A stretch of DNA of 58,408 bases, the filler included, from Fonticula-like sp. SCN 57-25 (taxonomy: Eukaryota): assembly GCA_001724245.1 (NCBI GenBank). It is 5 parts of 5 records of this genome, joined end to end, with 100 filler letters (N's around TTAATTAATTAA, not from the genome) between each part and the next. Parts side by side here need not be neighbours in the genome. Positions count along the whole stretch, not along the records: positions 1 to 12,270 come from MEDX01000200.1; 4 more parts are not named here. One strand, given 5' to 3'. Numbering within the stretch: the stretch's first letter is position 1; every line of letters begins with the position of its first letter. The notes beneath the pieces are model-generated. The model searched no databases. It had not been told where the DNA came from and saw only the letters and a program-made list of their open reading frames with translations. This document shows positions 1-58,408 of this stretch, piece by piece. A program made the translations under genes and the position numbers.

Positions 1-421
1 ACGAATGCGGTCCGCCTGCGAGATATCGACAGAAGGAGTTGCATTGCTGCTGTTATTGTGAGACGAATGGTGATCGCCGTCACTGCTAGGCTCACCGCTC
101 AGGGCGGGCGACGACATGTCTCTCTCCCCTGCGGCGTGTTGCACGTATCCAAGTTCTGTGTGAAAACAGCACCTAAAGGCGAACGGTCTCCGCCCCTCCG
201 TGATTGGTCAGGAACCAAAAAATGTGCCCAATTTGGCTAAATTCCTACCGGATTTGGATTCGGAGCCATTCACCGCTTTCATAGGGGCAGCGGCCGTCGT
301 TCGGGGGCGGCAACATCGAGGGTCGCGCTGCGAGAAGAGGGTCAGGACGCGACTGGAAAGGAAGCCCAAGAAACGGACATAAATAAAGGTTGGCCGTGCC
401 CGGTTTTTGAGAGAGTGGAAA

Positions 422-3400
422 ATGGAGCCGCCAAGGGCACGGGCGGCGTGATTGGCGGCATCAGCGCTCCTTGTCCTGCTTCTCGTGTCGTTGGGCGCGA
501 TGAGCGCTGCGGCTGCAGGTGCGCCGCGAGCTCGCCGCGGGAAAGCCCAACTAATTTTTTTTTTCTAGATTGCGCGGACCAGTCTGGGCAGACGCAATTG
601 GGAGATCTCGTCTCGCTTGGCGGCTTGACGGCCTGCGCCTGCAACTCGGGCGTTACGGGGACCACACCGCTGGCCTGCGACATTCCCATGCCTGCATCCT
701 GCGCAGACAATATTTTAACGCCGAACCCTTTGGTGGNTTTTTTTTTGTTTCTTCATTTTAATCTGTCGGTACATAGGAATCCGTACTCCATTCAGCGAGT
801 GGAGCTCCAAGGCGGCAAACTCATGGTGGAGTTTAGCAGTGCTTTCGAGGAGGGGCGTCGCCTTTATGACGTTCGCTTTCAAGTACGCATTTTTTCCCCT
901 ATTTAATATGAATAGCATGCTAACGGGCGCAGGGATCGAACGCGACGTGTATTCTCCCGTACTCGTCCTACTGGACGCACAGCATCGCCGAGAGCGCCTG
1001 CCGCGATGTGTTCAGGGCGGCCCTCCCGCTCACTTCTCTTACCACGGTGCGTCTTGTTATGGTTTACCACTTTATCTCTTGCTGACTCGTTCCCTTTTTT
1101 ATTAACAGGAGTGTGGCCTTTCCGCGCTCCACAACCCGTCGAGCATTCTTGTGAGCGGGACGCTTCACTTCCGCTCGCACTATGAACACTTTATGAAGGG
1201 CAACGTGTCGACGATGATTGAGCAGTCGTCTCGTGTCCACATTGACATTAATCTCCCGCGCATCATTGACGTTACCGCGAACGCGACGACGGTTTACGCG
1301 CCTGTCGACGTGACCGCGTCCATCATCAACGCGTACTTCAACTCGACGTCGGGCATCGGCTACATTGTGTACCGCACGACGGCGATCTTTCCGTACCGCC
1401 TGACGCCGCCGATGCAAGTCAAGACGACCCCCGGCGGCGTTACCGCAACAATGCAGGACCCGCAGGACTCGTCGTGCCCGACGTGGAGCGACTCGGACTG
1501 CGTGCAGACGTGGGTCATGGAAGTGGTCCCGCAGGACACCTGCTCGTTCTCGGGCGCGTACACGCCGTCCCTGACCATCTCGTGCCGCGAGGGGATGAAC
1601 TGCCCCGCGCTCGTGTCGCCCTTTGCCGACCTCGTCTCGTCGGTCATCTCGGGCACGACGTGCGGCGAGCTCGTGCTGAGCGACCGCCCAAGCGGCTCCG
1701 TGACGAGCATTTCGATCGTCTCGGGCAGCATCGAGGACCCAGCGGGCACCAATCCGCGCGTCTACGTCAGCGAGACCATGGTGCTGCGCTTCTCGGGCAC
1801 GGGGCTCGAGGATGTCGCCTCGTCGGGCCAGTCGCCCACGTGCTTCATCGCATTCAAGGCGGGTACCAGCTCGGCCTACGACGCCGTCTTTGTTCCGGGC
1901 GACACGTCGCGTCAGTACATTGCGCGCACCGCCTACTTTGTCTCGGGCGCCTTTGAGTGCGCGTCACGGGCGTCGTTTTCGGAGTGGCAGACCGTCGACG
2001 CGCACCTCGCGTATATTTCGTCGTACTCGCCACAGCAATTCCTCTCGGCGACCGCGTCAACCGTCGCGGTTGTTGCACGCGCACCGCTCGCCACATCCTT
2101 CACTTTCAACGCCGCCTGTACGTCTCTCGTCGTCGAGCTGAGCGCCGCGAGCGTGTTTGCGTCGGGCGCCAACGATACGGTTCCGTGCTCGCTACTGCTC
2201 GACACGCCGGCCGCCGCCTTTGCCGCTGCACAGGTGCTCGACTCGATGGCCATGGACAACGCCATTGACGTTGGCACCACCGCCGCGTCGTGCCAGGCAT
2301 ACTTTGCATCGTCGACGCGCCTTGTGCTGGCGCCGTCCGGCGCATTTGTCGCGTCGCTTGCATCAAACCGCATTCCACGCCCCGGCGCATTTGCCCTCTT
2401 CAGGCCCGGGGTCCTCATCGCCGCAGGCACGCCGCCGTCACACGCAGAGCCTTTTGTAGGCGGCCTCGCCAGCCTGATTGCCCCGGCCAACCCGGCGCCG
2501 CTGGTGGCTGCGTTCGACCTTCCTGCATCGCTGCCCGCCTGCGCTTCCGCCACGCTGTCCGCCTTGCGCTCGCCGGTCGGCACGATCCCGTTTAAGCGCG
2601 TTGCCTTTGAGCTGGACGCGACCGCGGTGCGCACGCGCATGTTGGCGGCCAACATCCCGCTCGAGTCGGTTGGCGAGGCGGTGATCAGCCAGGTGGCCGC
2701 GCTGCTCGCCAACAACGCGACCATCTTTACCCGCACGATCCCCAGTAACACGCTTGTTGGCGGCGTCGCGTACCCGTTCTCGATCACACTTGAGAACGTG
2801 TGCGGCGCCGTTGGCATCGTGTCTGCCGATATGGCGGTCGGTACTGTAGGGGGCGCGCCGTCCGTGCAGCTGCTCGCCACGCAGCTGGGCGCAAACGGCA
2901 TCCAGTTTGAGGCATCGGTGACGTCGGCCCAGCAGCTCGGGTGCACCGGCACGCTGCCGGCGCTCATCGCAGAGTACCGCTGGTCAATCGAGCGCCGCCT
3001 CGCCAACGGGACGGTCGTCCCGCCTGGCCCACCATCTACCGGCGCGTCGTCGCTCTTTGTTGTTCGCGCGTCGGAGGCCTCCGCGGGTGACACGCTCACC
3101 GCCACCTGCGCCATGTACTCGGCTACGGGCCAGCTCATCGCGTCGTCTTTGGCTTCCACCGTCCTTCGCGGTGTCGCGCCGTCGCCACACTTTGTGTCTG
3201 GCCAGCGCATCTCTGTGCCGAGCGGAACTGGCGTCGCTGACCTTTCCATCGCGGTGGAAGACATGAGCCGCTTGGTGGTCGCCACGTCGGACGCGCAACA
3301 GCTCGCGCCGCTGTACGCCTTTGCTTGGACCTGCACGACTGCCGGCGGGTCGCCGTGCGTGCAGACGGACGGCGAGACGCCGCTTGTGATTCCGGCCGTG

Positions 3401-6393
3401 TCCAACCCGCAGCTGCAAGTCGCTGGCCTTGCTATTGCCACGGGCGGCGTGCCGGCCTTCCCCATTACCGTTCGCGTCACTGTGACGCCCTTTGCGGGCG
3501 GCGCCGACCTTGCATCAAGCGCGTCGGCGACCGTTCAGCTGAGCTCGCTCCCGCCGCTCCCCGTGACGTGAGCGCTATCGACGACGACGCCGGCCGGCCG
3601 TTCGGACGCCTTTTCGGAACGCTTCCGTCGCCAGCTCGTGAGCGGGCGGCGGTTTGGGCTCAATTGCTCGCTGCCGCTGGAGGCGTCGTCGACGGCGCCG
3701 TCGCTCGTGGTGTCGTCCGAGTACGACCCGCTCGGCGACGGCACCGGAGCGACTTTGCTCATGATGACGCCCGAGGACATTGTGCTGCCGATTGAGTACA
3801 CGCTGAGCACGGGCAACACGGAGCTGCTGTCGGTGTTTTCAGCGCGTCGCACGCACTACACAAGCCACTTTAGGCTAGCGCTGAGCGCGTTGCTACCAGG
3901 CCGCGCATACAGCTTCCAAGTCAAGGTGCCGGCGCCCCCGGGGTCCGCGTACGGCGACTTTGAGTCTGTTTACAGCGTCACTGTTCCGACGGGTCCTTTT
4001 GGCGGCGCATGCTCGCTGAGCCCAGCCGGCGCGACGATCACAGTGCTTCAGGACGAGGTTACGGTTGCGTGCAGCAACTGGGCGACGGACGCGTCGGCAA
4101 CCCCGCTGACGTACCAAGTTGTCCTCACGGCTCCCAACGCCACCGCATCAACGTCGACCGACAGCCCCGTCGTCGCCGAGCTGACGGTGCCGAGCTTCCT
4201 TCCGACGGCGACTGTGGTGCTCTCGCAGACAGGCTCGTTCTCCGTCTACGTCATCATCCGGGACCGTACGGGCGGTCTACTTGTGTCGCACGCAGGCGAC
4301 GTCGTTGCGGTTAGCCCCGCCGACATGGGCGGCGTGCTCGACTCGTACGCCGAGAGCGTGCATGAGCAGTGGATCGAGTCGCGCGACGTGCGCCAGTGCA
4401 TGGAGGGAATGATCAACTTTGCGCAGACGGCGTCCAACAACCCGGGCGTGGCGACCAACACGTCCATTGCGCTAATCGCGGACCTCCTGCTGAATGTCGT
4501 CGAAGGCAGCGAGCTGGACCACTCTGTGTTTGGGCCGTCGGCCGCATCGTGCATGCAGCTGCTTGCTAGCCTGCTTGAGAGCATGGGCGACGCGCCGGGC
4601 GATTCACGCAGGCGCGACGTGGGCGGCGACGCCATCTCGCGCATTGTGCTCGCGAGCGACCTTGTGTGCAGCCTGAGTCACCTTGTGCAGCAGATGTCGG
4701 CGAGCGCGTCGACCTCGGGCGACTGCTTTGACGAGAGCGTTTTCGCCACCGCCGTCGACGCGATGGGCATGTTTGTGCACCACATTGGCGCGGCCAACGT
4801 GACGGAAGAGGCGCTCGCCGATGCGGGCGTCACGGCCGCCGGCCTGTTTTCGTGCTACACGGCCATGACGCACGCGTCGTGCGCCTGCTACTCGCGCCTC
4901 CTCGTGGCCGACGAGCCCGCCGTGCAGGCCGAGTCGGCGCACATGCAGGCGGCGTGCGCGGTCGGCGCGGCTTCCTCGGCCATGTCGTTCTGTGGCTCGC
5001 TGACGGACTCTGTAACCTTTTCGGCCGACTTTGCGACGCGACGCTCGCCGGCATGACCGATGCGGTCAGCTCGTCGTGTGCGACCGTTTTTGACAATGTG
5101 TTTGGCACGAACCACACGCTGTCGTCGGTTCCTGCGTACGTCAACACGCGCATCAGCAGTCTGACGCTGCAGCGCGGCGACGGCATCGCGGACTCGCCCT
5201 TCACCAAGGGTAGCTTTACCTTTTCGCTGGTGCTTGATGCAAGCGCCCTCGCGCTCTTGTCCGAGATGGTGGCGCCCGACGGCGTCCCCGGCGACGACCT
5301 CTTTGGCCCGACCACAATTGAGACCCCGCCTTACCACGCGTTCGACGGCATCTGCGTCTTCTTTGACGACGACGCGTGGTCCGACCGCGAGTGCACGATG
5401 CTCGGCTTCAACCTCACTCTTGCCACGGTCACCTGCCGCTGCAACCACCTTTCGGACTTTTCGGTCGTGCTCACGCAGGCGCCGCCACAGTTTGTCGAGT
5501 CGACGCCGCAGGACGCGCGCATCATGGTTGGTATTATTGTCATCGGCTCGTGCATCCTCGTCGGCGAAATCGCCGGCTCACTCGTCATCTGGCGCATCTA
5601 CATTATCCCGACGGCGCGCGCCACGGGCAGCCCCAAGGCGCCCCGCGGCGACGAGGCGGCCGACGCCACTTCGCCCGCCGCCGTCACCCGCAGCGGCACG
5701 GTGCCGCGGCTGCCCAAGCACCTCAGCTTGCTAGGCATCACAACGCTACCCGACGGCGCTGCGCCGCTCGACGGCGAGCCCGCACCGCGCCCGACGCCCG
5801 ACGAGGAGATGCTCGCGTCGCCCACTCCCGAAGTGGTACCCGCGGGCGTCAACAGGAACCTCACCACTCGCAGGCAGAAGCGCGCAGAGCGGCGCGCGCG
5901 CATTACCGAGGAGCAGTCGCGGCCAGACTACGTCGCAACGTTTGTCCCGTCCGCGACGGCGCCGCTTGCCGTGCCAAAGGTGGAGTACCCGCCCGAGCTG
6001 TCGACGCCCATCGAGGCGACGCGGGCGGTGACCACAAGGGTGGTGGCTGGCGCCGAGGTTGTCGTCGTCGCAGACGTGTCGCCGTTGCCGTCCCCCGCCC
6101 CCGTCGCGTCGCCCGCCATGCCCGCTGCTGCGTCTCCCGCCATGCCCGCAGCCGCGTCACCTGTCATGCCCGCGACGCCGACGACGCCCGTGTCGGCCGT
6201 TGTAATCGAGCCGGCCACGCGGCGCGTGTACGTCCCGCCGGGCATGGCGCCGCGGCAGGCGACAAGCGTCATCACGGGCGTTGAAGACGAGCTGTCGCTC
6301 AAGATTGCCCAGCTGCAGATTGAAAAGGAGCAGCTCATGCTCAAGGTCGCGGCGAGAAAGAAGCGCGAGGCGCGAAAGCGCGACCAGGAGTGA
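422..6393 (+). CDS. Large REJ/GAIN-GPS (polycystin-1-like ectodomain) single-pass membrane protein; reading frame disrupted by 2 in-frame TGA and 1 frameshift
   Basis: Exons about 422-518, 569-~733, 777-882, 933-1046 and 1109-6393, with GT..AG introns that keep frame. Signal peptide MEPPRARAA*LAASALLVLLLVSLGAMSAAAA. REJ-like segments (YRWSI, YAFAWTC, GPFGGACSLSP..TVACSNW..PLTYQV). GPS motif CVFFDDDAWSDREC..VTCRCNHLSDFSV. One TM (IMVGIIVIGSCILVGEIAGSLVIW), Pro-rich tail and terminal coiled coil. TGA at 449-451 and 3569-3571, frame change near 5033-5040. Confidence 0.75.
6104..6172 (+). repeat. Three imperfect 24-bp coding repeats (ASPAMPAA)
   Basis: Translation VASPAMPAAASPAMPAAASPVMPA in the cytoplasmic tail. 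Confidence 0.8.
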
Positions 6394-6696
6394 TTTTCGT
6401 GAGGCGAATAGTTGTTTTTTGATGGTTTGTTTCATATATCATTATTGTTGTTGTTGTTGTTGCATAGTTCCGTTGACCTTTGACGTGCATTTTGTGTACA
6501 TTGTGTAAAGGGTGCGCGACGTATTGGCGCAGAAGAGTTTTTATATCGCATGTATAAAGGTGATACCATATTTGTTCCGCTTTCTGCCACTCAGAATTTG
6601 GTTATTTTATTCGCGCGGCGAATCAGCGAGTAACAACAAAACAAAAGCAAAAGCAAAAGTAATTACGACGATCTTAGAATACAATGCTGCAACGCA

Positions 6697-7779
6697 CTAG
6701 AAGCGGCGAATGATGCTTGCCGCTGGGGCGTGCGCGGCCCCGTCCTGCAGCGCCCACGTGGGTATGTGCGGGTTCCTCCCCTGCGCGAGCGCGCCAAAGT
6801 AGCCTGCGCCACCGGCGTCCTCATAGTAGAGCGCCTGCGGCTGCTGCTGCACGTGGTGGTGCTGCGGGTGAACGACCTCGTACACTGGCCGCCGCTGGAA
6901 GAGCGACCCGGCCGACCGCATGATCGCGGGGTCCTCGTACATGATGTCGGCCGCCACTGGCGCGTGCTGCCGCAGCACAGGCTGCGACGAGCGGAACATG
7001 AGCGGGCCGGACGAACGGCCGACAAACGCGTCGTCGTCGTCAGCAACGATGCCGGCGCCGCCGCCGCCAACATGGCGGCGACCATCGTTCTGGATCGTGA
7101 TCACAACGTCCTCGGGGTTGACGCCGCGGCCACCGCGGGGAGCGGGGGAAGCAGCAGGAGCAGAGTTGGCGCGGGGCGCACCGCGACCGCGGGGGCGGTT
7201 CAATGCGCCGGCGGCCGATGCGGCGGCAGCTGCGGCGGGGGTGAGGCGAACAGATGACGCGGGGAGTGATGCCGGCCGCTGGTTCGAGGGGGAGGACGCC
7301 GCGGCGGAGAGGATCGCACGGCCGCGCGCATTGGACGTACGCGCAGGCGATGACGCCGACGCACCGCGGCGAGCGGGGGACGATGGCGTTGTTGTCGACC
7401 TGCAGAGGCAACCACATCAGCGGCTAGGAAAAAAGAGGGATTCGGGACGCACTGAAGGCGGTTGAACACTGCAGCACCACCGCGCGAGCGCTGCACAAGG
7501 AACAAGAGGAAGGAACAGGCGTGAGAAGCGTAGCGGCGGGATCGAGAGAGAGATGCCGTACCTGTGCCGATGCCGATGGCTGCGCGCGCGGCTGGGCCTG
7601 CACGACAGAAAGGCGACCCTGCAGCGATGCCTGCAAAGACGCACACAATCATATGAGCAATGCAATAGAGAGGGCAACAAGAATAATGGAAAGCGCGCGA
7701 GGGGCGCTCCAGTGCAACGTACGTTTGCGCGCGGGGCGCGGCCGCCGCGCCCTGCCTTGTTCCCGCTGTTGCGCGCCAT
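6697..7779 (-). CDS. Hypothetical low-complexity Ala/Arg/Gly/Pro-rich protein, multi-exon
   Basis: ATG at 7779 (MARNSGNKAGRGGRAPRAN) followed by a GTACGT donor. A long open frame runs from an acceptor near 7400 to the TAG at 6697. No recognisable domain. Confidence 0.5.
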
Positions 7780-8285
7780 ATCTGACACTAAACGTGCAGC
7801 CAACAGGCCTGCCACAGGTGTCCACAGGTCGATGGCGAAAATCTTGCAAGATGCCAAAAGACAAAAGTTCTGGCCGTCGAGTGGCCTTTCATGCAATTTT
7901 ACTGTGAAACGTGTGTGTGTATGACAAATAATGGCTCACAAATGAATAGCATAATGGAATAAACGAGTGTATTTAGGGCGCCAGAGCGCGCGTTGCTCGC
8001 CACTGGACGCCGCACGGCCCACGCGACCGCACGGTGTAAACTAGGGATCGGGTAGGAGCTACCAGCATGATGGTGCCAGGAGCGGGGAGGAGAAAGGTCG
8101 GGATCGCGCAAAAGCCAAACTGGCACAAAACTGGGGTGGCGATCCCTTTAAAAAGGCAATACTGTCAAAGGAGTGTCAACAAAAACAATGAAAAAAGCTG
8201 CACGACAAAGATCATGCAGCATCTAGAAAAGGCGCTGCGGCAAAACGCCCGCGTCCCGCTGGTCTACGTGTGACTGTACAGCCCC

Positions 8286-10726
8286 TCAAATGAGCTGGAA
8301 CTCGACGACGATATTCGTGACGAGGAAGCAGATGTAGTACGCGATGAGGACCATGGCGTACTTGCGGCCGGCCGAGAACTTGTTGACGATGATCACGGTG
8401 AGCGACATGATCAGCGAGATGTACAGGCCGGGGATGAGGACGTAGAGGTTCTTCTCAAAGGGGAGGGGGTACCACTCCTCCTCGTACGACATGACGCGCG
8501 CAGTGAACGCAATGCCGAGGCCCAGCAAAAGGTCTAAACGAAGAGTTTAGTTGTGTGAAAATAAGCAGATAAAACACCAAAAGAAGATGAAGGCGAATAA
8601 AACACCACGGAAAAGTATCAAAATGAGGTCAAAAGCAACCATTCTTCCATGCGAAAATGCAACATAAAGAAGGTAAAAATGACAAACACACAAAAGTTAC
8701 CATGAAAAATGCAACAAAAAAAGCCAAAAACAACACGTTACCGTTGTTCCCCTTCCACTTTCCCCGATCGCGTACTGAGGAGCGGCCCACCAAAGCAAGC
8801 GCTGACACCGATACCCGGGTAACCCTTCCTGGCAATCGCCGGGTTGGCCACGAGATCACCCAAACTGTTACCCCACGCGAGCACCGTCAAGCCAAGCAGC
8901 GCGTCGCTGATGCTAAAGAGTCGCCCCATGGTGAGCAGCACGCCGACGAGCTCGCCAGAAATGGTGTAAATCCAGAGCGCCGCCGTGCCAAAGCCGAGGA
9001 AGGCAAACGCCGGAAAGTAGACGGGCGCCACGTGGTTCTTGCTGGTGAAGAAGACGATGACGGCGCATCCGGCGCCGACGATGAGCGCAATCATCCAGGC
9101 GGCGAGCGCGCCGACCTCGTTGAAGCCGGTGGCCGTGGCGCACACGGCGAAAAAGGGGACAATGATCATCTGCAGCGTGGCCAGCGGGCGGTTCCAGCCG
9201 TGCAGGGCGCGCGCGGGGTTCACCATGGGCACGGTCAGGGCCAGGAAAAAGGAAATGGGCGCGGCGACGACGGCGACAAGCTTGGCAAAGATGGACATGT
9301 TGCGCCAGCGGCGGACGGCGGGGAAGAGGAGGTCGACGAGGGTGGGTGTCTCGTGGTCAAACTCGTCATCGTCCTCGGGGACGGGCACAAGCGCCGCGCT
9401 CGAGTCGGAAAGCAGACCGGTGCGCTCGTCGACAAGCACTGTGCGAGGCTGGTTAGCGCCTAAAACAATGAAAACGATCACGCACTGTGCATCTTTTGGG
9501 CGGCGACGACGGCCTCGGCGTTGACGTAAGGGTTGCGGTCGCTGATAAACTTGCTCCTGCACGACATTGTCAGCGTCAATACAACAAAAAAACCCCCAAA
9601 AGGTACGCACGAAGAGGTCGCAATCTCCTCGTAAGAGTCGTTGTTGATGCCCGTCTTGGAGGACTGGAGGGCGCTCGCCTTGTTGCGCTGGTACACGTAG
9701 CGGCCCACGATCACGACGAGAATGTACAGGAGATACAGCAGGATGAACACGATCGACATGCCAGCATTAATCGACTCATTCAACTAAAAGCCACACGGAA
9801 AAAAGGTTAATAAATAGCACATGCCATGGCGGCGGGATGCCGTGAACGTACGACGATGAGCAGGACGTAGGAGAGGCCGAGCAGGTAAAACCCGACATCG
9901 CGGATGAACGGCCGGCGGTTCACCTTGAAGGGCACCTGCAGGCCAATAACGCCGACGACGACGGTCGTAACAAAAACGCCGGCGCCGAGGAGCTGGCCGA
10001 GGGCGAGCATGGGCGTGTCGCTCTGGATCGCGGCGTACGAGCCAAAGAGATCCGGAGCGCCGTTGCCGAGGGCCAGGAACGTCACCTGGGAAGCAAAAAC
10101 ATATAAGAAAACAATTAAAGAAAAATCACAGACGTACACCGGCCATGTTCTCAGACATGCGGAGCTGCGTCGCGATGGTCCGCAGATTCTGGACAAAAAA
10201 GTCGTCCGCGACCGTGCCAAGCCAGACGAAAATCACAAGAAGCCAGACGATCTAGCACGCGATCGTGAGCAGGCAAAGATAGGCAAAGCGCTAATGCGTA
10301 CAAGAAGAACATATGAAAGCCACTGAATGTCGGCAAAGAGGCAAAAGTGGTTGTTGTAATAGTCGATGAGGGATTCAGGCGGACAATTCTCCGTAACGTA
10401 GAGGCACGCGTCCTCGGCCGCGTTCACGTCCACAAGCTCGCACTGCATGCAGGCAACTCATTAGCAACATTGATGCACAGTGCGGACAGGTCAGGGCGTA
10501 CCGGGTAGGGATCCGACTCTCCCGGCGGCGGGGTGGTCTCGTTCAATGCCAGCGGCATGTCAACGCCGCCGTGTGCGCTCAAGAGACCGCGCGTCGCCGC
10601 GAGCGACGCCTTGCCCGCGAGCTGCTTGGAGGCCAGCGACGACGCTGTCCTCGACGTCGAATGTATCATGAGGCCAAAGGCGAAGAGCGCCCAGAAGGCC
10701 TTGGATGGCATGCGGATTCCCAGCAT
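8286..10726 (-). CDS. SLC8B1: Cation/Ca2+ exchanger, NCLX/CCX (SLC8B1-like) family
   Basis: Alpha-1 repeat VTFLALGNGAPDLF, RRPFIRDVGFY, alpha-2 repeat GLTVLAWGNSLGDLVAN..GYP..SACFGGPLLNLLLGLG, Cys-containing N-terminal loop. About 7 exons with canonical introns. Confidence 0.9.
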
Positions 10727-11167
10727 GGCGCCACCCGTGCGTCCGCCGCGGTGCTCAAACAAAAAAGTGAAGTAAAAAAGAGAATTTGGGGTGGAATTTG
10801 GGGTATTCACGGGGTCACGTCAATATGAGTGGAACACGAACATCCTTCGATCCGAGCCAATCGCAATTGCTGACGGCCAATAGGTGAACTAATGGTTGGT
10901 CTTGTAGCCAAAAAAGGAAATCCGTTCGACACGGCGTGGAAGCGTGGAAGCGTCTGCGCTGCAAAGTGTTGGCGGCAGACCGGCAGCGGTTCCGGTCGGT
11001 TCCGGTCAGCATTTCGCTATTGTTAGCAAGCGCCCGCCCCTGAGCCGTGGTTCGGGAGCGCCTGGTGGCCTGCTTGAGCGGTCTGCTTTTATTTCAGCGT
11101 CCCTTTCCTTAATTTCGTGTTCGCGCACAACCTTTCTTCCTCGGCGCACTTTGCACTGAGCACTTCA

Positions 11168-12270
11168 ATGTCGTTCGCGCCATACTCGGTGTCGGTGGAC
11201 GCGGCCGACGATGGCGAGTCGTCGGCGGCCGCCAACGCGCGCAAGAACGGTAACCTCTTTTCCGACCAGCTCGACGGGGACGAGCTGGGCATGCCGGAGG
11301 ACGACGGCCAGGGCCTCGGCTACGATGCGCCCATCGACCAGCAGCTCGAGAGCATCGCCAGCCTGCGCGCCGTCCTTCGGTCGCAAATTTGTACGCCCTT
11401 TTGAATGCACTGCAAATGCGCTTTTTGTGCCTTTGCTCTTTTTTTTTCCATGCGAATTACCTCTTGTTCTCCTCGCCTCCCTTTTAACTGTCGCTTGATC
11501 TTTTCTCTTTTCTGTTGCTAACGCGCTTGTGCTTGTTTCCAGCAAACGGCAGCCACCCGCCGTCCTCTTCCGCGAACCCCCTTTCGCCGCGCGTCTCCAA
11601 CGAGGCTCCCCGGGCGGTTTCTCAGCCGCCGCCGATCACGTCGCGCCCCCCTCCGCTCCCGACAACAGCGGCGCCTCAGCTCCCCCCTTCGCTCCCCGCG
11701 CTCGCGCGCGCTGTCCCGCCGCCGCTCGCCGTCCCCCCCACCCGCGTCCCACTTTCCGCCATGACGGCGCTGCCGCCGCCACCGCTCCCCATCATGGGCG
11801 CGCCGCGCGCGGCTGTTGCCCCTGCCGCGCCGCTGCCGCCGTCGATGTCGCGCAGCGCGTCGTCAAACGAGCCGCTGTCGGCCCTCGCGTCGACAAACAG
11901 CTCGGCGGCGTCGCTCCGGTCGGCCCCAATGTCGCCCGCCGCGCAGCCGGTGACCATCCACGAGGAGGCGGGCGAGGCGCGGGCGCCTGCCCGTAGCGCA
12001 TCGTCGACGCCAGCCGCGTCAGCTCCCACAACACCAACCGCCGCTGCCGCTGCCGCCGCCGCCGCCGCCGCTGCTGCTGCGGTCGCGACAGTAGAGGACG
12101 CGCCACCGTCGTATGACGACCTCCCGCCGTACAGCGCCCTTGACATGGTGCCGGCGCCGCGCCGCCGCGCCGTCGAGCGTTCCTCGCGCCCGTACGGCGA
12201 GCTCCCGAACGGCGTCCTTTCGCATGTACCGTCGGGCCACCTGCGCTCGCCGACGGAGAGCAGACCGCCG
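11168..12270 (+). CDS. Proline-rich hypothetical protein with PY motifs, 3'-truncated by spacer
   Basis: Exon 1 from MSFAPYSV, intron about 11390-11542, exon 2 Pro/Ala-rich with APPSYDDLPPY and a polyAla tract. Runs into Ns. Confidence 0.6.
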
Positions 12271-12370
12271 NNNNNNNNNNNNNNNNNNNNNNNNNNNNNN
12301 NNNNNNNNNNNNNNTTAATTAATTAANNNNNNNNNNNNNNNNNNNNNNNNNNNNNNNNNNNNNNNNNNNN
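12271..12370. other. Artificial contig spacer (N44-TTAATTAATTAA-N44)
   Basis: Exactly 100 nt; the central 12-mer puts stops in all six frames. Confidence 0.98.
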
Positions 12371-13149
12371 CCCTCGACGACAACCTCGACTACGAGCCCC
12401 TTCAAGACCTCTTGTCGGCCGTCACCGCCGACCCGCCCGACGTTGTCATCCTCGGCGGCCCCTTTTTGGACGCCGACCACCCATTGGTCCTCCGCGGCGA
12501 ACTCCCCGCCTCATTGGACGACATCCTCTCCCAGTGCGTCGTGTCGCGCATCGCCGCCGCCGCCGAGCAGCTCAAGGCGAGCACGCAATTCATCGTCGTG
12601 CCGAGCATCGCCGACGTCGCGCACCCGTTCCCGCTCCTGCCGCAGCCGCCGTTCGCGTCTGCCACGTGGCCGAAAAGTGTGCTTTGCTATCCGAATCCGG
12701 CGTGCTTTTCGCTGAATGAGGTTGTGTTTGCGGTGGGGACGGTCGACGTGCTGCTGCACTTGGGCGAAATGTCGGTGCAGCGGCGCGCGGCGGGCGAAAA
12801 GACAAACCCGATGGTGTCACGTGCCGAGCATATTGTGCAGCAGCGGTCCATGTACCCTATCGTGCCGCCTCACGTGACTGCGCCTGTCAATACTCTGCAG
12901 GCGCACGCGCTCGAATTGAGTGTCACGCCAGATGTGCTTGTTTTGCCGTCGCAGTTGGCGCCGTTTGCGAGAGAGGTGATTGGTGGATGCGTGGCTGTGA
13001 ATCCGGGGCGGATTTGTAAGAGGAGAGCGGGTGGGACATATGCCAAAGTGAGTGTGTTTCCGGTGAGTAGGGAGGGCGAGCCAGCACAAGGAGAGGCAGT
13101 GGCCAATAGGGTCAATGAGAGGATCAGTGTCGAGCTAGTGTGGCTATAA
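12371..13149 (+). CDS. POLA2: DNA polymerase alpha subunit B, C-terminal part (5'-truncated)
   Basis: DNLDYEPLQDLL..PDVVILGGPFLDADHP, HPFPLLPQPPF, YPNPACFSLNEVVFAV, TPDVLVLPSQLAPF, VNPGRICK..GGTYA. Confidence 0.9.
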
Positions 13150-13243
13150 ATAGGTTTTCTTTTTTTCTTTATTTCTTTATGCTCTGCGCATGTTGTTTGT
13201 ACATAGGCGAAATAGAAAACGCCAAAAAATAATCAAGATATGG

Positions 13244-13338
13244 CCACGTGGGAGAGGGATGATAATATGTGTCGTTGTGTCCACGTGGTCAAAAGTAGCC
13301 ATATATCATCCACGTGGACACAGTATCTATCCACGTGG
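13244..13338. repeat. Four CCACGTGG (E-box/G-box) palindromes within 95 bp
   Basis: Copies at 13244, 13281, 13310 and 13331, between the convergent POLA2 and ARMC8 3' ends. Confidence 0.8.
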
Positions 13339-13487
13339 ACAATAATTACTTTGTATCTTGGTATATTGCCAGCAAACATAATATCATTCGTTCCAATAAT
13401 GTAGCAAAAAGTCGACGAAAACGCACAAAAAGTCACAAAAAGACGCAAAAAAGACACCAAATTGCACCAAATCGCACTTTTCCGCAC

Positions 13488-16105
13488 TTATCCACTTGAA
13501 ACGCCAAAGTTTTCCAACGCCGTCAACACTCTTTCCGCCACATCCCTATTCTCATCCGCCACCATTTCCCTCAACCTCTCCTCCACCCCCACCTGTTTTA
13601 ATTGGTCAACGCGCCACGCCGACGTGTCATCATCCTGCCACGTCAAATTGATGACACACCAAACCGCTGCTAGCCGATGTCCTGCCATTGGATGCCCCAA
13701 AAACCGCTTTACAAGCTCGATAATCCTCTTATCAGCAATGATGGCATTTAAATGTTGGTCTGCGCCCGTGCCGAGATTGACGAGCACGTACATTGCCTGA
13801 TGCTCCAATTCCGGCACGCCCGACGCCAACTTTTCCGCAATAACAGCGAGCAGTCTTTCCGTCCCGACGCCCTCAAAAATCCGGCACACATCCTCCTTTT
13901 TAACTTCTGCCGCCAAGTTTTGCAGCAGCGAAAGCGCCTGCTCTTGCACAAACATTTCTCGATCAAGCAGTAAATCATATAAGCCATCATATGTGAGGTG
14001 CTGCAGGACGCGCTCTTTGCTGGCAGTGTCGCCGCCGTATGCGGTGTTTTTGAGGGCCCAGAGGGCGTTGAGGCGGAGCGCGTGGTCGGCGGAGCGGGAA
14101 TGTTCGACGAGTTTGGCGAGGCAGTTGCTGGCGAGGAGGGCGGATTTGAGGGGGGAGAAGTAGAGGGTGACGTTGCAGAGGACGGCGCAGGCGGCCACTT
14201 TGACTTCAAGTGAAGAGTCATCCATCATCTGGGTAATGTGAGTGAAATGGAGAGGGAAAGAGTGGGAGAGAGGGGAAGAAAAGTTGAAAATGGGTACAAA
14301 AGTGTCATGAAAGTAAAGAAAAATGTCACAAAATGACACAAAAGTAAAGAAAATGTCACAAAAATGACACAAAATTGTTACAAAAATGACACAAACACAC
14401 ACATAAAATACAGCAATTTCACTCTAAAATGCACATAAACTACAACAAATCACCCAAAATTCACACAAAAATCCTTCCTTTCATTCGTACCGCAATAAGC
14501 GGCGTTGCCAAATCGACATCCGACAAAGCCGACCTCAACAACTTGACCGACCTCGACAGCGACCTAAAACACTGACACGCCGCCTCCCTAATCGACGCCT
14601 CCTCGCTCGACAGCGCCGCCGCCATAAACGGCACAAGCCCCGCCTCCACAACCCTCATCCTGCAATTATCCTCACTCTGCGACAGCGCCGCAATCGCAAA
14701 AAGCGCATTTTCCTTGAGCCGAATCGATGTCGTCCCATTGGCGTCTCGAATGAAAATGCTCAGCTTTTCGACGGCGTCGGCGGCGCACGCGGCTTTTTGG
14801 AGCGATTCGTTGTCAATGACGAGGTGCGCGAGGACATATGGGGCGCGTTCTTGGACAAGGCCGGTTTCGTCAAAGAGGCGGATGAGCGCGGGAAGGACGC
14901 GCTGGACCATTGAAGTGGCGGAAGAGTCATCAAGGACGCCGCTGCGGCTCACATTCGTCAAACTAGAGACATTATTAGACATTATTGGGCACTATTGGGC
15001 CACGTGGAAGGGTGGAAAATGAACTAGGATGCGTACCATGTGGCGGCGAGGAGGCGCATGCGGGGGCGGCTGTCTTTGATGAGGCCAAGAAGAATGTCGA
15101 CGGGCGATGACGCATCTATTTTTAGATGGTTTTTAATATGAAATAGAGCATTAAAGAAGTAAAAAGACTATATAAATAGTACCATGAGGTGGACGAGATA
15201 TCAATTTGCGCGGCAACTCGGTGCCGGGGTGGTCCGTGAGTGATGCAAGTACGTCGACGGCGGCCTCTTGAAGCTATAAAAAGCGCATTTTCAGTACAAA
15301 AAAATGTACATAATTGGCACAAAAGTAACGTACGCGCGCGTTTTGAGAGTAAATGAGTGACAAAAGTGTGTCGAGTCCGTTGAGCGACAAAAACATATCG
15401 CGCATCTCGCCAGACGAAAAGGCGTGCGAGAGGCTCGCGGCGGCAAGCTCGATGATGTTGTCGCTCGCGACGGTCCGGTCGAGCAGGCGCACAAGCGAGA
15501 AAAAGGACGCGCGCTGATTGGAAAAGCGTCTCAAATAAGCAATTTTTGATATGAAGAGACACTGCACGTACGGGGATGTTCACCTCCATCGTCGGCGAGT
15601 TGTTGACGATGAACTTTAGCGACCGCAGGCTGGCCTCGACGAGCGCCGCGTCGGGCGACTCGACTGCCTCAAGCAGCTTGAGGACCGCGCCGTGCGAAAT
15701 GACGGCTTCGGTGTTTTCGCGGCCGCCGCTGGCGATGGAGCCGATGGCCACGGCCGCTTCAACGCGGGTCGAGGAAGGCACGCCGGGGGCCGACAGCAGC
15801 TGCAAAAGACTATGTACTCATAAGAAACAAGCATGAAACCACCACAAACGCACCGCGGGACGACTTGAAGGCGCAGGAAAATTGCCTTTTGCGTGCGGTT
15901 GCCGATGGTGGCGTTCTTGATTCGCCGGACGGCAGACTGGACGCTGCCCGCGTCATCCGAGTTGAGCTGCTCGACTGTCCGCATGGCGGTCTCGCGCTGA
16001 GCAGCGCATTAGCAGCGTCGCATAAAATGAAAGAGAGCGCACCTGGGGCTCGGTGCCGACAGGGCGCGGCGTAGAGTCCACCTCCATGGCGTCGTCGCCC
16101 GACAT
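13488..16105 (-). CDS. ARMC8: Armadillo repeat protein ARMC8/Gid5 (CTLH/GID E3 complex)
   Basis: VRRIKNATIGNRTQK, EAAVAIGSIASG, EAACQCFRSLSRSVKLLRS, ACAVLCNVTLYFSPLK, LRLNALWALKN, LAAVWCVINLTW. About 8 exons. Confidence 0.9.
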
Positions 16106-16341
16106 TGCTGCAAATGGTGGGTGCGGGGGACGGCGGCAAACAGTGACGACGCAAACGCGTCGCTGCGATTCATTCATTCATTCAAAAAAAAATTCAATCT
16201 TTTGCGTTAAATACTCTATGAATGGACCGTGATATCCAAAGACAAGAATAACGTGCTCTCATTGGCTGGCCTCGGCCCCTTTCGACTTTTAATTGGCCGG
16301 TCGCCCTGAACGAGGCTGACACCCGCGCTCGAGAGCAGGAG

Positions 16342-18927
16342 ATGCCCGGGGTGCTGCAGGACGGGGCTGCGGTCCGCCACGCTCTGCGCGCCAGCTGGAA
16401 CGCCAATGAGACGCCGCTTGAGTTCCTTCGGGCTGTGCGCTCAATTGACTACAAGGGCGAGGATTCCGCGCCGATCCTCCTCAGCGAGCTGATCGGGCAG
16501 CTGACCGTGGGCCCGACACCGTCTGTGCTGCTTCTGCAGTACCTGCGGTCCGCCTGCGCGGTCGGCGCGGTCCCTCTGCCGCTCCTTCTCGGTGCCTTTG
16601 CCTCGCTGCTTGATACGGCGCACCCGCGCGTGGTCAGCGCGCTTCTCCCGATCGCGCGCGATGCCCTCAAAGCGCCGATCCCCGGCGCGCTCTGGGCGCA
16701 AAAGGAGAGCGCCGCGTATCTGAACGACTGGGGTGTCGCGCTCCTGCGCCTCTGCGGCGCCTCCCTTTCTCTGTCGCTTCGCGCGCTTTCGTCGAGCGAC
16801 ACCGACGCACTGTCAGTCGAAAACGCATTCCGCGCTATCGCCCTTGTCACAGATCGCGTGCTGAGCCGCCGCGTCGCCGTCGTCATGCTTCTGTCGTACG
16901 ACGCCCCCGAGCGCGCGTTTCTGGAAACGCAATGCACCGCCGCCCTTGCTCAATCAGACTTTTCAAACGAGCTTGCCGTGTCGGTTCGCGACCTTGCATC
17001 ACGTCTTTTCCGCTTTTTTAACTCGCGCGCCCTTCCGCTTCCCGACGCGCGTCGCGACCGGTGGACGGCCGGCCCGCAGACGACCGCCATGTCGCCGCCG
17101 CGGCTTCCGAGCCCTGCTGCGCTCGAGTTTGCGCTTGCAGCTGTCAGTCCGTCGGCGCCTTTTGTGAGCGACGACGAGCGCGCCACTCAGCTTGCCGCAC
17201 TTGCGCTTAGCGTCGGCACGTCGGCTGAGCTTTTGTGTGTCGACCTCTGCACGGCAGCGCTCGTCGGCATGGCGCGCGCCGCACGCATTACCGACATGAG
17301 CACGCGCTTCCCGCCGTACGACACGTGGCGCGCACTTTTCCTGCGCCGCCTCCCGCGGTGGTTTGCCGGCTCGCTCAGCCAGGATGAAATTGCCAATATT
17401 GTGAGGTCGCTCGGGCGCATGCAAGAACTGATTCTCGCCGCGTACATGCACGACTCGCTTGGCGTATTAGAAGAAGCGCTTCGCGGCATTGAAATTGATA
17501 CTGAACCTGTTGACAATGAGATGAGCGCCGATGACTTTGTTGCTGTAAACGCGCGCGGCACGTCGGCACTTGTCGCCCTTCTCGACCGCGCCGACAATTC
17601 ACTTTCACCCGAGCGACTCTCGTCAATTGCTGAATCACTTCTCGCTTCGCCCGCCGCAATGGACGCCGTCGCTCTTTCCGGCCGCGGCGACGCTCTTTTA
17701 CAAATGCTTTCCGTCGGCGCTTCGACGGCCTGCGCGCTCGCCGCCGTCGCCTTTCTTCGGCGGACCGGCGCCGCCACGTGCGACCTGCTCGACCCAGCCG
17801 CTGCCATGCTGCTCCGCGAGCTCACGTGGCCGCGCGGTCTGACCCTTGATGGCGACGAGGAAGAGGATGTGGAAAGTAGCGCTGCGGACGAGCTCTTGTC
17901 GGGCCGCATTGTGCGCTCGACCGACCCTCGCCGTGTTCTGATTGGCGTTCGCGCCGCACTTTACTCCGCCGCCATTTCCGATGACGTGTCAGTTGTAAAC
18001 AGCGCTGCCGCCGCAATCGCCGCGCTTTGCATGACGCCCGACACGCTCGTCCTCGGCGCGCTTGTCATGGTCGCGCTTTCCTCCGAGTCACGTGCATCGC
18101 CGCCGGGCACGTGGGACCCACCGAGCTCGCCCGGCGCGTCTGTCGTGCAGGAAGCGCTGCAGCAGGCGACCGCGTCGGCGCACCAAATTGTATTTTCTGT
18201 CGTGCTGAGCGGCGACGCGGCGCCGTCGGCGGACGCGCTTGCTCAGCTCGGCACAGTTTTTGCGTCGCTCGAGCACGGCGAGTCTATTTGGGGCGCCGCG
18301 GACGACCTTGCCCGCGTGCTGGCGCGCGTCGGCCGCCGCGCTTTCCTCGCGACGCTGTGGGCGGCGGCGGCCGAGGCCGTTAACGCCGACGCGACACGCG
18401 GCGCGCGCTGCGCGGGCGCACTCGCGGCGCTGATTGGTTCGCCGCTGCACCGCGACGCCGGTCTTGCTGCCTTTTTCTGGCGGGAAACCGTCCCAAGCGC
18501 GCTCGCCGCGTGCGCCACACTGACACAAGTGCGCGTGCTCGCCGAAGCCGCCGCCGCCGTCGCCGTTCGCTGCGCGCCAATCATGCGCGCCGGCAAGGCA
18601 ACAGAAGCGCGCGAAGCATTTTCCGCGCTCGTTGATTGGCTCGGAAGGCGGCAGGGCGACGCGCCGGCGAGCGCGGCAATGCTGCAGAGGGCGGAAATGA
18701 ACGCGTGCTTTGTGTCGTACTTTGTCGGGCCGTGGGTGGCTGTGGCTGCGGCCACGTGGTGTGAAGGGTTTGAGGCTGTGTTGGGGCGGCTGGGGGATGA
18801 CGACCGGTGCGCGGCGGCGGGGGTGCTGCTGGCGGCGGCGAGGGGAGGGGAGGGGAGGGGGGTGTTTGAGAGGGAGGAGTTGAGGGGGACGGCCGAGAGG
18901 TTGCTCGCGGCGACGCTCCAGTTTTAA
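16342..18927 (+). CDS. MED24: Mediator subunit MED24/Med5-like, single exon
   Basis: N-terminus ALRASW..LIGQLTVGPTPSVLLLQYLRSA resembles the MED24 N-terminal motif (LLEQAMIGPSPNPLILSYLKYA). TWRALFLRRLP is also MED24-like. 861-aa helical ORF. Confidence 0.65.
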   Translation: MPGVLQDGAAVRHALRASWNANETPLEFLRAVRSIDYKGEDSAPILLSELIGQLTVGPTPSVLLLQYLRSACAVGAVPLPLLLGAFASLLDTAHPRVVSALLPIARDALKAPIPGALWAQKESAAYLNDWGVALLRLCGASLSLSLRALSSSDTDALSVENAFRAIALVTDRVLSRRVAVVMLLSYDAPERAFLETQCTAALAQSDFSNELAVSVRDLASRLFRFFNSRALPLPDARRDRWTAGPQTTAMSPPRLPSPAALEFALAAVSPSAPFVSDDERATQLAALALSVGTSAELLCVDLCTAALVGMARAARITDMSTRFPPYDTWRALFLRRLPRWFAGSLSQDEIANIVRSLGRMQELILAAYMHDSLGVLEEALRGIEIDTEPVDNEMSADDFVAVNARGTSALVALLDRADNSLSPERLSSIAESLLASPAAMDAVALSGRGDALLQMLSVGASTACALAAVAFLRRTGAATCDLLDPAAAMLLRELTWPRGLTLDGDEEEDVESSAADELLSGRIVRSTDPRRVLIGVRAALYSAAISDDVSVVNSAAAAIAALCMTPDTLVLGALVMVALSSESRASPPGTWDPPSSPGASVVQEALQQATASAHQIVFSVVLSGDAAPSADALAQLGTVFASLEHGESIWGAADDLARVLARVGRRAFLATLWAAAAEAVNADATRGARCAGALAALIGSPLHRDAGLAAFFWRETVPSALAACATLTQVRVLAEAAAAVAVRCAPIMRAGKATEAREAFSALVDWLGRRQGDAPASAAMLQRAEMNACFVSYFVGPWVAVAAATWCEGFEAVLGRLGDDDRCAAAGVLLAAARGGEGRGVFEREELRGTAERLLAATLQF

Positions 18928-19306
18928 GTGTATTTTGTATTAAAAATGAATATAAATTGAATATAAATAAACTAAACGAGACCTGCATTACGCAGAGGTG
19001 GCCATGTGCAGAAGGAAAGTGGGAAGCAATACAGAAGAGTGTAGAGTGTACGACATTTTCATTGTGATCATGATGTGTTTGATATGAAAAATATGACATG
19101 TTTTATTGCTTTTTGTATGTTTAGCCATTTGCCATACCGTTTACTTTCTGCTGTAGTGCATTTATACGCTTAGTTGTTTAATACATTCCCATTGACACAG
19201 CACAGACTTCCAGATTCTCAAATTTCACCTCCAATCATGGCCACGTGATCTGAGCGGTTACGCGATTTGAATTTGAAACGCATTCTGACAACAGACCGGC
19301 ATCGAC

Positions 19307-20074
19307 ATGGACGCGCGGGAGCGGCTTCGCGCGGCCGTTCTGGCCAAGTTCGAGCTTGCCGCGCGTCGGTTCTGCTGGTTTGCCACTCCGACGCCACTTT
19401 CGCTGCTTCCCGCTGTGCCATCCGCGCGCAAGAATCGCAAGGCACCCCCCGCCGAGGTCGATCCCAAAGCTGCCCTGCGCGCATTCAAGCGCCGCCGCGA
19501 TGATCTCGCGCAGGATCTGTTCCAACAGCTCGACCGCGTCGTCTTTGGCGGCCGCCTCTCTGGCGTCACTGTCGAATGGTCCGTCACGCTCAACAAGACC
19601 GCCGGCCAGGCCGTCTGCCGGTACGCATCCCTGATGCCCATGAGGATGATGCTGCCCGTTGCTGATCATCTTTACAGGACACAAAATGGTGAGCGCTCTG
19701 CAGTTGTACAGCTCGCCACCAAAGTAGTCGACCGCGAGGACCGGCTGCGGTGCACGCTTGCGCACGAGCTTTGCCACGCTGCCGTGCATCTGATCGATCA
19801 GACCAAGGAGGGTCCGCACGGAAGGGCATTCTGGAAATGGGCCCAAAGGGTCATGGACGCGTTTGACGACATTAAAATATCAACAAAACACTCGTACGAC
19901 ATCAATTACAAGTACTACTTTGCGTGCCAGACGAGCGGGTGTGGCGCGCGGTACGGACGGCATTCGAATTCTATTGATGTACGGCGGGAAATTCATAGTG
20001 AACATGGGCTAACTGTATAGTAGATTGAAAAGTCGAGGTGTGGGCGGTGCTTTGGCATGCTCAAGCAAGAGTGA
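19307..20074 (+). CDS. SprT-like zinc metalloprotease (GCNA/ACRC-type) with C-terminal Zn ribbon
   Basis: WSVTLNKTAG, KVVDREDRLRCTLAHELCHAA (HExxH), PHGRAFWKWA, STKHSYDINYKY..C..CG..YGRHSNSID, RCGRC. Introns about 19621-19678 and 19979-20023. Confidence 0.85.
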
Positions 20075-20670
20075 TAAAGGCGTATTGCGATTGGTCGATA
20101 TTTGAATTTTATTGTTTTTGTGGTTTTATCAATAATTGTATTATTAGTCAAGTGTTTTCTTTTGGAAATACATATAGATAACAAAGCGCGTTATATTTAG
20201 CAGCTTTTTATTTGGCTAGCCCCTGTTTTTTGGATTTTGATATAGAGAGATTTATGGATACTCACCGCCATTCACTTGGAATCAGACTATGGATAGCAAT
20301 TACACAAATATCTCGAAATAGAGTTTTTTAAAGTGGCGCGAAAATTAAATCATGTATAGTCTAGTTGAAGAGGACTTGATACCAGCAAGCATTATATACT
20401 GGAATATTGACTGAAATAAAGCAGAAAACCGTATTAAAGTGGAAAATAGAGTATGATCACGTGACCCACACGGCATCTTACACGCGCACAGTGCGACTCA
20501 TTTCTTCCGCCAGCCTAGTGGCAAGGTGCACACTGGCATGTGGACCACGTCGACCACATATATAAAGGTATAATGCGTTGTTAAACGGCTACTTTTGGTA
20601 GTCTACATAGAGGGATGCTGCGCAGGATGAAAATGGCGCGAAACAATCGCATCACGTGACGAATTTGAAA

Positions 20671-22768
20671 ATGCTCCCCAGACGCGCGCTGAGATCGAAT
20701 GCCTGGAGATGGCGTGACGATCAGGCGTACCCATTGGCCAAGAGAAAGTCATTTGAAGTGCACACGGAAACAGTACGCACCTATCCGCTCATATGTGTTG
20801 CTGCTCTAATGTTGTTTTTGTTTTAGTTGGAATCGAGTACGATTTCCCCCGATGGCACTTTGCTGGCGAGTGTCGGTAGCTCGTGGGACTACGTGTGGTC
20901 AATCGCCATCAGCGACATTGCCACGGGAGAAAAGTTGTACACCGTACCCACTGATGTACATGTGGCCATTAAGGCTATGGCGTGGTCGCCCGATGGGACA
21001 CGTCTTCTCGCCGCGACATTCGATGAGCACCGCCCTAGTGCCACTCCTGGCAGGATCATCCAGATCACAAACAACAATACGCACTCGATCGTGTACGACA
21101 CCGACACAGAGGTACGCATCATTTTGCCTGCGCTTCCTTGCTCATCCCTTGTCTAGTTGTTTGCATGCGCGTTCAGTCCATGCGGCAAGATCTTTGCTGT
21201 CGGCGGATCAGATCATGTCTTGAGACTCTTGGATCCGTTCGACAACTTTGCAGTCAAACATAAACTTTCTTTGCTGCCCCTTGACGTGCGTTTTGAATGC
21301 TTCCTTTCTAATGTTTACCTACCTTCTTTCAGGTTTGGAAGCTTGCCTTTTCCCCCGACGGAAATCTGCTTGCGGTCGGTGGCGAAGATGGTGGCATTTA
21401 CATTTACGGACTGACCAATGGCAATTGGGAACAAAAAGCTATTCTGACGCATTCAACGCATTCCAGGTTTTACAGTGTACGGCATTTGCCTCTATATGTA
21501 TGTATATATATATTCCTGTGCTGACCTTTACCAGCACAAGTCGCTCTCCTTTAGCCCCTCTGGCCGCATGCTACTGGAGACGCGCATTGACAGGTCAGCT
21601 GCCATCTGGAAGGTTCCATCTGACGCCACGTGGCCTACCACGCCCCACGCGAAATTCGGAAGTGTTGATTTTGATGGCAGCGCCTTTCTCGGCGACGAGT
21701 CGCACGCCGTCACGCTGTGCAAGCCATGTTTTATTCGTATTTGGCGCGTCTCTGACGGAGCCTCAATTGCAAGCATCGATACTGACGCAAAGGTGTGTCA
21801 CTCTTTGTCTATTTATAGCACTTTTGTCTATTTATAGCACTCACCCTTTTGTTATGCAGGTGTCGTCGGTATCCTATCATGCGGCCTCTGGCACGGTTTC
21901 AGTTGGCATGTACAGGGGCAATGTTGAAATATGGCAAACTGATCCTTATATTGCACCTGCCCTTGAAGCCCCCTTGCCTGCCCACGCGTGCGTCCGGCGG
22001 CAATTGGTGGAAGCAGAGGCGCAAGCGGCTGCAATTGGTACATTGCTCGGCCTTACCAAAGATGGTTCTCGTCGCAAGTCACGTGGCAAGGAACCCGCGC
22101 GCTCCACTGAAGATGACGAATCAGCGAAAGAACGTCATAATGAACTGCTTGGCATCGTTGCAAGCTGCAGACATACGATTGACAGCTTGACATCCAGCCT
22201 ATCAGAGTACGGATTGGACGAGCTCCGCGGCGGGGAATTTTCAGAGTGGCTGTGCGACATTGGCATGAGCAAACTGCAAACTACCCTCAAGGACCTTGGC
22301 GGTGCCGGCTTGACGCTGCTCAATGTTGGTGACGTCATGACGTATGACGTCACCTTTTGTGATGCTTCTGCCCTTTTGCTGCGTGCCTACATTGCGCACA
22401 ACAAGCTGAGCAAAGAAAAAGCATTTTCCCCGCCACGTGACAGTGTACTATCATGGAACGAAACGCAAACTGCAAACTGGATTAAGACGCTTGATGCTCC
22501 TTATCATTGCCTTGCCAAGGCCGGCTGGCACGGCGCCGCCTTATGTTCCCTTTCGCCGTCACGTGTTGTCGATGCTTGCACCGCATGGTCTCTTTCGCAG
22601 CCACGTGGTTTCGGGGCTAGAACTAGAACAGTGCCGTTTGGGGTGCCGGGCGCAGTAAAGTTTATTGTAATGGTGCGTCAAATGAGAAGCGAGGTGGATG
22701 GTGACAAGGCCACGTGGGTGACAAAGTGGAGTGGTACAAGCTCAATCGATCATCAGGCTGCCTTGTAG
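20671..22768 (+). CDS. WD40-repeat protein with coiled coil and two SAM-like domains
   Basis: WD-like repeats (ISPDGTLLAS, AWSPDGTRLLA, AFSPCGKIFAVGG, LAFSPDGNLLAVGG, SFSPSGRMLLE) over about 6 exons. SAM-like segments FSEWLCDIGMSKL..GGAGLTLL and VLSWNETQTANWIKTL..GWHGAALCSL. Confidence 0.75.
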
Positions 22769-22979
22769 CCTTTTTTTGTCTTTGTTAATAAGAGTTTTAT
22801 CCAATAAATACATCAATATCATACATTGACCTCGTAAAAATGTCTATTTTTCAATAGAAAAATGCCTCTTTGGTTCATATAGGGACGTGGTCTTTGGTAG
22901 TTCACATAGAGACACTGTCTTCAGTTTTAAAAGTGTATTCATATTTTCAATCCATTTTTATTGAATTGCCTCATTTGCG

Positions 22980-23832
22980 ATGCCAAAAGGCGATGTCATC
23001 AAGAAGCTAAAAAGCGGTGCCAATTACGCCTTGCTCAAAACTATATTAGTTTTGAAGCGTCCATCGGACAGCGCACACTTCTCGTGTCTGCTTTGCAGCA
23101 TTGACTCTGACGATGCAGAGCTGTTGACGAACGGCCCAAAGTCGGCCACGAAGGCAGTTCAACGCTTGGCACAAGTTGTTGCCAGGAACAACGAGCTGGC
23201 GATACGATCTTTTTTGGAAGTACAAGTTTACCAACTTCCGCTTCCGCCTACGCGTCGACTGAAACGTTTCTATCTCACAAGTCCGCAGAGCTCGCTATAT
23301 CTGGCCAATATGCGGGCTTCTCGGACGAGATAAATGCCGAATACACGTCAACTGACAGCGGGACCCGAAACATTGCGGTTGGCCACGTGCTCGAGTATGT
23401 GCCGAGCAGCAGCTCGACGGGTTGCAGCAAAACTTGCTGTATTACACCAAGAAGGAGAAGAGTGACCAGACGCCGAGGAAGATTGATGCTACCGCGTCGT
23501 CTATTGAACGCGTGAGTGCGCTGATCGAGAGGATGGCGTCGCCGGCTTCTTTCGAGACTCGCACAAGGCTGCCAATCTCCGAACACTCCTAGATCAGGTG
23601 CCAAGTGCACGTCTCGTCGGGGAAGACTGTCGTGTGGGCGTCGCCATTGTTGACGCGATGGGGTATCTCTACCTCACAGCGCGCAGTGGCAACACGTACG
23701 CAGATCTCGCCTCCATTGTCGCCCGATGTCTCGTCGATTACGAGTGGCCGGTCGAAAAGCTCTTTACGTCATTCACGCGAGGCAGTGAAGGCGCAAGAAA
23801 GACGTGTTGATGTTCTTGTCAACGGCAATATT
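22980..23832 (+). other. Fragmentary coding-like sequence, possibly a degraded transposon-related PIN/XPG-like domain
   Basis: Short ORFs with splice-like sites. Segment VAIVDAMGYL..NTYADLA followed after a frame change by RVDVLV. Truncated by spacer. Confidence 0.25.
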
Positions 23833-23932
23833 NNNNNNNNNNNNNNNNNNNNNNNNNNNNNNNNNNNNNNNNNNNNTTAATTAATTAANNNNNNNNNNNN
23901 NNNNNNNNNNNNNNNNNNNNNNNNNNNNNNNN
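23833..23932. other. Artificial contig spacer (N44-TTAATTAATTAA-N44)
   Basis: Identical structure to the spacer at 12271. Confidence 0.98.
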
Positions 23933-24204
23933 CAATAAATACTTGCAAAGTTTCAGCAACATTATACGCACAATGTACACTTCTTTGGGGTAGATTGCAA
24001 ATTCTAATATTGAATGCTGTGCTAAGAAACACGCTTCACGGGAGAGAAAAAAGTGCAGGTGCAGTATGGCCATACAAATGTTGATGCAATAGAAGATTAA
24101 TGAGGCCAGATTGTAAAACGCAAGCCATACCAAGTATACGAAAACACATTTTGGAGTAACACTCGTAAGCCATATCTCGTGCATTGATTTAGCGCCAATT
24201 ACGC

Positions 24205-27200
24205 TCAACTACGGCGCAGCTCCTCCTTCAGCTTCACAACGAGATCTGCAGGAATGTTGTACTTGGTCGAAAGCGTCTGCGGCTCGCCACTGATAATGTC
24301 ATCGCTGACAAGATTGTTTAGCTTAAACGGCTCCGGGTCCATGCCGAGTTTTCTAGCCGTCTCGGCGAGCTTCTCGACCTCCTGTGCGCGGTCGGCCTCG
24401 GCGAGTTTCCCTGCGCCGCCCTCCTTGTCTCGCATACCCCTGGTGTGTCTCCCAGCCGCGTGTTCCTCCTTCCGCCGCCAGTTTGCCACCTGGTCTTTCC
24501 GGACCTCCTTCATCTCTTGGTGCTCCTTGACACCGTTTTCCATGTGGTGGAGCATGAGCTTGACATCCTGGTGCATGTTCAAAATATCCTCATTGTGCTC
24601 CTTCTTGTCTGCAAGAGTAATCGAGCGGCTGATTGGGATCCAATCGGTACCATAGGGATCCTTCTTACACAGCGCGCTAACACGTTCCTCGATCGAGGTG
24701 TACATGGTCTTTTTCTTGTCCGTCAGGTAAATCGTGAAGAAGAGGTAGTTCCACATGCGGTGCTCGCGGCGGCAGTGCTTGTGGAAGCCGCCCTTGTCGC
24801 GACGATCAAAGTCGTACGAGCGCAGTGAGCAGATAAAACACTTTTCTCGCATGTCGTTGGCGATGATGTTCTGCTCACTACGGAGCTGCGAAAAGGTATC
24901 GACAATCACACCAAAGATCATGTTCAGCCCAATCACGTGGATGAAGATGAAGAAGCCAAGATCGTAGAAATAGCGACCCCACACGTAGGACGTCCAGCCA
25001 CTGTCAAGGCTGCCGAGGCGACTACTGACACCGCCACCTGGAACAACAAAGGCGCGCAAAGAATGGATAGATGACAAAGAAGAGCAGACAATGGAGCACA
25101 ATCATTGCAAAAGAACAATCGATTTGAATAAATAATATATCGCAGTCCGTTAGATTCTACTAGTCTGCAAACGGCGTCCGTACCAGTCAGCAGACCCGCA
25201 AGAATGTTTGTCAGGAAGCACTGCCAAAGTGTCTCGCAATACATTCCATCTGTAATCTCATACGAAACGCGCAGCCAGGTGAAGGATATCATGCTAAAGC
25301 AGTAGATGACTATTATGCCAAGTAGACCGACGAACAAGAGTTGACGCCCATTATATGTAATTGAGCGAGTGGCGTTCTTGAGAACCTTGTTGTTTGTGAC
25401 AACATGGAGCAGGTGGAAGGCGTAGAACTGCGGTCGGAAAAAGCCGCCAATCGAAAAGCCCAGAATCATCATGTAGTACAGATTGAGCAATATACCGCTT
25501 CGTTTTCGCAGAGACGATGTGTCAGACAAGACATTTTTCACCAGGTGGTCGATAAAGGCGAACAAGGCGCAGATGACGTGGACGGCGCCCAACGCATACA
25601 GAACGGTCGGCAGCCAATAAGGTTCCTATAGCATAGCGAGGCATGGGTCAGCGTCCGGTACAACTTCCAACGAAGGCCACGTACAATAGGCGTTGTCTCG
25701 TTGATATCCATTGGGTCGCCTTGCCACGTCACCAGCATGAAGAGCTGCATGATAAAAGTGACGGCGACAATTCCAATGTTCCAGACCTTTGTAAACCTTG
25801 CTATGAAATCTATCAGAGAATTTTGGCGATAGCGAGACTCGTTGTCCATCATAATGCGCAATGTCTGCGGAAAAGCGTCTCAGTAAATAAAGGCATCAAA
25901 CAATGTTTAAAGGCAGCGTACTTCGCAGCGACGCAAAAAGTCTTGAACCTTGTCGGTCGGAGAGGAAGTGCGAATGACGTTGTACTGGATATCTTCCTTC
26001 ATCCAGGTACGCAGCGCTTTGCCGTCGTGCACTGGGAAGTAAACCTTTTCGAGCTCTTTGTCGTAAACAACCTCGATCGAGTTCATGGCGCTTTTAAAAG
26101 CCGCTAGCGCCGTATCCGCCTTTGTCTAAACCCAAAATGATACAAGTAAGCCATTTCGCTTCTAGGAACGTGTTGCATTGTCCTCAAACGTACTTTCTTC
26201 TTGTGTTTCTTTAGCGCTTTACGTGCTTTTCTCGACGTGTCAAATGCGAGATTGCCGCGGCTGATATCGGCAACAACGTCATCTTCGACGACTGGTGCCG
26301 GGAGACCGAGGTCGTTGAAACGCGCAAGGATGGAATAGAAGATTGCGGCGGCATCGAGCGTGGTCACCTTGCAGTCGTCAAACTGCTTGCGATCATGAGC
26401 ATACTCGTCTGCGAGAGGATCGTTCTTGGCGATGAGCTTCTCACGATGGAGCAGCGTAAGCGTCTGGGCATGTTCGGCGTAAAATTTCATGTTGGCAAGG
26501 AGAAGGGGCTTGTCGACAACAGCGCACACCTGCGGGGCAAGGTCCTTTGTCTTCTCATCATTGTGCTCCACCATGGTAAAGAGCAGGCCCGCCATCTGCA
26601 CCTTCAAGGCGAGAAGTTCGGTAAAAAAGCAATACGGATATGGCTTCTTTTGGCGGAAGACGGTGTTGCATATTTCCACGACCTTGTTGTCGAACGCAAT
26701 CTGCTGGTTCTCGCTGTTCCCTGCGCATAGAATGCGAAGCGTCGCGACAAGCTCGGTCACGAGCGGCAACGTCGGCAGCGAAATCGACGGGTAAAGGTCG
26801 TGCAGGTACGCGGCCACCTCCTTGACAAGATCGACCGAGCGGCCCACGTTGTCCTCCTGCGCGCGCATATAGGCCTTCAAGTCCTTGTCCTGACCTTGCA
26901 CCATGCTTTGCATCACCTGCAGTAGCAGCTTGATTGACTCTGCCTCTTGATTGGCAAGCATGACTGACTCTTTGATGTGCTTTACCTTCATGTTGTTGGG
27001 AACCGCGAGAGGCTTGGCTGAAAAAGAGGGCTTTGTAACCATTGACCGAGACGCATCCTTCGACGACAAGAGGCCTTTGGCACTATCCGACCTCAGGGTG
27101 CTACTCCTGCTTTCCGACGGGCCGGGTTCCATATCGCCGATAATATACTCGGTTGCAATCGAGTTGCGGTTGCTCTTCGACGAGTCGCTCATCGCGCCCA

Positions 27201-30200
27201 TACCACGGTTAATTTCGTACGCGATAAACGACTCAAGACGATCCGAAAGGTTTAGGATGGACTTTCCATGCTCGTCATCGACGTTCGCCTGGGGGTCAGT
27301 TGTAGCTGATACTGGGGGTGCGAGCGTAACTGCGTTGCCGCGCGTGCGATTCTCATCATCAATAAGCTGATTTTTCATCGTGCGGAGCTCCTTTAATAAA
27401 TCCAAGCGCTGCGTGAGGCGGCGGCGGATATCCTCAAAAAAGGACTCTTCGGATGTGCTCTGGAAATAGTCAAGCAGCGCGCGCTGCGTCTTTTCGTTTC
27501 CCTCGCCAAGAAGGTCGCGCAGCAGCAACAGGGATGCGTTGTTGACGTCGTCTCCGCGAGCGTGTTTGGTGGAGATAAAGTTGACGGCAACTGAAGCGAC
27601 GCCCGCGGTACACATGTGGTCCTGAATGAGGAATTTCACATCGGACGCGCGCGTGCTCTTATTCTTGGGGCCCGGAAACTGCGGGATACGAATGACGGCC
27701 GCCAGCAGCTTTAACAAAGCCTCGTCGGTTTCAATGTAACTTTTCGTGTCAGCCTTGTTCTCTTTGCCTGAATAAGCAAATGACTTGTTCATCTTGTTAA
27801 CAATGTCACGGACGCGCTGAACGTCGAGCGTGTACCGCTTGTAGGGAGAAACGGCAAAAGTATCCTCCTGCAAGATCGTGCTGATATAATGGCGGAAATC
27901 TTCGCCGCCCGTAATATGAGCATCCTTCATGTCCTTCGTACTCGTTTCTTCCTCGTAAATCTGACGAAGGCATTTAACGGCCTTATCGAGCAAGATATTC
28001 ACCGCCAAATCCTGCGCATGTGTTTTTTCATAAACCTCGACGACGTCGTTTTTAAAGGGCGCAGCCTGCTTGTCATTGACTCTGGACAATCCTGCCATGA
28101 GTGATTCCACGTCTTTATAGTTTTCAGCGATGTGAAAGTCGGGCTTGTCCGCATTCCCGTCCACATTTTTCATCACCGCTTTGTACATAGCGTCGAGGGC
28201 AGACGAGAAGAGTGTCTTGTGATGGTACGTGAAGCGGTTGGGATGCGCCATCATCTTGGACAAGAAGTTCAGGAACGCCGTGCTGATCTTGTCCACGTGT
28301 AACTTTAAATCAGACACCGTATTCTCGAGCGCCTGAGACGAGTTGAAAAACTCGGAGAAGAACTTGCGGGGAACGGTCGCGCCAGCTTCAAAAGCAAAGA
28401 ACGAGTCGTGCTTTTCGAGCGGCTTCGAAAAGTCCTTGTCAGCAATTTTGTTTAGCGTGTCCGCAATCATATCCAGGACGCGCCAGAATTGTTTGTCCGA
28501 CTGAATGTCCGAAATACGCGTGTCGGTCGTCACCTGATTGGAATCGAGGTACACCCAAAGCAGGTAGCGCAGGTACGGGCGTTTCAAATCAATGTGAATC
28601 TTGTCATGAAGGAGAACATCATACAACTCATTCAGGCTGAAAATTTGCTGAAGAGTTGACACGCAGTTGCGGTTGCCTCCTTCGGCGCATGACGAAAGGA
28701 ATCGAATGAGGCGCCAGTGGTACTCATGCTCTTCGGGCTCCTTTGCGATACCATTCTTTGAATCAAGCCAGTAGTTTTCAGAACAGTCAACGAGCAACTA
28801 GATATTCACAAAAGCATAAGCAAATGAAACAACCCAAACAAGCGCCGCACCTGGATGCGCTTGTCGTTGTCGTCGTCCTCGACAAGCAAAAGCGTCTTGG
28901 CGCGGCGCATCGTCATGTATCGAAGAACAAGGGTCTGGTTACGCTTGAGCGGCAAGTCGATGGAGTCAATCTTGACAATGTAGTTCAATAGTTCGAGCAT
29001 GTTGGGGATCTGCGTGTTATACTCGGCCAGCAAGCGAACGAGCTTAACAATATGCGACTCCTTAATGGCCATGCAGAGGCGCTGGTTATCGCGGAAAAGC
29101 GATGTCAGCGAACGAATCATATCAGGCCGGCAGATTGGAAAGTCGAGAAACATGTCCAGGCGTTCAAAAACTTCGTTCTGCAGGAGTGTGTGGCCACGAA
29201 TTAAGCCTATTGGGGATCAGCATGAGCGACAATGCGATAAACATTCCATAACACGTACTCTGAAGGAACTTGAACATGGACCTGTACAGTGCTGACCTAG
29301 AATTTTCGCTCTCGGTAATCTCAGAGTTCAGCGGGCGGTTCATGAAATCAATGACAATGTCAAGCAGACCAACGGTGTGGAAGAGGTCCTGGTTCACAAC
29401 ATGGCGAGCGTCCTCGTCATCCTTAAGATGGCAGAGAAGCTTCAATTCGTCAAAGATCCGGGCGACCTCTAAGAAAACTTTCTTCGAATAGCTGGCCTTC
29501 TTGGAGAGCGAGCGAAGAACGGGGAGGTAATTTTTGAGCAGAACTTCGTAAACATTTTGTGTTTCGCCGCTCACAGTGATATAAGAATCATTAGTTGCTG
29601 CTAAAAGTCGGTGCGTCGGTGTGTGCAGCTTGTTGATGATGGAGAAGCACAGGTGAGTCATGCGCCAGTCGTCAAACCGCGAGCATTCCTAAACATCAAC
29701 AGAGTCAGATCAGCTATACTTGATCTGGAAATAACAACGCACAAAAAGAGTTTTAATAAAATCCGTGTCGGGAGCTTTTGCATCCAACCCATCACGTAAG
29801 AAAGTAGTTAAAGCTGTCTTTCCGTGTGTGTCGAGCTGCTTCTTGTCGACCCTTCCCAGATGAACGATAAGATTAGATATCGCCCCGTTGTAAGCTTTGT
29901 TGCGACTAGGAATAAAAGGAACTGTAAGCATACGAGCATGCGCTAATCGGAAGGGTGAAGGGATGCCACGCCACGTACATTGTTGCCTTTTTTTGGCCGT
30001 CTGTCCACGCTTTCGAGAAGGTCGAGAGGAAGGAGAAGACGCGGTTGCGCGACTGGATCTCAATAAAGCTGTCAATGATCTTCAGCAAAGTGTACGTCAC
30101 GGCAAGCGCCGACTTGTTGTTTTCGCTCAGCGCAACGTAGTCTATCTTATCCTCGCCCGTCTCGGTGATTCCAAAGAACTCGTCAGTGTTGTCCTTGGGC

Positions 30201-33200
30201 TTCAGCTTCGTGGTGTTCTCATCAGCGTCAATCTCGTTCTCGACCGGGAAGAGTACATCGTCCACAGAATCTTTCGCCTGCGTGTTCGCTGGCTTCTTGG
30301 CAATCATTGTGATATGATGCGTGACAATTTTCTGCAGATCCATTAGACTGGGCGCATTGCAGTCAATATCCACCTCCTTGTTGTAGCACCCTGCTTCCAC
30401 AAACACATGAACCATCTTAAAGTACCTGTTAGATATGCAATCCTGCGGCTCGGGCCAGCGACAAACGTACCTTGAGAATGCTGACTAGTACTTCGTTGAT
30501 GGCATCGCTATTATTGCTACCCGTTTCGTCAGGTGTAACTTTAAGCAGAAATTTTGAGATCCATTTCAGCAACTTGTTAAATTCCGCCTTCAGGAGAGAC
30601 GAGTGGTTCAGTATATCCCAGGGGTAAACTTGGCTCTTTGTGACATCGCTTTTCGAGTTGACCACCTATGCAAGGGTGGTTAAAAGACCTGGCAATGTCG
30701 AACAACTCGTACCAGTGGCTTCTCCAAAAAGCGAGTGGAACTGACATCAACAAAGGCAGACGTCAGCAGCGACACAAACTGCTTGCAAAGCAATGCACTC
30801 ATTTTGCAAATACCCTTCTTCTCAGGAATGACACTATTCATTGAGATGTCCTTCGTCTCGGGGATGCCTTTCTTCTCGGAGATGTCCCTTGGCTCGGGGG
30901 CGGCGGGTTCATAAGATTTTTCGAATTCCTTCAGTACGGTAAAGCACGTGTCAAAATTAATATACTTGAGTTTGATAAGCTCATCGATGGCGTGCTTGTT
31001 TCCGCCCTGGCACAAGTTGGAGACGAGCTTCACGCTGCTAATAATATACTGCTGCTGATCGGGCATCATGGCGTCAAACACCTTGGCTGCTTCCTGTTCA
31101 GAGGGGTGGATAAAGAGCAGCTGCTGCTGCTCGTCTTTCTCCATCTTCCATCGGGCAATGACCTACAAAAGCAGCCATAGTCAGACCGACAACCAACAGC
31201 GAGGCGCGCTCGTACCGGAGCCTTCTCCTTCTCGACAATGAGGTTCTTCAGGATGTATGACTGGATGTCCGCGCGCCCGCGCTTGGCACACGCCGACAGG
31301 AAATCAAGATAAGACGATGTTTTTTCCTGAACAAGGCTGTCGATAAAGTTTTGGATGAACGGCAGCTCGATGCGGTCAAGAATCTCATCGTCGTCCTTCA
31401 CGAGAACCATTAGCATAACCTCGGCATTGATATGATATGGCGCCTGCCAGTGAAAAAAGGGAATATTGTAGGCGACTGTTAGCAAGTTCTTGCGGGATCC
31501 TCCAGTTATAAACTCGCTTAGCACGCCATACACGCCGCAAAGCACGTCTTTCAGCGCTTTGTGTTCTTTGAGTTGCTCGATGTTGATACCAGAGGGATTA
31601 AAGTCGTCCTCAATGAACTGGTCGACCTTCTTGAAGGGCGCCTGGAGCATCTGCAGGCAAATGTTGACGAGGCCAAATTGGCGGAAAATGCGCTGATTAA
31701 CGCGCTTCTTATTACTTTGAGACAGGTCATCTTTCAAACGCGAAAGCGTGTCCATGACCAATTTTGCCTCGGCCGCATTGACTTCCCACGATTCCGCTTG
31801 CTTGCGCCTGCGGATGAAGCCCAACAGGGCCGGGATCAGGCCCATGAGCTTGTTGCAGAACATGACCTCATCCCGTGAGACGAGCTCAACGGTGAATGCG
31901 TCATCGGATTTGACGCTACGGACGCTTGTCAGGTCATACTTTGCGTCATGCTTATCGTAGATGCTGAGGTAATCCACTTTCGAGTCACGGGACAGCGAGC
32001 GCTTTTTCGCGTTGCGGAGCGCCGCCGGACCCTTTGAACCCTTGTCGCCATGAAGAGAGCACGACGTCTCAATGTGCTCGAAGTGGCCGAACGCTTCAGT
32101 CGTGACATCTCCAGTCGAGTCCTTGAACGAGTACATCTTAAACACAACGTTCCTGTCGACGATCGTAGTGAGGGCGGCCGGGAGCGCATCGGGCCCCGTG
32201 CTCTGATCCTCGTTCTTGACACTACCCTTGCCGTCCAAGACCAAGTACTTGCGCGAAGCCAGGTGCTTCAAGCGAATGGGCTTGCCCCAAGAGAGCGGCT
32301 CGCCGGAGGTCGGCTCTTCTTGACTTTCAACCTGGAAGTAGGAGAGAACCGATTCCTTCTCCTCCTTATTGTCAAGACGAATGCGGAGATAGGGAGTGGC
32401 TTGGTCGACGTTGTTGTTCTCGTAGAAGACATCATCAGCCTGGATGTGCGCGTCAAGCTCGCGGTGGTGCAAGCACACTGTGTCGCCAAAGTGAATCGCC
32501 TTCTTGCCAATGGCAAACTCCTTTGACTCGAAACGGCGGTGCAAAACGACAACGAAAGGAGACCCGGTCTGAGACAGGGACGCCTCATACAGCGTTGGGT
32601 CAGTGGAAATCCGGTGTTCCAGCGCAATCTTGAGGCCTGCGGCGCGTCAGAAATGAGCTGCAAACAGAATGCGGTAAGTGTAGGCGCACCGGAACGTTTT
32701 ACGCTCTGAAGGTGAAAAGTATTGCCCTGGTAAATGAAGCCTCCCTCAGCGTCCGCCTCGTGAAGAGGCATGATCTTGAAGAAGCACGACTTGTCGCTAT
32801 CATCGCGCAATTCGACGCGACTTTCCCAGCTCAATTTGGAAGTCTTCTTGGCGTTAACTGAGAGAAACTTATTGGTGTAGTTGTGCTGCAGCTGCACGAT
32901 GTCGCCGTACTTGACCGACTTGCCAGACAAGCGGCGCTGCGAATCTTTGTTCTCGCGCTTGTCCGCCTCGCTTTGGCGTACAAGATTCTGGTAATCCGCA
33001 TCATTCTCCAACACTACAAAGCAAAAGAAGTTTAGAAAAGGGCATTACCCTGCCGAAACGAAAGCGCGCACAGGCTGGGGTCGTCGTCGTGGACGCGTTT
33101 GACTTTGCGGCCGAGCGGAGCGCCGCCAGGCGGCGCGAGGCCTTGTATTTGGAAGGGATGACCAGCTCGAAGACGGCCATCTGCGCAGGTAGGATTTTTG

Positions 33201-33517
33201 TAGGAAGGTGAGAAAAGATTTTTACTTCTTTTTGAGCAACCAGCTGATAGCTGTCCAGCGCACCTTAAAGTTGTCCAGCTGCGGATCCTTCTGGTCGCAT
33301 TCCTTGACAACCACGCTATCCCCCACGGCATCCAACCCACAGAGGTAACCATTGCAGCCCTTGCCGTCCTGTGGATCAGCGACGTTAGCCAAGCAAACGA
33401 CTGGGCAACCTAACGCACCCGCTCGTTGCAGTAGAGCGCTATTGAGTCGCCGTAGCATATTTTGGGGTTTGCTCTCATCCACATCGGCCTCATCGGCATC
33501 CCGATCCCGACCGACAT
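24205..33517 (-). CDS. ITPR: Inositol 1,4,5-trisphosphate receptor (IP3R) Ca2+ release channel, about 17 exons
   Basis: Suppressor domain ICYGDSIALY..NGYL, VKYGDIVQLQHNYTNKFL, MIR repeats (WGKPIRLKHLASRKYL), RVNQRIFRQ, GSRKN, RIH-like LCAGNSENQQ, TM6 FYDLGFFIFIHVIGLNMIFGVIVDTFSQLR, Zn finger CFICSL..H..EHRMWNYLFF. Further upstream exons up to ATG 34288 are possible. Confidence 0.95.
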
Positions 33518-34947
33518 GGCGGCTCGAGGAGGGAAACTGGACGCTCCTTCCCGTGCCAGAAAAAGAAACTCCCCACGTGTCGCTATTGGTCGCACCAAAT
33601 TAACGGTGAACACAACTTTCTTTTTTGGGGTTCTCGGTTACCTTCTCGGAAATCCTGGAAAATCGATTGGAAAGATCGGAACGCTGGTAAAACGAGGTGT
33701 CATTGCCTCCCGAACGAGAAAAGAAGAGCACAAATAGTAGATGACGGCCTGGCTCCAGTAGATGTTGAAAAAAAGATAGGGGAAAGCACGGCCGAGCTTC
33801 CTTTGGTCATTGAGGGTGACCGCTGAAAGGTCGCGGCACGGTCGGAAGACACCTCAATATGAACCCCGTGATTTAGCTCCAAGTGAATATGTAAATTCGA
33901 TCACTTTGCACCTCGATGGTGCGGCCATCCCGGCAGCGGCAGAGCGAACCATGCCACGACCGCGTCGCGAAAGAGCAATAGCTGGAAAGCATTTTAGCTA
34001 CTTTTTGTCGTAACCTTCTCTTCTGAATGGTTGTTGGCTGGCGTTCTTTGTCAGCCATCAGTTGCGCGCGCGGCGGCGCGTGCCCTGATGTGCTCACTTG
34101 AGTCTTGACCTTGGTGACGCGACGTTCCGCTGGGCCGCTGGCTAGCCTCGGGGGATATCTACCAGCGCAAACTTGCAGCAGATGAAGGCGCTCGCTTCGA
34201 AATAGTTGGTCGTGTTGCTCAATACGTGCCACGGTGGCCATACTCTTTGGGGACTTTCGAGTTCGACCCCATCGTTGGGGTCACTCATCGGTGCCTTGCA
34301 AAAATTTTCTTTTATAGTTAATTATATATTTCTGATAAATAAACGTAATAAAATGTTATAATTTGGTATTGGCTGAAACTTGGTTATGAATCCCCATAAT
34401 GTCACCTGGGCGTCCGCTGGAGAACCGCTGAACCGGAAGGACCGGGAAGGTCGAACTGGTCGATACGCCTGCAGATTCTCAACCGCGTCTCCACCCACAG
34501 CTAAACAAAGAATGGTCATGACATTCCCTCCTTACGAGCTCTTCAATACGTCAGCCTATTGAGGGCTGCCAAGCGACCTGCACCTGTGAGACTGCCATCA
34601 CTGGGGCTAGACCGGAGCAGGCACTCGGGAATGCCGGACGAGCCGTGCTACCGGGGCTGCAATGGTGTTGAAACCGAAACCCAACCCAATGGCTCGGGTG
34701 GGGATTGCAGAGCGTGTATTCACCTATGTAGTGGCACCGGCACAGCTCTCTGACCTTCAATATGAAGGCAGTGCGACATCGTAGTCCACTCTGCTGATGT
34801 TCGGGTCACACATCCAAATTGGGATGACATTGCCTATTATGGTAGGCGCAACTTGCCTTTTTAAGAGAGGGTCCCCTGCGCGCCTTGAGCGTCCCAGCGT
34901 CCCGGCGGGCCGGCGCATTGTGTTTGTGGTGCTTTGTGCGAAGCCAA

Positions 34948-35275
34948 ATGCGTGAGAGGCGCGACTCGTCTTTTGCCAAGCACCAGGGCGATGAAGTAGC
35001 CGACGCGGAGAATCGCCCATCGAAGCAAAGACGTCTTGATTTTGCAGACGCCGCAGAATCGTCGCCCGACGATGTTACAGTGGCTGTTGCCCGGTCGTCA
35101 TCCAGCGAGAGCGCATCTACTGACAGCGGAGACGACGGTGACTACGTGGCTAAACCCTACCGGCATTTGCTCAACTCGGAGGTTGGCGCGCTCGCTCAAT
35201 GGGACGCGGTGTGGGCCATCCGCGAGCTGGTGGCCAACGCACTGGATGCTGACGCCGACGCCACTTTTGAATTTA
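34948..35275 (+). CDS. GHKL (HATPase_c-type) ATPase, N-terminal fragment, truncated by spacer
   Basis: WDAVWAIRELVANALDA is a GHKL N-box (E..xN..D), preceded by an acidic/Ser-rich leader with NLS-like PSKQRRL. Confidence 0.65.
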
Positions 35276-35375
35276 NNNNNNNNNNNNNNNNNNNNNNNNN
35301 NNNNNNNNNNNNNNNNNNNTTAATTAATTAANNNNNNNNNNNNNNNNNNNNNNNNNNNNNNNNNNNNNNNNNNNN
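35276..35375. other. Artificial contig spacer (N44-TTAATTAATTAA-N44)
   Basis: Identical spacer. Confidence 0.98.
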
Positions 35376-36424
35376 GCAGAATCGCTGCTGCATCTCGACC
35401 TTTTGCCGCCGCGCATGCAGCAGTCGTTGTCGTCGCTGATGCAGGCGAACACGTCGGGCGACGCCATGTCCATCTGCGGCACCTCTGCGCTTGCCAGCGC
35501 GCAGATGCCTCCCCCGCGGCCGCCGTGCGCCATTCAGCTGGTCCCCGTCGGCCCGCTCGCGCGCTGTGTCACCGTCTTCAACGCCGTGGCGCGCGTCGGC
35601 GAGGCCGTTCGGATCGGCCGCTCCGCCGACAGCGGGATCCAGATCCTGCACGCCAACGTGAGCATGAGCCACTGCGTCGTGCAGCGGACGCCGCACGGCA
35701 CCGTCCTCGAGGACACGAGCATGAACGGGACGCACGTCAACCACGAGTGTGTCGTGCGCGCGTCGCGCCCAATCCAGATCGGCGACGAGATCGCAATCCA
35801 GCTGTCGCACCAGCGTACGCCAGCAGCATGCCGGACCTTATTTCTAATGTTTTGTGGCTTGCCAGCGGCCGCCGAGTGGGTGCGCCTGTCGGTGCGCGAG
35901 CAGCAGCAGCCCAACAGCAGCGTGATGGACGTCGACGAGAGCGCCGGGGAGGACGCCGCTGCCCCTGCCCTCCCCTTCTCCTCCTTTGTCGGAACGGTAC
36001 GCGACCGCTAGACCTCTTTCTGTGGCTCACCCCTACGCTCGCAGCGGTCGTACTGGGGCCTGCTGATGCTCATGACGGACGGCGCCGGCGAGACGATCCA
36101 CCTGCGCTCGGATGTGGTGCACGTGAATGGCGCGGCGCCGGGGGCGGTGCATACTGCGCACCCCGTGCTCAAGTCGTTTTCCGTGACGCTGCGGCGCGTC
36201 AGTGCCAGTGTCACGGCGTGGGAGCACCACATGGCGGGCGTGGCGGTGACGCAGAGCGGGCGCGATGGGCTCATAGGGGCCAATGAGGAGGGGCGCCTCA
36301 CTACGGGGACGGTCATCAGCTACAGCGCAGCGCCAGGTGCGTGGCCTACTTGAGTTTGATTCATAGCGCTGACAAATTGGACATTATAGGCCACACCGCG
36401 TCCGTCGTCTTTTACCTTGTTAGG
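35376..36424 (+). CDS. FHA-domain protein, probably 5'-truncated; 3' end approximate
   Basis: VRIGRSADSGIQILHANVSMSHCVV..LEDTSMNGTHVN..IQIGDEIAI matches the FHA signature (GR..S..H..NGT). A second degenerate FHA-like beta segment may follow (GLIGANEEGRLTTGTVISY). Confidence 0.8.
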
Positions 36425-36568
36425 TAAATGTGTGTATATCTCTACGGGCTTAAAAGGTTGCCCTATGTTTTGTAGTGACTACCCATCCCATTCATGTTAA
36501 AGTGTGCTCAGTATCTATCGAGTATGTATTCTTCTATAATTAAAACAGTGATGAAATGCGCCAAAAAC

Positions 36569-37808
36569 TTACACGGGCGGGGAATTGCTTGTCTTTACAC
36601 ATGTTGATGATGTAGTGGCGGCCTTTGGCGTCACAAAAAAGCGCAGAAGGCTTGGGTTTACCGCCAATTTCAAATTCTGCGATGGGATCAGCTCGCCGTC
36701 TACCGAAATGAACTCTTCGCCTCCCGGGCTCGGCGACACATCAACCTGCGTCGCCTCAAAAATGTCCACGCCGCTCATTTTTACATGCTCGCCGCTATCA
36801 AAACCGAGCATGATACGCGCATAGTCAAACCTCGACAGCGGCGCGTAAAAGATGATTACGTGGATGAGGGCGTCGTCGACGCGCGCCCTGGGCGCGATGA
36901 GGACGTCGGTGGCCAGTCGCGGCACGCTGGAGCAAATGAGGCCGTGGAACGGGCCGTCCACCTCGACCCAGCCGTCCTCGCGTATCCTGAGCTTTTTCCC
37001 GGGATAGTTCGCCACGGAAGGGACGGGCTTGCCGGCGTGCGGTACGAACGCGATCTTGCCGTCGTACATGCGGCGGTGAAGAACGACGCTCACCGGCGCC
37101 AACGCCATCGCGAGCATCGGGCCCATCCAGCGAATCTCCACTTCGGTAAGGCGGTCGTGGTCGGCAACCATGCCCCATGTGACGCTCAAAAACGAGAGGA
37201 TCTCCTTGGGGGCATCGACGCCCGACGTCGTCACAGTGATGCAGTCGACCGGGGAAATCGAGCGACCTGAGATGCAGGAAACGACCTCGTCTATGTGTTT
37301 GTGGGAGATCCCGAGGCTGGCTGCCATGCCGTTGCCCGTCCCGCACGGAATAATGCACAGCGGCATTCGCTCAAAAATAGTGTCTCGATCGCGATGGCGA
37401 TTCAGCCCGTTGACCAGCTGATGAACCATGCCGTCGCCGCTTACGCTCACCTGCGCAGGAGGGTCAGCAACAATAAAGCAAAAACAAAGCACGAACCAGG
37501 GCAGAGTATTTCTCACAGTCCACTTCGGACGCGAGCTGTGCTGGATGCGCAGCGTCCTTGGTAATGACCACCTCAAAGTCAACATTGGCCGCCTGGAGCC
37601 GTGGGGCAACCTTGTTTGTAAAATACCGCCCCGCGCTCCCGCCTCCTCCGTGCGGATTAATAACTCTATTCGCATTAAATATCAAGCAAGTTAACACCCC
37701 ACTGATGTCTGCAGAGAGCGATGCCGTACACCAAGAGAGTCATTCTTAACCGCACCGCGGCCCGCGCGGGGTAGCAGGTGTCAAACGAGTTTTTTGCTGA
37801 CTCATCAT
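36569..37808 (-). CDS. Sphingosine/long-chain-base kinase-like protein (DAGK catalytic domain)
   Basis: VINPHGGGGSA, VSVSGDGMVHQLVNGL, PLCIIPCGTGNGMAASL, FLSVTWGMVAD..EIRWMG, ISVDGE. Confidence 0.88.
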
Positions 37809-38012
37809 TGCCCCTTGCAGACGTCTCGTGTCCTCGTCGTCGACCAAGCGACCCACAAAAAATTCAAGAATAGGTAAATAAAAAGTGTGCGGCGCAAACG
37901 CGCATTGGCAGCACGATATGATATAGCAAAATAGGGCAGGAAATGATATTCAAAAGAACTTGAAAAGAGATGCAAATTGTAGGATTACAAAATGTACACA
38001 ATTAAAAGCAAT

Positions 38013-41000
38013 CTAGCGTCGGCCGTACGGCGTCGCCGACCCGCGCGCCGTACGATACCGCTTCGTCTCAACCGCGCCACCGGGCGTAATCAAGCGGCCG
38101 CTGGACGCCGAGTAAGACGGGTCGCGCTCGCGGTCGCGGCGGTCCCGCTTTACGTGCGCGTTGCCAGGAGAGTCATCGTCGGACGAGTCATCTAAAATGA
38201 AATGTCAGCCAGAAGAAACACTTGCATTGCGGCGCGTACCGCTCGACTCGGACTCTGCAACGCCCTTTCCGTGAGGCTGCGGGGTCCGCAACGTCGGCGG
38301 CGGCGATCTCCCGCCGCGCGTGTTCTGGCGGCGCTTCCGGCGCGCCTCTCTCTCGGCACTCTGCTCCAGCTTTTGGAGCTCAAAGTCAGAGATCTCGTGC
38401 AGCGTAGGCGTGAATTCATCAATGATCTGCTCGGGGCGCAAGGTCGACGCAATCTCGGGCATCATGCGGGTCTCGTCCATGTACCCAGTGTTGAGCATGC
38501 GGCTGTAGTACTCGACCTGCTCGCGGATGCTGTGCGCAATCGCCGTCCTAGAGCCACGCGCGTCAGCAAGACAATATAAAAGTGTGGTCATTAAAACATA
38601 CCTGAATTCGCCTCCCAGGCCAAGCTCAGTAGTGACGCTCGCGGCAAACTCTTCTGGGGCGTTCGCGTCGGCAGAGAGCTCCCACTCAAACTGGTCCACG
38701 TAGTGGATCTGGTCGCTGCACACGTCCACCTTGAGGCGCACGCGAAGGTCGGGCCGATAAGGACTCTGCTGGCGCATCGCCTTGTACTCGTTGAGCTGCT
38801 CGCGCATCTGCTTGGCAATCAGCGGGGCGCAGAGCGCTGCCGAAAGGCGGAAATCGTGGCACAAAATCTCGGCATACTTTTCCGGGGTCAGGATCGATTC
38901 TACGCAAAGTTGTTAGGCAAAGTGGCTGTGGCTACACGTCACCGTACCGTTCATGTTCCACGTGAACGTGTCGCGGAGACGGTGCCCATTCACGTCCAGC
39001 TCGATACGAATAGGGACAAGCTCCTCTTCTTCTGACGCCTGGCGCTCCCACATGTTCAGTGAGCTACACAGGTCGTGAGCCACTTTATAGACACACATCG
39101 CCAGCACTCGTACCACACGGTCTTGACAACAGCGGTCGGGTCAGGCACGATCTGGAGCGGGTGACGAGCGTGCTTGGCGTTCACCGAGCGGCGACGGTCG
39201 ACTTCGCGCTGCTTGGAGGAAAGCAGCGTCTAGCGCACGTCGGTAAGTATGGGTGCTGGTGCAACAAGGGACGACGTACCTGCATGTTTTGAAGGATTCG
39301 GAACCGGTCTTGCTCCTCGATCTTTGTAAACTCCTTGTGAAACGACACTTGCCCCGGCGACAGCGGCGGCTCGGCAGACGCCACCTCTGGCTTGATTCCC
39401 GTCGGCGCCTGGGACGGCGGCGGCGGACCACGCGACGGCGGCGGTTCAATCTGCGACGGCGGGCGCATCGGTGAGACGCCCTGTTGTTGTGCAGGCTGCT
39501 GCTGTTCTTGCTGCTGCTGCTGTTGTTGTTGCTGCTGCAGTTGTTGTTGCTTCTGCTGCTGCTGCTGCTGTAGCTGCTGTTGCTGTTGCGCCTGCTGCTG
39601 CTGTTGAAGTTGTTGTTGCTGCTGCTGCGCCTGCTGTTGCTGCTGCAGGAATTGCTGCTGAAAAGCCTGCATTGCCTGGGGGTTCTGCTGCATCAACCGC
39701 TGCTGCATGAGCGGTTTCTGGCGCATTTCCTCCTGCTGCTGCGGCGTCAGCGTTTGCTTCCCAGGCGCCTGCGCTTGGGTAATCGGCCGAATGGGTGTTG
39801 TGATGCGCGGCGCCGAGGGCTGGCGCGATAGCCCGCGCGCGGCATCCAATGACGGGCCGCTCATCATGAGAGGTGTTGCGGGTGATGGCGCGGGAGACGC
39901 CGCGGACGAGCGCGGCGACTCGGGCATGGTGTTGAGAACCGCGCCGCTGCCGGGAACCACAGTGACATCCACGCGGGTGAGCGAGAATGGCGTAGACGCG
40001 CTCTGCTTGAGGATCGGAAGTATCTCGTCAAGCAGCAGCAAAACAATTTTCTTGCCTGCTTCATTCCGCAGAACAGAGGTAAGACAAGCGTATTGGTCTT
40101 CGGAGGGCTGGAAGCGCTGCAGCTTTGGGAACGCGCTGAAAAAGGTGGCACTCGACATGTTGAGCACGACGAGTACCTCGGAGAGCAGGACGGCGCGGGC
40201 AGCGATGCCGGGCAGAAAGGCAATCGCATGGATGACGGGGCGCTCGGGAACGGCGCCTTGCTGCGACGTAGACGTAGACGGCACGGTCGTGATCGTCGGC
40301 ATCGGAACATTCCCCACGTTGGAGGGCGAGGCGCCTGCGGAGAGAGGGCCAATGGTGGGTGAGGACGCCTGCTGCAATTTCTGCTGCTGCTGCTGTTGTT
40401 GCTGCTGCTGATGCTGTGCCTGTTTCTGCTGCATGAGCATCATGAGCTGCTGCTGCTGCTGGAGGAGGCTCTGCTGCCGAAGGAACTGCTGCTGGTCCTG
40501 CTGCAGCTGGGGCGAGCTCGGGTCTGGCTTTACCATAGGGTTCCCTTGCTTCTTCGCCATCATTTGCTGCAATTGCGCCTGCTGCTGCAGTAGCTGCTGC
40601 TGATGCTGCTGCATCTGATGTTGCTGCTGTGGCGTCATCTTGGCGGCCGCTTGCGAGTTGTCCTGCGGGCCCGGCGGCGAGCTCTGCGTCGGAGCAAATG
40701 AAGCGAGCGGACCCTGATGCGGGCTGCCCTTTGTCGCGCCCGCCGGCGGGCTCGTCTGCTGCGCCTGCTGATGCTGCTGGTCCGGCGCCGCCTTCCGAGC
40801 TGCCAGGAACTGCTGCAGAGCCTGCTGCTGTTGCGGAGACAAGGGCCGTCCTCCTTGCGCAAACAGGAACTGCTGCAACTGCTGCTGCTGAGCAAGCGAC
40901 AGGTGCTCCAAGCTCATCGGCGGCATTGCCTGCGACTGCGGCATCGTGCGCGGCGATCCGTGTGAGGAGAGCTGGAAATGTTGTTGTTGCTGCTGCTGCT

Positions 41001-42213
41001 GCTGCTGGGATGCGGAAAGAGGCGCTTGTGGCGGTCTTGGCTGCATCATTGGCCGCTGCTGCTGCTGCTGCTGCTGCTGAAGTTGCTGCTGTTGCTGGAA
41101 TTGCAGCTGTTGCAGATGCTGGAGTGTCTTTGCGTGGGGTCCGCCCTGCGCTCCCTGCTGCGTCTGGCGAGCTTGCTGGGCCTGCAACTGGGCTTGGTGC
41201 AATAGAGTCGCGTGCCCGGCCTGCGCCGCCGCCTGCTGCTGCTGCACATTCTGTCGCTGTCTTGCAAGAAGCTGCTGCGAATGCTCATGCTGATTCGCCA
41301 TCATCCGCTGCTGGTTCGCGGCGAGCATCTGCTGCTGTTGAAGGCGCTGCTGCGGCGTTAACTGGGGAGAAGAAAGGCCTTGCGGCGCATTCAACGGCGA
41401 CGCGTGCTGGGGGCCTTGGTGGTGGTGCGGGGACCCCGCCAACTGAGTCGCCACAGCCTGCCCCGGGGACTGCCAAGGCTGCGACTCGACAGGAACCAGC
41501 GGCTGAAAGTTGGCAACGGGTGACGACGCCTGCCGCTGCGCTTGCTCTTGTTGTTGCTGCTGCTGCTGCTGCTGCTGAAAGTGGGCCCGTTGTTGCATGT
41601 ATTGCAGCCGTTGAGCCGGGCTGGCATCCTGCTGCTGTTGCTGCATCTGAGCAAACTGCTGCTGCATAAACTGCTGCTGTTGTCTCCGTTGCGCAAGCTG
41701 ATTCATCTGCTGCTGGTTCATCTGCTGATTCAACTGCTGCGGCTGATTCATCTGCTGTTGCTGCTGCTGACTCGGCTGCGGCTGCTGGTTCGGTTGATGC
41801 GGGTGATTGGCCAGCTGCTGTTTACTCGGATGCTGCTGCTGCTGCTGATGTGCCGGTTGCTGATGGCTCGGCTGCTGTTGCTGATTCACCTGCTGCTGCC
41901 CCGCGTATTGATGAAATTGCTGCTGAGGATATTGCTGCTGACGCTGCTGTGGTAATACAGATGGCTCCGGTACAACCGGCGACTGCTTCGTTGCGGAATC
42001 GACCGTCTGCGGTGCAGGGGGAACATCTGGCAGGATGACGGCATGACCGAAAGGCTGCGACGCGGTATCGTCCGACTGCTGCTGCAAAGAGTCGTCCGCT
42101 ATTAAATCCGGAAATATCAGACCTGTATCATCCAGCGCGTTAACATTGTCTCCTGTCCCGCCCCAATCTAAAAAGTCGAGCTCCAACTCTGGCATGTTCC
42201 CTGACGACCCCAT
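38013..42213 (-). CDS. SNF5: SWI/SNF core subunit SNF5/SMARCB1 with long polyQ N-terminus and winged-helix-like domain
   Basis: Rpt1 [39 protein letters not shown], Rpt2 [35 protein letters not shown], coiled coil [10 protein letters not shown]. About 5 exons. Confidence 0.93.
39481..41950 (-). repeat. Multiple CAG/CAA polyglutamine microsatellite tracts
   Basis: Long ctg/ttg runs on the + strand, densest at about 39490-39660, inside SNF5 exon 1. Confidence 0.95.
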
Positions 42214-42369
42214 CGCCTTTTTTTGGCGCGCGCAGGAGGCCGCAGGAATCGACGTCACGTGACACTCTTGGATTTCGCCCGTGGAAATCACTTGCTTTCA
42301 GCGGTTCATTCTACAATATAAAAAAATTAAGTGACAGACTCAAATTCGTGCGTATTGTCGACAGCGGCG
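42214..42369. promoter_or_regulatory. 156-bp bidirectional promoter (SNF5/SLY1) with GTCACGTGAC E-box and TTTGGCGCGC E2F-like site
   Basis: Divergent ATGs at 42213 and 42370. GACGTCACGTGAC near 42251-42263, TTTTGGCGCGCG near 42221. Confidence 0.55.
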
Positions 42370-44526
42370 ATGGCGGCGACACCGACCATCTCCTCGCTGG
42401 ACGACGAGGCAAGGCCTTCGCTCAAGCAGCGCCAGAAAAGTATGCTTGCGCGCCCCTTTCCATTGTTAAGAGGGGACCTTTCGGACTGACGCGCGCTCTT
42501 CTTGCAGATGCGCTGAAGGATATGATCTCGATGCACGAGTCCAAGGGGCTTGTTGGGGCGGAGGAGCAGAGTGACGAGCTCGTGTGGAAGGTGCTCGTGT
42601 ACGACCGCCATGGCCGCGACATTATTTCCCCTCTTTTCACTGTCCCGGAGCTCCGCGACACTGGCGTGACACTGCATCTGTGCGACTAGTAACCGCTTTC
42701 TCTGGCCCGTCACTCATGCGCTTCGCTTGCTAGTCTGCTCTCGAGCGAGCGGCAGACGATCCCCGACGTGCCTGCCGTCTACCTCGTCGAGCCGTCAGAG
42801 GAGAGCATTCAGCGCCTTGTGCAGGATCTCTCTGCTCGTCTCTACGAGCGCTTTTATATTTGCTTTACATCGGCGGTCCCGCGTCCTCTGCTCGAGCGGC
42901 TCGCCTCTGGCGCTGTAGAAGGCGACGCGGCCACGCTCGTATCGGGTGTCTTTGACGAGTATGTTGACTTTGTCACGCTGGAAGACCGCCTCTTTTCTCT
43001 CAATCAGCAGGACGTATATCGCATCTGCAATGACCCGTCGTCGAGCGACGCCGTGATCGAGGCCACAATTGACCGGGTCGTCACGAGCCTCTTTTCTGTC
43101 TTTGCGACCCTTGGCGATGTTCCCATTATCCGCTTCCCGCGGGGAAATGCGGCCGCCATGGTGGCCGAGCGTCTAGACGCGCGCCTGCGCAGCCACCTCA
43201 GCAGCACGCGCAACAACCTCTTTGATGAAGGGTCGCACGCGGGCGGCGCTCGTCCAGGTACGCTTGCCACGCCCGGCCGCCATGCTGAATACTAACGCGT
43301 ATGCATTTAGTGCTTATTCTGCTGGATCGCAATATTGACCTCGGCACGATGATGCGGCACACGTGGTCGTACCAGCCGCTCCTAAACGACGTGATGAACA
43401 TGCAGGTGAACAAGATCTCTGTCGAGGAGGTCGGCTCCTCGAAAAAGAAGCAATACGATGTGGACCCGCTTGACTTTTTCATGCAGACAAACGCCAATCT
43501 CTCTTTCCCGATGGTCGCCGAGAACGCCGACATTCAGCTGAAAAAGTACAAGGCCGACTATGAGCGCGTGAGCTCTCTGTCGGGCGGCGCCGGCGGCACG
43601 CCCACGGAAGAGACCCTCGGAGTCAACACCGACCTGCTGCGGTCGGCAGTGAGCGCCATTCCGGAGCTCAAGGAGCGCAAGCGCATCCTGGACATGCACA
43701 TGCACATTGCGTCGGCGCTCCTGCAGACAATTAAGCGGCGATCCCTCGACACGTTTGTTGCGCTGGAGGAGGCGATGAGCAAGCAGACCAAGGCTACCAT
43801 TATTGAGACGATCGCGGACGAGGCGCGCGGGACGCCCGACGACAAGGTGAGGCTGGCGCTCCTCTGGGTGCTCGCTCAGAACGAGGAGAACGCGACGGAC
43901 GCCAACTTTGCCGAGCTGGAGGCGGCCCTGTCGGCGGCCAACTGCGGTATCAACGCGGTGAATTACCTCAAACAGTACGCTTTCATGACTTGTTTTTTCT
44001 TTGCGCTAATGCAGTTAATAGGATGCGCGCCTTTTTGCGCATGAATGCGGTCGCCGCGCAGTCATCCAGCGCGAGCTCCAGTCGCGATATTCTGGGCAAG
44101 TGGGGCAGTCAATTTTCAGACAGTTTGATGGGCGGTGTGATGGACAATGCGGTGCAGATGCTCAAGACGGGCGTGTCGTCGCTGGCCAACATTCTCCCGG
44201 CCAACACGACGCTGCCGGCGACCCGCATCGTGGACGGCATCCTGGAGGGAAAGAGCAACGCCGACGTGGACGCGTACTTGTACCTGGACCCGCGTAGCGG
44301 CAAGCGCACGGGCCCGGCCCCATCACCAAAGACGAAACAGTCGTACGGTGAGGCCGTCGTCGTCGTCATCGGAGGCGGCAACTACACCGAGTACCACAAT
44401 CTGCAAGAGTATGGGCGCAAGCAGCTCATCCCCCGCAGCATCACTTATGGCGCGACGGAGCTGCTCAGCCCAGCGCAGTTTGTGCAGCAGCTCGAGGCGC
44501 TCGGTGCGGTGCAGTCGCAGCGCTGA
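42370..44526 (+). CDS. SCFD1: Sec1/Munc18 family protein Sly1
   Basis: SLKQRQK, WKVLVYDRHGRDIISPL..ELRDTGVTLHL, VPIIRFPRGNAAAMVAERLD, LDRNIDL..HTWSYQPL, IGGGNYTEYHNL, YGATELLSP. Confidence 0.96.
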
Positions 44527-44689
44527 CAAGTATACGACATCATTTCATTTCATAATATAATTCATTCACCAAAACACCACATCGCTCATGCGTTGCACGA
44601 CAAAACTGAAAGTATAATCGAAAACTGCCGGATTTGTGAGAGTATTGAATTTTATTATAACACGAATTCTTGTAGAGTCTACTGCGTTC

Positions 44690-45381
44690 CTACATCATCC
44701 TCAAGAGGTACTCGACGGCCGCGTTCACGTTGCCGCCCGTCGCGAGCAATGCGCGAACGTTGCTGGTGGCGTCATAGAAACCCATGTCCTGCAGCTGCTG
44801 AAGCTGGACCTGGAAGCGCTCCTCCGGCGGGGGCTGGGTCGAGGCCGGTGCGGCCGCCGGCGGGACACCAAGACCACCGAGCATTTGGGCAAAATCGGCT
44901 GCAAACGGAAACGGGCGTTAAACTAAAAGTAATAGATAGAAAAAAAGCGTCGTACGCTGCTGCTGAGGCTGCTGTTGCGTCCGCGACTGCATGGCGCTGA
45001 GATAGCTGGCAAGAAGCGGGTTAACTTCCGGCGCCGCACCGGCGGGCGTCGATGATGGCGATTGGGCCTGAGGGGGCATTCCAAACGCGCCTCCCGCGCC
45101 GCCTCCCATCATGTTCATGGCCGCCTGCATTGACGCCGGATTCGTCATCATCTGGAGCATCGCCGGGTTTGAGAGCATAGCGCGCATCTCGGGCGTCATC
45201 ATGCCCTGCGTGCCACATTGTAAGTCCCGCAAATCTTTGAGCATGATCCCGGCGTACCTGAAGATAAGGGTTGCTGGCAATAAGAGAGTCAAGGACTTGC
45301 GGGTTGCTCAGCATCTGCTGCATCATCTGCTGCATCATGGGATTCTGCATCATCTGCATGGCGGCCTGCGGATCCATGCCA

Positions 45382-45425
<44 letters not shown>

Positions 45426-45933
45426 GCCAAACGGATCGGCACCGGCACCTCCGAGCCCTCCCATGCCAAAGGCTGCGCAAATCGTCAGCAAAAAAAACCG
45501 ATAAAAATCGTGTCGTACCCGCGAAAGGGTTCACCGGAGGCACTGCTCCGGCCGCCGGCTGCGTCGGCGTCGAGGGAGTCTGAGGAGCAGCGGCGGGGGC
45601 AGGGGTGGATGCTGCCGGAGCGGCCGTCGAAGGGGACGCACTCGACGCGGTCGTCGTGCTGCGCACCAGGTGAATCACATGGCCCTCTTTAATGTTGTAC
45701 TTGGTGATAGGCTCCGCATCGCTGAGCACCTTGCCGGTATAAATGAGGCGCTGCTGGCCGGCGGGCGTCCCGCTGGCAGTGTGAACCGCCTCCTTCAATT
45801 GCGCCACGGTAAACGTCTCTGTGAACAAGCGTGAGCAACTCTGCGTGAGATCGCAAGTTACGTTCAAAAGGAGCGTACCCTCAACATCTACCTCGTACTT
45901 TTGGTCGTTAAACGCCTTGACGGTGAGCTTCAT
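44690..45933 (-). CDS. UBQLN: Ubiquilin/Dsk2 (UBL-STI1-UBA)
   Basis: UBL ([23 protein letters not shown]), STI1-like [59 protein letters not shown]. Confidence 0.95.
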
Positions 45934-46045
45934 GGTGCCGCGGGCAGAGGACAGACAAACCAAGTCGCAAAGTGGAAATGACGCACCTTTTCCATCAATC
46001 TTCTGGAATGCTTATAACGTATTTTTTCGATGCAAAGAGTATCGT

Positions 46046-46117
46046 GGGTTAATGGTCTAGTGGTATGATTCTCGCTTCGGGTGCGAGAGGTTCTGGGTTC
46101 GATTCCCGGTTGACCCC
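46046..46117 (+). tRNA. tRNA-Pro (anticodon CGG)
   Basis: Acceptor stem GGGTTAA/TTGACCC, D arm TGGTCTAGTGGTATGA, anticodon arm CTCGC-TTCGGGT-GCGAG, T loop GGTTCGATTCC. Downstream TTTTT Pol III terminator. Confidence 0.96.
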
Positions 46118-46249
46118 ATATATTTTTGCAAATTTCTCTTTTGTTTGCTGGGCAAATCACCACTGTCATCATTGTGCGAAATCGTCAGCAGATGCGCCCG
46201 ATCGTCAAGTGCTCAGTCGTCTTTTCTTTTTCTCCTTGTTCGAAGGGAA

Positions 46250-46678
46250 AGAGCTGTCGTGGCGGTGGAGGTCGCAGTCGACGACGTGCTTGAGGGCGAC
46301 GGTAATTTCAAAAAAGCTTCGTATAACCTCTTGAGGATGGGTATTATTTCCGAACCTGCTGCCGCTGCGTTGGTGAAGGCCTTCGAGCAATTGCTGCTGT
46401 CGAAAAGTTTGCCTTTGTCGTCGTCGACAAACCCGTTGGAGAAAGCGGAAGAGCAGTCTCCAAAATCAATGCGATCTTTCACCCAGGACCCTCTTTACGA
46501 TGACTGGGTGGGATGGGTGAAGCCGAACGTCGACGAAGGTGCTGTCGCTTTTTATTTCGAATCGGCGCTGGACCATGCACTCGCTCAGCATTATAGCAAC
46601 TTGAAGGCGCTTTTGCAGGCAGCTCGAACGGCGGTGCTCCCGATGAGCGAGGCGTCGAAGAACTTTTGGAGTGTGATC
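46250..46678 (+). CDS. Hypothetical protein fragment, truncated by spacer
   Basis: Open frame with globular-looking composition after a pyrimidine tract and AG near 46244. No family recognised. Confidence 0.35.
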
Positions 46679-46778
46679 NNNNNNNNNNNNNNNNNNNNNN
46701 NNNNNNNNNNNNNNNNNNNNNNTTAATTAATTAANNNNNNNNNNNNNNNNNNNNNNNNNNNNNNNNNNNNNNNNNNNN
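46679..46778. other. Artificial contig spacer (N44-TTAATTAATTAA-N44)
   Basis: Identical spacer. Confidence 0.98.
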
Positions 46779-47050
46779 ACCAATCAGATTCATTTGAGCT
46801 TTGCAAAAAGTCTGGGGGGCCGATTTTTGATCAACCCGAATTTTATTGAGACCCTACGACACCGAAATCTACGGTAATCAGCGGCGGACTCTGCCCCTGC
46901 ATCCTTATCTGCAAGATGCACGCTGTCTTTACCAGCATTGAACCGCTTAATTCGTCGTATCCACGTGGTCGTGTTGCTGAAGAGTAGTTCTCTACGAATG
47001 AACCGGTGAATCACCGAGTCCACGTGGGCACAGTAGCTGTTAACGTCAAC

Positions 47051-47683
47051 ATGAGCGGCGACGGCAAGGCGGAGCGCGTACGCCGCGATCCTCTCATTGG
47101 TGCTTACTTACCTCTGCGTAGGCCTCGTTACTGGGCGATGGGAACCCCTTTGATGATGATAGGTATGTATATTGTCCATATTCTTTTTTGCCGCCGTGGC
47201 TCACACTTGTTCAGTGACTCTGACATTGAGGACATTCGCCCGGCCCCTTCGGGCGGCCGCACCCCCAATCCCTCGTCCAAGGTGAACCTCGTCAAGGAGC
47301 ACGTCGACGAAGTCATGGGCATCATGCGCACCAATATCACAAAGACAATTGAGCGTGGCGACAAGATGGAGGCGATCGTCGACAAGACAGGTGCGCCTGA
47401 TGATCCCTGTGCACCCTCATGACTAACCATCATATCAGACGAGCTCGCGCAGTCGGCGGACGTCTTCAAGGCGCGCTCAAAGCAGTTGCGGCGCCGCATG
47501 TGGTGGAACAATGTCAAAGTACGACACTCTTCCTTAACTGGCACCTGCTCACCGTCTGAATAGATCCAGGTTATGATCGGGTTTGTCATCGTCTGCATCA
47601 TTGGCCTCATTATTGGTGCGCACATCCCTGCCCGGCATCCCCTGCTAACCCAATGCCTTTTAACAGCATATTTCGCATTATAA
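47051..47683 (+). CDS. VAMP4: R-SNARE VAMP4-like, 6 short exons
   Basis: Spliced product MSGDGKAER|ASLLGDGNPFDDDS|DSDIED..KVNLVKEHVDEVMGIMRTNITKTIERGDKM..|DELAQSADVFKARSKQLRRRMWWNNVK|IQVMIGFVIVCIIGLII|AYFAL. It has the dileucine motif and acidic cluster of VAMP4. Confidence 0.85.
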
Positions 47684-47894
47684 TATATGTTTTCCCCAGT
47701 TCCCTGTTATTCTCTTTCTGCTTTTCGACGCATGTCTTTTCCCGCGTGCCCCATAGATCCCGCAGCTGTGCCGCTCATGTTTCCATTCAAACCAATGCAG
47801 AAATGTATTACGAAACAAGTTTACGTCTCACTTTCCCCGCCATTTTTCGTCGGTTTTCCTTTCCGTATTCCAAATTTGCCACAAAAAAACGCTC

Positions 47895-49552
<1,658 letters not shown>

Positions 49553-50254
49553 CCTGGCGGCGTGCCTCGAAGCGCTCGCGGCGAAACAACTTCAAACAAC
49601 ACTGATCAACAAACAATCGCGATCCAGCTCAATCGCGATCCAGGATCGAAACATGCGCCTGCAACCTGCAGCGAGCTGTAAACAACAAAAAAAGGTTGAT
49701 ATTCATGCGGCAACAGTGGACAATGCGAGCGCAAAATGTGTACGTGTACTTTGGCATGGGATGGGGCAAATAGGTCAAAGAATTTGTGATTGTACACCGC
49801 CAAGAAAACAATATAAAATGTGAAATCAAAACATGACGAAAAAGAGGTTCGACAAGATATTGCATCAGGATAGGGATGGAGATGGGGTGCAAACGAAAAA
49901 GAGATAGAGAAACGGCACATATAGGCCGACATGCAAAGAAAAAAAAGGTCGGAGCGGAGGCCAGCACAAGGCGAAATAGGCACACTTGCGCAGAAACCAT
50001 TGGCAGGCCACCGCGCTTGAACGTAGAGGAAGGCGACAAAAAGGCGAAGAAGAAAAACAACAGGGGAGGCGACCGACCTGACCCAGCGTAGAGCTCGAGT
50101 GCAGCAAGTGGCGAACAAGCCGGCAGAAGCAACCATCAACAAAAAAGCAACTCAACAAACGTATCTTTTCTCGGGACGTAACCAGAGAGTGGCAGCGGGA
50201 AACACAGCGAGACTATGCTCGCGACCACGTGTTATCCGACAAAGAGCCGCCCGC

Positions 50255-51543
50255 CTACTCGATGAGGCGCAGCTGGCGCGAGGTGGAGCTCTGGCTGGTC
50301 GACTCGAGCTCCGTCGACGCGATCGCGGTCGGCTTATTGTCCTTCTTCTTATTGAGGTGCTCCTTGAGGCCGCGGCCAAAGTTGAGATTGCAGCGGATGG
50401 TGACGATCGTCGTCAAGACAATCATTAACAGACCAAGCACGGCTGCACAGCAACAGTCAGCAAAGCGCGTAAAAAAGTGCTTAACGTAGCGTACCAAAGA
50501 GCGTCAAGAACTTGCCCGAGCCCTCATACTTCCACATCTGATCCGGCTGGTAGATGCGGATGATCTTGAAGAGGAAGTAGGCAAACGCCGCCGCGAGACT
50601 GAGGTACCAGATGCCCATCAGAATCTTGTTCTCCTTACGCACGGCATAGATAGCCAGCAGGAGCATGCAGAGCGAGAAGGGAAGCGCGACGATGGTCAAG
50701 CCAAACTCGGGATCGTCCAGGCTCCGCACGACCAGCACGATGAACTGGACCGTGAAGGCGACAAAGAAGAAAAAGTCAAACTTGAGGAGCATGACAAACA
50801 CAAGGTACGACTGGTACATGGCTGAGAAAAGACGAGGAAAAAGTCAGCAAAGCAGCAGCGCGGCAAGAAAAAACGCACCAAGAGTCTTAGGATCGGCACC
50901 GATGCGCTTGAAGATGGTCCAGCCAAACTCGAGGTAGAGCTTGTACGCGATCCAGGCGTACACAACAAGGCAGGTCGCCTGCACGGCAATGGTCGTGATC
51001 AGGTAAGGCTGCATCAGCGGGAAGGGATCGTTCGGTTGAAGCAGGAGGTTGTAGCTCGTGGCGGCGCGGACGGCATCCTGAATCTGGACATACTCAAACG
51101 CCGAAAAGGCGACGAGAGCAGCGACAAAGGCGAGGTGACCAAAGATTTGAATTGTGTTTTCGTCGACGAGCTAAAGTCGAGCATGTCAGCCATCGGGTCA
51201 GGTGTTGACTGGTTCAAATGTGGGGTCACGTACAGCGTTGACGGCGAGGACGAGCTGGAAGATCTGAGAAAAGCAGAAAATAAAGAGGTAGACAACGATC
51301 GACTTGCCAGAGCCGCTATCCACGCTGTTGGTGGTAACGTCAATGTGCTGCATGAAGATGGACGCGATCACCGCCTGGAGCGCAATCACGACGACAAGCT
51401 GGAGGATGGAGACACCCAAGTTGGCCCAGCCATACCGGGAGAATTTCTTATGAAGAAAAGAGCAAAAAGAAGTCAAGGAAACGAGTCAGTCTCTACCGCA
51501 AAATAAAGAGGGGCAAGGTAGCGGTACGTACGTGCATCTGCAT
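50255..51543 (-). CDS. UPF0658-type multi-pass (Golgi) membrane protein
   Basis: KLYLEFGWTIFKRIGADPK..MYQSYLVFVMLLKFDFFFFVAFTVQF, YFLFKIIRIY, CNLNFGRGLKEHL. These motifs are recalled from fungal UPF0658 proteins. Confidence 0.75.
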
Positions 51544-51869
51544 GGCTCTAGTCTGCTAGCAAAGTGTGCCTGCGTGTTGTCCACGGGCAAACCAAACAGC
51601 AAAATCCAAAACCAACTGACGAGGCGGAGCAAAGAGAAATCGCCCCGACAAGCACCCAAGTCAAAGACAGCCCAACCTGCGGACGATCTCTGTTCAAGGA
51701 AGACGACGAGTGACCTGCTTACCCACGCCGCACGACCACCCAGGAAAGAGGAGGCGCGCAGGGATCCACGAACGACGGAAGAAGGGGACACCTAAAATTC
51801 CTTTTCGTCCAGGGTGTTCGACCTTGTCCCCCCCAGATGATTCATTCGACATTACCAATATGGCAAGGG

Positions 51870-51965
51870 GGATTCAAATTAAACTACCCTGTGCCGCACG
51901 ACGGTTGACCATGATTGGATGAGATCGCGCGTTCGCGAGAATTGGCCGGTGTTCCAATCGCGATC
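51870..51965. promoter_or_regulatory. CCAAT-box cluster with CGCG elements in the divergent UPF0658/MCM4 promoter
   Basis: TGATTGGAT (~51912), AATTGGCC (~51940), TTCCAATCG (~51952), TCGCGCG/TTCGCGA between them, ATTCAAA (CHR-like) near 51872. Confidence 0.45.
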
Positions 51966-52126
51966 CATGAAATTGCCGGATCGCGATCTGTCAAGAAGGA
52001 GGGAGAAAACTGAAAAGTGAGACTTTTTCAGGTTGACAGCGTCGGGGTTGCTGAAAGGGGCGCGTAAGATTTTGCGGTTGCCGGGTAGACAAGGCCGGCC
52101 ACTTTTACGCACTCGACCAACCTACA

Positions 52127-55051
52127 ATGTCGTCACCGGACGGCTCGCCGCGTCGCTCTTCGCGGCGTTCGGCCGCGTCCAGCAGCGACGTGCGACTCCC
52201 TACGAGCGACGATGATGCGCCCTCGCCGAGGCCGCAGCGCGGCGGCCGCGCAACCGCGCCGCGCATGTCGGCACTCCACACGTCCGATATGTCCTCGCCC
52301 ATGAACCTGCCCGACTCATCTCCGGCGGGCCAGCCGGCTTCGGCGGGGAGCAGCGCCGGCGGGCAGCTGTTTGGATCGACGCCGCTGGCGCCGGCCACGC
52401 TCAGCTCGCCGCTGATGCAGAATTTCGGGAGGCAGAGCCCTCGTACTGAGCTGCAGGGCCTCAACAGGCGCTTGGCGTCGCGCGCTGCGGAGAGCGGCGT
52501 GTCTTTTTCTGCCACTGGATCGTCGCCGCGCGTGCCTGGATCGGACAATGACCCGATGGCCAACGCCATTATTTGGGGCACAACGGTGCACATCAACGCC
52601 ACGATGGAGGCCTTCCGCTCTCTCTTGACAAACTTTACGCTCCCCGGCGAAGACATGCCGTACTACCTCCACCAGTTTGAGCTTGTGCGTTGTTTTTTGG
52701 CGCTTTTCTTTGCTTTCTGCTGACACTTTTTCCAGATGCACGACACGTCCACCTGGCATCTGAACCTTGACTGCCAGCATCTGCAGCAGCACCCCCCCTC
52801 GCGCGGTCTCTACGACCAGCTCGTCAAGTACCCCCAGGAAGTAATCACGCTCATGGACGGCGTCGCTCTCGACGAGTTCTGCCGCCATCTCCGCATCACA
52901 TCCCGCGAAGAAGCGCGCGTCCAAGTCCGCACCTTCAACCTCGAAAAAGCCACCAACCTTCGCGACCTCAACCCCGAAGACATTGACAAGCTCGTCCGCA
53001 TCAAAGGCCTCATTATCCGCACGAGCCCCGTCATCCCCGACATCAAGCAAGGCTTTTTCCGCTGCACCATGTGCGACACCAAGCGCGAGGTCGCCGTCGA
53101 CCGCGGCCGCATCGAAGAGCCCGTGCGCTGCGACGTCTGCCAGGGCGCGCGCACGTACGTTCTCGTGCACAACCTGAGCAAGTTTTCCGACAAGCAGATT
53201 GTGCGACTCCAAGAGACGCCCGACTCTGTCCCGAACGGCCAGACGCCGCACACTGTCACGCTCATGGCGTACGACGACACTGTCGACGTGCCGCGCCCCG
53301 GTGACCGCGTCGAAGTCACTGGCATTTACCGCGCGATGCCCGTGCGCCCCAACCCCCGCCAGCGCGCCGTCCGCTCCGTGTACCGCACCTACATTGACGT
53401 GCTGCACTACAAGATGACGGACGCCAAGCGCGTGCGCGCGACTCGCGCCGACATTGACCCCGACGACACGGCCGCGCCACTCGAGGGCCACAAGGGCGAC
53501 TCTGAGGACTTGCCGGCCGAGGTCGTCGAGCGCATCCAGGAGCTGTCGCGCGACCCCGACGTGTACGAGCGGCTCACGCGCTCGCTCGCCCCGAGCATTT
53601 TCGAGATGGAGGACGTCAAAAAGGGCGTTCTTTGCCAGCTGTTTGGCGGCACGACAAAGGCGTTCACAAAGGGCGGCGCCGGTCGCTTCCGCGGCGACAT
53701 CAACATTCTGCTGTGCGGCGACCCCGGCACGAGCAAGTCGCAGATGCTTCAGTATGTGCACAAGATTGCGCCGCGCGGCATCTACACTTCGGGCAAGGGC
53801 TCGTCGGCGGTCGGTCTCACGGCGTACGTCACAAAGGACCCAGAGACAAAGCTTTATGTGCTCGAGTCCGGCGCGCTCGTGCTCAGTGACGGCGGCGTGT
53901 GCTGCATTGACGAGTTTGACAAAATGTCGGATTCCGCGCGCGCAATCCTGCACGAAGTGATGGAACAGCAGACGGTTTCCATTGCAAAGGCGGGTATTAT
54001 TTGCACGCTCAATGCGCGCACTTCCATCTTGGCGTCGGCGAACCCGCTCAATTCGCGCTACGAGCCAGACAAGTCGGTCGTGCACAACGTGCAGCTGCCG
54101 CCGACGCTCATCTCGCGTTTTGACTTGCTCTACATTATTCTGGATTTGCCCAATCAGAATCACGATAGGCGGCTCGCGCAGCATATTTTGTCGCTGTATC
54201 AGGAGACGCCGCAGGTGAGGGCGGACGAGGGCGCGCTGCCGGTCGAGTTTTTGTCGCAGTACATTTCGTATGCGAGGGAGAATTGTAATCCGGTGCTGTC
54301 GGATGAGGCGGGAAGACAACTCGTCGCAAACTATGTCGGTGCGTAAAAGAGAAAGTGGGAAAATGGTGGGAAAGTGGGGGAAAATTGGAGGAACGTAGGG
54401 TTTTTTGGTGCATTTTGGATCATTTTTAGTGTTTTTTGTGTATTTTCGTGTCATTTTTGGTGTCATTTCTGGTGTCATTTTCGGACTGTTTTTGGTCAAT
54501 TATGTGCACTTTTCTGTGTTTTTCTGCCCTTTTAGTGTCCTTTCTCGTTTTTTCTCTGCTCTTTCCCTTCTAACGCTTTTTCAGAACTGCGCAAGCTCAG
54601 CGGCAGCCGCCACGTTTTCACCGCCTCCCCCCGCTCGCTCGAAGCCATGGTCCGCCTCGCCGAAGCCCGCGCCAAGATCCGCCTCTCGCCCGAAGTCGAC
54701 GTGAGCGACGTTGCCGAAGCCCTGCGCCTCTACAAGGCCGCCCTCAAGACGTTCGCCGTCGACCCCGCCACCGGCAAGCTCGATCTCGATCTCGCCTACA
54801 CGGGCAAGGCGGCGTCGGCGCGCGCCATGGTCCCGCAGATCGCGCGCATGGTCCGCGACTATTTGAGCGAGGGCGACAGGCACACAAAGACGCACAACAC
54901 GGCGCAGCTGTTCCAAGAGTTTAGAAAGTCGGGGGCGGCGGTGCCGAGGACGCTCGACATGGATCTGTTCAAGGATGCGCTGCGCGAGCTCGCGGCGAAC
55001 AATCACGTGTCGACGACAAACGACATGCGCACATTCACGTTTGCCCCGTAA
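52127..55051 (+). CDS. MCM4: Replicative helicase subunit MCM4, 3 exons
   Basis: S/TP-rich N-terminus, IIWGTTV, YPQEVI, QETPDSVPNGQTPHTV, Walker A CGDPGTSKSQ, Walker B CCIDEFDKM, SRFD arginine finger. Introns about 52685-52735 and 54340-54585. Confidence 0.97.
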
Positions 55052-55540
55052 GTGCTCATTTGGTCATTATGTGGCTATTTGGGGTCAGTTTGGGCGGTTT
55101 TTGCTCTTTTTACGGCGCTTTTACGGCGCTTTTGTGTACAGTTTCCCGCTTTGTGTTGCTCGCGATCTCTTGTTTTGTGTTGCAAGATCTCAATATTATT
55201 ACCAATATCATTTTGCCTAGTGTGTTTACTTCAGTATAAAGGTCCATAATTCGTGGTTGGAGTGAGTTTATTTCGAGTGCCAGGCAAGTATGCGCAGGCG
55301 GTCTAGTGGTAACAAGGCTATCATATCAACATTTACACAAACAACTGGGAAGGGCGCGAAGATGGCGCGCCCCGATATACTCTAAGGGACAACGGAAAAG
55401 CAAATATACACACGACAAATACTGGCGAGCAGCGGCATCGAATGTGTTTGGCGGAGAAGAGCGGCACGCTGCTTGCGCCTGATGGGCAAGATGCGCCATC
55501 AAGGGCAGACGGCCGACCTCTCGCGGCCCCATCCCGCGCC

Positions 55541-56113
55541 CTAGTTGGACGCGGTGGACCCGCGCGGCGAAAGGCTCTTGAAAAAGTGCTCGTCGACGGC
55601 ACGCTTGACGTCCTCGTAGTTGCGCGAGACGTCGAGGACAAAGACCTTTGACCGCGGGGATGCCAGCGAGGGCGCCGACTTGCGGGCGTCGATGGGCGAC
55701 GCCTCGGGCGAGAGAATGCCCGGCGGCGCGTGGCTCACCGAGATGGTGACGCTCGGCTCGTTCTGCGCGCCCCTTCTGCGCTTGAGGCTCTGGTGCGGCG
55801 CGAGCTGGGCCATGGCGTCCACCTTGACGCCCTCCTTGGCGAGCATGGCGGCAAACTCGGAGCGCTCGACGGGGTCAATGGGGCTCGTCGGCGAGCCGTC
55901 ATCGGACGTGCTAAGCATCACAGCCGCGGTAGACAAGGCGTCAAGCGGCGAAGCAAACTGCGCGGCGGCGGTTAACTCGGGAAAGACAAAGAAAGCAGGC
56001 GAGCGGCGTACCATGTTGGCGTGCTTGTAAAGTTGTCGGGACTCTTTGACCAGCTGACGAATCTTCTCTTCACAGGGCAAATCCCAGAAACCACACTCGT
56101 CGATCCTTGGCAC
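55541..56113 (-). CDS. Hypothetical protein (5' end uncertain, probable intron near 55960-56010)
   Basis: 190-aa ORF with coding-like GC content and a GTACGC..CAG intron. No family recognised. Confidence 0.45.
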   Translation of the reverse strand: MPRIDECGFWDLPCEEKIRQLVKESRQLYKHANMVRRSPAFFVFPELTAAAQFASPLDALSTAAVMLSTSDDGSPTSPIDPVERSEFAAMLAKEGVKVDAMAQLAPHQSLKRRRGAQNEPSVTISVSHAPPGILSPEASPIDARKSAPSLASPRSKVFVLDVSRNYEDVKRAVDEHFFKSLSPRGSTASN

Positions 56114-56952
56114 TCGCGCACAACGACAAAAAGTTCACACACAAAAAGGGGCGTTCCTCAACGTCTCCCACTCGCTCTCTCTCCCTCTTTCGCTCTCCTC
56201 TGCAAACAAGGATCGCCGCGCAAGGACAGCCGGCCCCGAAATACACGCCCAAGTGTGGCGCCCGGCTCGGTCAGGCGCCCCCGATTTCCGTCCGCAAAAG
56301 GCAGGTATTGTTGTTTAATTCGGCCCGTTTAGGCAAGTTTCTGACGCAGCAGGGAATGCGGAATGCGATTCGACGCCCCTAGCGATCGCCCCATCAATGG
56401 GCGAAATACCGATTCGCATATTGTGCGGTCGCATTCCCGCGCATTCCTGGCGGCGACAAAGGGGCAGAAGGGGCTGCGCGCGCGGTATGCAAAGCAGGAA
56501 TGCTAGGACGTTGCGGCTGAATGCGGACGCGGCGCCAGTTACACTACGGTGTATTATTAGAAGGGGGGGGAGGGGCTCGAGGGAAAGAGGTTGTGCGCGA
56601 GGGGGGGGGGCACGTGGGGCGAGGCCCGGGCGCCAAGAGAAGTGGTATTTTTAGAGGAGAAGGTTAACTGCAAACAAACAACACAGTGCTGGTGCCGCTC
56701 GTTGGTACATTGTACACTAGCTTGAATCATATGACTGAAAGTGACTCGAAAGAGACGGAATGTGCTCCGAAATAATAGAAGGTTCATCACAAATCGGAAA
56801 ACAAATCGGACAAACAAATCGAAGCTTTCGATTTTACAGGCACAACAACAAAAATTAATCATAACAACAAAGTTGCTTTCAAATCGGCTTTCTTTTCTAC
56901 TATGCCATTACTCTCTATTGTATGCATAAGTGTAATAATAATGAATACAATG

Positions 56953-58408
56953 TTACGCCATCGGGTACTTTTTCAAAAGCTCGCCAAACAAGATGAGCAC
57001 CATCTTGCGCGCCCCCCCGTGGATCTCCTCCGCCTGCACGCCCCTCGTCGGGATCCCCGCCGCCGCCATCATCTTGATCGCCACATTCAAATTGTCAATC
57101 ATATGCACAGGCAGCTTTGGCGCCTTTTGGTGCCGCGGCGCCGGCGTCCCAGTCACATCTTCCATGGCCGCGATGAGCACAAGCCCATCTCGAAGCGACT
57201 CGATCCCGTCCACATTCAGACCGCGGCCCGCCGTGTGCGCGCGCAGCCACGCAAACCCGTCGGCTTCCAGCTTGTCGGGGTTGTCGGGCGGCGGCGCGCT
57301 CTTCCGAACCGCCGCGGCGGCGTCCATTAAAAGTGACGCGTCGCCGATCATAGACATGCGGTGAGCGGCGCGCGCGGGCGGCGGCGGCGCCGCAACTGGC
57401 GCGTCCGACACTTCCGGCAAAACTGCCTTGGGCTTGGCGGACGACGGCGGCGGCGGCGGCGGCGGCTCGTCACTTTCCTCTTCCTTTTCCTCTTCCTCGG
57501 CGGCCGCGCGAACCGGTTTCAGTGCCTTTGACGGCACGTCCGGCGGGCCAGCAGCAACCGGCTTATGCCGCGGCGGCGCGTCGGGCGCCGGCTTGAGCGA
57601 CTTTGACGGCGGCTCTGGCGCAGCCGACGGCTTTGGCAGCGGCTCGGGGGCGAGCAAGGGCGAGTGGGACGGCTTCGGGAGCGGAATTGGCGCGTCGGGT
57701 TCGGCGTCGGCTGCGCGGGAATGCGGCTTGGCACTCGGCGTCGGCGCAGTCATCATTGGCTAAGGAAAAGTGTCAGAAAAACATGGTAAAAAGAGGGCAA
57801 AATAAGGCAAAAACATGATAAAAAGATGGCAAAAGGAAGGCAAAATAAGGCAATAGAAGGCAAAAACAAGGCAAAAGAAGGTAAAAAAGTGGTTTGTACC
57901 ATTGCAAAGGCGCCCGGGGGAAGTTTCTTTCTCGGAGCAGGCTCGGGAACTTCACTTTCCTCATTCGTGATCTTGCTTGTCGAAGGCTCAGAGGCAACTT
58001 CTTTCAGAGGCAACTTCTTCCTCATGAGGAATGTTCTTTTTCCGCGGTGCAGGCTCGGGCACGTGACCATCATCAGAAGGAATATTCTTCTTTCTCGGCA
58101 TCGGCTCAGGCACGTGACTCTCTTCTTCATGAGGAATATTCTTCTTTCTCGGTGCAGGCTCGGGAACATCAGCTTGCTCAGTCACCTGTGCCTTCTTTCT
58201 CGGTGCAGGCTCAGGCACGTGATCATCCTTCTTTCTCGGTGAAGGTTCAGGCACGTGATCATCCTTCTTCCTCGGCGAAGGTTCAGGCACGTGATCATCC
58301 TTCTTTCTCGGTGAAGGCTCAGGCACGTGATCATCATCAGCCTTCTTTCTCGGCTCCGGCTCTGGTACGTGATCATCCTTATGAATATTCTTCTTCCTCG
58401 GCATCGGC
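56953..58408 (-). CDS. C-terminal calponin-homology (CH) domain protein with PxxxPR repeat array; 5' end outside window
   Basis: CH signature FAWLRAH..SLRDGLVLIAAMEDVTG..HMIDNLNVAIKMM..AEEIHGG..LILFGELLKKY. Pro-rich linker, intron about 57760-57899, upstream exon built of VPEPxPRKK repeats. Confidence 0.85.
57920..58408 (-). repeat. Coding minisatellite, 36-54 bp units encoding (D/E)xHVPEPxPRKK
   Basis: About ten units visible. Near-perfect 36-bp units at about 58190-58335 (cttctttctcggtgaaggttcaggcacgtgatcatc). Confidence 0.92.

Follow-up and report, generated by a model that had tools for sequence, protein, structure and literature searches.

A predicted REJ-GPS receptor gene of Fonticula-like sp. 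SCN 57-25 with two in-frame TGA codons and a frameshift is probably a young pseudogene

Introduction

Does a gene that is interrupted by two in-frame TGA codons and shifted by one nucleotide still make its protein through an unusual reading of the genetic code, or has it been knocked out? The question is raised by a spliced gene at positions 422 to 6393 of a stretch of 58,408 nucleotides (the window) from Fonticula-like sp. SCN 57-25 (GCA_001724245.1). The original prediction, made from the letters alone, had offered four options: gene-specific readthrough, restorative A-to-I editing, a recently inactivated allele, and assembly error. The third of these is probably the right one. We propose that the gene is a young pseudogene or null allele of a REJ-GPS receptor, recently broken, and that its reading involves no departure from the usual genetic code.

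Structure of the gene

The gene model comprises five exons and four introns:

422 to 518, plus strand: exon 1, with the start codon and the signal peptide (n-region MEPPRARAA, hydrophobic core, AAAA end); its phase joins exon 2
519 to 568, plus strand: intron 1, 50 nt, GTGCGC..CTAAT..T-run..TAG, leading in phase onto exon 2 at 569
569 to 736, plus strand: exon 2, Cys-rich, with its final 4 nt and the donor hidden in the collapsed gap at N737
737 to 776, plus strand: intron 2, printed as N plus 39 nt (40 nt), real length about 58 nt
777 to 882, plus strand: exon 3, 106 nt
883 to 932, plus strand: intron 3, 50 nt, GTACGC..CTAAC..CAG
933 to 1046, plus strand: exon 4, 114 nt, in which both population differences (1019 and 1025) are synonymous
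1047 to 1108, plus strand: intron 4, 62 nt, GTGCGT..CTGAC..ACAG, holding four between-run differences and a 1-nt indel (1100)
1109 to 6393, plus strand: exon 5, with ectodomain, REJ domain, GPS motif, membrane helix, tail and the natural stop TGA 6391-6393; it bears lesions 2 and 3

Reading from ATG 422-424, which by sequence reading stands in a good to strong start context (gaaaATGG), gives MEPPRARAA, then the TGA at 449-451, then LAASALLVLLLVSLGAMSAAAA. That this stop lies inside a signal peptide, as the original prediction held, can be read directly in the sequence: exon 1 has the charged n-region, the hydrophobic core and the small-residue end of such a peptide. The splice claimed from GT519 to AG568, with a branch-like CTAAT, is likewise there as a 50-nt intron with a T-run, in phase to exon 2. 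The idea that a different first exon or acceptor follows the first TGA was rejected, since it would be without a pyrimidine tract or an upstream ATG exon and the context of ATG422 is strong.

The N that had been remarked at 737 is real. Two metagenome runs (X1 and X4, described below) have 17-18 further letters behind 736, among them the final 4 nt of exon 2 and the donor GTACAA. The four introns measure 40-62 nt as printed, have 25-54% GC and show, ahead of a T-run, one of the motifs CTAAT, CTAAC and CTGAC.

The stop-to-stop ORFs 1106-3571 (821 codons) and 3572-5056 (494 codons) share one frame, and TGA 3569-3571 is the sole stop between them, in agreement with what had been claimed for the second TGA. 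The 472-aa ORF mentioned at that time is the second of these, counted from an internal GTG as in the protein P0005. A third ORF (4732-6393), in another frame, has 324 nt in common with the second. GC3 is 0.79-0.83 across all three ORFs, and an excess of population differences at third positions is common to all three; because of these two features and of the Pfam domains (see below) we take the ORFs to be real and more than a product of chance. With its lesions mended the five-exon gene would have a product of about 1924 aa. Downstream of the natural stop TGA 6391-6393 the sequence is AT-rich.

Protein architecture and kinship

Three features define the predicted protein:

3863 to 4282, plus strand: REJ domain (Pfam PF02010), E 3.1e-12, and E 1.3e-14 on the read-through with X
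5350 to 5466, plus strand: GPS motif (Pfam PF01825), E 1.4e-6, 29.1 bits, cut-off 22.5
5521 to 5607, plus strand: single membrane-spanning helix IMVGIIVIGSCILVGEIAGSLVIWRIYII, found by hydropathy scan as the sole strong peak in the exon 5 translation

The REJ match scores 46 bits (54 bits on the read-through) against a curated cut-off of 25 and covers profile positions 272-404 of 452 only. Within the GPS motif, CRCNHLS (Cys-x-Cys-Asn-His-Leu-Ser) is read at 5434-5454, with the GPS cleavage site between HL and S. The membrane helix starts 22 codons after CRCNHLS and is followed by a 262-codon tail to TGA 6391-6393. Pfam searches of the last ORF matched GPS alone and no PLAT, PKD-channel or 7TM domain, and the roughly 900 N-terminal residues matched no Pfam family. 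The earlier description as a spliced receptor with signal peptide and GPS is right. As predicted from its sequence, the gene is that of a single-pass (type I) REJ-GPS surface protein with a large ectodomain and a cytoplasmic tail.

With the polycystin-1/sperm receptor for egg jelly group the predicted receptor has in common the REJ domain and a GPS with His-Leu-Ser ahead of a membrane helix; it differs from that group in having one membrane helix only. One sea urchin REJ protein is likewise single-pass. The protein is not a polycystin-1 proper (PKD1, PKDREJ), since it is without PLAT and without the 11 helices after GPS, showing one hydropathy peak, nor an adhesion GPCR, since the seven-helix domain after GPS is absent by Pfam and hydropathy.

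A search of 1.84 billion representatives returned 11 proteins, two of them from the gene's own ORFs and nine remote (P0006-P0014). REJ was found in five of the nine, and in one of these five (P0009) GPS as well; the best foreign match was to an fn3 protein (E 4e-11 over 60 residues). None of the 11 proteins from this search aligns across the site of the second TGA, and orthologues therefore cannot tell W from R there. Fused forms of ORF1 and ORF2 or of ORF2 and ORF3 were absent from a search of proteins of 723-2303 aa, which gave P0001 only. The 101 residues centred on the second TGA, with X at the break, had no match among 33 candidates of 55-177 aa, and the overlapping frame-1 ORF 412-735 used as protein query had none among 2 candidates. 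Two loci in JGI metagenome contigs (L001 and L002) are not relatives, their match being one of 59% over 27 residues only. The receptor is orphan-like, nearly without relatives among 15 billion predicted proteins, and as a single-pass REJ-GPS protein it may interest those who trace the origin of polycystin and adhesion-receptor ectodomains.

The three lesions in DNA

The lesions are the following:

449 to 451, plus strand: lesion 1, in-frame TGA at codon 10, inside the signal peptide; unchanged in a 13x contig of X1 covering 300-2013
3569 to 3571, plus strand: lesion 2, in-frame TGA (PLPVT-stop-ALSTTTP); three other assemblies share this ORF end
5033 to 5034, plus strand: lesion 3, one base missing relative to the X4 population; the shifted frame stops at TGA 5054-5056

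The eukaryote is known from reactor and water metagenomes, and none of the 19 runs listed for the gene is an RNA run. The run that covers it best is X1 (share 0.94, about 13x); X2 comes from the same study in a later year and X4 from another study (share 0.48). In run X10 the match comes down to three identical pieces in the range 5444 to 6065.

Three ENA contigs (12421, 12875 and 15141 nt), which possibly stem from the study that yielded the window and are then perhaps not independent samples, carry a 792-aa ORF ending in ...PLPVT and a 472-aa ORF with the shifted tail ...FATRRSPA. Against the window these ORFs show 2-4 residue differences (792-aa ORF) and 0-1 (472-aa ORF), which makes them slightly different haplotypes. 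The 446-aa ORF from ATG5053 is present on 6 contigs. The independent Logan assembly of X1 has the letters of the window at 449-451 and at 5033, at about 13x and in single contigs that cross both places. All differences of the X1 contigs are matched by rows in the list of differences, the third in record 1 presumably being the N. The ENA contigs and the Logan assembly of X1 thus have the same breaks downstream, and X1 agrees with the window at all three lesion places. The lesions are accordingly present in the DNA and assembly error is unlikely, with the reservation that X1 and the ENA contigs may share their source with the window.

Variation of the lesions between populations

A 530-nt contig of X4 has an extra A behind 5033 (depth 3.84 of 3.84), which is missing in X1 (0 of 13.2) and X2 (0 of 3.1); it is a single contig, and at a depth of 3.84 a difference of this kind could be erroneous. 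The position falls inside the range 5033-5040, in which the original prediction had placed a change of frame. This A lies in the 324-nt frame overlap and lets the second ORF run into the third-frame reading ...DATLAGMTDAVSSS, so that one continuous ORF results. It is also the only coding-sequence indel among the listed differences of X1, X2 and X4, the other indel rows being at 736 (the gap), at 1100 (intron 4) and at 5883/5886 (a 34-nt patch on an X10 contig). The frameshift is absent in the X4 population (one contig, depth 3.84).

At the second TGA the X1 contigs break off: one runs up to 3570 and its neighbour resumes at 3572, as happens in a k=31 graph around a single variant at 3571. A neighbouring X1 hole, 3358-3362, ends at C3362, which is the site of the Q724E variant in P0001 and P0003; since this hole coincides with a known variant, such holes mark variant sites. 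At 2329-2461 X1 records 4 and 5 form two arms of a bubble with depths of 6.6 and 5.0. From the contig ends, a hole alone proving nothing, the A of the second TGA (3571) appears to be polymorphic in X1, and any other letter at this position would give a Trp or Cys codon. The first TGA seems to be fixed in X1.

Past constraint and the probable history of the gene

Between the runs and the window there are 92 differences in total, of which 40 are listed. Thirty-five of these 40 are coding (exons 4-5), and, counted one by one, they comprise 24 synonymous and 11 non-synonymous changes. For 1428 synonymous and 3963 non-synonymous sites this corresponds to a pN/pS of 0.17 (binomial p = 2e-7), a value that describes a mixture of lineages and not the bioreactor lineage by itself. 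Being low overall, it gives no sign of relaxed constraint on that lineage, which is a point against a pseudogene. The synonymous excess indicates purifying selection through most of the divergence of the populations, and the break would therefore be recent. The option of a recently inactivated allele is thereby favoured: the frameshift is absent in X4, position 3571 is apparently polymorphic, and selection had been purifying in the past.

The events may have been as follows. A single-copy five-exon gene for a surface protein would have been knocked out recently in the sampled population by three ordinary germline lesions, namely two nonsense TGAs, at codon 10 and in the middle of the ectodomain, and a 1-nt deletion before the GPS. 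Translation from ATG422 should end after nine residues, and re-initiation at ATG500 would yield a protein without signal peptide; for these two reasons the allele would be null, and the later lesions could have drifted in free of cost. We infer both the lack of function and this order of events. The lesions would be young, at least one of them being absent in another natural population and one apparently still segregating in the source sample.

In these respects the gene resembles unitary pseudogenes and segregating loss-of-function alleles, in which nonsense and frameshift mutations likewise hit an otherwise well-preserved gene with introns and a single copy, the lesions vary from population to population and past purifying selection is still visible. 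It differs from them in that the allele is known here from metagenome contigs of an uncultured eukaryote alone. If the reading is correct, a gene loss in progress would have been caught in a wild protist, with one lesion that looks locally fixed, one that seems to segregate and one that is absent elsewhere. For annotation it would mean that a TGA in the frame of a eukaryotic gene assembled from metagenomes can be genuine and yet mark a plain loss-of-function allele.

The best of the alternatives, improbable in our opinion, is an intact copy in the same organism: the lesions would sit on different haplotypes of a diploid or mixed sample, the window would be a chimeric consensus and the gene would work. 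The two X1 haplotypes of similar depth at 2329-2461 (records 4 and 5) and the apparently variable letter at 3571 are what one would expect in that case. At 449-451 and at 5033, however, X1 has no bubble or alternative letter in the roughly 13x contigs that cross both, although contigs do drop rare variants.

TGA usage and recoding

In the exon 5 frames (1759 codons) there are 9 TGG and no TGA besides the second lesion and the terminator, and the terminator of the gene itself is TGA 6391-6393. In the other same-frame pairs of coding-like ORFs split by one stop (coding strand, window) the stops lie in canonical introns of 48-51 nt:

52685 to 52735: in-frame intron of MCM4, 51 nt, with the TGA inside the CTGAC branch motif
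35997 to 36044: in-frame intron of an FHA gene, 48 nt, stop TAG
50844: a further intron case, on the minus strand, in which the TGA belongs to the CTGAC branch motif

The MCM ORF was named as MCM4 by an Atlas search. The remaining parts of the window are distinct contigs with spacers between them, and that they come from the same organism is suggested by the shared intron signals. Long uninterrupted exons are also present elsewhere in the window. A genome-wide reassignment of TGA was rejected, as TGA terminates the gene, exon 5 has no further TGA and the other in-frame TGAs in the window are intronic.

Gene-specific recoding would keep the gene working by UGA readthrough (with Trp, Arg or Cys), by selenocysteine or by A-to-I editing to UGG. 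What speaks for it is the kind of stop. From the codon make-up of the gene about 16% of the single-base routes to a stop lead to TGA and 69-71% to TAG (mostly from CAG), so that two TGAs out of two have p of about 0.03, a post hoc figure with n=2 that takes no account of the exon 1 codon. The strong past constraint on the gene and the first TGA, which seems fixed in X1, point in the same direction. Against it stands the 1-nt deletion on the same allele, which neither readthrough nor selenocysteine nor editing can mend, whereas an in-frame form at 5033 exists in another population (X4). Moreover, TGA terminates the gene and is otherwise absent from exon 5, and the A of 3569-3571 seems to be variable in the DNA itself. 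We consider recoding very unlikely.

Rfam at E up to 1 found no SECIS in positions 1-8000, where it gave two weak unrelated matches far below gathering scores, and the idea of a selenoprotein gene was dropped for this reason. The contexts of the lesions are TGA-TTG and TGA-GCG; neither fits the high-readthrough consensus UGA-CUA as given in PMC4359377, and a context favourable to readthrough was rejected on this ground. In Fusarium graminearum PUK1, AMD1 and about 70 other genes have premature stops that are mended by A-to-I editing of the mRNA (PMC11156358), and these genes resemble the receptor gene in having in-frame stops while otherwise looking functional. According to the same paper, restorative editing in ascomycetes converts UAG to UGG, with U at -1 and in hairpin loops. 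In contrast, both stops in the receptor gene are UGA, where G occupies -1, they are accompanied by a frameshift, and the organism is not indicated as an ascomycete. Programmed frameshifting was also rejected, for GAC TTT GCG ACG contains no slippery heptamer and an in-frame allele exists (X4).

A related proposal is that UGA is leaky, being read by near-cognate Trp, Arg or Cys tRNAs or with the help of a gene-specific signal, and that UGA nonsense alleles can therefore persist in the face of selection where UAG or UAA alleles would not. We give it little credence. If true, it would account for the restriction of the stops to TGA (about 3% by chance) and for the constrained look of the gene; the frameshift would have come later and separately, in the bioreactor population alone, and in X4 the gene would be expressed through two UGAs.

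Splicing and assembly

Two explanations of another kind would take one or all of the breaks away. The second TGA could be spliced out with an in-frame intron, either at 3563-3634 (72 nt), the stretch pointed out by the original prediction, or at its 75-nt sibling 3568-3642 (donor GTGAGC), which would leave as lesions the first TGA and the frameshift alone. The 72-nt GT..AG stretch does exist and is GC-rich (68%) and coding-like, as had been said. Both candidates begin with GT, end with AG and have a length divisible by three, and the genome does contain stop-bearing in-frame introns, 48 and 51 nt long. The GC content of the candidates is nevertheless 68%, whereas the four introns of the gene have 25-54%; T-run and CTRAY motif are missing; and third-position GC through the stretch is coding-like. 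The donors GTGACG and GTGAGC are unlike the five seen in the window (GTGCGC, GTACGC, GTGCGT, GTACGC and GTGCGT) and a sixth, GTACAA, taken from the gap letters. A variant at 3571 would fit a TGG/TGA pair and would be immaterial in an intron. Removal by splicing is thus most improbable.

The assembly error considered at the outset, with an intact gene whose stops and shift are consensus errors of the metagenome, could point to the window being a chain of metagenome contigs, to the collapsed gap N737 inside the gene and to the modest depth of about 13x, and it is nonetheless hardly credible, because three other assemblies with different haplotypes have the same ORF ends, as does the independent assembly of X1, and the Logan data of X1 and X2 agree. 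The site of the frameshift is not a homopolymer.

Origin of the two premature TGA codons

The two in-frame stops of the receptor gene, which encodes a REJ-GPS single-pass surface protein, share the pentamer CGTGA (gCGTGAt at 449-451 and aCGTGAg at 3569-3571). CGA is rare in the gene, accounting for 1 of its 77 Arg codons, whereas TGG is present 9 times. TGG>TGA is therefore the likelier origin of these stops, at least for that at 3569-3571, where the base that appears to vary is the third.

Haplotypes and the gap at 737

In X1, the best-matching metagenome run, two haplotypes were found at similar depth (6.6 and 5.0), with 7 differences in 133 nt, a pair compatible with a heterozygous diploid or with two strains living together.

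Haplotype sites in X1
2329-2461, 1984-2107 and 3358-3362

The single N at 737 represents a collapsed stretch: behind position 736, 18 letters are inserted in X1 and 17 in X4, a run from another study; besides this one base in length, the two inserts differ in one letter. The inserted letters contain the final 4 nt of exon 2 and the GTACAA donor site.

A further run, X10, is listed for a named organism (coded organism A). It contains little of the receptor gene beyond three pieces in the 3' part (5444-6065), all without a difference from the window. These pieces may stem from RNA, contamination or low coverage.

Short introns with an in-frame stop

A multiple-of-three intron with an in-frame stop splits a gene, when read naively, into two ORFs of the same frame. 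Such a reading gives one stop between two same-frame ORFs in three other genes:

52685-52735, +, intron of MCM4, 51 nt
35997-36044, +, intron of an FHA-domain gene, 48 nt
about 50800-50880, -, intron of a third gene

Both measured lengths, those in MCM4 and the FHA-domain gene, are divisible by three, and in two cases the in-frame stop is the TGA of a CTGAC branch motif.

Makeup of the window

The window is made up of five separate contigs, each some 11.3-12.3 kb long, that are joined by four spacers (N44-TTAATTAATTAA-N44, at 12271-12370, 23833-23932, 35276-35375 and 46679-46778); genes from different pieces therefore need not be neighbours. The receptor gene sits on piece 1-12270. Further eukaryotic genes in the window, identified by their Pfam matches, are:

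24205-32646, -, IP3/ryanodine-receptor-like channel (MIR, RIH, RIH_assoc, Ion_trans)
8738-9766, -, Na/Ca exchanger
12371-13149, +, DNA polymerase epsilon/alpha subunit B
43289-44044, +, Sec1
36569-37681, -, diacylglycerol-kinase-like protein

The GC content of pieces 2-3 (47-54%) is far below that of piece 1 (59-67%).
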